This document shows positions 1-38,582 of a stretch of 38,582 nucleotides of DNA, piece after piece; positions within the stretch are counted from its first letter, which is position 1, and every line of letters starts with the position of its first letter. Source of the stretch: Chthoniobacterales bacterium (lineage in GTDB: Bacteria > Verrucomicrobiota > Verrucomicrobiia > Chthoniobacterales > JACTMZ01); contig JBAXCT010000001.1 in the NCBI GenBank assembly GCA_037141375.1, positions 1 to 38,582 on the forward strand, read 5' to 3'. The notes beneath the pieces are model-generated. The model was not told the origin of the DNA and did not search any database. It saw only the letters and a list, made by a program, of their open reading frames with translations. A program made the translations under genes and the position numbers.

Positions 1-600
1 ATTCCCGCGGGATTGACCCTGATGAGTGAGGTGGGGGCATTCACGGTTGCCGCCATTCTCATCGGCCATCTCGGCGCCGTGCCGCTCGCCGCCCACCAGA
101 TCGCCATCACCTGCGCCTCGACTACTTTCATGTTCCCACTTGGTATTGCCATGGCCTCAACCGTCCGCATCGCCCAGGCCAGCGGTGCCGGACGCCGTGG
201 TTTGTTGCGCCCCATCGCTGCGGGATCATGGGCGCTGGGCTTGGTCGTCATGGCTGCCTTCGCGGTGATCCTCCTCGTGTGGAATCAGGCGGTAGCCAGC
301 GCCTTCGTGCGCGATCCGGAGGTCATCAAGATCGCCGCCTCCCTGCTTGTCATCGCAGGAGTGTTTCAGCTCGTCGATGGAGTGCAGGTTGTGGGTTCTG
401 GTTTGCTGCGAGGCCTGCGGGACACCACCGGCCCGATGCTTGTCACGGTGGCGGCCTACTGGGTGGTGGCGCTGCCGTTGGGCGGATGGCTGACCTTCTG
501 GCAGCACCGGGGGGTAGTGGGCATGTGGACAGGACTGGCCCTGGGCCTGGGCGTCGCCGCGGCTTTGCTGGTCAGGCGCTTCTTCGTGCGGACTGCCTAG
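1..600 (+). CDS. MATE family efflux transporter, C-terminal part (5' end outside window)
   Basis: Frame 1 is open from base 1 (IPAGLTLMSEVGAF...), so the gene starts upstream. The sequence is polytopic and hydrophobic with MATE-like segments (AAHQIAITCASTTFMFPLGIAMASTVRIAQASGAG; LLRGLRDTTGPM). Stop TAG at 598-600. Confidence 0.8.
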   Translation: MPAGLTLMSEVGAFTVAAILIGHLGAVPLAAHQIAITCASTTFMFPLGIAMASTVRIAQASGAGRRGLLRPIAAGSWALGLVVMAAFAVILLVWNQAVASAFVRDPEVIKIAASLLVIAGVFQLVDGVQVVGSGLLRGLRDTTGPMLVTVAAYWVVALPLGGWLTFWQHRGVVGMWTGLALGLGVAAALLVRRFFVRTA

Positions 601-606
601 GCCGGG

Positions 607-1761
607 CTAGTGGCTGAGGGCATACGCCAGGTGGGGTGTGTAGAGATTCGGTTCGAGCAGGAACGAGTCGTGTCCTTTTTCCGAGTGCACCGTGAGCCTC
701 ATGTGCGCCACGCCGGCACGTTTGAGTTCCGCGCAAATCTCGGTTTGGTAGTCCGGGTAAAAACAGCAGTCGCTGTCGATGGTGAAGACCAGATAACGCT
801 GGTCCTGGCAACCGGCGAAGATCGACGAAGCACCGCGCGCCTTCGCGTCGGCGTAGAGATCGAACTGCTGCCACGCGTCGATGATGCGGAGGTAGCTGTT
901 GGCGTCGAAACGCTTCACGAACTTCTGCCCCTGGTAGAGCATGTAGCTCTCAAGTACGCGGGAAATACGATACCATGGAAGGTCGGTCGCCGGTTGCACA
1001 ATATCCACCCTGGCCCGCTCTTCGATGACGTCCGCGTAGAGGAACGTCTTGTGGCTGATCATCCGGGCCAGTGCGAGGCCATGCAACGGTCCAGGCGTCC
1101 CGTAATAGTCGCCGCCTCGGAAATCCGGGTCGCGGGTGATGGCGATGATCTGCTCGAGATTGTGCATTTGCTGCAGACCGTGGGAGCGCAGGCCCGTTCC
1201 GATGGTGATCACATTGGTGACGCGAGCAGGAAAGTGTACCGCAAGGTCGAGCGCCATCATCCCTCCGAGCGAAGTTCCGATCACCGCGTGGAGTTTTTCG
1301 ATGCCCAGGTGATCCAAGAGCGGCAGCTGCGAGCGGACGATGTCGTGCACCGTGACGCGAGGAAACTTGGCACCATAAGCCTGCCCGGTGGCTGGATCGA
1401 CCGAGGCGGGTCCGCTTGTGCCATAGCAACCTCCGAGGTAATTCGCGCAGATGACAAAGTATTTCGTCGTGTCGAGGGCGCGCCCGGGCCCGATGAAGCC
1501 GTCCCACCAGCCCGGATGCATCTCCTCGTTCCAGCGTCCGTCGAGGCCGGGGACGGCTTTGTTCGTCCCGGCCGCATGCTGGCTGCCGCTGAGAGCATGG
1601 AAGAGCAGGATCGCATTGCTGCGGGCTGCGTTGAGTTCCCCGTAGGTCTCGTAGGCCAAGGTGATGCCGGGCAACGTGTCCCCGCTCGCGGTCACGAAAG
1701 GTTCGTCCGCGTTGCCGAAGGTCAAAAACTTCGTTTCCACCTCACCGACTATCTTAACCAT
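607..1761 (-). CDS. metX: homoserine O-acetyltransferase
   Basis: Track ORF 607..2046 trimmed to the ATG at 1759-1761 (MVKIVGEVETKF...), giving 384 aa. It has the alpha/beta-hydrolase nucleophile elbow GTSLGGMMAL and MetX-like blocks ILLFHALSGSQHAAG and YFVICANYLGGCYGTSGP. It starts 4 nt after the metY stop, consistent with an operon. Confidence 0.93.
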   Translation of the reverse strand: MVKIVGEVETKFLTFGNADEPFVTASGDTLPGITLAYETYGELNAARSNAILLFHALSGSQHAAGTNKAVPGLDGRWNEEMHPGWWDGFIGPGRALDTTKYFVICANYLGGCYGTSGPASVDPATGQAYGAKFPRVTVHDIVRSQLPLLDHLGIEKLHAVIGTSLGGMMALDLAVHFPARVTNVITIGTGLRSHGLQQMHNLEQIIAITRDPDFRGGDYYGTPGPLHGLALARMISHKTFLYADVIEERARVDIVQPATDLPWYRISRVLESYMLYQGQKFVKRFDANSYLRIIDAWQQFDLYADAKARGASSIFAGCQDQRYLVFTIDSDCCFYPDYQTEICAELKRAGVAHMRLTVHSEKGHDSFLLEPNLYTPHLAYALSH

Positions 1762-1765
1762 AGGA

Positions 1766-3055
1766 TTACGTTGCGGCGACGGCGAGCGCTTGATCGATGT
1801 CCTCGATAAGGTCGGCTGGATCCTCCAGGCCGACGGAAAGTCGCACCAACTCCGGCGTGATGCCGCCGGCGCGCTGCTGGTCCTCGTTGAGCTGCGAATG
1901 CGTGGTCGTGCCGGGGTGGATGGCCAGGCTCTTGGCGTCCCCCACGTTGGCGAGATGCGAGAAGATCCGCAGCGATTCGATGAACTTTTTGCCGGCATCT
2001 GCACCGCCCTTGATCCCGAAGACGACCATCGAGCCACCCTTGCCACGCAGGTATTTTTCGTTCAGCGGGTACTGCGGATCGTCCTTGAGCCCCGGAAAGC
2101 GAACCCAGGCGACGTCCTTGTGCTCCTTGAGATGCTCTGCCACCAGCTTGGCGTTGGCGCAATGCCTCTCCATGCGCAGCGGCAGCGTCTCGATGCCCTG
2201 CAGAAAAAGCCACGAGTTGTCGGGCGCGATGCAGGCTCCCAGGTTGCGAAGCGGGACGGTGCGCATGCGGAGGATGAAGGCCAGCGGCGCGAGCGGGGCC
2301 GGCAGGTCGTGGCCCCAGCGCAGCCCGTGGTAGCTCGTGTCGGGCTGATCGTAGAGCGGATGCTTTCCCGCGGCCCAGTTGAAACGGCCGCTGTCGACCA
2401 CCACCCCGCCGATGCCGGTGCCGTGGCCGCCGAACCATTTCGTGAGGGAATGGACAACAACATCGGCGCCGAAGTCCAGCGGCTTGGTCAGGTACGGGGT
2501 CGAAAATGTCGCGTCGACAATGAGCGGGATGCCGTGGTCATGGGCGACTTTGGCCACCGCCTCAAGATCGACGATCTCGAGGGCCGGGTTGGAGACCGTC
2601 TCGACAAAAAGCGCCCGTGTCTTCTCGTCGATCGCCTTGGCGAAGTTCTGCGGATCGTTGGAGTCAACCAACTTCACCTTGATGCCGAGGGCCGGCAGGA
2701 TGTCGTTGAACTGCGTGTAGGTGCCGCCGTAGAGGTTGCGGGCGCTGACGATGTTGTCCCCTGCCGAGGCCAGATTGATGACCGAGTAGAAAACCCCAGC
2801 CGTGCCGGAAGCAACGCCGAGGCCGCCCATCTCCGGGGCGCCCTCCAAAAGAGCGACGCGCTTCTCCAGCACGTCGGTCGTCGGGTTCATCAGACGCGTG
2901 TAAATGTTCCCCAACTCACGGAGGGCGAACAGGTTCGCAGCGTGCTCTGTGCTTTTGAAAACGAAGGAACTGGTGCGGTAGACCGGCACGGCGCGGGAGA
3001 GCGTCGTCGGGTCTGGTTGCTGTCCGCCGTGGAGGCAAATGGTGTCAAATCTCAT
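1766..3055 (-). CDS. metY: O-acetylhomoserine sulfhydrylase (aminocarboxypropyltransferase), PLP-dependent
   Basis: 429 aa. It carries the Cys/Met-metabolism PLP family signature with PLP-lysine motif HSLTKWFGGHG and N-terminal YTRLMNPTTDVLEKRVALLEG. It sits directly upstream of metX, the direct-sulfhydrylation pair. Confidence 0.93.
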   Translation of the reverse strand: MRFDTICLHGGQQPDPTTLSRAVPVYRTSSFVFKSTEHAANLFALRELGNIYTRLMNPTTDVLEKRVALLEGAPEMGGLGVASGTAGVFYSVINLASAGDNIVSARNLYGGTYTQFNDILPALGIKVKLVDSNDPQNFAKAIDEKTRALFVETVSNPALEIVDLEAVAKVAHDHGIPLIVDATFSTPYLTKPLDFGADVVVHSLTKWFGGHGTGIGGVVVDSGRFNWAAGKHPLYDQPDTSYHGLRWGHDLPAPLAPLAFILRMRTVPLRNLGACIAPDNSWLFLQGIETLPLRMERHCANAKLVAEHLKEHKDVAWVRFPGLKDDPQYPLNEKYLRGKGGSMVVFGIKGGADAGKKFIESLRIFSHLANVGDAKSLAIHPGTTTHSQLNEDQQRAGGITPELVRLSVGLEDPADLIEDIDQALAVAAT

Positions 3056-3142
3056 CGTGGTATCAGTGCTTTGGTTGAAGTGAGCTGAAATACTTTACCC
3101 TAGGCTCGCCAAGTCAACCGCAAAGGTCGCTATGACGCGCGT

Positions 3143-3904
3143 TCAGCGCAGGAATCTAGAATCCAGTCGCCCGACGTTCGCCTCCGGGTCCCGGCGGTCT
3201 CTACTCGCGGGGTCGATCGGAATGAAGCCGGCGGATCCGTTGACAAAACCCACCATGGCGTTGCTTCCGTGCCGGAAGTGAACCGAGGGAATCTTCCCCC
3301 GATCGTCGTCGAAGCCGTAGAATTCCTCGATCATCGGATGATTCGCGCTGGCTGGCTTTTGGAAGGAGTTGATCTGGGCTGCGGTGGCAAAGACCACGGT
3401 CGTCGCGGGGTTGGACGCGTCCCAGTAGCGCTTTGGTGCGCCCCGGCCCATCCATCCGTTGCTTCCTGCCAGCAGAACATTGTAACCCACGCCGATGTAG
3501 CCGTGCTTGTATTTCGATTTGAACGGAGTTCCCGCGAACCCGAAGCTCGGGTCCGGCATCATGCTGCGCGGCATATAGGGGCCCAGCGGTCCGGCGTCCA
3601 TGTCGATGCTGCGCTCCCCCTCCGGCAGAGACATGCTCTTGGCGGTCTCGAAACCGAACCACCACCGAGTGCCCTTGATCCCTTCGATCACCGTGTCGGT
3701 GCGGTAGGGCCAGAAGACGTAGTTATTGTCACCGAGATACGCGGCGCCGCCTGCGGCCAACTGGCGTATGTTGTTGGCTGACACGGCGAGCGAGGACGAC
3801 TTGTAAGCGCCCCAGACGGCCGGGGCCGCGACCGCGCAGAGCACCGTCGTCACGGCGATGACAACGAGCAATTCAACCAGCGTAACGGCGGATTTATTTT
3901 TCAC
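3143..3904 (-). CDS. prepilin-type N-terminal cleavage/methylation domain protein with C-terminal H-X9-(D/N)G motif (pseudopilin-like)
   Basis: GTG start at 3902-3904 (GTG AAA AAT AAA = MKNK). The class III signal-like N-terminus is MKNKSA|VTLVELLVVIAV, with Glu at +5. The C-terminal RH-GSNAMVGFV-NG (nt 3236-3271) fits the H-X9-DG pattern with D replaced by N. The start overlaps the upstream gene's stop as GTGA. Confidence 0.8.
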   Translation of the reverse strand: MKNKSAVTLVELLVVIAVTTVLCAVAAPAVWGAYKSSSLAVSANNIRQLAAGGAAYLGDNNYVFWPYRTDTVIEGIKGTRWWFGFETAKSMSLPEGERSIDMDAGPLGPYMPRSMMPDPSFGFAGTPFKSKYKHGYIGVGYNVLLAGSNGWMGRGAPKRYWDASNPATTVVFATAAQINSFQKPASANHPMIEEFYGFDDDRGKIPSVHFRHGSNAMVGFVNGSAGFIPIDPASRDRRDPEANVGRLDSRFLR

Positions 3905-4746
3905 GGGGAAACCGAAACGCGGTAGAAACGTTGGGGAGGAAGATCCGGCGTCTCGTCGGTAAACTGCAGAACGCCACCCGTTCCTTGCGCGGGCGAACCG
4001 AGAGGGACAAAGGGTTCTGCGAGATCGTCGGAGTAGAGCATGTGATAAGATAGGCCAGTAACGGAAACAAAAGTCACCACTGGAACGGCCCCGCTCAACT
4101 GCAAAGTGATCTCAGGCAAAGGCAGACTGGCCGCCTCCGGTTGCTGGAGTTCTTGACCCACGAAATCCGGGGCGAAGCTCAATGCATCCCAAGCCCCGTC
4201 CACGAGCGGCCTGTCCCCGCCCCCGACGGGTGCGTAAGACCAATAAGCTCCCGGATAATTAACAGAGCCATCTTGTTCGTAGGAGACCATCCCATTCGTG
4301 ATGTAGTCGTAGTAATCGAAATGCCCGCCGAAAATATAATACTCCCAGTAACCGGCGAACCAATCGGCCTGAGTACGGATCGCTCCATCCCCGGCGAAGG
4401 TGATCGATTGTACGGCGTCGCCAAAACTGTAGCGCAGAAGTCCAAGGGCCAAGCGCGGATCACTCCCGACGAGGCTTTCGAGGGTGATGCCCTCGAGATC
4501 GGAAATCACGGTCGATCCGGCGATGGCTTGGACCATTTGCAACCCGGACGCTTCGCCATTCCAGCGGTAGCCCCAGGTCAAGGAAGCCGGCTGCAGACCG
4601 TCGTTCCCCTGCAGGACCAAAGCCGCGCGATTCGTGCCGCTGCCGGACCAGAATTTGATGTCCTCGAAGCTTTGGACCAATTGAGCCCGAGCCACGAGCG
4701 GAACGAGAAGAAGCGCGGCAAATAATGCCGCAGATATTTTTTTCAT
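3901..4746 (-). CDS. secreted protein of unknown function (aromatic-rich domain plus C-terminal beta-sandwich-like tail)
   Basis: Track ORF 3901..4833 trimmed to the ATG at 4744-4746, which gives the Sec signal peptide MKKISAALFAALLLVPLVARA|QL. It has a Tyr/Trp-rich core (FAGYWEYYIFGGHFDYYDYITNG) and a C-terminal ...PPQRFYRVSVSP. It is translationally coupled (4-nt overlap) to the pseudopilin gene. Confidence 0.7.
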   Translation of the reverse strand: MKKISAALFAALLLVPLVARAQLVQSFEDIKFWSGSGTNRAALVLQGNDGLQPASLTWGYRWNGEASGLQMVQAIAGSTVISDLEGITLESLVGSDPRLALGLLRYSFGDAVQSITFAGDGAIRTQADWFAGYWEYYIFGGHFDYYDYITNGMVSYEQDGSVNYPGAYWSYAPVGGGDRPLVDGAWDALSFAPDFVGQELQQPEAASLPLPEITLQLSGAVPVVTFVSVTGLSYHMLYSDDLAEPFVPLGSPAQGTGGVLQFTDETPDLPPQRFYRVSVSP

Positions 4747-4791
4747 CAGGATGTCTCTCACTTGTTGTGTGGGCAAGAGAGACTCTGATGA
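4743..4791 (-). promoter_or_regulatory. two-tier hairpin in the mRNA leader that sequesters the start codon of CDS 3901..4746
   Basis: The outer stem is 4743-4749 (tcatcag) with 4785-4791 (ctgatga), 7 bp. The inner stem is 4753-4759 (gtctctc) with 4777-4783 (gagagac), 7 bp, and the loop is 17 nt. On the minus-strand RNA the AUG (4746-4744) and the purine-rich GAGAGA upstream of it both lie inside the stems. Confidence 0.3.
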
Positions 4792-5201
4792 GACGTACCG
4801 CGAGGGAACGCACAGCAAAAACAACTCTCGCACGCTTCATTTCTTGCGATGAAGTTTTTTCGCGGCCCGCTGTCAGGCGTTCCGCGCGTCGATGACCAGC
4901 AACAAGATGTTCGGACTCCCGGTTTATGGACGCGATGGACGCGTCCGCCTCTCCCCTCGCCTTCGCCCGATGTTTAGTCGGACTGGCTTTGCTCCCGCAT
5001 GCGCGGGATAAAGGATTGTTACCGGATACCGCAGCGCAACTGTGGCCGATTCTCACGGCCTTCCCTTGGCTTGCTGGTCGGTCTCACCCGGCTTTCGCCG
5101 GATGCTGGTCATGCAAAAGAACGCAACAACTTATGTAGGCTCCGCCCTCTATTACGTCAATCCCCCTTGCAAAAATTCGCCGCACCGCCATCAATCAACG
5201 C

Positions 5202-5459
5202 ATGCGCAACGAGCACGGATGGACCCAGCGAACCGGGGAAGGCGAAAAGCGGGAGGTTCGCGCGGTCAAAACACAAGGCCGCTGGCGATTGCAGGCTAAG
5301 TTGCGGCACGAAAGCGAGTGGACCTACTTTGACAAACCTAGCCGCGAGGATCTCGAGGAGTTGCGAGGGATTCTCTGGCGCAAATACCAGCGCCGCCGGG
5401 CCTCGCACGAGGATGTGCTCCTAGCCGACCGAATGCTGGCGGAGATGGTTGATTCCTGA
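5202..5459 (+). CDS. hypothetical small basic protein (85 aa)
   Basis: This is the only ORF in the 4747-5477 gap with protein-like composition and GC-rich third codon positions (MRNEHGWTQRTGEGEKREV...WTYFDKPSREDLEELRGILWRKYQRRRASHEDVLLADRMLAEMVDS). I recognised no family. Confidence 0.5.
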   Translation: MRNEHGWTQRTGEGEKREVRAVKTQGRWRLQAKLRHESEWTYFDKPSREDLEELRGILWRKYQRRRASHEDVLLADRMLAEMVDS

Positions 5460-5477
5460 GCGAACACCAGCCAGTTC

Positions 5478-6347
5478 TTATGGCAAGCTAGGTCCATTTT
5501 GGGGTTTTGAGCGGATGTCTCGCTTGGTCGCCGCGTCACGATGTTGGATGTAGGCGGTGCGCACGGCCAAGTAGCGATCTAGCGCGGTCTTGCTCACGGT
5601 GTCGTACTGCTCCATTTGCTCAGGCAGCGACCTTGCTCCGGCAGGCGTGCTGACAGCGAGAGTCCAAGCGGCTCCGCCGAAAACAATGCTGAGCCAACTG
5701 ATAGGATTCAGAGCGGCATCCCCAGCCAAACCGACGACATCGCGCGTGCTGGAGGGACCGATCACCGGAACCACCACATAGGCCCCATGACCGAGTCCCC
5801 ACTTGGCGAGAGTCTGTCCTGTGTCGGTTTTAGGAACCCCGGCCAAGGCCGGAATTTTTTCCGCCGGGGTCATGAGTCCGCCTGCCCCTGCGGTGGTATT
5901 GACCAAAAACTTGCCCGTCTCCAAGGCGGCTCGATCGAGGTGGGCTTGCAGGGTGTGGTTAACCAGACGCACCGGGAATCGCACGTTTTCGTAGGCGTTG
6001 TTGATGCCGCGACGGGCGAATTCAGGAAGGAGAAACTTGTATGTCTTGGCGAAGGGCTTGAGGAGGAATTGGTAAATCTGGTGATTCAGCCAAAAAGTCC
6101 CGCGATTGACCGGCTCGATCGGATCCGAGATGACAACATTAGCCTCATCCTCCCATTCGTCCTTGATCTCGGTATCCGCCGCGTCGGTTTTCGCGGTCGA
6201 AGCGGCAACAACAGAACCCCCGCCGCGCTTTTCGGTCACTTTTCCGGAGGAGGCGGTCACTGCCTGCTGCGTTTTTTGATTGCTGGTGCACCCCGCCGCG
6301 AGGCACATAAGCGCGGCGCAGGCCCAGAGAGGCCAATGACTCTTCAT
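5478..6347 (-). CDS. mlaA: MlaA/VacJ family outer-membrane lipoprotein
   Basis: Track ORF trimmed to the ATG at 6345-6347. The signal peptide has a lipobox (MKSHWPLWACAALMCLAAG|C). VacJ-like blocks are DPIEPVNRGTFWLN, NNAYENVRFPVRLVN, FLVNTTAGAGGL and GPSSTRD. It overlaps the mlaC stop by 4 nt. Confidence 0.85.
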   Translation of the reverse strand: MKSHWPLWACAALMCLAAGCTSNQKTQQAVTASSGKVTEKRGGGSVVAASTAKTDAADTEIKDEWEDEANVVISDPIEPVNRGTFWLNHQIYQFLLKPFAKTYKFLLPEFARRGINNAYENVRFPVRLVNHTLQAHLDRAALETGKFLVNTTAGAGGLMTPAEKIPALAGVPKTDTGQTLAKWGLGHGAYVVVPVIGPSSTRDVVGLAGDAALNPISWLSIVFGGAAWTLAVSTPAGARSLPEQMEQYDTVSKTALDRYLAVRTAYIQHRDAATKRDIRSKPQNGPSLP

Positions 6348-6925
6348 GAACTGCGGGAGACCGACTGCTTGAGAGAGTCCACCACCGCCGGTGCACCGCC
6401 CTTTTTGAAAAGGGAATCGAATTGCGCGCGGTAATTCGCCACCAAGCTTACTCCCTCTGCCAAGATGTCCGTGACCAGCCATTTGCCGAGGTTTTCCAAG
6501 CGGTAGGTGATTGCGTAACGGCTGCCTTTATAAAGGACCGTGGTGGGGATCTCGACCTTGCCCTCGCCCGGGGACGAGGCCTTGAGGTATTGCGTGTCCG
6601 GTTGCTGTCCGGGCGTGAATTTCGCGCTGTAGGTGCGGATGATGAGCTTGGAAAAAAGGCGTGTGGCTTCCGCCTGCTGCGCGGAGGTGAACTGGCGCCA
6701 GCCCGGGCCGACGGCCCGGCGGGTCATCGCCTCGAACGACACACAGCGGTCGAGGACCGGCGCTAGTTCTTCGGCCAACTCTGCACCTCCAGAAGATTTC
6801 TCCGTGATCGCCAGCACCTCATCCATGGATTGCCGCAGGGCATTTTCTGCGTCCTCTGTCGCCGCGTTTAATGCGGCAGCCAGAAGCACTGAGACAACAA
6901 ATGGCAGAAGGACAATGTTTTTCAC
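6344..6925 (-). CDS. mlaC: MlaC/Ttg2D family periplasmic phospholipid-binding protein
   Basis: GTG start at 6923-6925 (GTGA overlap with the mlaD stop). It has the signal peptide MKNIVLLPFVVSVLLAAALNA and toluene-tolerance-family-like blocks (FEAMTRRAVGPGWRQFTSAQQ, LIIRTYSAKF, WLVTDILAEGVSLVANYRAQF). Confidence 0.8.
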   Translation of the reverse strand: MKNIVLLPFVVSVLLAAALNAATEDAENALRQSMDEVLAITEKSSGGAELAEELAPVLDRCVSFEAMTRRAVGPGWRQFTSAQQAEATRLFSKLIIRTYSAKFTPGQQPDTQYLKASSPGEGKVEIPTTVLYKGSRYAITYRLENLGKWLVTDILAEGVSLVANYRAQFDSLFKKGGAPAVVDSLKQSVSRSS

Positions 6926-7419
6926 GGCTGACTTTTAGGAGGAGGCTCTTGCGCCGCTGGGGCAACTTCGCCATCGACGCTACCGAAGGCCATCTTCCCG
7001 ATGAGGGACTCAAGTTCGACGGCAGATTCTGTCATGAGAATACGACTGGAAGGCAAAAGGAATTCTTCCTCTGCCCCCGGGGACAAAGCAACAAATTTGT
7101 CGCCAATCAGCCCTGACGTTTTAATCGAGGCCATGGTATCGGTCGGCAAGCGCGTCGATGAGAGGATCTGCATATCGACGATTGCGCTATAGTCGATGGG
7201 ATCGAGCCAGATGTCATCAACCCGACCGACCGTTACACCGGCAATCATCACCGTGCTACCCTTGCTTAGCCCCCCCGTATTGGCGAAGCGGGCTTCAAGC
7301 GGGTAAGTGGCTGTGGAGACCAACGTCCCGGCCCCTAGCTTGACCGTCAAGTAGATCACGGCAGCCAGACCCAGAAGAACAAATAGTCCCACGCCAAGCT
7401 CCAGTTGTTTTTCCCTCAT
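6922..7419 (-). CDS. mlaD: MlaD (MCE domain) protein
   Basis: 165 aa. It has an N-terminal TM anchor (LELGVGLFVLLGLAAVIYL) followed by an MCE-domain pattern (GGLSKGSTVMIAGVTVGRVDDI...IKTSGLIGDKFVAL). The ATG at 7417-7419 overlaps the mlaF stop. Confidence 0.85.
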   Translation of the reverse strand: MREKQLELGVGLFVLLGLAAVIYLTVKLGAGTLVSTATYPLEARFANTGGLSKGSTVMIAGVTVGRVDDIWLDPIDYSAIVDMQILSSTRLPTDTMASIKTSGLIGDKFVALSPGAEEEFLLPSSRILMTESAVELESLIGKMAFGSVDGEVAPAAQEPPPKSQP

Positions 7420-8276
7420 GTGTCTTCCTTTTTACAGACCTCTTCTCCCCGGCGCAACGCGACAAGCACCGACCTCAGCTCATCCGGGCTGTCGCGGAAA
7501 CCCCGAACCACCGGATGCGATGACTCGGCAAAACCTCCGGGCGCGCCGCTGAAACAAATTCCACCGCCGTGCAACAACGCAACTTGGTTGCTCACCGCAA
7601 GCGCCTCGACCACGTCGTGCGTCACAATCACTGCGGTAAAACCGAAAATCAGCTGGTACTTCGCAATCATGCCGAACACCGCGTTCCGCCGCAAAGGATC
7701 CAGCCCGGCGGTTGGTTCGTCGAAAAAGACCATCTCGGGCTTCGTGACAATGGCGCGGGCCAAGGCAAGCCGTTTTTGCATGCCGCCTGATAGCTTGCTT
7801 GGATACTGGTCCGCGCTCTCCGCGAGTTCCAGTTGCCCGAGGGATTCCATGGCGCGCCGACGAATCTCAGTCCTTCCGAGGTCGGTCGTCTGCTCCAAGG
7901 GCAGCGACACGTTTTCCATGGCGGTGAGGGAATCAAAGAGAGCATTGCCCTGAAACAAGAAGCTGCAGCGTCGATGAAAATCCTCGCGTGCCGCTCGTTG
8001 ACGGAAGTCCAAGAGCTTGCCATCAAAGTAAATGCGTCCGGCATCAGGTTGCTCAACGTTGGCCAGACACTTAAGGAGCACGGACTTGCCTGCGCCGCTC
8101 GGACCGAGAACGGTGAAAACGCTCCCCTTCTCCACGCTAAATTCCACGGCACGCAGCACTTCCCGCCCTGCAAAGCCCTTTGATAGATCTTCAACGCGCA
8201 ACAACGCCTCCGTCGGTCCCGTCTTCGCGGGCCGGCTATGTATGCTGCTTGAGTGGAATGCGGCGGACGCCTTCAT
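7416..8276 (-). CDS. mlaF: ABC transporter ATP-binding protein MlaF
   Basis: Walker A GPSGAGKS, ABC signature LSGGMQKR and Walker B VFFDEPTAGLDP are present. It lies between the mlaE and mlaD genes. Confidence 0.9.
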   Translation of the reverse strand: MKASAAFHSSSIHSRPAKTGPTEALLRVEDLSKGFAGREVLRAVEFSVEKGSVFTVLGPSGAGKSVLLKCLANVEQPDAGRIYFDGKLLDFRQRAAREDFHRRCSFLFQGNALFDSLTAMENVSLPLEQTTDLGRTEIRRRAMESLGQLELAESADQYPSKLSGGMQKRLALARAIVTKPEMVFFDEPTAGLDPLRRNAVFGMIAKYQLIFGFTAVIVTHDVVEALAVSNQVALLHGGGICFSGAPGGFAESSHPVVRGFRDSPDELRSVLVALRRGEEVCKKEDT

Positions 8277-8279
8277 GCT

Positions 8280-9056
8280 TCAGACGAGAAATGAGGTGAT
8301 TGCATAATCGGCAGCAAGAATAGTGATGCATGAGATGACCACGGCCTTCGTGGTAGCGGCACTGACCGCTCTGGCTCCAGTCGCGTAAGAAATACGGTTC
8401 GCGTGGAAGCCCGCATAGGCGCAGATACTGATGGTCAGCAGGCCGAAGGTTACGGCTTTGAGCAGACACTCTCTTACATCCTTGCTTTCCACAGCGCGCT
8501 CGACCGCGGACCAGTAGACTCCCGGATCAACGCCGAGCAGCAGCGAACCCGAGAGGCTGCCTCCCCACAATCCGACAGCAACGAACAATGCGGTTTGCAG
8601 AGGGAAAACAAACAGTGCCGCAAGGAGACGCGGAGTAACAAGGTAGCCGCGGCTGTCGATTCCCATGGTCTCCAAGGCGGCGATCTGCTCGGAGTTGCGC
8701 TGGATGCCGAGTTCCGCGGCCAAAGCGGAGCCGGCCTGACCGACAAGCATCAACGAGGCCAGGACCGGAGCCATTTCACGCACCAGGCTGAGCGAGACCA
8801 GCGTGCCCAACAATCCTTCGGAGCCGAAGCGGTTCAGCACGTAATACCCTTGCAGGCCAAGGACGAGGCCGGTGAAAAGTCCCACGATGAGAATCACCGG
8901 CAAGCAGCGAAATCCCTGTTCGTAAATCGAGCGGATGACACGGCTGGGCAACCGCCGGGCGGAGAGGGTCGCAGTGAGCGAGGCGCCGAGGAAGAGGCCG
9001 AAATCCCCCAAGCCCCGCACGCGGGTGAGCGTCAAATGGCCGAGGGCATTGATCAC
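8280..9056 (-). CDS. mlaE: ABC transporter permease MlaE
   Basis: GTG start at 9054-9056, 258 aa. The conserved MlaE core is LVREMAPVLASLMLVGQAGSALAAELGIQRNSEQIAALETMGID. It is the first gene of the mla operon. Confidence 0.9.
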   Translation of the reverse strand: MINALGHLTLTRVRGLGDFGLFLGASLTATLSARRLPSRVIRSIYEQGFRCLPVILIVGLFTGLVLGLQGYYVLNRFGSEGLLGTLVSLSLVREMAPVLASLMLVGQAGSALAAELGIQRNSEQIAALETMGIDSRGYLVTPRLLAALFVFPLQTALFVAVGLWGGSLSGSLLLGVDPGVYWSAVERAVESKDVRECLLKAVTFGLLTISICAYAGFHANRISYATGARAVSAATTKAVVISCITILAADYAITSFLV

Positions 9057-9197
9057 AGGGCATGCCTATATCACAAAGCTGAGGCCATGACGAGATCCGG
9101 TGCCCACTGAAGCGCCGTCGTGCCCATCCCTGCCGCGTGATCCTTGTCGGGGAGAGCTTGGACGCTTTGTTGATCCTCTCTACAAATACGTCCCGAC

Positions 9198-10493
9198 ATG
9201 ACACCCGCGGAACTGGCCGAGGCCGACAAGCGCCATATTTGGCACCCCTTCACGCAGATGCGCGACTGGTGCAACCCGGATCATGATCCGATCATTCTGG
9301 TCGAGGGTCGCGGCAGCAAGTTGATCGACGCGCAGGGACGCAACTATCTCGACGGGAACAGCTCGATCTGGACGAACATCCACGGCCATTCGCATCCTCG
9401 GATTGTTTCGGCGATCAAGGATCAGGCCGCCAAGCTGGCACACAGTTCGTTCCTCGGGTTCAGCAACGAGCCTGCGATCCGCTTGGCGAAAAAGTTGGTC
9501 GCTCTGTTTCCAGCGGATACGCTGACTCGCGTTTTTTTCTCCGATAACGGTTCCACCGCGATCGAAGTCGCATTGAAGATGGCCGTCCAGTTTCACCAAC
9601 TCATCGGTGGTCCGGAGCGATGCCGCTTTGCCACCTTCGAAAACGCCTATCACGGAGATACCGCCGGGGCGGCGAGCCTTGGCGGCATTGGCGCCTTCCA
9701 TGACCGATTTGCCTCGCTGCAGTTTCCTGTAGTGCGTTTGGACGGGATCAAGGCCCTTGTGACTTTGGATCGCGAAACCATCGGCACGTTGGCCGCCGTC
9801 GTGATCGAGCCTCTGGTCCAAGGCGCGGCAGGCATGCGGACTTGGCCGCGTGGAATGCTGCGCGAATTGCGAGAATGGTGCGATCGGCAGGGCGTCCTAT
9901 TGATTTTCGACGAGGTTATGACCGGATTCGGCCGGACGGGAAAAATGTTCGCTGGCGAGCACGAGGCCGTAGTCCCGGACTTTCTCGCGCTAGCCAAGGG
10001 TTTGACCGGTGGCGCGATGCCCTTGGCCGCGACCCTGACCACGGAGCGCATTTTCGACGCATTTCTCGGAGACTACGCGGAAATGAAAACGCTCTTCTAC
10101 GGCCACAGCTACTGCGGGAACCCCCTCGCCTGCGCTTCAGCCTTGGCAAATTTGGCGATTTTCGAGGAGGAGCAAACGTTGGACAGGCTGCAGCCCAAGA
10201 TCACCCATTTAGGGGAACTGCTCTGCGAACTGGCGGCACATCCGCATGTCGGGGACGTGCGCCAGTGCGGGCTCATCGCGGGCATCGACGTGGTGCGGGA
10301 TGATGGGAGCGCCTATCCTTGGCAGGACCAGACAGGGGCCCGAGTCTGTGTCGCCGCCCGCCGGCACGGTCTCCTCACCCGCCCGGTTCGGGATACGCTG
10401 ATCCTTATGCCCCCGCTCTGCTTCACTCCAGGCGAGTTGGCGGAGGCGGTCGGCGCCCTGCGGGAGGCCGTTGCCGAAATCTGCGGCGGATGA
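9198..10493 (+). CDS. bioA: adenosylmethionine-8-amino-7-oxononanoate aminotransferase
   Basis: 431 aa. It has the BioA N-terminal hallmark HIWHPFTQM and class III aminotransferase blocks FFSDNGSTAIEVALKMA, YHGDTAGAAS and FDEVMTGFGRTGKMFA. Confidence 0.92.
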   Translation: MTPAELAEADKRHIWHPFTQMRDWCNPDHDPIILVEGRGSKLIDAQGRNYLDGNSSIWTNIHGHSHPRIVSAIKDQAAKLAHSSFLGFSNEPAIRLAKKLVALFPADTLTRVFFSDNGSTAIEVALKMAVQFHQLIGGPERCRFATFENAYHGDTAGAASLGGIGAFHDRFASLQFPVVRLDGIKALVTLDRETIGTLAAVVIEPLVQGAAGMRTWPRGMLRELREWCDRQGVLLIFDEVMTGFGRTGKMFAGEHEAVVPDFLALAKGLTGGAMPLAATLTTERIFDAFLGDYAEMKTLFYGHSYCGNPLACASALANLAIFEEEQTLDRLQPKITHLGELLCELAAHPHVGDVRQCGLIAGIDVVRDDGSAYPWQDQTGARVCVAARRHGLLTRPVRDTLILMPPLCFTPGELAEAVGALREAVAEICGG

Positions 10494-10506
10494 GGCCTGT
10501 CCGGCT

Positions 10507-10533
10507 TTGACAGCGGGATAGCTTCCGGATAAT
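10507..10533 (+). promoter_or_regulatory. candidate sigma70-type promoter for ppdK
   Basis: A perfect -35 TTGACA at 10507-10512 is followed by a 15-nt spacer and GATAAT at 10528-10533. Alternatively TAATTC follows after a 17-nt spacer. The site lies about 40 nt upstream of the ppdK ATG. This is a motif match only. Confidence 0.2.
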
Positions 10534-10570
10534 TCTACTCGTTCTGTCCGATCTAATTTATACAAAACAC

Positions 10571-13327
10571 ATGAGCAAATCGTCCAAAAACAAAAGCGGC
10601 AAAAAGTCAAAAGGCAAAGCCGGAACCAAAGGCAAATACGTTTACTGCTTCGGCGATGGCAAGGCCGACGGCGATGGAAAAATGAAGCCCCTGCTCGGCG
10701 GCAAAGGAGCCAATCTGGCCGAGATGACGCGTATCGGGCTGCCGGTGCCTCCGGGGTTTACCATCACCACGGAGGTCTGCACCTATTTCTACGAGAACAA
10801 AAAGACTTACCCGAAGAAACTGCAGCTGCAGATCGAAGCAGGCGTGCGCAACATGGAAAAAATCATGGGCACAAAATTCGGCGACGCCAAGGGCTTTCCT
10901 CTCCTCTTGGCCGTCCGCTCCGGCGCGCGCGACTCGATGCCAGGCATGATGGACACCATCCTCAACCTCGGGCTCAACGACGAGACTGTTCAGTCCCTTG
11001 CGAAGGCCACAAAAAACGAGCGTTTCGCGTGGGATTGCTACCGGCGCTTCGTTCAGATGTACGGTGACGTCGTTCTTGGCGTGCAGAAGAGCGAAGGTGA
11101 AGACCACGAACCGTTCGAATCGGTCATCCACGAGTTCAAGCACGCGAAGTACCACAACGACATCGTTGACAGCGAACTCACCGCGGAGGACCAAAAAGAG
11201 CTCGTCAAAAAGTTTAAGGAACTGGTCAAAACCCGCACGGGCAAAACCTTTCCGGCCAATCCGTGGGATCAGCTCAAAGGCGCCGTCGGTGCGGTGTTCA
11301 GCTCATGGATGAATGACCGCGCGATCGTCTATCGCCGCAAATACAACATCCCCGCCGCATGGGGCACCGCCGTGAACGTGCAGGCGATGGTGTTCGGCAA
11401 CACTGGCGAAACATCCGGTTCCGGCGTGGCATTCACCCGCAACCCGGCCAACGGCGCGAACGAATTTTACGGTGAATTTCTGATCAACGCACAAGGCGAA
11501 GACGTTGTCGCCGGCGTGCGCACGCCGGAGCCAGTCAGCAAGCTGAAGAAGGCGATGCCCAAGTCCTATGCCGAACTCATGAAAGTTCGCGCGATCCTCG
11601 AAAAGCACTACAGGGACGTGCAGGACGTGGAGTTTACAGTCCAGGAAGGCAAGCTGTTCATGCTTCAGACCCGCAACGGCAAGCGCACCGCGATGGCCGC
11701 GCTGAAGTTCTCGATGGACATGGTCAAAGAAAAGCTCATCGACTGGAAGACAGCGATCCTGCGCAATCCGGCCGATCAACTCGACCAACTCCTTGCTCCG
11801 GTTTTCGATATCGCCGAAGCGAAAAAAGCCAAAGTCATCGCCACTGGTCTTCCCGCCGGACCGGGCGCCGCTTCCGGCAAAATCTACATGAATGCCGAAC
11901 GCGCAGTCGAAGCCGCCGAGAGGGGCGAAAAAGTCCTCCTCGTCCGCACGGAGACATCGCCGGAAGACCTCCGCGGCATGATCGCCGCCGAGGGCATCCT
12001 CACGGCAAAGGGCGGCGTCTCTTCGCATGCTGCTCTCGTGGCCCGGCAGATGGGCAAAGTTTGCATCTGTGGTGCCGCAGCCCTCGGGATCGATTACGAT
12101 GCCCGCAAGGTCACGGTGGACGGTGAAACCTTCAAGGAAGGTGACTTCCTCTCGATCGACGGTACGGCAGGGAATGTTTACGCAGGTCAGCTCAAAACCT
12201 CGCCCTCGGAAATTATCACTGGCCTCATTGAGCGCAACCAAGCCGCCCTCAAAACAGAGAAAGTGAAAAATTTCAAGCAGCTGATGGAGTGGTGCTCAAA
12301 AGTGACCAGGCTCGCCGTTCGCACCAACGCGGATACGCCGGATCAGACCGAAACCGCCATTGCCTTTGGCGCAACTGGCATTGGCCTCACCCGCACAGAG
12401 CACATGTTCTTTGAGGGAAATCGCATCGACGCCATGCGCGAGATGATCCTCGCGACGGACGAGCAAAGCCGCCGCGCGGCTTTGGCCAAGCTCCTGCCAT
12501 ATCAGCGCGCAGACTTCACCGGTATTTTCACCGCCCTCAAAGGTTTTCCGGCGACGATCCGCCTGCTGGATCCGCCCCTCCACGAGTTTCTCCCTCACAC
12601 CAAAGAGCAGCAGCTCGACCTCGCCCGCAGTATCGGCATGAAGGTGGAACACATCATCCATCGCGTGCAGAGTCTCCATGAGGCGAATCCGATGCTCGGC
12701 CACCGCGGGTGCCGCCTCGGCATCGCCTACCCGGAGATCACCGAGATGCAGGCGCGCGCCATCTTTGAAGCTGCCGCCGATGTGGCGAAGAAAAAGATCA
12801 AAGTGAAGCCCGAGGTCATGATCCCGCTCGTCGGGTTCAAGAAGGAACTCGACCTCCAGGTCGAAATCGTGCACCGCGTCGCCAAGGAAGTCATGGCCGA
12901 GAAGAAGATCAAGTTCGACTACCTCGTCGGCACCATGATCGAAGTGCCCCGCGGAGCCATCACTGCTGACGAAATTGCGGAAACCGCGCAGTTCTTCAGC
13001 TTCGGTACAAACGACCTGACCCAAACCGCTCTCGGCATCAGCCGCGACGACATGGGAACATTCCTCGGGGCCTACACGGAGAACGAAGTCTTTAGTAAAA
13101 ATCCATTCGCCAGCTTGGACCAGACGGGGGTCGGCGAACTCATGAAGATCGCCATCAAAAAGGGCCGCCAAACCAAAAAGGATATTAAACTAGGTATCTG
13201 CGGCGAACACGGTGGAGACCCTGACTCCGTCAAGTTCTGCCACGAGATCGGCCTCGACTACGTGAGCTGCTCGCCTTTTCGTGTGCCGATCGCTCGATTG
13301 GCGGCAGCCCAAGCAGCCCTGAGCTAA
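10571..13327 (+). CDS. ppdK: pyruvate, phosphate dikinase
   Basis: 918 aa. N-terminal [10 protein letters not shown], the phospho-histidine motif [16 protein letters not shown] and the C-terminal PEP-utilising TIM-barrel blocks ([21 protein letters not shown]) are all present. Confidence 0.97.
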
Positions 13328-13353
13328 AATCCCGGGAATTTCCCTCCCGTTCT

Positions 13354-13390
13354 CCCGTACCGCGCTAGGCGCGGGGCGGGATTTTAGTTT
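13354..13390 (+). terminator. rho-independent terminator downstream of ppdK
   Basis: A GC-rich hairpin pairs 13360-13365 (ccgcgc) with 13369-13374 (gcgcgg) around loop tag. It is extended by 13354-13357 (cccg) pairing with 13377-13380 (cggg). ATTTTAGTTT follows immediately. Confidence 0.7.
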
Positions 13391-13425
13391 GCACTCATCA
13401 CCGTGCGGTGGTCATTGTCGCCCAT

Positions 13426-14970
13426 ATGCAGTTTTTGCACCGCCATTGGGCGCTGTTCTTGGTGGTACTCGTGGCTGCAAATCCTTTGCAGGCCCGCGAG
13501 TTCACCCTGATCTCCTACAATGTTGAAAATCTTTTCGACGCCGACAAAATCGCGATTTTCGACGATTACGCCGAGACAGGCGAGCCAGACTCCTACTCGC
13601 CGGCCAAGATGCTGCGCAAGATGCAGTCCATCGGCAAAGTTCTGAAATCATTCAACCACGGGGACGGTCCTGAGATCGCATGCTTGAATGAACTGGAGTT
13701 GGACTTCACTCCAGACTCGAAAGTGACCGACTACGACGCATTCCTCAAAAAATACAAAAACACCACGGCGGAAAAGATGCTCACATCGGAGTTGAGCGAC
13801 GAAATCCGCGGCTTGCCTGCCGAAGCGTTGCTCCTGAAGCACCTCGATGATCAAGGCATGAAAGGCTACCATGTGGCGGTCGGAATGGATGAGCCGGACT
13901 TTGCCGCTTTGGCCAGCACGGAGCGTGGCGTTCACAAAAAGGGACAGAAGAACGGGATTTTCAGCAAATTTCCGATCACCGCGACCCGCAGCCACCCGAC
14001 CTCTGAGGCCCGAGATATTCTTGAGGCCACGCTCGACGTGGATGGCCATCCGCTCACGGTGTTCGTCAATCATTGGAAGTCCGGTGCCGGCAGCCTCCAG
14101 TCGGAGCAATCCCGCCGCTTCAATGCAAAAACTTTACGAGATCGTCTCGAGGAAATTTTCGCGAAGAACCCGGCGGCGGATGTGGTCTTGGCGGGCGACT
14201 TCAATAGCCAATACAAACAATCTTTGGCCTACCCTCATATGGGTAAGACTGGGCTCAATGATATCTTGGGCTCCCAAGGTGACGAGAAGGCCACGGCCGA
14301 CGCGACCAACCTAAGCCTCTACAACCTCTGGCACGAAGTTCCTGAATCTGAAAGGCACTCAGATTACTACGACGGGAAATGGGGTACACTCATGCAGTTG
14401 ATGGTCACTCCGGGCCTCTACGACGACAACGGGGTGCAGTATGTGGACAATTCCTTCCAGGTCGTGGCTTTGGACGGCGTGAATACGGTGACCCACGCCA
14501 AACTACCGCATCGTTGGAGCAATGCCGGACGAGGATCAGGGGCAAGCGATCACTTCCCGATCAGCATGTGCCTTCGCACCGTGGATGAGAAAGACAGCAC
14601 GAAGCGCGAGGAAGTTAGCCATCCGGGGGTTCCGGCCAAGAGCGGAGATTTGCTGCCCGTTTTCGCGGCCCTCAAGCCGGTTGACTGCCCTGAATTCACG
14701 CCGGCCATCGGGAAAAGCACTTCCGAGCATATGGGCGAAATATTCCATGTTACGGGTGCGGTTGCTTCCGTGAGGCCGCTGGTCATCAGCGTGCACGGAG
14801 CGGAATACTCCCTATGGACGAGCGATAAAGAATCACCCGCTTTGCAGCCCGTGCGCAAGATGGCCAGAGGATCCAAAATCGATATCCTCGGAATGCTCTC
14901 TGTCTACAAGGGAAAGCCCCAGTTTCTCGTCGAGGATCCTTCTTGGGTGATTAACCTAACGGGCAAGTGA
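13426..14970 (+). CDS. secreted endonuclease/exonuclease/phosphatase (EEP) family protein with a C-terminal OB-like domain
   Basis: I prefer the ATG at 13426 over the GTG at 13408 because it gives the signal peptide MQFLHRHWALFLVVLVAANPLQA|RE. EEP hallmarks are LISYNVENLFD near the N-terminus, NHWKSG, and SDHFPI near the end of the catalytic domain. The last ~100 aa (HVTGAVASV...YKGKPQFLVEDP) look like a small beta-barrel. Confidence 0.8.
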   Translation: MQFLHRHWALFLVVLVAANPLQAREFTLISYNVENLFDADKIAIFDDYAETGEPDSYSPAKMLRKMQSIGKVLKSFNHGDGPEIACLNELELDFTPDSKVTDYDAFLKKYKNTTAEKMLTSELSDEIRGLPAEALLLKHLDDQGMKGYHVAVGMDEPDFAALASTERGVHKKGQKNGIFSKFPITATRSHPTSEARDILEATLDVDGHPLTVFVNHWKSGAGSLQSEQSRRFNAKTLRDRLEEIFAKNPAADVVLAGDFNSQYKQSLAYPHMGKTGLNDILGSQGDEKATADATNLSLYNLWHEVPESERHSDYYDGKWGTLMQLMVTPGLYDDNGVQYVDNSFQVVALDGVNTVTHAKLPHRWSNAGRGSGASDHFPISMCLRTVDEKDSTKREEVSHPGVPAKSGDLLPVFAALKPVDCPEFTPAIGKSTSEHMGEIFHVTGAVASVRPLVISVHGAEYSLWTSDKESPALQPVRKMARGSKIDILGMLSVYKGKPQFLVEDPSWVINLTGK

Positions 14971-14988
14971 AAGTGCGGCCGCACAGGT

Positions 14989-15219
14989 TTAGCTTTCCCT
15001 TATAACGCGGTAGAAGTGCCCCCGCACGCAGCGCAACAAAAAGGCCAGCAAGGGCAGCGCGAAAAGAGCGACGAAAACTTTGAATATACCTTCCTCCCAC
15101 TTCCCGTCCAGAAGTGCAGCAAAGGCAATAACAACCATCCCAACCAACCCGGCGAATCCCAAAAGGAGGCTCGCAGGCATAACGTGGCGTCTGAAGGCAT
15201 CGCTCTCCCGCCTCCGCAT
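14989..15219 (-). CDS. hypothetical small membrane protein (start uncertain: ATG 15219, or 15285 in the track)
   Basis: Two hydrophobic helices are present (PASLLLGFAGLVGMVVIAFAALL; IFKVFVALFALPLLAFLL). It lies downstream of gltA on the same strand. I recognised no family, so coding status is not secure. Confidence 0.35.
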   Translation of the reverse strand: MRRRESDAFRRHVMPASLLLGFAGLVGMVVIAFAALLDGKWEEGIFKVFVALFALPLLAFLLRCVRGHFYRVIRES

Positions 15220-15330
15220 GATGCGCGTTGTTCGGTCAGTAAAACGATTCACAGATCGCGACAATATTAAACTAGCATAACACATTCAATACCCTGTTTA
15301 GGGTATCTGGCGACCTGCGGCACTTTTTTC

Positions 15331-16635
15331 TTAAATCCCGCGCTCCTCGATGGCGACGTAGTCCCTTTGGGTTGGTCCGGTATAAATCTGCCGGGGCCGA
15401 TGGATCTTCATTTTGCCGTTGGTGGCCACCTCTCGCCAGTTTGCGATCCAACCAGGCATGCGCCCAATGGCGAACATTACGGGGAACATATCGACCGGAA
15501 TGCCGATGGCGCGGAGGATGATGCCGCTGTAGAAGTCGACGTTGGGATAAAGCTTGCGCGAAATGAAGTATTCGTCGCTCAGGGCAACCTCTTCGAGGTG
15601 TCGGGCAATCCCGAGCAACGGGTCGTTGATGCCCATCGATGTCAGCACTCGCCTCGCTGCCTCTCCCAAAATACGGGCCCGAGGATCGTAGTTCTTGTAA
15701 ACGCGATGACCAAAACCCATGAGCCGGCGCTCGCCTTTTTTGGCCGCCTCCACCGCTTTTCTGCCATCATCTCCGGATGCGCTGATCTCCTCGAGCATTT
15801 CGATGACTGCGGCATTGGCGCCACCATGGAGCGGTCCCCAGAGCGCTCCGACGCCGGCCGAAACGCTGGCAAAAAGATTCGCCCCGCTGGAGGCCACCAT
15901 GCGCACGGTCGATGTGCTGCAGTTCTGCTCGTGGTCGGCATGAAGCAGGAGGATGAGGTCAAGCGCATCGGTGACTTCCGGCTTGGGATTGTAGTCGTGA
16001 TACGGCTCGGAAAACATCATATGCAGGAAGTTGGCCGCATAGCGCAAATCCCAGCGGGGGTAAACGAAAGGGAGCCCTCGCTTGGCGCGGTAGGACATGG
16101 CCGCCAGAGTTCGCACCTTGGAAATCAGCAGGCAAGCCGCCGCATCGAAGTGCTTAAGTTCCTCCGCGCGATTGTGCGAGGTCATCTCGGGGTAGTAACA
16201 CCCCAGAGAGTTGAGCATCGCCGACAGGATCGCCATCGGATGGGAGGTGTGCGGAAATCCCTGGAAGAATTGTCCCATGCCTTCATGCACCGACGCGTTG
16301 GAGGCGATACGGCCTCGGAATTTCGAAAGCTGCTTTGAATCCGGAAGCTCCCCGTAGATGATCAGGTAGGCTGTCTCCAAGAAAATCGATTCCGCCGCCA
16401 GATCCTCGATGCGGTAACCGCGGTGGCGAAGGATTCCTTTTTCGCCGTCGATAAATGTGATATTGCTGATGCACGAGCCCGTGTTGGCGAATCCATCGTC
16501 AAAGGTGATGTAGCCGGATTTTTCGCGCAGTTCGCGGACATCGACTGCGCTTTCCTGCTCGGTGCCAGTGATGACTGGCAAATCGACGGTTGTGCCTCCA
16601 GGCAATTCAAGTTTCGCAGTTACTTTGTGATCCAT
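15331..16635 (-). CDS. gltA: citrate synthase (type II)
   Basis: 434 aa. It carries the citrate synthase signature [14 protein letters not shown] and the blocks [17 protein letters not shown] and DFYSGIIL. Confidence 0.95.
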
Positions 16636-16872
16636 AAGACTTTCAGGCGCAAATACGCGTTAGCCTAACCTGCTTGCTGCGGCTCTGCCAAACAAAAGGA
16701 CCCACCAGCTCCGTAATTTTAAAACTCATCTTCCGAGGAAGTCCGTAGGCATGTTCCGGCGGCAAGGGCCGAAGCTTGGTCGTGCTCGATCAGCGCGGCA
16801 GTCGCAGCTCACGATACCAAGAACAGCTGTTCGCCATCCTCAGAAGACCTCTGCCGACGGGCTCGAGTTACG

Positions 16873-17958
16873 TTAAGTGCTCCTTGCGGCGTATGGGGAT
16901 CCCATTGATCCGTCCGGGAGAATGTCGCGGCGCCAGACCACGCCGACAAGTTGACCCCCAGCATTGATCACCGGGAGAAAGTCGTGCACCGATATTGCGG
17001 CCTGCTCTCTCGCCGCCGCGACCGGCAACTCCGCTGCTAAGGGGGCTAAATCAGTACGCCTGAGGCGCCCCACGCCGAATCCCCCTTCTTGCGCCATCGC
17101 CGCGGCAAGGTCGGATGCAAGAACGACCCCCAAGAACCGCAGTTGCGCGTCCACCAAGGGATAGGCGGAAGCCGGTTGTCCCATGGCCATACGCGCAGCC
17201 TCCAGCACGGTCATGGCGGGGTTCAGGAGCGGTGGAGGCGGTTCCATGATTTGCGCCACTTTTGTCTCTTCCATGCTTTCTTTGAATGTGGCGTAAGCTG
17301 CTTCCTGCTGCGCGCCGAAGAAGACGAACGTCGCGATGAAAAGAAGCATGGGGTTTCCCAGCAATCCCAAGATGCCGAGAAGGATAGCCAAAGCTTGTCC
17401 TATGCCAGCGGCGATCCTCGTAGCGCGTGCATGTTTGAGCCTGGTCGCAAGCAACGCGCGCAGAATCCTGCCGCCGTCCATGGGAAACGCAGGGATGAGA
17501 TTGAAGACGACAAGCATGACATTGACGGCCAGGAGCTTGGTCAGCAGGTTGCCGCGCTGGTCCTCCACGCCTGCCAAATCCCCAAGGTCAAAAAATTTTC
17601 CGAGAATGACGTAGAGCCCGAAGGCGATGACCACGTTCACCGCGGGACCCGCCAAAGCGACGACCAGCTCCTGCGAGGGTTTCTCGGGCATGCGCTCGAG
17701 TCTTGCCACACCTCCGATCGGTAGCAGGGTGATATCTGGAGTGTGGATTCCGTAGGCGCGCGCAGCCAGAGCGTGACCGAATTCGTGCAGGACAACGCAC
17801 ACGAACAAAAGCAAAATAAAAGTGAGCCCCGCGACTGCGGCGCCCATGCCCCCAGACTGATAATATCCGGATCCCAGCCAGACAAGCAGGAGGAGGAACG
17901 TGGCATGTATCCTCACGTCGATGCCCGCGACCCGTGCAATTTGGAACGACCATTTCAC
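16873..17958 (-). CDS. site-2 protease (M50) family metalloprotease with C-terminal CBS pair
   Basis: HEFGHALAA (HExxH) and NLIPAFPMDGGRIL motifs are present, with CBS-like repeats at the C-terminus. I prefer the GTG at 17956-17958 (VKWSFQIARVAGIDVRIH..., the usual M50 N-terminus). The track start at 18048 would leave only 14 nt to the divergent neighbour. Confidence 0.85.
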   Translation of the reverse strand: MKWSFQIARVAGIDVRIHATFLLLLVWLGSGYYQSGGMGAAVAGLTFILLLFVCVVLHEFGHALAARAYGIHTPDITLLPIGGVARLERMPEKPSQELVVALAGPAVNVVIAFGLYVILGKFFDLGDLAGVEDQRGNLLTKLLAVNVMLVVFNLIPAFPMDGGRILRALLATRLKHARATRIAAGIGQALAILLGILGLLGNPMLLFIATFVFFGAQQEAAYATFKESMEETKVAQIMEPPPPLLNPAMTVLEAARMAMGQPASAYPLVDAQLRFLGVVLASDLAAAMAQEGGFGVGRLRRTDLAPLAAELPVAAAREQAAISVHDFLPVINAGGQLVGVVWRRDILPDGSMGSPYAARST

Positions 17959-18062
17959 GACTGAACCCTTCCGCAGGACTTCTCCGGCGGCAAGGCCAAA
18001 GCAGACTGGCGTTTTTTCAGGCTGGTCACGAGGCTTTCCAAGAGGCATTTTTCGCGGCGGTT

Positions 18063-19889
18063 ATGACTTGGGAAATTGCCACAACTCTGGGACTGGTGTT
18101 GTTCGCGCTGGTGCAGTTTGTGCGCGAGCGCTGGCCGCTCGACTTGACCGGCTTGGTCGTTTTCTCGTTCCTGCTGTTGCTTTCGATGCTGCCCGGCAAG
18201 AGTTCGTTCCCCGAAACAGCGCAACTGTTCAAGGTTTTCGCCAATGCCGCGCCACTGACGGTGGCAGCCATGTTTGTCTTGACCTACGCTCTGGAGCGCA
18301 CTGGAGCGATCAGCAGAGCGTTGGTCGGTCTGGAGAGCTTAGGACCGCTCGGTCCAAGAGGCCTGCTGCTGGTCATGATGGCGGGCGCAGCCTTTGTGTC
18401 CGCCTTCATCAATAACACGCCGGTCGTTGTTGTCGGGTTGCCTGTCGCTATTCACCTGGCCAAGCGCGCCGGGGTTTCAGCCTCCATTTTCTTGATTCCC
18501 CTTTCTTATGCGGCGGTCTTCGGTGGATGCTGCACTCTCGTTGGTACGAGCACGAATATCTTAGGCAGCGGACTGCTGGTCGGGGCAGGCCAACCACCTC
18601 TAGGCATGTTCGAAGTCGGGGCGGTAGGCTTGCCTCTCGCACTGGTGGGCATCGCCTACACGGTGTGGTTCGCGCCGAAAATCCTTCCCGCCCGCAAGAC
18701 TCTGACCGAGGACCTCGGCGGCGAGGACGGCATCTCGGAATACGCGGTGGAGGCCACGGTGCAGGGCGGGTCGCCGGCAGTTGGCAAACTGTTGGCGGAA
18801 GCCGGGCTCGGACCTCGTTCCGGGATGCGGGTCATCGAAGTCATCAGGGACGGTGAGCCACTCTTCGCCCCCCTTGACGAAATCCGGCTCACCACGGGAG
18901 ATCAACTTGTCATCGCTGGCGCTCCGAAAGCGGTGGCCGCCATCCTCGCCATGCAGGGGGTGAACCTCAAAGCGGAATCAGGCAAAAGCGGAGAGTACCT
19001 TGCCGCGCACGAGGCGCATCTGGCTGAGGCTATTGTCGGGCCTCTTTCCGAGATCAGCGGTCGTAGCCTGCGCGATGTGAACTTCCGCCAGCGTTTCGGT
19101 CTGATCGTTCTCGCTGTCCATCGGCGTGGACTCAACCTGAGTCGTGGTTTTGAATCTGTGGCACTGCAAGCCGGCGACACCCTGCTGGTGCTCGGGAGCG
19201 ATAGCAGCATCAACCAGCTGCGCCGGAGCAGTGATTTGCTTCTCCTCGACCGCACGCGGGTTCCCACCACGGCTCAAAGGGCCGGCACACCGCTCGTTTT
19301 GTCCACCTTGGGTGCGGTCATCATTGTCAGCGCGTTCGAGTGGATGCCGATTGAGATTGCCTCGATCATCGGCTGCGTCTTTTTGATGGTCACCGGTGCG
19401 CTGAAGCCACGCGAGGCTTATAGTTCGGTGGATTGGTCGCTGATGTTCCTTATTTACACGACACTTGCCTTGGGTATGGCGATGGAGTCCACAGGTGCGG
19501 CGAACTACCTGTCGCAGCATCTTGTGGGCGGCGTTGCTAGCCTCGTCGGCGTGGCTTGGAAACCGTTGGCGCTACTTGCCGCTGTCTACGTGATGACGGT
19601 TCTCGTCACGGAAGTTCTGTCCAACAACGCCACAGTTGTCATCATGATGCCCATCGCCTTGGGTATCGCTGCTCAGCTGGGGCTCGATCCCCGACCCTAT
19701 GCGGTTGCCATCATTCTCGGATCCAGCGCAGGTTTTGCCACGCCGATCGGCTACCAGACCAACACCTTTGTTTATTCTGCGGGTGGTTACCGCTTTGGTG
19801 ACTTTTTCCGCATAGGGCTTCCGCTCAACGTGCTGTACTTCGCCGGGGCGATGCTCATCATCCCTTGGGTTTGGCCTTTCCACCGATAA
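18063..19889 (+). CDS. SLC13/DASS family permease with two internal TrkA-C (RCK_C) domains
   Basis: Track ORF trimmed to the ATG at 18063 (MTWEIATTLGLVLFALV...). Transporter repeats (FINNTPVVVV; LSNNATVVIMMPI) flank two TrkA-C-like segments (GSPAVGKLLAEAGL...VIEVIRDGE; ISGRSLRDVNFRQRFGLIVLAVHRRG). Confidence 0.85.
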   Translation: MTWEIATTLGLVLFALVQFVRERWPLDLTGLVVFSFLLLLSMLPGKSSFPETAQLFKVFANAAPLTVAAMFVLTYALERTGAISRALVGLESLGPLGPRGLLLVMMAGAAFVSAFINNTPVVVVGLPVAIHLAKRAGVSASIFLIPLSYAAVFGGCCTLVGTSTNILGSGLLVGAGQPPLGMFEVGAVGLPLALVGIAYTVWFAPKILPARKTLTEDLGGEDGISEYAVEATVQGGSPAVGKLLAEAGLGPRSGMRVIEVIRDGEPLFAPLDEIRLTTGDQLVIAGAPKAVAAILAMQGVNLKAESGKSGEYLAAHEAHLAEAIVGPLSEISGRSLRDVNFRQRFGLIVLAVHRRGLNLSRGFESVALQAGDTLLVLGSDSSINQLRRSSDLLLLDRTRVPTTAQRAGTPLVLSTLGAVIIVSAFEWMPIEIASIIGCVFLMVTGALKPREAYSSVDWSLMFLIYTTLALGMAMESTGAANYLSQHLVGGVASLVGVAWKPLALLAAVYVMTVLVTEVLSNNATVVIMMPIALGIAAQLGLDPRPYAVAIILGSSAGFATPIGYQTNTFVYSAGGYRFGDFFRIGLPLNVLYFAGAMLIIPWVWPFHR

Positions 19890-19919
19890 GAAAAAACCCG
19901 CGGAGCACCGCGGATTTTT
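19890..19919. terminator. bidirectional rho-independent terminator between convergent SLC13 and hdeD-like genes
   Basis: The sequence is gAAAAAAc-CCGCGG-agca-CCGCGG-aTTTTT. The 6-bp GC stem pairs 19898-19903 with 19908-19913 and is flanked by an A6 tract and a T5 tract, so it can terminate in both directions. Confidence 0.75.
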
Positions 19920-19940
19920 GAATCAGGCAAAAGAGGCAGA

Positions 19941-20483
19941 CTAGGAGCCTTGCTTCTTGAGAGCAGATGACATCGCGATGAAGTAGGTTCCGGTGAAGAT
20001 CATGTTGATACCGAAGAGCAGGCCGAGGAGCCATGTGGCGGAACCCGGAAAGCCGCTGAAAACCATCCAGCCAAGCACCAGCGAGACAATGCCGCTGAGC
20101 ATCATCATCCAGAAGACACCGCCGCCTACAAACCGGAAGGCGCCGATGATTGTGACGATGCCCTGCGCGGCAAAATAAGATGCCAACAGGAGAGTAAGGG
20201 TCAGAACGCCTGCGCCGATTTTGAAGACGAGAAGGAGTCCTGTCACAAGAGTAAGAATCGCCCAAAATACAGCGACAGTGCGGTGAGAGGCTCCGCTGCC
20301 CTTGCGGCCGATCCCGGCGGCCAGTGCGTAGCCGCCGGCAATGAGCAGCAGTGCGGCGAAGAATTGTTCGACCGCAATGGTCGCAAGCAGCGGAAACGTG
20401 ATGGCGCAAGCACCGAGAACAATAAGCAGGACTCCTTGAAAGAAGGTCCAGAACGATGATTTTTGATTGGAGGCTGTAGTCAT
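19941..20483 (-). CDS. HdeD/DUF308 family membrane protein
   Basis: 180 aa with six hydrophobic helices and the repeated DUF308-like pattern (GVLLIVLGACAI, LLLIAGGYAL, ...GLLFGINMIFTG). Confidence 0.75.
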   Translation of the reverse strand: MTTASNQKSSFWTFFQGVLLIVLGACAITFPLLATIAVEQFFAALLLIAGGYALAAGIGRKGSGASHRTVAVFWAILTLVTGLLLVFKIGAGVLTLTLLLASYFAAQGIVTIIGAFRFVGGGVFWMMMLSGIVSLVLGWMVFSGFPGSATWLLGLLFGINMIFTGTYFIAMSSALKKQGS

Positions 20484-20582
20484 GAAACCCCCAACTTCTC
20501 CATGAAAGGCCCCGGAGGAAAGCGCTTTTTTCCGGGGATTCGGGGTTTGTTCATGCTAAGGATAGGAATTTTCTCTGGCGAC

Positions 20583-22520
20583 ATGAGTGCGAAAAACCGA
20601 AAACACCCCACGACCCAGCGCATAAGCCTGCTGCGTCCGCGCGCCCGCCGTCGCCGCGTGCGTCGTGCGGGTGCCCGCAAACTAACACGTTTGCTTTTCG
20701 CCTGCTTTCTCCTCTGGGGCTCGATCGGGGCGTTCTACTTTGCTTGGGCTTGGACCTTCGATCTTCAGCAAGTGGGTCGCATTCCGGAAAGTTCGATGGT
20801 CATGGACTGCCATGGCCAAGTGTACACGCGGCTCTCGGGAGAAAATCGGCGCACCGTTCCCCTCTCGCAGATCAGTCCGCTCTTTGTGCGCGCGCTGATC
20901 GCCCGAGAGGACTCGCGCTTCTTCAGTCACTTTGGCATCGATCCGCTGGGAATAGCCCGGGCGGGGCTTCGTAATTTGGCAACTGGCAGCGTCCGACAAG
21001 GCGGAAGCACGCTCACTCAGCAACTGGCCCGCAACAGTTTCCCGCTCGGAGGTCAGACCATCCATCGAAAAATCTTGGAAGCCGCTCTCGCCGTTCGCAT
21101 GGAGGCAGTTTTCACCAAAGAGGAAATTCTGACCCACTACATGAACCGCACCTACTTCGGAGCCGGTTTATTCGGCGTGGAAACCGCGAGCCAAGCCTAC
21201 TTCGGCAAGTCGGCCAAGGATCTCGACCTTCCGGAAGCCGCATTGCTGGCCGGGATCATCCGAAGTCCGAACCGCCTTTCTCCGTTTCGCGACCCGAACG
21301 GTGCTCTTGAGCAGCGAAACTTGGTGGTCAAGCAAATGGAAGATGCCGGGGTGATCTCCGCTGCGGAGGCAGCGAAAGCCTGCGGGGAACCACTGCATAT
21401 CAACGCGGAAAAGCCAGCCCCGCCACAAGAGGATTGGGCAATGGAGCTGCTCTGGAAAGAGCTCGAGCACGTTCTACCCCAGGATGTGCTGGATGCCGCC
21501 GGTCTCAAAATATTCACCACGCTTGATGGCAAAATGCAGAGGGCTGCAATCGGCTCGATTGAGGAACAACTGACATCGGTCGAAGATCGTCCCCATTATC
21601 CCCATCCCCGAAGAAGGAATATCACCTACGTCGATCCGCAGAGCCGTGGCGGCACGCCCTATTTGCAGGCGGCGGCGATGGCGATCGACAACAAGACCGG
21701 CGCACTGCGCGTGCTTGTCGGTGGACGCGGCTTCGCCGAGAGCAAATATAACCGCGCTTTTTTCGCCGAGCGTCAGGTCGGTTCTGCCGTGAAACCCTTC
21801 GTTTACGCCACCGCTTTTGCCGAGGGGCTGAGCCCCGATGAACCGATCAGCGATGACCGCCTGCAACCGGGTGAACTCCCGGCGGCTTTTGCCGCATACA
21901 ATCCTTCCAACAGCGACGAGACTTATCGAGGGTTTCTTCCTGCCAAGGACGGACTGGTTCTCTCGCGAAATACCATGAGCGTGAGGATCGGGAACCGCGC
22001 CGGGTTGGATCGGGTCCGCGACTGCATACTCGCCGCCGGGCTGGCTAAAGATGTGCCGCATTTCCCGTCCATATTTCTCGGCTCGTTCAGCGGAACATTG
22101 CGAGCGTTGACTACAGCCTATGCCGCACTGGCTAACGACGGTTTAGCGCCGGTTCCGCACATTCTCGCCCGCGTGGAGGATCCGCAGGGGCGTGTCATCT
22201 ACCGCTATCGGAGCAGCCCGTCCGGACGAATTCTGCCGGCCGCCGCGGCGCGAACCACCGCCTCCGTGCTCAGGGAGACAATGACAAGAGGAACAGCAGC
22301 CATCGCCAAGGCCCTTGGCTATCTCGGCAGAGCGGGAGGAAAGACGGGCACGACCAACGACTATCGCGACGCGTGGTTCATCGGCTTCGATGATGAGACC
22401 ACTTGCGGCGTGTGGGTCGGCTTCGACCAGCCCAAACGAATCGTCGACCGCGGTTATGGGGCGACGCTCGCTTTGCCTATCTGGGTAAAAATCATGAACG
22501 CGGAAACACCGCGAAGCTAA
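20583..22520 (+). CDS. class A penicillin-binding protein (glycosyltransferase GT51 plus transpeptidase)
   Basis: Track ORF trimmed to the ATG at 20583, giving a basic cytoplasmic tail and a TM anchor. GT51 motifs are REDSRFFSHFGID and GGSTLTQQLARN. Transpeptidase motifs are SAVKPF (SxxK), SRN and KTGTT. Confidence 0.9.
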   Translation: MSAKNRKHPTTQRISLLRPRARRRRVRRAGARKLTRLLFACFLLWGSIGAFYFAWAWTFDLQQVGRIPESSMVMDCHGQVYTRLSGENRRTVPLSQISPLFVRALIAREDSRFFSHFGIDPLGIARAGLRNLATGSVRQGGSTLTQQLARNSFPLGGQTIHRKILEAALAVRMEAVFTKEEILTHYMNRTYFGAGLFGVETASQAYFGKSAKDLDLPEAALLAGIIRSPNRLSPFRDPNGALEQRNLVVKQMEDAGVISAAEAAKACGEPLHINAEKPAPPQEDWAMELLWKELEHVLPQDVLDAAGLKIFTTLDGKMQRAAIGSIEEQLTSVEDRPHYPHPRRRNITYVDPQSRGGTPYLQAAAMAIDNKTGALRVLVGGRGFAESKYNRAFFAERQVGSAVKPFVYATAFAEGLSPDEPISDDRLQPGELPAAFAAYNPSNSDETYRGFLPAKDGLVLSRNTMSVRIGNRAGLDRVRDCILAAGLAKDVPHFPSIFLGSFSGTLRALTTAYAALANDGLAPVPHILARVEDPQGRVIYRYRSSPSGRILPAAAARTTASVLRETMTRGTAAIAKALGYLGRAGGKTGTTNDYRDAWFIGFDDETTCGVWVGFDQPKRIVDRGYGATLALPIWVKIMNAETPRS

Positions 22521-23554
22521 GCCTGCGCAATACGTTGCATTTTTGTCAACACCGAGCGGGCGGCGCCGGAATCAATCGCCTCCTGCGCGCGCTGGATGCT
22601 CTCCGGCCACCCCCCGGAGAGGCCCGCGATTTGCAGGGCGGCAGCCGCGTTGACGACGACGATCTCGCGGGTTGGGCCACGCTCTTCCCCCGCAAGGATG
22701 CGCGTGATACGATGGGCATTCTCTACGGCATTCCCACCCCGCAAATCTTCCACCTTGGCTGCGGGAACGGCCATGGAATCAGGGCTGAGTTCGAATGATC
22801 TGGTTCCGCCTCGGGTCGACTCGGTGCACCGTGTGACGCCGAGGGTGGAGATTTCATCCATGACTTTTCCGCCTGCAACTCGACCATGGACGACCCAAGA
22901 GCATTCACGCCCCAGAGCGGGGAGAACAGAGGCGTAAAGAGGAAGCAGCGCCTCACTAAAAACGCCCGCCAACTGAAACCGCGGCGACGCTGGGTTAAGC
23001 AGAGGTCCGAGCATATTGAACACCGATGCATTGCCACGCCCAGCCAGGATCTTTCGCGCAGCTACCACGGCCTTGAAAGACGGGTGAAAGCGGGGAGCAA
23101 ATAAAAAAGTGGCACCACCCTCCTCAAGCATTCCGACCAACTTCTCCATGGGAAGATCCCCGGCCACTCCGAGAGCCTCCAGAACATCGGCGCCTCCGCT
23201 TTGTGATGTCATGCCCCGATTACCATGCTTCACCACGCGCACCCCGGCGCCAGCAGTAACGAACATCACGGCGGTGGAAATATTGAAAAGTCCGAGCTTG
23301 TCGCCTCCCGTGCCGCAGACGTCGATAAATCCATCGATCCCGCCGGGGACGACAAAAGGTTCTGACCTTTGCAGAAAAGTGTCTGCCAAGGCCCGAACTT
23401 CGTCCGGAGTTTCCCCCCGGTGGTGCCACGCCTGCAAAAAGTCAGCTTTTTTTTCATCGGAAATAGCGCCGGAAAGAAGTTCACCTGCGATGTCCACAAT
23501 TTCTCGGTCGCCGAATAATTTGCCGGCTTGGATCTGCTGAAGGCGGTCATCCAT
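22517..23554 (-). CDS. trpD: anthranilate phosphoribosyltransferase
   Basis: Track ORF trimmed to the ATG at 23552-23554 (MDDRLQQI...), 345 aa. It carries the signature DVCGTGGDK and the block VVKHGNRGMTSQSGGADVLEALG. It shares 1 nt with the aroD stop (TGATG) and overlaps the convergent PBP gene by 4 nt. Confidence 0.92.
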   Translation of the reverse strand: MDDRLQQIQAGKLFGDREIVDIAGELLSGAISDEKKADFLQAWHHRGETPDEVRALADTFLQRSEPFVVPGGIDGFIDVCGTGGDKLGLFNISTAVMFVTAGAGVRVVKHGNRGMTSQSGGADVLEALGVAGDLPMEKLVGMLEEGGATFLFAPRFHPSFKAVVAARKILAGRGNASVFNMLGPLLNPASPRFQLAGVFSEALLPLYASVLPALGRECSWVVHGRVAGGKVMDEISTLGVTRCTESTRGGTRSFELSPDSMAVPAAKVEDLRGGNAVENAHRITRILAGEERGPTREIVVVNAAAALQIAGLSGGWPESIQRAQEAIDSGAARSVLTKMQRIAQA

Positions 23555-24243
23555 CACATGACCTCCTGCAGTCGCCGTGCGACATCTTCGACCGGCCATT
23601 GCCCGTCAACTTGCGGCCGGTCAAGATAGCCATACACGAGGGCAGAACCGGCCGCCGGCAGCACTAGGCGGGAGACTTTCCCTAGTTGCCCCATTCCCAT
23701 GGTCGCGACGCCTTGTTCCGATGTGGCTTGTACAAAAAGCAGCGTGGCCAAATCGGCTGGTCCGAGTAACTGCGTGGCCAGCTTGACGATATCTGCGCCA
23801 AGCTTTTTCCCATCCTTGATCATGCGCAGGAGGACACGGGGGTCGGGCGTGGTTCTAAAATTATGGAAAGAAAGAATCTGTTTGATCCCGCGATGCCTGG
23901 CCTCCAAGAGGACGTTGTTGAACGCTTTTGCGCTGCGGATTTCCACATCAACCATAGCAGCCAAGGGGAGAAAACGTTGCAGCAAGAATCTCCGGTGCGC
24001 CATGGGAACTCCTTTGGCGCCTCCCTCCGCAGGATGACGGGCGGTCAAGAGAATCGGCCGCCTGATTGCGGGCAAAGCCGCCGCTACGGTGCTCTCCTGC
24101 GCGGCGAGTTGATCAAGTCGGATCTCCACGTAGTCCACGTCATCGTGCGGAGCCAGCTCCGCCGCCAGGCGCAAACCTCGGACGGTGTGCGCCGTCGCGA
24201 CCACCGCGCAGCTTGAACCAATTGGCTTTTGCTTCTGTTTCAT
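23554..24243 (-). CDS. aroD: type I 3-dehydroquinate dehydratase
   Basis: 229 aa. Type I DHQase pattern: DYVEIRLD, SFHNFRTTPD, the Schiff-base lysine context GADIVKLA, and MGMGQLGKVSRLV. Confidence 0.85.
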   Translation of the reverse strand: MKQKQKPIGSSCAVVATAHTVRGLRLAAELAPHDDVDYVEIRLDQLAAQESTVAAALPAIRRPILLTARHPAEGGAKGVPMAHRRFLLQRFLPLAAMVDVEIRSAKAFNNVLLEARHRGIKQILSFHNFRTTPDPRVLLRMIKDGKKLGADIVKLATQLLGPADLATLLFVQATSEQGVATMGMGQLGKVSRLVLPAAGSALVYGYLDRPQVDGQWPVEDVARRLQEVM

Positions 24244-24313
24244 GCAAAACTACTGTCTAGATATAGGATCACGGTTACCTATGCCACGCTGAACTCACCG
24301 CCGAATTGTTTCC

Positions 24314-25705
24314 ATGATCTCCCGAAAGCAGGAACTCTCACTGCAGATAAACCAAGTCGCGGATGGGCTGCTGCTCATCCTCTCCCTTTACATCGGCTAT
24401 GCGCTGCGTCGCTACCAGATCATAGACTTCGACATTCTTCCGGCGATTCCTCCCATAGAGGATTTTTTCTGGATGTTTCTTGTCATCGGTTTATTCGGGC
24501 CCCTTCTCCTCGAGATGCAGGGATTCTACCAGTATCCATTGGAAAAGTCTCTGGCCCGGTCATTCCGTCAAATCGCCTACGCAGGCGTCTGGCTGGGTTT
24601 GCTGCTTGGTGCGTGCGTTGTCTTTCTAAGACTGGGCATTCCCAGTCGCTCCGCCTTCCTTTTGTTCATCGCGATTGCACCAATGTGCCTCCTGCTGCGT
24701 GAGGCCGTATACCGCGACAATTATCTTCGATCCTTGCGAGGGGGGGCGCAGGGAGAAACGGTCATTCTGGCCGGCGTCCATGACAGCATGGACCAGTTGC
24801 TCTCTTCGCTTTCGCCTGTGCAGAGACTTGAGATAGATGTGGTGGCAAGAATTGACCTCCTCTGCCAAGACGTGCAAGACTTGGTTGCGGTGATTCACCA
24901 GCACAATGTAGGTCGCGTCATTTTCGCTTTCGGTGCGCAGTCCCCCGCAAACCTGCAAACGGCGATCGCCGCATGCGAAACAGAGGGCATCGAAGCATGG
25001 ATCGCCGCAAATTTCGTCCGTACTTCTATTGCACGACCGGCTTACGACACGCTTGGCCCGATACCCATGCTGGTCCTGCGCGTCACGCCGGAGTTGTCGT
25101 GGGCAATACTTCTCAAAGCAATCATGGATCGTGTCGGATCGTTTTTCGGGCTGCTATTGCTTACGCCATTGTTTGTACTCGTCGCGCTGTCAATCAAGAT
25201 CACATCGCCCGGCCCTGTCATTTTCAAGCAAAGGCGGGCCGGGCGATACGGAAAACCCTTCACTATGTACAAGTTTCGCTCCATGCGGTTGGGCGCGGAA
25301 ACCGAGAAGGACGCCTTGCGAGAACTCAACGAAATGAGCGGGCCCGTTTTCAAAGTCGCAGGCGATCCGCGAGTCACTCCGCTCGGCCGCTGGCTTCGCC
25401 GCACAAGCATCGACGAGTTTCCCCAATTGCTCAACGTCCTGCTCGGGCAGATGAGTCTGGTGGGGCCACGCCCCCTCCCCCTCTATGAGGTCAATAATTT
25501 TGAACTCACGGCCCATCGTCGACGCCTCAGCATGAAACCCGGATTGACCTGCCTATGGCAAATTAGAGGGCGCAATACAGTCAAGGATTTCAATGATTGG
25601 GTGAAGCTGGATGTAGAGTATATCGACAACTGGTCTCTTGCTTTGGACTTGCGAATTCTCCTGCGGACCCTGCCGGCGGTTCTCCTCGGCCAAGGCGCGA
25701 GGTGA
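24314..25705 (+). CDS. polyprenyl-phosphate glycosyl-1-phosphate transferase (WbaP/WcaJ-like bacterial sugar transferase)
   Basis: 463 aa. N-terminal TM helices are followed by a central Rossmann-like region and a C-terminal sugar-transferase domain (ITSPGPVIFKQRRAGRYGKPFTMYKFRSM, DEFPQLLNVLLGQMSLVGPRP). Confidence 0.88.
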   Translation: MISRKQELSLQINQVADGLLLILSLYIGYALRRYQIIDFDILPAIPPIEDFFWMFLVIGLFGPLLLEMQGFYQYPLEKSLARSFRQIAYAGVWLGLLLGACVVFLRLGIPSRSAFLLFIAIAPMCLLLREAVYRDNYLRSLRGGAQGETVILAGVHDSMDQLLSSLSPVQRLEIDVVARIDLLCQDVQDLVAVIHQHNVGRVIFAFGAQSPANLQTAIAACETEGIEAWIAANFVRTSIARPAYDTLGPIPMLVLRVTPELSWAILLKAIMDRVGSFFGLLLLTPLFVLVALSIKITSPGPVIFKQRRAGRYGKPFTMYKFRSMRLGAETEKDALRELNEMSGPVFKVAGDPRVTPLGRWLRRTSIDEFPQLLNVLLGQMSLVGPRPLPLYEVNNFELTAHRRRLSMKPGLTCLWQIRGRNTVKDFNDWVKLDVEYIDNWSLALDLRILLRTLPAVLLGQGAR

Positions 25706-25983
25706 TCGTCATTTGTGACAACGAAGAGCAGGCGCATTTATTCTTGGCAACCACCCCTCCGCCTTCGGCCCCGGACAGGCTTGCGAGGAGGTCAAAATCT
25801 CTGCCCCCGCTTCCGCGTCTTGCGCTCCGGACGGCTTTCAGCTTCCCCGTACTTGGTGGCTGCGCGCATCGGGCCGCTGGAAAGCTTGATTGCCGCTACG
25901 GCTAATCTGCGTGAAATTGCCAGCAAATAATTTGCGCAACGGACCAGAGACGCATTGCATCCGGCGGGGAAATTGTCTACTCT

Positions 25984-26012
25984 TTGACTGTCGATGGGCT
26001 GCGCTTTCTACT
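25984..26012 (+). promoter_or_regulatory. candidate sigma70-type promoter for the pilus-like cluster
   Basis: TTGACT at 25984-25989, a 17-nt spacer, then TCTACT at 26007-26012. The site is about 135 nt upstream of the ATG at 26149. This is a motif match only and I did not survey other candidates exhaustively. Confidence 0.15.
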
Positions 26013-26148
26013 GCCTCGAACTTCTCACCGCAAGCGGAGGTTAGGCTTGGGATCAGCGGCTTCTCCTCGGTCATGACAAAACAAATGCCATCAAAAAACT
26101 TTGGCGGTTGATCCAAGGCCAGCCGTTCACAATTCTCATCCCACCAAT

Positions 26149-26766
26149 ATGAACAAAACGTTAATCGCCCTTGCTCTCCTCGCGACAGCACTTGCAGTCC
26201 AGGCTCAGCAGTTGAACACCGATTTCAAAATAACAAAAATTACTCCAGATCTTGTCACGACCGCCGATTACACTTTCAGCTACGGCCCCAAGAATAAAAA
26301 AGTCGCGAAGAACAAGGAATTTCTTGAGGTGGAGGTGTCTTTCGATTGGCAGCCAAAAGCCCAAGATCCAGCTTACTTGGATGACCTCACGATCAACTAC
26401 TACGTACTTCTCAGCAATAAGAGCAAAGAGTATCCTAAGGGAGCGCTTCTAATCGGTTCCGTAACCCACAGCGCCATTCCTCAGGGGAAAGACATGCACT
26501 CTGTCGTGTATGTCAGTCCGCGCACTTTAGAGCGTTTTTTTGACGGCAAGGCCCCCACCTCTGCGGCGACTGCTGTTGTGGATGTTGGTGTGACGATCAC
26601 CAAGCAGGGTGCGACGGTTGCCGAAGGAAGTTGGAAGGGTCGGGGTCAGTGGTGGACCGCTCTCCCTCAGGTGCCTGGCTACGTTCTTAACAAAAACCAA
26701 ACGCCATTCGCCCCGCTGGCTTGGGATTACTACGAGGCGATCAAATCCGGACCAGCCGGGATGTAA
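26149..26766 (+). CDS. secreted protein of unknown function, first gene of the pilus-like cluster (Amuc_1102 position)
   Basis: Track ORF (TTG at 26101) trimmed to the ATG at 26149, giving the signal peptide MNKTLIALALLATALAVQA|QQ and 205 aa. It is beta-rich and Lys-rich. I recognised no family from sequence; the assignment rests on synteny. Confidence 0.7.
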   Translation: MNKTLIALALLATALAVQAQQLNTDFKITKITPDLVTTADYTFSYGPKNKKVAKNKEFLEVEVSFDWQPKAQDPAYLDDLTINYYVLLSNKSKEYPKGALLIGSVTHSAIPQGKDMHSVVYVSPRTLERFFDGKAPTSAATAVVDVGVTITKQGATVAEGSWKGRGQWWTALPQVPGYVLNKNQTPFAPLAWDYYEAIKSGPAGM

Positions 26767-26796
26767 CCGCATCCTCCTCGGACATCCTCTGCTATC

Positions 26797-28602
26797 ATGC
26801 CCAAGTCCTCCCGCATTGTTGCCGTCAACCTCGGTATGCAGACCGTCACCATGGCGGTCTTTGATGCTCCAGGCGGCGCGCTCCGTCTTTCCTCTTTTGC
26901 GGAGGCTGACCTCGTCCCCGATCCGTCCGCTGACAGCAGCAGAGCGGGTCAAATCAAAATCGCCGTCGCCGAGTTGCGTGCGAAGCTGGGATGGAGTAGT
27001 GGCCCGGCCGGCTGCGCGATACCCTCGCAGGGCGTCTTCGCCCGATTCGTCAAGATTCCCCTTGTCGAGTCCGACAAGGTTGGCCCGATGCTTTACTTCG
27101 AGGCGCAGCAGAATGTTCCCTACCCGATCGAAGAAGTGTCTTGGGGGTACCAAGTGCTGCCAGAAGCGGAATCCGACAAACTTGGCGCGCTGATCATCGC
27201 CACCAAACTCGACCAGTTGGAATCGACTGTTGAGGCTTTGACGGGAGCCGGAGTTTCGCCAGAGCTGATCGACACATCCACCACGGCAATCTATAATGCT
27301 TTGCGCTACAATTACCCAGATCTCCACGGTTGCACTCTGCTGATCGACATAGGTGCGCGCGCCACAAACCTTCTTTTTGTCGAGGGCGATCGGCTGTTTA
27401 TCCGCACTTTGCCGGTCGGTGGAAACTCCATCACAGCGGCTCTGCAGCGCAAATTTGATAGTCATTCGCTCTCCGAGCTTGAACAACTGAAGAAGCAGAA
27501 GGGGTTCATTCCTCAGCCCGGCGACCACCATGGCGAACACAGTGAGGAGGCGGAGGAGATCGGCAAAATTGCGAGGACGGTCATGACGCGCATCCACAAC
27601 GAGATCACCCGTTCCATCACTTTCTATCGGACCAATCAGCTCGGCTCAGGACCTGTGCGTGCGCTTTTGGCCGGAGGAGGAGCATCTCTTCCGTACGCCT
27701 TGGAATTTTTCAATGAAAAGCTCTCTCTCCCTATTGAGTTTTTCAACGCCTTGCGCCGCGTTTCGCTTTCGCCGACCGTCCAGGAATCCGAGATCCGCGG
27801 GGCCGCGCACCGTTTAGGTGAGTGCGTGGGTCTGGCCTCCCGACTTCTCTTAGGCGACGCCGCGCCTCTCCAAATCGAGCTAAAATCCAAAACCCTTGAG
27901 GCCGCAGCGCTCGATCGAAAGCGGCGTCCGTTCTTGGTTGCGGCATCGGTGGTCCTCGTTGGATCGCTCTGCTCGCTTGCCCTTTACTTCAGCCACGCGG
28001 CTGATCGTGCCCAGATCGCGAGCGACCAGATTGACTCACGACTAAACGCCTTGCGCGGGTTCAAGCAGGAACTTGACACTACGGCCAAGCAGCAGTCCGA
28101 TGCTTTGCAAGTTTCTGCAGATTTGGTCGCCGCCCCCATGCTGCGGGTGGCATGGGCTGACCTCATAAGCGAGATCAACAAGGTCATGCCCGAAAAAGAT
28201 ATCTGGGTCACCAAGCTTCGCCCTATGATCGGCGATGCGGTCATCGAGCCCGGAGACAAAGGGAGTTCAGGGGCGCCTGGCGATCCTGCAGGTGGGGATG
28301 CTGCCGAGCGCCGTGGTCAGTCAGGTGCGGCTTCTCCTGCGGTCACCGCCTTGGTCTTGGAAGGTCTGTACTTGGAAGAGGCTGATGGCGGGCCTGCCAT
28401 TGTCGATCGTTTTTGCGAAGCCCTCAGCAAATCTTCGCGATTCGCCATAAAGCCCGACACCATCGCCTCCGGCCGGCGTCTCGGTGATCCTCACGATGAC
28501 CGCCCGCTGCAGGTGCTGCAGGAACGTGCCACGCCGAGCGGAGACGCTTGGGCTTATACCTACAAACTTGTTGTGCCATTAGCCCGCCCCATACCTCTCT
28601 AA
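26797..28602 (+). CDS. PilM-like actin-fold ATPase domain fused to a TM helix and a PilN-like periplasmic domain
   Basis: 601 aa. PilM/FtsA-like blocks are IVAVNLGMQTVTMAVF, LLIDIGARATNLLFVEGDRLFIRTLPVGGNSIT and ALLAGGGASLP. The TM helix is at about res 378-399 (nt 27928-27993). A coiled segment follows, then the PilN-like motif INKVMPEKDIWVTKLRP. Confidence 0.85.
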   Translation: MPKSSRIVAVNLGMQTVTMAVFDAPGGALRLSSFAEADLVPDPSADSSRAGQIKIAVAELRAKLGWSSGPAGCAIPSQGVFARFVKIPLVESDKVGPMLYFEAQQNVPYPIEEVSWGYQVLPEAESDKLGALIIATKLDQLESTVEALTGAGVSPELIDTSTTAIYNALRYNYPDLHGCTLLIDIGARATNLLFVEGDRLFIRTLPVGGNSITAALQRKFDSHSLSELEQLKKQKGFIPQPGDHHGEHSEEAEEIGKIARTVMTRIHNEITRSITFYRTNQLGSGPVRALLAGGGASLPYALEFFNEKLSLPIEFFNALRRVSLSPTVQESEIRGAAHRLGECVGLASRLLLGDAAPLQIELKSKTLEAAALDRKRRPFLVAASVVLVGSLCSLALYFSHAADRAQIASDQIDSRLNALRGFKQELDTTAKQQSDALQVSADLVAAPMLRVAWADLISEINKVMPEKDIWVTKLRPMIGDAVIEPGDKGSSGAPGDPAGGDAAERRGQSGAASPAVTALVLEGLYLEEADGGPAIVDRFCEALSKSSRFAIKPDTIASGRRLGDPHDDRPLQVLQERATPSGDAWAYTYKLVVPLARPIPL

Positions 28603-29487
28603 ATGGACTCGCTCAAAAAAAATCCTTTCCTAGCCGGCTTGATCGTAGCGGTTGCCGTCTCCATCGCGGCGTCGGGATATTGGACCTACTCCGCCTTCAG
28701 CCGCTTTGCCGAGCAGCAACAATCGCTCGACGGCAAGCGAGGCGAAATCGAAAGCTTGCAGGCCAGCAAGCCATTCCCCGACCAAAACAACGTGCAAGCA
28801 GCCAAAGCAGAACTCAAGCGGGCGGAGGAAATACTTGCAGAAAACCGGAAGGCATTCGCTGTCGTTGCGCCATCTATCTCTCCCCAAGCCTTTCAAGATG
28901 ATCTGCGGGGAAAGGTAAGCGACATCATCAAGCGGGCCCAAGCGAACGGCGTTATGCTGGCGCAGTCTTTTTATCTGGGCTTTGAGGTATTCGAAAAACA
29001 ACCGCCCGCCGTCGAGGAAGCTCCGTCGCTTGCCGTGGAACTTGAGTCCATTTATGCGGCGGTTGGCAAGTTGGTCGATGCGAGAGTAAAATCCATTGTT
29101 TTGGTGGCACGCGAAGTCCCGGGGCAAGCGCAGCAGACGCCGGAAGGTCAGACGGAGAAGCCCGCGCACAAAGGGAAAAACCAATCCGAGCAGACAACTT
29201 TTGCCTTGCGCGCTTTCAGCCTTACGTTCACCTCGGACCAAGCTTCGTTCAAAAACGCCTTGAACAGCATCGTGTCTGCCAAGCCACCGATTTTTGTAAG
29301 GTTGGTTGCCATTACGAACTCAACTCTTAGTGGACCACCTAAGAGTGGCGAGGCAGTTGCAACGGAGCAGTCTCCCGCCGCAGAAGCAAGTGCGGAGGAG
29401 GGCAAGATCAAACCGGTTCTCGGCAGGGAACTTCTGACCATCAACCTCCATTTGGCTGCCGCCTCACCCCAAAAAACCGCACAATGA
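28603..29487 (+). CDS. Amuc_1100-like membrane-anchored coiled-coil protein (PilO position)
   Basis: The ATG immediately follows the upstream TAA. It has an N-terminal TM (FLAGLIVAVAVSIAASGYW) and a coiled coil. Blocks SPQAFQDDLR, FYLGFEVF, LAVELESIYAAVGKLV, FSLTFTSDQASFKNALNSI and IKPVLGRELLTINLHL are collinear with my recalled Akkermansia Amuc_1100 sequence. Confidence 0.75.
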   Translation: MDSLKKNPFLAGLIVAVAVSIAASGYWTYSAFSRFAEQQQSLDGKRGEIESLQASKPFPDQNNVQAAKAELKRAEEILAENRKAFAVVAPSISPQAFQDDLRGKVSDIIKRAQANGVMLAQSFYLGFEVFEKQPPAVEEAPSLAVELESIYAAVGKLVDARVKSIVLVAREVPGQAQQTPEGQTEKPAHKGKNQSEQTTFALRAFSLTFTSDQASFKNALNSIVSAKPPIFVRLVAITNSTLSGPPKSGEAVATEQSPAAEASAEEGKIKPVLGRELLTINLHLAAASPQKTAQ

Positions 29488-30518
29488 AAGATCTCAAGCA
29501 AAGATATGAGAAATTGCTGGCCATCGCGGCAGGGCTTGCCGCCCTTGGTGTCACGGCCTACGTCCTGATGGGTGCAGCTGATCTTTCGACGAGCATGCAA
29601 GAACCCCCAGTCGTCGCTAGCGGGGAAGCTTTTGCCCCAAGTGCGGAACTAAAAAGACTGCAGGACGATACCGAATCGATGGGCGGTTCAGTTGGGTGGT
29701 CTGATGGCAAAGCGTCACCCTTTGTCAGCCGCATCTACCTTTTGCGTGAAGGTCGCCTGGTGGACATTTTGGAGAGCGGCAACGACCTTTTCTCAGGAAT
29801 CCCCAATGCTTGGGTATTGGAGAACAGCTTGGACTACACCGATATGAATTTGCCCAAGAGGGATCCCGATCAAGATGGTTTTACCAATCAGGAAGAGTAC
29901 GGTGGAAAAACTAATCCCAACGACAAGTCTTCCACGCCGCCAATTTGGACCAAGCTGCGGATGACCGACAGCAAAATTGAGCAGCTACAGATCCTCTTCA
30001 CCCGTCCGTCGGAAGATGGTGGGGCATGGATCAACTCCACCTCCGGCGGGCAAGACCTAAAAGGCCAGTCAGAGCTCTACACCTTAGGCAGCGATATTTT
30101 CGTGAACGAGTTTCAGCCAGGCCTGACCAAACCGAAAAAGGAACCCACCGTTTACAAGCTTGTGCGCGTCGACAAGTCCGAACAGCCCATCCCTGGGATA
30201 CCCGGAGCGACTAAGGATGTTTATTCTGCCGTCCTCCGCAATAGCGTGGATGATCGCGAGCTTATCCTTGAGCAGGAGAAGCCGCAGACTTCACCCTACT
30301 CCAAGGCAACAATTACGGACACGAGGCCAGGTGGTAAGGCTTGGGAAGGGCGAGCTGGGCAAAAGTTTCCGTTGGAGGGGGCTGGAGATTTCATGTTGGT
30401 CGATGTATCGCCTGACCAAGCCGTAATCAAAAAGGTCGACTCCAGTGAAAAATTGGAGATACCATTTGAACAGCTTACGAGTCTTTCCGAGCAGACGCAG
30501 GAAACGCCTAAGGAATAA
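29484..30518 (+). CDS. membrane-anchored protein of unknown function with a thrombospondin-type-3-like Asp-rich motif (PilP / Amuc_1099 position)
   Basis: ATGA overlap with the upstream gene at 29484-29487. It has an N-terminal TM (LLAIAAGLAALGVTAYVLMGAA), the motif DPDQDGFTNQEEYGGKTNPND (nt 29862-29924), and a beta-rich C-terminal half. Confidence 0.7.
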   Translation: MKDLKQRYEKLLAIAAGLAALGVTAYVLMGAADLSTSMQEPPVVASGEAFAPSAELKRLQDDTESMGGSVGWSDGKASPFVSRIYLLREGRLVDILESGNDLFSGIPNAWVLENSLDYTDMNLPKRDPDQDGFTNQEEYGGKTNPNDKSSTPPIWTKLRMTDSKIEQLQILFTRPSEDGGAWINSTSGGQDLKGQSELYTLGSDIFVNEFQPGLTKPKKEPTVYKLVRVDKSEQPIPGIPGATKDVYSAVLRNSVDDRELILEQEKPQTSPYSKATITDTRPGGKAWEGRAGQKFPLEGAGDFMLVDVSPDQAVIKKVDSSEKLEIPFEQLTSLSEQTQETPKE

Positions 30519-30541
30519 CATCCGCACCTCCCGTCCAGCAT

Positions 30542-32962
30542 ATGCCACGCACCCACTTACGCTCCCTGTTCCTCCTCTCCTTGCTTCTCAGTTGGCAGGG
30601 AAATATCTTTGCCGGTAGCGACAATGGAGCGCCTCTATCTGCGGTGGAAGCCACGGCAGAATTCGAGATTGCCAAACGCCAAACATTGGCCGACGACTAC
30701 GCGCCGCAGGCCGTCCAGAAGGGCACCGCGGCCTTGGCGGAGCGTGACTACGAGACCGCGTACGCCCAGTACAAAGCGGCCGTCGATGCCTTGCCCGACG
30801 CCCCCAGCGTTCGGGAACTAAGAACGGTTGCCTTAGACGGCTTTTCCAAGGCCGTCATGGGGTTGGCCGAGCAGCGAATCGCCGAAGGTCGCTGGGCGGA
30901 TGCCAAGTCGCCCGTTGAGGTCCTGCTCCAGCCACAATACAACCCCAACTACAAGCCCGCCCAGCGCCTGCTCGCGCGCCTCGAGGCGCCAGACTATTTC
31001 AACACAACAGTAACCCCCGGCTTCGTCAGCAAGGTTGAACTGGTCAAAAAATTGCTCGTCGAAGCTCAGGGACTCTACGACTCAGGGCGATATGAAGACG
31101 CGCTCAAAAAATACGAGGAGGTGCTGCAGAATGACAGGTACAACATCGCCGCACGCCGAGGTATGGAGCAGGTCAACCTTTCGCGTATGCGCGTATCCGA
31201 TGCAGCCTACAATGATGCCCGGGCAGGAATGATCACGGATGTTGACAAGGGATGGGAGTTGCCAGTTCGCAGGCGCGATGGGGGGCCTTCCTCCGTGATT
31301 GAGCAGCCTGTCCTCTCAGCAAAGGGGACACGGTCCATCAACCGCAAGCTCGACGAAATCATTATTCCGAGACTCCAATTCACCGATGCCACAGTTCGCG
31401 AGGCGATCGAATATCTCCGCACCCAAACGGTAAAACTGGATACGGGGGCCATCGACGAGGGGGACAAAGGTGTCAACATCGTGCTGAAACTAGACCCATC
31501 GGCAGCCTCCCAGACTATTACGATTGATCTCGCTGGCCTGCCCTTGCGCGAGGCATTGGATTATATAACGCGCTTGGCCAATCTTAAGACCAAGGTGGAA
31601 CCTTACGCCGTGCTCATCGTTCCGATTACAGAGCCCACAGATACCTTGATCACCAAGGAATATCGTGTGCCACCAGGTTTTATCACCGCCCTGCCATCCG
31701 GTGGCGCCGGCCAGGCTCCGACTGACGGCACCACGGTAGCTGTGAGCAAAGCCAAGGAGTTTCTCGAGTCCCAAGGCGTGCAATTCCCTCCCGGTGCCAG
31801 CGCGAATCTCTTGACCAGCAGCAGCCGGCTTATTGTGCGCAACACCCAAGAGAATCTGGACCTTGTAGATGCCCTGGTCGAGAGCTCGGTCAGTGGCACC
31901 CCATCCCAAGTCGAGATCGAATCTAAATTTGTCGAAGTCTCGCAGGATAATCTCAAGGAACTCGGCTTTGACTGGCTGCTGGGTCAGTTCGCTTTTCCTG
32001 GGGGATCGGGTGTTTATGGTGGTGGTGGAACCAGCGGCAACCAATTCAACGCGGCGAGCCCACAATCTGGGCAGACCTATTTTCCCCTCAACTATCCGGG
32101 GACGCAGGTTCCTGTTGGAGTTAATCCCATTACCGGAGGCAACCGCAGCGGAGGAACGGCGATCACCGCAAACGCGCTCGACGGTCTCCTCTTGGGTAGC
32201 CCGGCAGCCGTGCCGACCGCGGGAGTCCTTGCCTTGGCAGGTATATTCACCAATCCGCAGTTTCAAGTGGTCTTGCGCGCCTTAAACCAAAAAAAAGGAA
32301 TCGACGTGCTTTCGGCTCCAAAAGTGACGACAAAAAGCGGATCTTCTGCCAAGGTGGAAATCGTCCGAGAATTTCGTTACCCTCAGGAATACGATCCGCC
32401 GCAAATTCCCCAGACGACTGGCAGCGGAACTCAGCCTGTCACCCCGGCAACCCCGACGTCGTTCCAGATGAAGCCAATCGGGGTGACCCTAGAGGTCGAG
32501 CCTACCGTTGGCTCTGACAACTACACCATCGACCTGCGACTGCTGCCTAACGTGACGGAATTCGAGGGTTTTATAAACTACGGCTCGCCGATCCTAAATC
32601 AAGGTGTTGTCGTGACGCCAAACATCATCAATTACCCCGTTTTTAGCCAACGCAAAGTAGAGACCTCAGTTAGCGTCTATGATGGGGCGACCGTAGCCTT
32701 AGGAGGACTGATTCGAGAGGATGTGCAAAAAGTTACCGATAAAACCCCTCTCTTGGGTGATATCCCCTTGGCTGGCGTGCTCTTTCGCTCGCAGGCCGAC
32801 AAGCATACCAAGCGTAATCTCATGATTTTTGTCACCGCCAAGTTGATGGATCCTGCCGGCCAGCCTTTGGCTAATGCTACAGTCCTAGAAGAAGTGGGTC
32901 AGAGCACGGAGACCGCAGTTCCCGATGTCATGCCCCCTCCGGTCGAACCACCTCTCCCCTGA
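30542..32962 (+). CDS. secretin (type II/III secretion system protein family, PilQ/GspD-like) with N-terminal TPR-like region, copy 1
   Basis: 806 aa. The signal peptide ends at ...NIFA|GS and is followed by a helical-repeat region of about 210 aa. An N0/STN-like domain (IIIPRLQFTDATVREAIEYL...LPLREALDYI) and an N1 domain (LIVRNTQENLDLVDALV) come next. The secretin core contains QVEIESKFVEVSQ, PQFQVVLRALNQKKG, APKVTTKSG, GDIPLAGVLFRS and NLMIFVTAKL. Confidence 0.9.
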   Translation: MPRTHLRSLFLLSLLLSWQGNIFAGSDNGAPLSAVEATAEFEIAKRQTLADDYAPQAVQKGTAALAERDYETAYAQYKAAVDALPDAPSVRELRTVALDGFSKAVMGLAEQRIAEGRWADAKSPVEVLLQPQYNPNYKPAQRLLARLEAPDYFNTTVTPGFVSKVELVKKLLVEAQGLYDSGRYEDALKKYEEVLQNDRYNIAARRGMEQVNLSRMRVSDAAYNDARAGMITDVDKGWELPVRRRDGGPSSVIEQPVLSAKGTRSINRKLDEIIIPRLQFTDATVREAIEYLRTQTVKLDTGAIDEGDKGVNIVLKLDPSAASQTITIDLAGLPLREALDYITRLANLKTKVEPYAVLIVPITEPTDTLITKEYRVPPGFITALPSGGAGQAPTDGTTVAVSKAKEFLESQGVQFPPGASANLLTSSSRLIVRNTQENLDLVDALVESSVSGTPSQVEIESKFVEVSQDNLKELGFDWLLGQFAFPGGSGVYGGGGTSGNQFNAASPQSGQTYFPLNYPGTQVPVGVNPITGGNRSGGTAITANALDGLLLGSPAAVPTAGVLALAGIFTNPQFQVVLRALNQKKGIDVLSAPKVTTKSGSSAKVEIVREFRYPQEYDPPQIPQTTGSGTQPVTPATPTSFQMKPIGVTLEVEPTVGSDNYTIDLRLLPNVTEFEGFINYGSPILNQGVVVTPNIINYPVFSQRKVETSVSVYDGATVALGGLIREDVQKVTDKTPLLGDIPLAGVLFRSQADKHTKRNLMIFVTAKLMDPAGQPLANATVLEEVGQSTETAVPDVMPPPVEPPLP

Positions 32963-32969
32963 CACCTCC

Positions 32970-35564
32970 ATGATAAAGCTTTTTTGCACGCTCGTCCTCG
33001 CCCTCTCATTCCATTCGGCGACGCTCTTTGCGGGCACCGGCGCAGGCGACGGAGCGGCTTCCATCCTTGAGACCGCTGGCGATCGTGAGATCAGCCGACG
33101 CCAAGAGAATCTGGTTGTGGCCGAAGAGGCATTGAAGAGCGGCGATGCGGCTCTGCAGCGCAACGACCTTGCCTCCGCCTACGAACAATACAAACGTGCC
33201 GTGGAACTTGTTCCGCAAGGATCCGAAACGGCTGGGCTACATGGCCGAGCAGTTTCCCGCTTTTCCTCCACCGCAGTTCGCTACGCAGAATACCTTGTGA
33301 GTCAGGGCGACTATGCCAAGGCCGAGTCGGTGGCCCGCGGGGTGCTTGAGCCCGCCTATAATCCGGATTACCGCCCGGCGGCCGTGTTCCTCAGTCGTCT
33401 GGAACAGCCGGATTATTTCAACAAGACGATCACACCATCATTTGCACAAGAACGCGAAGAGGTGAGTCAACTTCTCGGCGATGCCAACGGATTCTATGAT
33501 TCCGGACGCTACGACATGGCCCAAAAACGCTATCAACAAGCTCTAGCTCTGGATAAGGACAACGCCGCAGCTTATCGGGGCCTTGAGCAAGTCGAAGTCG
33601 GCAAGCAGCGCTACTACGAATCAGCTTACAATGAGACACGCTCGCGTATGCTTTGGCAGGTGGAAAAAGCATGGGCGCGGCCCAAACAAGTATACAACGA
33701 CTCGCGTGTCACCGATGGAGCAAACTCCGAGCAAGACAGGCGTGGCACCGAGTTGATGATCGCAAGACTCAACCAGATCATCGTTCCGTCCGTAAACTTT
33801 CAAGATGCAACGATTCAAGATGCCATGGCCTTCCTTCGCCAAAAAAGCCGGGAACTGGGTGATACCGACCAGAACAGCCGGGGCATCAACATTCTCCTGA
33901 AACTTCCATCGGGATCTGCAGCCCTGCGCGCCACTGGCGACCCTGCTTCAGATCAGGGATCTGCTCCGTCTGCGTTCAATGATCGAATAACGCTGCATCT
34001 AAGCAACGTACCGCTTTACGAGGTACTTCGATACATCGCCACACTCTCGGGCCTTAAAGTAAAAGTAGAGCCATTTGCCGTTTCGGTTGTGCCCCTCTCG
34101 GAAGTCACCGAAACCTTGGCGGTCAGAGAGTTCAAGGTGCCCCCTGGTTTTATCACGGCAGGGGCTACAGGGGGTGCTGATGCGACGGGACCGCAGGCTG
34201 GCTCGGCTGGCGCGGATGCAAACACAGCAAAGCTCGCAAACCGGCAAACCGCAAAGGACTTCCTTGAATCACAAGGTGTACAATTCCCGGTCGGAGCTAG
34301 CGCGCGCTTTATTCCCGGAAGCAGTAAACTTGTTGTCCGGAACACCGCCGACAACCTCGACCTGATCGAATCCCTCGTCGACGCGGCCATGGGTGATCAG
34401 CCAACCCAAGTGGAAATCGAAGCCAAGTTTGTGGAAGTTTCGCAGAACAACCTCAAGGAGCTTGGCTTCGATTGGAGGCTGGGACCTTTTGCTATCGGTG
34501 ACTCCGGCGTCTACGGAGCGGGCGGAGATGCGGGCAATGCGGCAGCGGTGCCGTTCATTAACCCCGGGACTGGTGGCGCGATCGGGGGCAGTTCAGTAAC
34601 GAGTGGACTCCGCTCTGGCAACTCCGCCATTTCTGCGAACAGTCTGGGCGCACTGCTCGGGCAGGGACTTGGCGGTGCGGGTCCGTCACCGGCCATCTTC
34701 TCGATCGCCGGCATCTTCACCAATCCGCAATTTCAAGTGGTGATTCGCGCGCTCAACCAGAAAAAAGGCGTCGATTTGATGGCCGCCCCGAAAGTGACGA
34801 CCAAAAGCGGACAGAAAGCCACGATCACGATCAGTCGCGAGTTTCCCTACCCGCAACAATACGAACCGCCCCAAATCCCGCAGGACAGCTCTGGCGGGAA
34901 CGTCGTCAATGGTAATGCGGGTGGGAACACAGCGGACCCCGTGGTTACACCCAGCTTCCCAACAGACTTCACGACGCGCGACTTGGGAGTTACCCTTGAA
35001 GTGGAACCGCAAATAGGGCCCGATGGATACACAATCGATCTCACTCTCTCTCCTGAAGTTGTCGACTTCGATGGGTTCATCAACTACGGATCCCCTATTT
35101 CTGTGCCAAGTCGGACTTTTTTAGGGCAACAAGTAGCACGCGATGCCAATGACTTAATCCTCGGAGTTTTCGACGTCTTCACTCCAACAACCCCGCGAAT
35201 CTTGACCGAAAACGTCATCAACCAACCTATCTTCAGCAAACGCAAAGTAACAACCAATGTCAGCATCTGGGACGGTCAGACCGTAGTTCTTGGGGGACTC
35301 ATTCGGGAGGATGTGCAAAAGGTCAGCGATAAGGTGCCGATTTTGGGAGACATCCCGCTGGCCGGAACCCTGTTCCGCTCCCAAGTGGACCAAAAGATCA
35401 AGCGAAACTTGATCATTTTCACCACCGCACGATTGATGGATGCTGCAGGGCAACTTTTGAGGCCCCAAGATGATTCGGATCAGGAGGAAATCGTGGATCC
35501 TGTCGGCCTACCCAAGGACCTTTCCAAACCTTCGCTAAATCCCAAGAGCTTCAGCAGAAAATAG
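32970..35564 (+). CDS. secretin with N-terminal TPR-like region, copy 2 (paralogue of copy 1)
   Basis: Track ORF trimmed to the ATG at 32970 (MIKLFCTLVLALSFHSATLFA|GT), 864 aa. It has the same domain order as copy 1. Matching blocks are YNPDYRPA, LEQPDYFNKTITP, YDSGRY, AKDFLESQGVQFP, QVEIEAKFVEVSQNNLKELGFDW, PQFQVVIRALNQKKG, APKVTTKSG, GDIPLAGTLFRS and NLIIFTTARL. Confidence 0.9.
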   Translation: MIKLFCTLVLALSFHSATLFAGTGAGDGAASILETAGDREISRRQENLVVAEEALKSGDAALQRNDLASAYEQYKRAVELVPQGSETAGLHGRAVSRFSSTAVRYAEYLVSQGDYAKAESVARGVLEPAYNPDYRPAAVFLSRLEQPDYFNKTITPSFAQEREEVSQLLGDANGFYDSGRYDMAQKRYQQALALDKDNAAAYRGLEQVEVGKQRYYESAYNETRSRMLWQVEKAWARPKQVYNDSRVTDGANSEQDRRGTELMIARLNQIIVPSVNFQDATIQDAMAFLRQKSRELGDTDQNSRGINILLKLPSGSAALRATGDPASDQGSAPSAFNDRITLHLSNVPLYEVLRYIATLSGLKVKVEPFAVSVVPLSEVTETLAVREFKVPPGFITAGATGGADATGPQAGSAGADANTAKLANRQTAKDFLESQGVQFPVGASARFIPGSSKLVVRNTADNLDLIESLVDAAMGDQPTQVEIEAKFVEVSQNNLKELGFDWRLGPFAIGDSGVYGAGGDAGNAAAVPFINPGTGGAIGGSSVTSGLRSGNSAISANSLGALLGQGLGGAGPSPAIFSIAGIFTNPQFQVVIRALNQKKGVDLMAAPKVTTKSGQKATITISREFPYPQQYEPPQIPQDSSGGNVVNGNAGGNTADPVVTPSFPTDFTTRDLGVTLEVEPQIGPDGYTIDLTLSPEVVDFDGFINYGSPISVPSRTFLGQQVARDANDLILGVFDVFTPTTPRILTENVINQPIFSKRKVTTNVSIWDGQTVVLGGLIREDVQKVSDKVPILGDIPLAGTLFRSQVDQKIKRNLIIFTTARLMDAAGQLLRPQDDSDQEEIVDPVGLPKDLSKPSLNPKSFSRK

Positions 35565-35630
35565 CGACAGCGTGGAGGCGGGAAACTCCGAATGCTGCAC
35601 CTCTGTGGGGTGAGACATCCTTCAAACGTT

Positions 35631-36221
35631 ATGACCATCGGCCTGACCGGGGGTATTGCCTGCGGAAAATCCACCTTCGTTCGGGCTCTGTCCGCTTGCC
35701 ATGGATTTGAACATTTCTCGGCTGACGAGTGCGTGCATCAATTGCTTGCCTCTGATCCTTGCCTCATCAAGGCGGTATCTGACGCCTTCGGCCCGGAGGT
35801 CATAGATGCCGGCGGTCACGTGAACCGCCCGGCCCTCCGCGGCATTGTGTTCGTTGATGCGGTCGCCCGCCGCAAGTTGGAGGCGATCCTTCACCCTGTG
35901 GTCCGTGGACGATGGCAGACCCAACTCCAAAATTGCCACGCCTCGGGCAGACATTTTCTCGCCGATATTCCCCTGCTTTTCGAAACCGGGTCCGAGCGCT
36001 CCTTTGGGCAGATTGTGGTCGTCGCCGCCTCCACGCAGGTCCAGAGGGCCAGACTGGCCACCAGAGGGCTGCAATCAGCCATAGCTGAGGCTATGCTTGC
36101 CAGCCAAGCTCCCATCAGGCAAAAGATAGACCAAGCCAGCATCGTGGTATGGAACGATGGCAATGAGTCCTCGCTCCACCGTCAGGCTTCGCTTGCCGCC
36201 GAATTGCTTTTCGCAACCTGA
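35631..36221 (+). CDS. coaE: dephospho-CoA kinase
   Basis: Track ORF trimmed to the ATG at 35631 (MTIGLTGGIACGKST, a P-loop at the canonical N-terminal position). DIPLLFE and ILHP blocks are present; 196 aa. Confidence 0.9.
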   Translation: MTIGLTGGIACGKSTFVRALSACHGFEHFSADECVHQLLASDPCLIKAVSDAFGPEVIDAGGHVNRPALRGIVFVDAVARRKLEAILHPVVRGRWQTQLQNCHASGRHFLADIPLLFETGSERSFGQIVVVAASTQVQRARLATRGLQSAIAEAMLASQAPIRQKIDQASIVVWNDGNESSLHRQASLAAELLFAT

Positions 36222-36223
36222 GC

Positions 36224-37558
36224 ATGTCAGCTTCAGCCATCACAGACTCTAAAACTGCACCCTTTGCTGCCGCTTTCCCGGCTACGGTTGAGGAGTTAAA
36301 CGGTTTTTGCCTCTCGATAAACGGCCTGCAAGCGCTCGGCCATTCGGAGTTGTCAGACCTGCTGCAGAAATACCAGCTCCGGGTGCGGCCCGATGGGACC
36401 AAGCGCTATCTAATTTTCGACCTTTGCCGGTTCTTGTTGGCGTCTGGGGCGATTATTTCGGCGGAAGGCATGATCGAGGACCTCGGAGATCACTCAATGG
36501 TCCGATGGCCCTGCTGGAACTTTGCGCCCGGTCCCGATGACCTTTTTGTTTCGATCAGTTTCGTCCGGGAGTTCGGACTCCAAACAGGCCTGAAAATCAC
36601 GGGCACCTTGCGCCCCCCCGGGGAACGTGACCGCTACTGCGGGCTCGCGTCCATTTCCATGATCGAGGGAATACCCTCAGAGGAGTGGCAACCGGTTACC
36701 CCCTTCGACAAGCTCACTCCGTTGTTTCCGCAAGAGAGAATTCTGCTCGAGGCGGTTAAACAGCCCTCTCTCAGCGCCCGCGCGGTGGATCTGATCGCCC
36801 CGCTGGGAAAAGGACAACGCGCACTCATTGTAGCCCCGCCTCGCACCGGAAAAACGATCCTCATGCGCGACATCGCCAAAGCCATTCGCTCTACCTCGCC
36901 GTCCGTAAAGTTGATCCTTCTCCTTGTCGATGAACGCCCGGAAGAGGTCACTGATCTGCGTCGCTCGATCGATGCGGACATCTACAGTTCGACTTTCGAC
37001 GAGTCTCCTGAGCGACACACCCAGCTGGCGGAATTTGTCAGCGAACGAGCCAAACGTCTTGTCGAACTTGGCCACGATGTGGTCATTCTTCTCGACAGCA
37101 TCACGCGTTTGGCTCGCGGCTACAACAATCTGGAACCCGGTAAAGGGCGCATCATGTCCGGGGGCGTGGATGCCAAGGCCCTCATGAAGCCGAAAAGATT
37201 CTTCGGGGCAGCCCGAAATACAGAGGAGGGAGGCAGCTTGACAATCGTTGCCACCGCTCTGGTCGAGACGCAGAGCAGGATGGATGACTTGATCTTCGAG
37301 GAATTCAAGGGCACCGGCAACATGGAGGTGCACCTCGATCGGACCATCGCCGACACGCGAGTCTTTCCCGCAATCCATGTCACCAAATCCGCCACCCGGC
37401 GCGAAGAGAACCTTTATCATCCGGACGAATTGGCGAGGATCATCGTTTTGCGCAAGCAACTGAACGAGCTGCCTGCCGTCGAGGCCATGGAGGTTCTCCT
37501 GCGGAATCTCGAGAAAACAAAGACCAATGCTGAGCTGCTGCTGCGCGGTCTGCGATGA
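36224..37558 (+). CDS. rho: transcription termination factor Rho
   Basis: 444 aa. Walker A is [11 protein letters not shown]. Other Rho blocks are [26 protein letters not shown] and [25 protein letters not shown]. It starts 2 nt after the coaE stop. Confidence 0.96.
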
Positions 37559-37561
37559 GAC

Positions 37562-38299
37562 ATGACCGCCGACATCCACGCGCAAGACCTCGTCGCAGCC
37601 GATCTGGGTACGCACATGAATCCGCTCGAGCGGCGGATCGGCTACAAGTTCCGCAACTCCCTGCTCTTGGCGGAAGCGCTCACCCACCCCAGCCTGTCCT
37701 TTGAGCGCAAAACATTCCACTTTGATAACCAGCGACTGGAGTTTCTTGGCGATGCGGTTCTGCAACTTGTCGTGACCCATCACCTTTACCGCCTGTTTCC
37801 AACCTTCAATGAAGGACAAATGACCAAGCTGCGATCCCGCTTGGTCTCACGAGAGGGCCTGAAGCAACATGCAACTCGTATCGGCCTTGGCGACTATCTC
37901 ATGCTCGGCCGTGGAGAGGATTCCTCCGCTGGGCGGGAGCGGGCTTCGACACTCGCCGATGCCTTTGAGGCCTTGGTTGGTGCGATCTACCTCGACAGCG
38001 ATCTTGAAACCGTACGGCGGTTCGTGCTCCGCGTTGCGGGCGACGAGTTGACCGCCCTTCGCAAGGAACCCGCCGAACACAACCCCAAAGGCGAGCTGCA
38101 GGAGATTCTCCAGGCCATCTCGCCCCGCAGTGTTATTTACGAGGTTGTCTCGGAAACTGGTCCCGACCACCACAAGGAATTTGTCAGCCGGGCAATGTGG
38201 GAAAATAAGGAGATTGGCCGCGGCTGCGGACAAAGCAAAAAGCAAGCGGAGATCAATGCAGCGGCCGAAGCCCTGTTCGGGCGGCGGTGGCAGTCCTGA
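37562..38299 (+). CDS. rnc: ribonuclease III
   Basis: The RNase III signature is NQRLEFLGDAVL, with a dsRBD at the C-terminus (KGELQEILQ...GQSKKQAEINAAAEAL). An alternative start at 37616 (MNPLERRIGYKF...) gives the more canonical length. Confidence 0.92.
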   Translation: MTADIHAQDLVAADLGTHMNPLERRIGYKFRNSLLLAEALTHPSLSFERKTFHFDNQRLEFLGDAVLQLVVTHHLYRLFPTFNEGQMTKLRSRLVSREGLKQHATRIGLGDYLMLGRGEDSSAGRERASTLADAFEALVGAIYLDSDLETVRRFVLRVAGDELTALRKEPAEHNPKGELQEILQAISPRSVIYEVVSETGPDHHKEFVSRAMWENKEIGRGCGQSKKQAEINAAAEALFGRRWQS

Positions 38300-38300
38300 C

Positions 38301-38582
38301 TCAGGACTGGTATTCCTGCAGCGACTTGACGCCGTAGCCGTCCAACTTGGTCGCTTTGATCGCCCTGGCGCTCATGCGGGCCGCGCGAAGAGTCGTCATG
38401 ATCGGGATACGACTCGCGACGGCTGCGCTGCGGATCGACACCTCATCTTGCCGGGGCGCTTTACCGTGCGGAGTATTGATAATAAAGTGAATTTCGCCAT
38501 TTTTGATCAGATCCAGCACATGCGGACGCCCCTCCGAAAGTCGGTAGACCAGTTGTGCCGAGAGTCCAGCCTCCTCCAAAAC
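38301..38582 (-). CDS. carB: carbamoyl-phosphate synthase large subunit, C-terminal MGS-like domain (5' part outside window)
   Basis: The minus-strand frame is open to the window edge. The pattern ...LEEAGLSAQLVYRLSEGRPHVLDLIKNGEIHFIINTPHG...IRSAAVASRIPIMTTL matches the allosteric/MGS-like end of CarB. Stop at 38301-38303. Confidence 0.8.
   Translation of the reverse strand, partial: VLEEAGLSAQLVYRLSEGRPHVLDLIKNGEIHFIINTPHGKAPRQDEVSIRSAAVASRIPIMTTLRAARMSARAIKATKLDGYGVKSLQEYQS

Follow-up and report, generated by a model that had tools for sequence, protein, structure and literature searches.

Described relatives of the cluster

The closest described system is the Amuc_1102-Amuc_1098 cluster of Akkermansia muciniphila, which the literature labels as type IV pili genes (PMC10688800, PMC4960237) and in which Amuc_1098 encodes an outer-membrane secretin whose N-terminus is a TPR region (PMC4960237). 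Within the MUL2 nomenclature, Amuc_1102 is Mul2A and Amuc_1101 is Mul2B. The structure of Amuc_1100 is reported to be PilO/PilN-like, and A. muciniphila carries further pilus/pseudopilus loci, i.e., Amuc_1523-24, 1583, 0394 and 0745 (bioRxiv 10.64898/2025.12.30.696933). The MUL2 locus was reported to be important for mucin acquisition by this species (Davey 2023, as cited in PMC13174399 and bioRxiv 10.64898/2025.12.30.696933). A 2026 ISME J survey followed MUL2 synteny across Verrucomicrobiia, with aroD, coaE and rho as neighbors, and described it as conserved in aquatic Akkermansiaceae and 'less conserved' in Chthoniobacterales; fluorescently labeled fucoidan accumulated within marine Akkermansiaceae cells, and the glycan-uptake role that MUL2 is assigned for mucin in A. 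muciniphila was proposed for fucoidan in aquatic Akkermansiaceae (PMC13174399). Additionally, PilT is encoded by cultivated Verrucomicrobia (PMC7251102). The statement in the preliminary description of the present DNA that the function of the A. muciniphila machine had not been established is thus partly outdated by the reported role in mucin acquisition.

Another relevant system is the MSHA pilus, in which MshI, a PilM-PilN fusion, is followed by the PilO-like MshJ, the PilP-like MshK and the secretin MshL. This system includes the TPR protein MshN, and its loci carry their own ATPase, platform and pilins in one locus.

A Chthoniobacterales orthologue with a second secretin

The window, i.e., the whole 38,582-nt stretch analyzed here (JBAXCT010000001.1, a Chthoniobacterales contig from a freshwater MAG), carries six plus-strand ORFs between positions 26149 and 35564 (Table 1). 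ORF calling and direct inspection of the sequence reproduced the previously described layout, including inter-ORF distances of 30, 0, -4, 23 and 7 nt, an ATGA overlap between products 3 and 4 at 29484-29487, and the 443-nt gap ahead of the first gene. All six products match dedicated NCBIfam models (Amuc_1102, 1101, 1100 and 1099, plus Amuc_1098 twice), with products 2 and 3 scoring below the equivalog cut-offs. These models, alignments with the sequences of the Amuc_1100 and Amuc_1102 crystal structures, the GenBank names and the gene order identify the cluster as the Chthoniobacterales orthologue of Amuc_1102-1098 (MUL2 plus secretin), in agreement with the assignment made in the preliminary description. 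The two clusters share the same five families in the same order on a single strand, a PilM-TM-periplasmic fusion that matches the Amuc_1101 model over its full length, and the TPR N-terminus of the secretin. Gene order is also collinear with the loci fetched from MAGs labeled Akkermansiaceae or Luteolibacter, whose orthologues are roughly 20-49% identical, depending on the protein.

Table 1. Features of the window and the basis of their assignment.
Feature	Coordinates	Strand	Basis
Prepilin-type protein, unlinked	3143..3904	-	N-methylation motif PF07963
Leader/promoter region, non-coding, 443 nt	25706..26148	+	Ahead of cluster
Product 1, Amuc_1102 (Mul2A) family, 205 aa	26149..26766	+	NCBIfam, phmmer, GenBank name
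Product 2, Amuc_1101 (Mul2B) family, 601 aa	26797..28602	+	NCBIfam, TIGRFAM, Pfam, AF2/Foldseek
Product 3, Amuc_1100 family bitopic protein, 294 aa	28603..29487	+	NCBIfam, PDB 6KNY alignment
Product 4, Amuc_1099 family bitopic protein, 344 aa	29484..30518	+	NCBIfam, AF2
Product 5, secretin A, Amuc_1098 family, 806 aa	30542..32962	+	NCBIfam, Pfam
Product 6, secretin B, paralogue of secretin A, 864 aa	32970..35564	+	NCBIfam, Pfam, BLASTP
coaE-rho-rnc	35592..38299	+	Pfam CoaE, Rho_RNA_bind + ATP-synt_ab, Ribonuclease_3

The cluster itself is not new: GenBank entries MEI7863741-46 are these six proteins, already bearing Amuc family names, and its distribution across Verrucomicrobiia is published (PMC13174399). 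The Chthoniobacterales loci show the order PBP1/trpD/aroD/sugar transferase/cluster/coaE/rho/rnc wherever they are long enough for each gene, and the neighbors aroD, coaE and rho agree with those published (PMC13174399). In this constant setting, the cluster belongs to the core genome and has been inherited vertically; it encodes an envelope machine of the type IV filament superfamily. What is new here is the conserved tandem-secretin pair, an Amuc_1099-type product without a structural match to PilP or GspC, and the family-wide missing motor.

The sole unusual trait of this copy is its second, anciently duplicated outer-membrane secretin gene. Secretins A and B score 831 and 850 bits against Amuc_1098_fam (cut-off 750) and are 47% identical over their full length (BLASTP). 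In both, the Pfam Secretin domain (4.7e-35 in A, 2.1e-33 in B) comes with a TPR match (TPR_19, 2e-5, and TPR_11, 6.4e-9, respectively), and secretin A joins an N-terminal TPR region to its secretin domain. Products 5 and 6 are TPR-fused secretin paralogues predicted to form the outer-membrane channel or channels. For secretin B, an alternative ATG at 32925 would give 879 aa; NCBI uses 32970 (MEI7863746.1, 864 aa). Tandem A/B orthologues are present in every Chthoniobacterales locus long enough for both (67-79% identity for A, 59-69% for B), and the secretin B clade is monophyletic in 100/100 bootstrap replicates, whereas the Akkermansiaceae and Luteolibacter loci, like that of A. muciniphila, have a single secretin.

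Architecture of the remaining products

Product 1 scores 109.6 bits against NCBIfam Amuc_1102_rel (cut-off 55), aligns with Amuc_1102 (PDB 7DSZ, E 3.4e-8, phmmer) and is named 'Amuc_1102 family pilus-like protein' in GenBank (MEI7863741.1). Its N-terminus, MNKTLIALALLATALAVQAQQ, reads as a Sec-type signal, as previously described, and not as a class III prepilin signal, which excludes the product, a predicted Sec-exported Ig-like subunit, as a type IV pilin of the conventional kind.

Product 2 is modeled as a PilM-PilN-type fusion across one membrane helix, in the layout of GspL, with a PilM actin-like ATPase fold (residues 1-352), a TM/coiled-coil helix (365-463) and a periplasmic alpha/beta domain (469-600). 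It scores 532 bits against Amuc_1101_fam over positions 1-600 of the 608-position model (equivalog cut-off 650, not reached), 136.4 bits against TIGR01175 pilM, just above the cut-off of 133, and 92 bits against Pfam PilM_2. The best Foldseek matches of its AF2 model (pLDDT 80.7) are PilM structures (5eox, E 8.7e-27; T. thermophilus PilM, 2ych, TM 0.88), and many positions in residues 1-350 are invariant among 27 sequences. The PilM part of the PilM-TM-PilN-like reading proposed earlier is therefore confirmed by models and Foldseek. Its PilN-like part is suggested by topology, and neither the C-terminal domain nor product 3 is tied by sequence to PilO, PilN or GspM.

Product 3, a probable bitopic partner with an N-terminal TM anchor, a coiled coil and an alpha/beta domain, belongs to the Amuc_1100 family: it scores 159.6 bits against Amuc_1100_fam (cut-off 180), has a precomputed Pfam PF28028 match on record, and aligns with Amuc_1100 (PDB 6KNY) both as a single sequence (E 7.6e-13, phmmer) and through a family profile (E 1.1e-38, over nearly its full length). 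The similarity to Amuc_1100 first noticed by eye is thus significant in real alignments; four of the five matching blocks lie in the phmmer alignment, and the fifth (IKPYMGKEQVFVQVSLNL) in the family-profile alignment.

Product 4 (Amuc_1099_fam, 148.3 bits, cut-off 50) is predicted to be a bitopic periplasmic protein with a TM helix, beta-rich periplasmic domains and a calcium-binding-type motif, DPDxDGFxNxEE, whose residues D127/D129/D131/F133/E138 are invariant across 48 homologues, some of which carry PF18884 TSP3_bac. A search of the PDB with its AF2 model (pLDDT 83.3) gave no match under E 0.048, and none to PilP or GspC. The cluster does resemble the PilMNOPQ-like trans-envelope scaffold of the preliminary description, though not a canonical T4aP, but a PilP-like product 4 drew no support from the fold search.

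The cluster resembles the PilM-PilQ set of type IVa pili in its PilM actin-like domain, bitopic coiled-coil partners, C-terminal secretin domain and operon-like layout, but differs from it in the fusion of PilM to a PilN-like part, the TPR N-terminus of the secretins, the additional Ig-like Sec protein and the lack of linked pilA/pilBCD. The MSHA pilus differs in that the TPR region here is fused to the secretin, and the MshL model (TIGR02519) gives 119/102 bits for secretins A/B, under its cut-off of 250.

The missing motor

Validated probes for PilT/PilB/GspE, PilC/GspF and PilD were run over 750 kb in 43 loci from Chthoniobacterales, Verrucomicrobiales and Victivallaceae. Nothing came out below E 0.25: a PilB/PilT/GspE ATPase, a PilC/GspF platform and a PilD peptidase are all missing from the window and the 10 kb past its right end (~48 kb), as well as from the 10 kb on either side of the 42 related loci. 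The missing linked motor is a feature of the whole family. This bears out the earlier observation that motor, platform and peptidase are not encoded nearby, which has to be qualified for pilins by a prepilin-type protein 22 kb upstream of the cluster, behind a cobalamin riboswitch (Pfam N_methyl, 1.9e-5; weak match to 'Verru_Chthon cassette protein D'; N-terminus KSAVTLVELLVVIAV). This ORF is not part of the cluster; however, its presence indicates that the genome uses prepilin-type processing, implying a prepilin peptidase elsewhere in the genome.

Possible working of the machine

Products 2, 3 and 4 could form an inner-membrane/periplasmic alignment complex linking the secretins to a cytoplasmic motor. 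Genes for the PilB/GspE-type ATPase, PilC/GspF platform, prepilin peptidase and prepilin-type subunits would lie at other sites of the genome, in line with the prepilin-type ORF of the window, the further pilus/pseudopilus loci of A. muciniphila and the PilT of cultivated Verrucomicrobia, and the assembled pilus or pseudopilus would promote the capture and uptake of complex glycans. Since the loci surveyed lack a motor, the coupling to an unlinked one is an assumption; likewise, a filament through the Amuc_1098-type secretin is putative, if there is any, and the glycan-uptake role would be carried over by analogy from Akkermansia to a different order. Orthologue identity, PilM/secretin architecture and a glycan-uptake mechanism with an unlinked motor, taken jointly, have in our estimation an even chance of being correct.

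Alternatively, the cluster may be a type II secretion-like exporter, a reading that we consider unlikely. Here, the parts of GspL, GspM, a GspC-type secretin adaptor and GspD would fall to products 2, 3, 4 and 5/6, respectively, and together with unlinked GspE, GspF and GspO and the many prepilin-type pseudopilins of the PVC bacteria they would export glycoside hydrolases or other surface proteins, so that failed secretion would underlie the impaired growth of MUL2 mutants on mucin. In line with this, products 2 and 3 are laid out as GspL and GspM, product 3 has a weak GspM hit (NF040576, E 0.019), a GspG-like prepilin-type protein lies within the window, and GspD gives the secretins slightly more bits (143/144) than PilQ does (121/129). 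Nevertheless, the T2SS models all remain far under their cut-offs (GspD, 143 vs 351 bits; GspM, 14.6 vs 60 bits). Foldseek also retrieves the GspL cytoplasmic domain for product 2 (4pht_Y, 1e-9), but PilM is much nearer (1e-26, with the TIGR01175 cut-off passed). Moreover, no GspC HR or PDZ domain was matched, including in product 4, gspE, gspF and gspG-K are linked in none of the 43 loci, and the published phenotype is given as a loss of uptake.

It is distinctly improbable that the machine works as a conduit independent of any motor, in which the secretins, as large gated outer-membrane channels held by products 2-4, would pass partly degraded glycans into the periplasm with neither pilus nor ATPase, and product 1 would bind ligands as a subunit at the surface or in the periplasm. 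The empty motor, platform and peptidase searches, the constant placement of the cluster among housekeeping genes in related loci and the Sec signal of product 1 are consistent with such a conduit, but the retention and high conservation of the PilM domain are difficult to reconcile with the lack of a cytoplasmic partner, and the motor searches covered the 43 loci rather than whole genomes. Two further points count against it: motor genes are often unlinked in type IV pilus systems, and the secretin systems studied to date all, to our knowledge, work with an energized inner-membrane machine.

Finally, an ordinary split type IVa pilus, i.e., a pilMNOPQ operon that serves twitching, adhesion or DNA uptake while pilA and pilBCD lie at other sites, is highly unlikely, since the TIGR01175 score, a gene order (M-(N)-O-like-?-Q) that recalls pilMNOPQ and the literature label (PMC10688800, PMC4960237) are offset by PilN, PilO and PilP models without a match at E <= 0.1 among the six products, a product 4 lacking a PilP-like fold, secretins far from the PilQ cut-off (284) with TPR N-termini and no AMIN domain model matched in the Pfam scan, the extra Ig-like and second secretin genes, and a phenotype in glycan acquisition rather than motility, all of which have already weakened it. 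The earlier view of a non-canonical system stands, as standard models matched only the PilM and secretin domains and not every product over its full length.

Flanking regions

Upstream, the leader separates the cluster from the sugar-transferase gene (24314-25705). Independent gene callers found no gene and Rfam gave no match in it, and its single weak sigma-70-like site (25715-25744) is not above chance. The sugar-transferase-to-Amuc_1102 distance ranges from ~50 to ~1000 nt across related loci (longest-ORF calls), and therefore no conserved leader element is assumed. Terminator-like sites are not enriched in the region (17 vs 15.9 in shuffles). Downstream, and as a further difference from the A. 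muciniphila cluster, coaE-rho-rnc follow directly on the same strand; the gaps between the cluster, coaE, rho and rnc (27, 2 and 3 nt) contain no terminator-like site, in agreement with the lack of a terminator noted previously. These genes are possibly cotranscribed with the cluster. All three are kept in every Chthoniobacterales locus reaching that far, being conserved neighbors that are functionally outside the machine.

Identity of the six products

Every gene of the Akkermansia muciniphila Amuc_1102-1098 cluster (MUL2), which was described by Ottman et al., has a dedicated NCBIfam model of its own, and all of these models are matched by the six products of the window (see the table). Product 2 aligns over residues 1-600 with positions 1-606 of the 608 of its model, and the score under the equivalog cut-off marks it, at the sequence level, as a divergent member of the Amuc_1101 (Mul2B) family; product 4 aligns over residues 4-316 with positions 1-319 of 321. 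Product 1 is a Sec-exported Ig-like protein of the Amuc_1102 (Mul2A) family, and matches the Amuc_1102 crystal sequence (PDB 7DSZ) with an E-value of 3.4e-8. Pfam recognized PilM_2/FtsA only in product 2, within the N-terminal 350 residues, and Secretin and TPR domains in products 5 and 6; it returned no match for products 1 and 4, and for product 3 a sub-threshold DUF4147 match only (E 0.032). Newer Pfam families exist for Amuc_1102 (PF28178) and Amuc_1100 (PF28028), and a precomputed match of product 3 to the latter is on record.

Product 3 scores below the cut-off of its model. As a single sequence, it aligns with the sequence of the Amuc_1100 structure (6KNY) at an E-value of 7.6e-13, and a profile of 21 of its orthologues aligns with Amuc_1100 over nearly the full length (E 1.1e-38). 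The preliminary description had staked its reading of 28603-29487 on similarity to Amuc_1100, with which it listed five shared blocks; the similarity is significant, and all five blocks are present in the single-sequence or profile alignments, so the resemblance reflects true homology. Collectively, the six genes form, almost certainly, a cluster of the Amuc_1098-1102 type.

Features of the window, with model scores in bits and cut-offs in parentheses
Feature	Coordinates	Strand	Length	Best match and remarks
Prepilin-type ORF	3143-3904	-		N_methyl motif; N-terminus KSAVTLVELLVVIAV; weak match to 'Verru_Chthon cassette protein D'
ORF upstream of prepilin-type ORF	3901-4833	-	310 aa	No family match; probable internal start MKKISAALFAALLLVPLVARA, reading as Sec signal
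Cobalamin riboswitch	4884-5121	-		RF00174, full length, 54 bits, E 7e-11
Mla lipid-transport operon	5478-9056	-		Complete (MlaA, C, D, F, E)
Nuclease-like ORF	13408-14970	+	520 aa	Endonuclease/exonuclease/phosphatase family; weak ExeM/NucH extracellular nuclease match
Exopolysaccharide-type polyprenyl glycosylphosphotransferase	24314-25705			TIGR03025, 367.6; gene preceding the cluster
Product 1	26149-26766	+	205 aa from ATG	Amuc_1102_rel NF042424, 109.6 (55); upstream TTG at 26101 gives 221 aa
Product 2	26797-28602	+	601 aa	Amuc_1101_fam NF045709, 532, E 2.3e-159 (equivalog 650)
Product 3	28603-29487	+	294 aa	Amuc_1100_fam NF038287, 159.6 (180)
Product 4	29484-30518	+	344 aa	Amuc_1099_fam NF042425, 148.3 (50)
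Product 5 (secretin A)	30542-32962	+	806 aa	Amuc_1098_fam NF042912, 831 (750)
Product 6 (secretin B)	32970-35564	+	864 aa	Amuc_1098_fam NF042912, 850 (750); alternative ATG at 32925 gives 879 aa
coaE	35592-36221	+		27 nt after secretin B
coaE-rho-rnc block	35592-38299	+		Gaps of 27, 2 and 3 nt from secretin B onwards

The cluster is not novel. The exact six proteins are deposited in GenBank (MEI7863741.1-MEI7863746.1, from a 'Chthoniobacterales bacterium' MAG) as 'Amuc_1102 family pilus-like protein', 'type IV pilus assembly protein PilM', 'Amuc_1100 family pilus-like protein', 'Amuc_1099 family pilus-like system protein' and, for both secretins, 'Amuc_1098 family type IV pilus outer membrane protein', and identical copies of product 3 occur on contigs of several metagenome assemblies (ENA, JGI and Logan samples). 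Additionally, a 2026 survey in ISME J reported MUL2 synteny to be conserved in aquatic Akkermansiaceae, often conserved in other Verrucomicrobiales families, less so in Chthoniobacterales, and MUL2 itself to be undetected in Methylacidiphilales (PMC13174399). The flanking genes named there (a secretion-system channel protein, dephospho-CoA kinase, Rho and 3-dehydroquinate dehydratase) are those that flank the cluster of the window. The observations and the interpretation of the preliminary description stand; its suggestion of novelty falls, given the curated models, the deposited names and this published distribution. What retains interest is the Chthoniobacterales secretin pair, an Amuc_1099 family that gave no PilP- or GspC-like fold match, and the missing linked motors, all of them refinements of a known question rather than a new one.

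Gene layout and distribution

The spacings read originally between the six ORFs (30, 0, -4, 23 and 7 nt) are borne out by the ORF table, the ATGA overlap of the genes for products 3 and 4 at 29484-29487 was confirmed by direct reading, and the 443-nt non-coding gap before product 1 is real, independent gene callers placing no gene there. The stretch of 27 nt that separates secretin B from coaE contains no terminator-like site, as had been noticed; across the region such sites are not enriched (17, versus 15.9 expected from shuffled sequence). The coaE gene is followed by rho and rnc, all on the strand of the secretins and again lacking a terminator-like site, and this downstream layout is kept in those Chthoniobacterales loci that reach that far. 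Since the site is missing and the layout conserved, the sequence suggests that the essential coaE, rho and rnc genes may be co-transcribed with the envelope cluster. The other genes of the window have metabolic and envelope housekeeping functions.

A neighborhood survey, which took a single genome for each species and used aligned product 2 homologues as query, yielded 42 loci, onto which thirteen genes of the window were mapped by BLASTP. Chthoniobacterales loci, where long enough for the gene in question, read PBP1, trpD (-), aroD (-), sugar transferase, 1102, 1101, 1100, 1099, secretin A, secretin B, coaE, rho and rnc; loci of MAGs labelled Akkermansiaceae or Luteolibacter (L037-L047) read aroD (-), 1102, 1101, 1100, 1099 and one secretin. 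The Amuc_1102-1098 order on one strand is thus common to both groups, and this constancy indicates that the cluster is widespread in the surveyed lineages, vertically inherited and embedded in housekeeping genes. A diverged version with two tandem secretins occurs in a Victivallaceae MAG (L046; JAZRGW010000003.1, 9163-19978), where the Amuc_1101 and Amuc_1099 models score 350 and 51.6 bits and the Amuc_1100 match is weak. In two soil Verrucomicrobia MAGs (AV79 and AV52; loci L035 and L034), the Amuc_1100-like gene is set apart from the Amuc_1099-like gene by a gap of about 700 nt; in L035 this gap (12135-12812) contains an ORF of 225 aa with a weak, below-cut-off IS200-like match (Y1_Tnp, E 7e-4), and the secretin is split into two overlapping ORFs.

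Paired secretins

One secretin has been described for the Akkermansia cluster, and the Chthoniobacterales pair is the sole structural feature that goes beyond it. The published survey speaks of 'secretion system channel proteins' close to the MUL2 locus and does not comment on a duplication (PMC13174399). Secretins A and B share 47% identity over their full length. A neighbour-joining tree built from 38 secretins (100 bootstrap replicates) shows the A clade and the B clade each as monophyletic in 100/100 replicates, with the branching of one mirroring that of the other, and splits both, together with the secretin of the soil lineage L035, from the single-copy Verrucomicrobiales secretins in 99/100. 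This pattern places the duplication, on phylogenetic grounds, within the Chthoniobacterales lineage, with both copies retained since. The two Victivallaceae secretins group together in 100/100 replicates, which suggests an independent duplication, with long-branch attraction as a possible alternative.

Predicted structures

The model of product 2 (27 homologues, pLDDT 80.7) comprises a PilM fold (1-352), a continuous helix (365-463), which we read as a predicted transmembrane segment (roughly 378-400) that continues into a coiled coil, and lastly an alpha/beta domain (469-600). Foldseek placed PilM first (5eox, E 8.7e-27; 2ych, TM 0.88) and FtsA next, with a much weaker match to the GspL cytoplasmic domain (4pht_Y, 1e-9). 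The predicted architecture is that of a PilM-PilN-type fusion laid out like GspL, in which 'PilN-like' refers to topology only; of the PilM, membrane helix and PilN-like part originally proposed, the PilM assignment is upheld by both TIGR01175 and Foldseek, and the PilN-like assignment holds in this topological sense. The cytoplasmic PilM domain is strongly conserved. A paralogy of PilN/PilO type between the C-terminus of product 2 and product 3 was considered and finds no sequence-level support, since hhalign aligned only the transmembrane region, at 30% probability.

In the AlphaFold2 model of product 4 (48 homologues, pLDDT 83.3), an N-terminal membrane helix precedes a beta-rich region (158-328), most of which reaches a pLDDT above 90. 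Between them lies a DPDxDGFxNxEE motif (residues 127-138; DPDQDGFTNQEE), of which D127, D129, D131, F133 and E138 are invariant in 48 Amuc_1099-family proteins. The motif resembles the bacterial thrombospondin type 3 calcium-binding repeat, and PF18884 (TSP3_bac) is recorded on some product 4 homologues, which points to a conserved putative calcium site in a periplasmic adaptor. The position of the gene suggests a PilP or GspC; a fold search of the PDB gave no match below E 0.048, so this role is unsupported by fold, with the proviso that the search used the whole chain of a multi-domain model, from which a small domain could escape.

Separation from motor genes

Motor, platform and peptidase genes had been reported missing from the vicinity of the cluster, and this holds throughout the family. 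Three probes were used: a PilT probe with a match of 1e-225 to PDB 3JVU, which picks up GspE, PilB, PilF, DotB, BfpD and FlaI as well, a PilC/GspF consensus probe (M. xanthus PilC, 1e-57; EpsF, 1e-26), and a PilD probe that matches Peptidase_A24 and A24_N_bact. Run with phmmer at its most sensitive setting over all six-frame fragments from the window and from 47 loci (750 kb in total; 43 independent loci), they gave no match with an E-value below 0.25, and a regular expression for the Walker A motif of GspE-type ATPases found no match. PilB/PilT, PilC, PilD and a major pilin are absent from the window and within 10 kb on either side of the 42 related loci. The 10 kb past the right end of the window, read from contigs with an identical RNase III, hold no pilus genes and encode carB, a second Mla set, folA, thyA, an MBL-fold protein, mscL and an amylase; only metabolic genes surround the cluster in the Verrucomicrobiales locus L039. 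Upstream of the Victivallaceae cluster, ORF sizes in a long + strand operon fitted GspE, GspF and GspG, and were resolved by Pfam as a sigma factor, an ABC transporter, an RNA methyltransferase and tpiA.

The claim that a pilin is likewise missing needs qualification, as the window contains one prepilin-type ORF (3143-3904). It lies 22 kb from the cluster, under a cobalamin riboswitch, and is therefore not linked to it; judged from its N-terminal motif, it implies that a prepilin peptidase is probably present in the genome. In A. muciniphila, further pilus and pseudopilus genes are found at other loci (bioRxiv 10.64898/2025.12.30.696933), and cultivated Verrucomicrobia encode PilT (PMC7251102).

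At the contig end of the soil locus L035 (~18131, +), a class III-signal pilin-like ORF (…RQGGFTLIELLVVIAIISIL) starts some 1.6 kb downstream from the secretin. Genes of this kind are very numerous in PVC genomes, and the proximity may be due to chance.

A possible mechanism and its alternatives

MUL2 is stated to be important for mucin acquisition in A. muciniphila (PMC13174399; bioRxiv 10.64898/2025.12.30.696933, citing Davey 2023), the organism for which glycan uptake by such clusters is known; its attribution to the present cluster would be by extension. In a scheme to which we give an even chance, products 2, 3 and 4 would form an inner-membrane and periplasmic alignment complex and the TPR-secretins the outer-membrane channel, with their TPR part in the role of a built-in pilotin-like module (proposed in PMC4960237). 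The conserved cytoplasmic PilM domain would dock an unlinked GspE/PilB-type ATPase and a PilC-type platform, which could then build a pilus or pseudopilus out of prepilin-type subunits; the outcome would be the capture and uptake of complex glycans reported for MUL2.

That the cluster instead encodes a T2SS-like exporter is unlikely. Its likeness to the T2SS is limited to the GspL-like domain layout of product 2 and the weak match to 4pht_Y, whereas secretins A and B reach 143 and 144 bits on the GspD model TIGR02517 (cut-off 351), the GspM model NF040576 scores 14.6 bits (cut-off 60), and no NCBIfam GspL or GspC model is matched by the cluster products. A conduit working independently of any motor would fit the family-wide separation from motor genes; set beside the conserved PilM domain, it appears rather improbable. 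More doubtful still is its bolder form, an autonomous motor-free importer whose secretin gates large glycans, with two co-evolving secretins in Chthoniobacterales and, apparently independently, in Victivallaceae. If true, this would be a secretin system acting inward without a type IV filament, and the A and B secretins could join in a mixed ring or make up two specialised channels that share one inner-membrane platform.

The T4aP comparison favours the non-canonical system originally proposed. PilM is shared (TIGR01175, 136.4 bits, cut-off 133; PF11104, 92 bits). The T4aP has separate PilN and PilO proteins, whereas no product of the cluster matches a PilN or PilO family at E <= 0.1 in Pfam or NCBIfam, the profile of the product 3 family retrieves no PilN or PilO chain from the PDB at E <= 10, and the PilN-like part, so called on topology, is fused to PilM; Amuc_1100 itself is described as structurally similar to PilO/PilN in bioRxiv 10.64898/2025.12.30.696933, citing structure papers. 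Unlike PilP, a lipoprotein, product 4 has an N-terminal transmembrane anchor with no visible cysteine or lipobox, and it matches no PilP model in Pfam or NCBIfam. Secretins A and B score 121 and 129 bits on the PilQ model TIGR02515 (cut-off 284), and differ from PilQ in their TPR N-terminus and in matching no AMIN family. An ordinary T4aP with its genes split between loci, to which the recognisable PilM would be suited, is for these reasons the least probable alternative.

Amuc_1100 and its neighbors are of wide interest owing to the probiotic effects of Akkermansia, and the same cluster is here a core-genome feature of free-living freshwater Chthoniobacterales, set among housekeeping genes and never beside a motor, with a stably kept second secretin. 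This supports the published view of an ancient Verrucomicrobiota glycan-acquisition device rather than a gut-specific host-interaction organelle. The paired secretins, the invariant calcium-binding-type motif of Amuc_1099-family proteins and the conserved PilM fusion offer comparative material on how the complex functions.

Other features of the window

The cobalamin riboswitch lies directly upstream of the two ORFs at 3901-4833 and 3143-3904. B12 control of a secreted protein together with a pseudopilin-like protein would be unusual, and the arrangement could represent a B12-scavenging surface system. Besides the complete Mla operon of the window, a second MlaE, ABC ATPase and MlaD set lies just past the right end (L048, 9880-12242; L049, 6086-8448).

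What the first reader, a model, noticed from the sequence alone, without database searches (positions are those of the whole stretch)
30542..35564. Tandem paralogous secretins, each with a built-in TPR-like N-terminal region
Seen: two secretin genes lie 7 nt apart (806 and 864 aa) and are collinear over their whole length by eye. Shared elements are a signal peptide ending (I/L)FAG, a helical-repeat region of about 210 aa, then N0/STN-like and N1 domains. The repeat region shows YNP(N/D)Y(K/R)PA, LE.PDYFN.T(V/I)TP, YDSGRY and N(I/A)AA.RG(M/L)EQV. The secretin core shows QVEIE(S/A)KFVEVSQ.NLKELGFDW, AGIFTNPQFQVV(L/I)RALNQKKG, APKVTTKSG, REDVQKV.DK.P(L/I)LGDIPLAG.LFRS. My impression is roughly half identical positions; I did not compute this. 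Copy 2 carries an extra segment of about 27 aa (SVPSRTFLGQQVARDANDLILGVFDVFTPTTPRIL) and a longer Gly-rich insert. I saw no AMIN domains and no lipobox. Established: T2SS/T4P/T3SS secretins are normally homo-oligomeric rings encoded by a single gene. TPR proteins such as PilF/PilW/Tgl are usually separate pilotins. Inference: the two copies may form a hetero-oligomeric ring, stacked or alternative channels, or be a subfunctionalised pair. The fused TPR-like region may replace a pilotin.
Basis: partly seen in the sequence, partly recalled or inferred. Interest (0 to 1): 0.7.

Follow-up and report, generated by a model that had tools for sequence, protein, structure and literature searches.

The report
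Tandem duplicated Amuc_1098-type pilus secretins
Two neighbouring genes encode intact, diverged copies of a known outer-membrane channel protein of the Akkermansia-type pilus-like (MUL2) locus; the pair is kept in one clade of soil and freshwater Verrucomicrobia, which is moderately interesting because such channels are normally built from one gene product.

Summary
Two same-strand ORFs lie 7 nt apart: 30542-32962 (806 aa) and 32970-35564 (864 aa). They are collinear and 47-50% identical.

Both pass NCBIfam's full-length model for the Amuc_1098 family. Both sit directly after homologues of Amuc_1102, 1101, 1100 and 1099. This is the Akkermansia pilus-like "MUL2" locus, here in a Chthoniobacterales genome.

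The N-terminal TPR-like region is not new. It is covered by the family model, is present in distant relatives, and was described for Amuc_1098 in 2016.

What is specific here is the in-situ tandem duplication.
- It is present, in the same order, in every locus of one Chthoniobacterales clade whose contig extends past the first secretin gene.
- It is absent from 34 single-copy sister loci, including Chthoniobacter flavus.
- It is absent from 80 more distant loci.

Both copies are under strong purifying selection and keep all family-invariant residues, so neither is a pseudogene.

No tool here can tell whether the two proteins form a mixed ring or separate rings. I favour co-expressed subunits of one machine that probably co-assemble; this is inference. 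A pilotin role for the TPR region is neither supported nor excluded, and its position argues against it.

Verdict: a new variant of a known system, of moderate interest.

The parts
26101..26766 (+). Amuc_1102-family pilin-like protein; first gene of the MUL2-like cluster (context)
   Evidence: NCBIfam NF042424, 109 bits against cut-off 55. Syntenic in the related loci.
26797..28602 (+). Amuc_1101-family PilM-like protein, 601 aa
   Evidence: Pfam PilM_2 E 5e-26. NCBIfam TIGR01175 pilM 136 bits against 133. NF045709 532 bits, below its cut-off of 650.
28603..29487 (+). Amuc_1100-family protein
   Evidence: NCBIfam NF038287 E 1e-46, 160 bits, below its cut-off of 180. Position conserved.
29484..30518 (+). 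Amuc_1099-family protein
   Evidence: NCBIfam NF042425, 148 bits against cut-off 50.
30542..32962 (+). Secretin copy 1 ('A type'), 806 aa. Layout: signal peptide, TPR-like helical region (residues ~30-238), N0-like, N1-like, secretin domain (residues 580-769).
   Evidence: (NF042912, 831 bits against 750). A-clade monophyly is 100%.
30629..31255 (+). TPR-like helical-repeat region of copy 1 (residues 30-238)
   Evidence: AF2 helices H32-66, 70-83, 88-114, 118-128, 138-148, 159-178, 181-197 and 202-238. Pfam TPR_19 25.3 bits at residues 178-208. Foldseek finds TPR proteins and BamD at E 0.03-0.2.
32279..32848 (+). Secretin domain (PF00263) of copy 1
   Evidence: Pfam E 4.7e-35, residues 580-769. 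PDB sequence hits to GspD and PilQ.
32963..32969 (+). 7-nt spacer between the stop codon of copy 1 and the ATG of copy 2. It holds no promoter-like or terminator-like site.
   Evidence: By a rough start-picking rule, the spacing in 31 related loci runs from overlapping to about 100 nt, median 12.
32970..35564 (+). Secretin copy 2 ('B type'), 864 aa. Layout: signal peptide, TPR-like region (30-236), N0-like (271-375), N1-like (444-497), secretin domain (594-823), then a conserved acidic C-terminal tail.
   Evidence: (NF042912, 850 bits against 750). B-clade monophyly is 99-100%.
33057..33677 (+). TPR-like helical-repeat region of copy 2 (residues 30-236)
   Evidence: AF2 all-helical with pLDDT about 90 over most of the region. 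Pfam TPR_11 35.8 bits and TPR_14 28.0 bits. Foldseek finds CTPR and FKBP52 at E 3e-4.
34749..35438 (+). Secretin domain (PF00263) of copy 2
   Evidence: Pfam E 2.1e-33, residues 594-823. Foldseek finds V. cholerae PilQ 6w6m at E 3e-13, plus BfpB and GspD.
35592..36221 (+). coaE (dephospho-CoA kinase), the conserved downstream boundary of the locus
   Evidence: Pfam CoaE E 5e-39. It follows the single secretin in single-copy relatives and follows copy 2 in pair-bearing relatives.

Best explanation
**What it is.** An in-situ tandem duplication of the outer-membrane channel gene of the Amuc_1098 family. The protein layout is signal peptide, TPR-like helical region, N0-like, N1-like, secretin domain. 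The duplication sits at the 3' end of a MUL2-type, type-IV-pilus-like locus (Amuc_1102, 1101, 1100, 1099, 1098 homologues) in a Chthoniobacterales (Verrucomicrobiota) genome.

**Shown.**
- Both copies are full-length members of the family.
- They lie 7 nt apart on the same strand, with no promoter-like or terminator-like signal between them.
- Both are under strong purifying selection.
- The pair, in the order A then B, is fixed in one clade and absent outside it.

**Inferred.**
- Both are co-transcribed with the locus, exported by Sec, and cleaved by signal peptidase I. They are not lipoproteins.
- Both act as channel subunits of the same pilus-like or glycan-acquisition machine.
- They start from a homo-oligomeric ancestor, are made together, and keep the most similar sequence in the ring-forming secretin domain. 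The most likely arrangement is therefore co-assembly into mixed (hetero-oligomeric) rings.
- The more diverged parts have divided or specialised their contacts with the inner-membrane platform, the cell wall or assembly factors. These parts are the TPR-like and N0 regions, several loops and the C-terminal tail.
For: **Family and context.**
- NF042912 scores 831 and 850 bits against a cut-off of 750, covering profile positions 19-804 and 4-804 of 805.
- The neighbours match the Amuc_1102, 1101, 1100 and 1099 models.
- The same aroD ... secretin-coaE-rho synteny is published for MUL2.

**In-situ duplication.**
- Single-copy relatives have 1099-secretin-coaE. Pair-bearing relatives have 1099-A-B-coaE.
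- A second copy follows the first in all 45 A-clade loci whose contig extends past it. Only L038, a 2.9-kb contig, is uninformative.
- There are 0 pairs in 34 single-copy Chthoniobacterales loci and 0 in 80 distant loci.
- The tree of the neighbouring PilM-like gene separates pair loci from single-copy loci with 99% bootstrap.

**Both copies functional.**
- Against a relative at 85% and 78% amino-acid identity, dN is 0.10 and 0.165. dS is saturated, with the synonymous proportion of differences (pS) at 0.72-0.77. dN/dS is about 0.04 for copy 1 and cannot be computed for copy 2.
- The housekeeping neighbours rho and rnc give dN 0.078 and 0.086.
- About 150 columns are invariant across 63 A and B sequences. 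They include GFDW, NPQFQ, GGL and GD.P...FRS.
- AF2 and Foldseek recover a secretin fold.

**Pattern of divergence.** Identity between the window pair is 67% in the secretin domain and 61% in N1, against 42% in the TPR-like region and 48% in N0.

**Co-expression.** The gap is 7 nt, with nothing above chance in the promoter and terminator scan. Gaps in relatives are short, median ~12 nt.
Against: - No experiment or multimer model bears on mixed versus separate rings.
- The conservation gradient, with the secretin domain more conserved than the N-terminal parts, is also seen within each clade and in single-copy relatives. It therefore does not specifically indicate hetero-oligomerisation.
- Only 7 positions are fixed differently between the clades at >= 90% conservation. 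The signature of functional divergence is thus weak, and simple dosage or redundancy is not excluded.
- I found no published precedent for a natural hetero-oligomeric secretin.
- Whether these genomes hold further secretins or several type-IV-filament systems that could each use one copy was not checked.
Confidence: 0.45

Rival explanations
1. Separate homo-oligomeric channels. Each paralogue forms its own ring, and the two rings serve different filaments, substrates or conditions. Examples would be pilus extrusion versus glycan, DNA or exopolymer passage, or docking onto different inner-membrane platforms. This is classical subfunctionalisation.
For: - The A and B clades are each 99-100% monophyletic and anciently diverged, with saturated synonymous sites (pS 0.755) and no sign of gene conversion.
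- The periplasmic modules that would contact partners are the most diverged: TPR-like region 42% identical, N0 48%.
- The A type has clade-specific loop deletions: N0 loop 17 residues against 39-55, and the loop after PPQIP 23 against 36-37. It also has a diverged C-terminal tail. The B type keeps the ancestral acidic tail.
- Bacteria with several secretins generally use them in separate systems (general knowledge; E. coli GspD alpha and beta).
Against: - Only one set of Amuc_1099-1102 partner genes accompanies the two secretins.
- The genes are tightly linked and presumably co-translated in similar amounts.
- Very few positions are diagnostically fixed between the clades.
- No second platform is evident in the window.
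Confidence: 0.33
2. Dosage or redundancy. The duplication is kept mainly to raise or buffer the amount of a very abundant envelope protein. The copies are functionally interchangeable.
For: [quoted passage not shown]
- Few diagnostic differences exist between the clades.
- Both copies keep all invariant residues.
Against: - Duplicates kept purely for dosage are usually young or homogenised. These are ~50% identical with saturated synonymous sites.
- Both have been kept in fixed order across a deep clade: within-clade Kimura distances are ~0.45-0.5, and a second copy follows the first in all 45 loci whose contig extends past it.
- There are clade-specific indels and tails.
Confidence: 0.15
3. 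One copy is a decaying pseudogene or an annotation or assembly artefact.
For: Three of the ~45 pair-bearing loci show a broken copy-2 reading frame: L020, L024 and L036.
Against: - Each of those is a single frame break in an otherwise 70-95% conserved ORF, and one lies in a low-complexity loop. This fits assembly error or a very recent event.
- Both ORFs are intact in the window and in ~40 species.
- dN is far below the saturated dS.
- An identical copy-2 protein and a 99.5-99.8% identical pair were recovered from independent assemblies.
Confidence: 0.02

Closest known systems
Amuc_1098 ('PilQ', the secretion-system channel protein beside the MUL2 locus) of Akkermansia muciniphila; NCBIfam NF042912
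   Same: - The same full-length architecture: signal peptide, TPR-like N-terminal region, secretin C-terminus.
- Both window proteins exceed the equivalog cut-off.
- The same gene neighbourhood: Amuc_1102, 1101, 1100 and 1099 upstream, coaE and rho downstream.
- The TPR-secretin fusion and its pilotin analogy are already published.
   Different: - Akkermansia and 80 distant relatives sampled here have one copy. This clade has two, ~50% identical, in fixed order.
- The window proteins are shorter: 806 and 864 aa against 907 aa.
Type IVa pilus secretin PilQ (e.g. V. cholerae 6W6M, P. aeruginosa 6VE2)
   Same: Best structural match of the C-terminal two-thirds: Foldseek E 3e-13 to 6w6m. There are sequence hits in the secretin domain. 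A PilM-like gene lies in the same operon.
   Different: - Below the TIGR02515 cut-off: 121 and 129 bits against 284.
- No AMIN domains; a TPR-like region sits in their place.
- No recognisable pilNOP genes by standard models; Amuc_1100 and Amuc_1099 are there instead.
- PilQ is a single-gene homo-oligomer.
Genomes with several secretins at separate loci (e.g. E. coli GspD alpha and beta; P. aeruginosa XcpQ, XqhA, HxcQ, PilQ)
   Same: More than one secretin paralogue in one organism.
   Different: Those belong to different gene clusters or systems and are not adjacent in one operon (general knowledge; for GspD alpha and beta). Here the two genes are 7 nt apart behind a single set of platform genes.
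TPR pilotins and assembly factors (PilF, PilW, Tgl, TadD, BamD)
   Same: Helical TPR-type fold. BamD is among the weak Foldseek matches at E 0.06.
   Different: - Those are separate outer-membrane lipoproteins. Here the region is fused to the N-terminus of the secretin, has no lipobox, and lies at the end of the protein that faces the inner membrane in solved secretins.
- No PilF, PilW or TadD match in the top 50.
TadB/TadC tandem homologues of the Tad inner-membrane platform
   Same: A precedent within type IV filament machines for two adjacent homologous genes encoding one kind of component, both retained (Denise et al. 2019).
   Different: A different component: the inner-membrane platform, not the secretin. 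That study reports it as arising through internal duplication and gene fission, and reports no tandem secretin pair in the passages read.

Membership tests
Secretin superfamily (Pfam PF00263) | C-terminal secretin domain | tested here: met
   E 4.7e-35 (copy 1) and 2.1e-33 (copy 2), covering the full profile. PDB sequence hits to GspD, PilQ and RcpA. Foldseek finds 6w6m at 3e-13.
Secretin superfamily (Pfam PF00263) | Periplasmic N0/N1-type ring-building domains upstream of the secretin domain | tested here: met
   The AF2 model of copy 2 has alpha/beta modules at 271-375 and 444-497. Foldseek alignments to full-length secretins span 600+ columns and include the XcpQ N-terminal domain 4ec5 at E 1.7e-3. 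The Pfam STN hit is weak, E 0.049.
Secretin superfamily (Pfam PF00263) | Assembly into a 12-15-mer outer-membrane ring | not testable with these tools
   No multimer prediction or experiment is available.
Amuc_1098 family (NCBIfam NF042912, equivalog) | Full-length match above the curated cut-off of 750 bits | tested here: met
   831 bits (profile 19-804 of 805) and 850 bits (4-804 of 805).
Amuc_1098 family (NCBIfam NF042912, equivalog) | Position at the end of an Amuc_1102-1101-1100-1099 cluster | tested here: met
   The four upstream ORFs match NF042424, NF045709 (below its cut-off, but TIGR01175 pilM is above its own), NF038287 (below its cut-off) and NF042425. The order is conserved in relatives.
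Amuc_1098 family (NCBIfam NF042912, equivalog) | One copy per locus, as in A. muciniphila | tested here: not met
   There are two copies here and in every locus of this clade whose contig extends past the first gene. There is one copy in 34 sister loci and 80 distant loci. This is a deviation in copy number, not in protein membership.
Type IVa pilus PilQ (TIGR02515) | Score above the family cut-off; N-terminal AMIN domains | tested here: not met
   121 and 129 bits against 284. No AMIN hit at E <= 0.1.
T2SS GspD (TIGR02517) | Score above the family cut-off | tested here: not met
   143 and 144 bits against 351.
TPR repeat proteins | Tandem helix-turn-helix repeats recognisable by TPR profiles or structure | tested here: inconclusive
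   One repeat (residues ~173-208) passes gathering scores: copy 2 TPR_11 35.8 against 26.8 and TPR_14 28.0 against 23.5; copy 1 TPR_19 25.3 against 25.0. The models show 8 helices of irregular length, 11-38 residues. Foldseek TPR matches have E 3e-4 (full model) and 0.03-0.2 (N-terminal model), with low TM-scores. The best description is TPR-like helical repeat.
Secretin pilotins (PilF, PilW, Tgl, TadD) | Outer-membrane lipoprotein (lipobox Cys) | tested here: not met
   The signal peptides end ...NIFAG/S and ...TLFAG/T. Copy 1 has no Cys. Copy 2 has Cys6 preceded by L-F, which is not a lipobox (by inspection).
Secretin pilotins (PilF, PilW, Tgl, TadD) | Specific structural similarity to known pilotins | tested here: not met
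   None appears in the top 50 Foldseek PDB matches of the N-terminal model. Generic TPRs and BamD appear only at E >= 0.03.
Secretin pilotins (PilF, PilW, Tgl, TadD) | Needed for secretin targeting or assembly | not testable with these tools
   Requires genetics or biochemistry.

The most novel reading that the evidence does not exclude
The two paralogues are obligate partners that alternate or mix in one outer-membrane ring. That would be the first natural hetero-oligomeric secretin. Their diverged TPR-like and N0 modules and C-terminal tails would then provide two different sets of periplasmic contacts within a single channel of the MUL2-type pilus or glycan-acquisition machine.
Probability: 0.3. 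Interest if true: 0.7.

Novelty: new variant of a known kind. Interest (0 to 1): 0.4.

Why it matters
- **Rule and possible exception.** In every solved case that came up here, secretins are rings of one gene product. A conserved, co-transcribed pair of diverged secretins behind a single set of platform genes would be a natural test of that rule. It would show whether such giant beta-barrel rings can be heteromeric and what heteromery would add.
- **Link to MUL2.** The pair extends the Akkermansia Amuc_1098-1102 / MUL2 locus, studied for mucin acquisition and host signalling, to free-living Chthoniobacterales. It identifies a clade in which the channel component has diversified.
- **If the copies form separate or redundant rings.** The finding is then an ordinary lineage-specific paralogue expansion.

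Tried and rejected
- **Dating the duplication.** I used neighbour-joining trees with 22 distant family representatives as outgroup. A, B and A+B+single-copy are each well supported. The order among the three groups is not. 'A + single-copy' falls from 98% with p-distances to 27% with gamma 0.65, while 'A+B' rises from 1% to 27%. This looks like long-branch attraction of the faster B clade. I therefore cannot distinguish a duplication in the ancestor of the pair-bearing clade from an older duplication followed by loss of B in the single-copy clade. No maximum-likelihood tree builder was available.
- **Shared indels as rare markers.** The alignment was too fragmented in loop regions. Anchor-based loop lengths showed only A-specific deletions, which do not inform the topology.
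- **dN/dS.** Between the paralogues and against relatives of 71-78% identity, synonymous sites are saturated. The closest relative, L082 at 99.5-99.8%, has too few changes. Only dN and an approximate dN/dS for copy 1 are usable.
- **Clade-specific fixed differences as a sign of functional divergence.** Only 7 sites qualify at >= 90% conservation. This is too few to localise a change of function.
- **Foldseek on the isolated N-terminal model, to test pilotin similarity.** Only weak generic TPR matches came back.
- **Literature.** Searches for hetero-oligomeric, tandem or 'two secretin' operons found nothing relevant. My recollection that the pIV secretins of phages f1 and IKe form mixed multimers could not be confirmed in the library. 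I use it only as an unverified lead.
- **Promoter and terminator scan of the locus.** Counts did not differ from shuffled sequence.
Full report
**1. Observation**

The window holds two same-strand ORFs. One is 30542..32962 (806 aa). The other runs from the ATG at 32970 to 35564 (864 aa). An in-frame ATG at 32925 would give 879 aa and overlap copy 1, but the signal peptide begins at 32970. The spacer is 7 nt.

BLASTP gives 47% identity and 62% positives over 821 columns, E = 0, collinear end to end. A global alignment gives 394 of 786 aligned positions identical. Both proteins have a Pfam Secretin domain (E 5e-35 and 2e-33). Neither has an AMIN hit, and by inspection neither has a lipobox.

**2. 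What the genes are**

Both proteins exceed the curated cut-off of NCBIfam NF042912, 'Amuc_1098 family type IV pilus outer membrane protein'. The scores are 831 and 850 bits against 750. The match runs over essentially the whole 805-position profile, so the N-terminal region is part of the family model. They fall far below the cut-offs for PilQ, GspD, MshL, HofQ and SctC.

The four upstream ORFs match the Amuc_1102, Amuc_1101 (PilM-like), Amuc_1100 and Amuc_1099 families. Downstream lie coaE, rho and rnc. This is the Amuc_1098-1102 cluster of Akkermansia muciniphila. The literature says the following about it:
- The cluster is now called MUL2 and is linked to mucin acquisition.
- The same flanking synteny is published: secretion-system channel protein, dephospho-CoA kinase, rho and 3-dehydroquinate dehydratase.

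[quoted passage not shown] An exhaustive profile search finds 1,475 clusters at 50% identity with E <= 1e-30. Most of the best 150 match from about residue 30 to about residue 776. The TPR-secretin fusion is therefore a family trait, not a feature of this pair.

**3. Structure**

*Copy 2, full length.* The AF2 model (63-sequence alignment, mean pLDDT 68.5) shows:
- an all-helical region at residues 30-236, with pLDDT about 90 over most of it;
- alpha/beta modules at 271-375 and 444-497;
- a beta-rich secretin domain at 581-823;
- disordered Gly-rich loops.

Foldseek against the PDB returns secretins first: V. cholerae competence-pilus PilQ at 3e-13, then BfpB, GspD and InvG. TPR proteins follow at about 3e-4.

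*Copy 1, residues 1-245.* A separate model has the same eight helices. It matches only generic TPR proteins and BamD, at E 0.03-0.2. No PilF, PilW or TadD appears in the top 50.

Only one repeat passes Pfam TPR gathering scores. 'TPR-like helical repeat' is a fair description.

A pilotin function is not supported. The region is N-terminal to N0. In solved secretins that end lies furthest from the outer membrane (established knowledge). It has no lipid anchor.

**4. Distribution of the pair**

A scan of one genome per GTDB species returned 80 loci, all Chthoniobacterales.
- In all 45 loci of one clade whose contig extends past the first secretin gene, an A-type gene is followed by a B-type gene in the same order and on the same strand. 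Only L038 (2.9 kb) is too short to tell.
- 34 loci have one secretin that scores equally against A and B. These include Chthoniobacter flavus Ellin428.
- The flanks are the same in both groups: (aroD, sugar transferase) 1102-1101-1100-1099-secretin(-secretin)-coaE-rho. The duplication is therefore in situ.
- The tree of the neighbouring PilM-like gene separates pair loci from single-copy loci with 99% bootstrap. The Amuc_1099 tree does so with 77%.
- In 80 more distant metagenomic loci of the family, none has a second copy.
- In 31 relatives evaluated with a rough start-picking rule, the spacing between A and B runs from overlapping to about 100 nt, median 12.

**5. Phylogeny**

The A and B clades are each monophyletic with 99-100% bootstrap. 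A, B and the single-copy sequences together are monophyletic against distant family members.

The order among the three is unresolved and depends on the distance correction. The duplication is at least as old as the pair-bearing clade. Within-clade Kimura distances are about 0.45-0.5. An older origin with one loss cannot be excluded.

**6. Selection and integrity**

The comparison below is against a relative that carries both genes (L081).

| Gene | Amino-acid identity | dN |
|---|---|---|
| Copy 1 | 85% | 0.10 |
| Copy 2 | 78% | 0.165 |
| rho | 88% | 0.078 |
| rnc | 87% | 0.086 |

Synonymous sites are saturated, with a proportion of synonymous differences (pS) of 0.72-0.77. dN/dS is about 0.04 for copy 1 and cannot be computed for copy 2.

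A 99.5% and 99.8% identical pair (L082) and an identical copy-2 protein occur in independent assemblies. About 150 alignment columns are invariant across 63 A and B sequences.

Three relatives show a single frame break in copy 2 within otherwise conserved sequence. This fits assembly error or a very recent event. The pseudogene reading is rejected.

**7. How the copies differ**

Identity between the window pair by region:

| Region | Identity |
|---|---|
| TPR-like | 42% |
| N0 | 48% |
| N1 | 61% |
| Secretin domain | 67% |

The same gradient exists within each clade and in single-copy relatives. Only 7 positions are fixed differently in the two clades at >= 90% conservation.

The A type has clade-wide loop deletions. 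Its N0 loop is 17 residues against 39 in B and 55 in single-copy genes. The loop after PPQIP is 23 residues against 36-37. Its C-terminal tail has also diverged. The B type and the single-copy genes share an acidic tail, EEE-(I/V)VEP(L/I)GLP...K.

Part of the difference is a deletion in the window's copy 1.

**8. Mechanism**

*Shown.* There are two intact, constrained, adjacent secretin genes of one family behind a single set of partner genes.

*Inferred.* Both are co-transcribed and both are exported as non-lipoprotein secretin subunits.

My preferred reading is co-assembly into mixed rings (confidence 0.45, including the shown parts). The reasons are:
- The ancestor was a homo-oligomer, so paralogues interact by default at birth.
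- The genes are made together.
- The ring-forming domain is the least diverged part.

The rivals are separate homo-oligomeric channels with divided roles (0.33), dosage or redundancy (0.15), and a pseudogene (0.02). Nothing available here discriminates between the first three.

**9. Novelty**

The protein family, its architecture and the locus are known and curated. A conserved tandem secretin pair within one operon was not found in the literature searched. It is absent from the other lineages of the family sampled here. I rate it a new variant of a known kind, with interest 0.4. If an obligate heteromeric ring were demonstrated, it would deserve about 0.7.

Noticed in passing
window 35439-35561 (copy 2 C-terminal tail); L040-L079 single-copy genes; B-type genes in L002-L035: A conserved acidic C-terminal tail, roughly EEE-(I/V)VEP(L/I)GLP ... 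K, is shared by B-type and single-copy secretins. It has diverged in A-type copies, which end in EPPLP. The best Foldseek matches of the N-terminal region are TPR domains solved with acidic C-terminal peptides (FKBP52, FKBP38, Hop with MEEVD). A TPR-tail contact in cis or trans is therefore an untested possibility.
   Followed up: partly
window 24314-25705 (+), with 23554-24243 (-): A polyprenyl glycosylphosphotransferase (EPS priming sugar transferase; TIGR03025, 368 bits) and aroD lie directly upstream of the pilus-like cluster. They are syntenic with it in many pair-bearing and single-copy relatives. A link between the cluster and exopolysaccharide export was not examined.
   Followed up: no
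window 3143-3904 (-) and 3901-4833 (-): An ORF with a prepilin-type N-terminal methylation motif (PF07963, E 7e-5) is followed by an ORF with no family hit. This is a possible pilin or pseudopilin gene about 22 kb from the secretin locus.
   Followed up: no
window 5478-9056 (-): A complete Mla-type lipid-transport operon is present: MlaA, MlaC, MlaD, ABC ATPase and MlaE. It is ordinary, and it confirms a diderm envelope.
   Followed up: no
window 26797-28602 (+): The PilM-like protein is 601 aa. It has a hydrophobic segment after the actin-like domain (about residues 385-410) and a long C-terminal extension, which suggests a PilM-PilN-type fusion. This is typical of the Amuc_1101 family, whose profile is 608 positions long.
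   Followed up: partly
L020 ~13507, L024 ~14443, L036 ~13484-13774: There are single reading-frame breaks in the copy-2 orthologue of three MAGs. In L036 the break falls in a low-complexity Ala/Gly/Pro-rich loop. These are probably assembly errors, but recent inactivation is not excluded.
   Followed up: partly
L083-L111 and other distant metagenome loci: About half of the distant Amuc_1098-family loci show no detectable Amuc_1099-1102 homologues next to the secretin when searched with the window's proteins. Either those neighbours have diverged beyond phmmer's reach or the secretin sits in a different context there.
   Followed up: no
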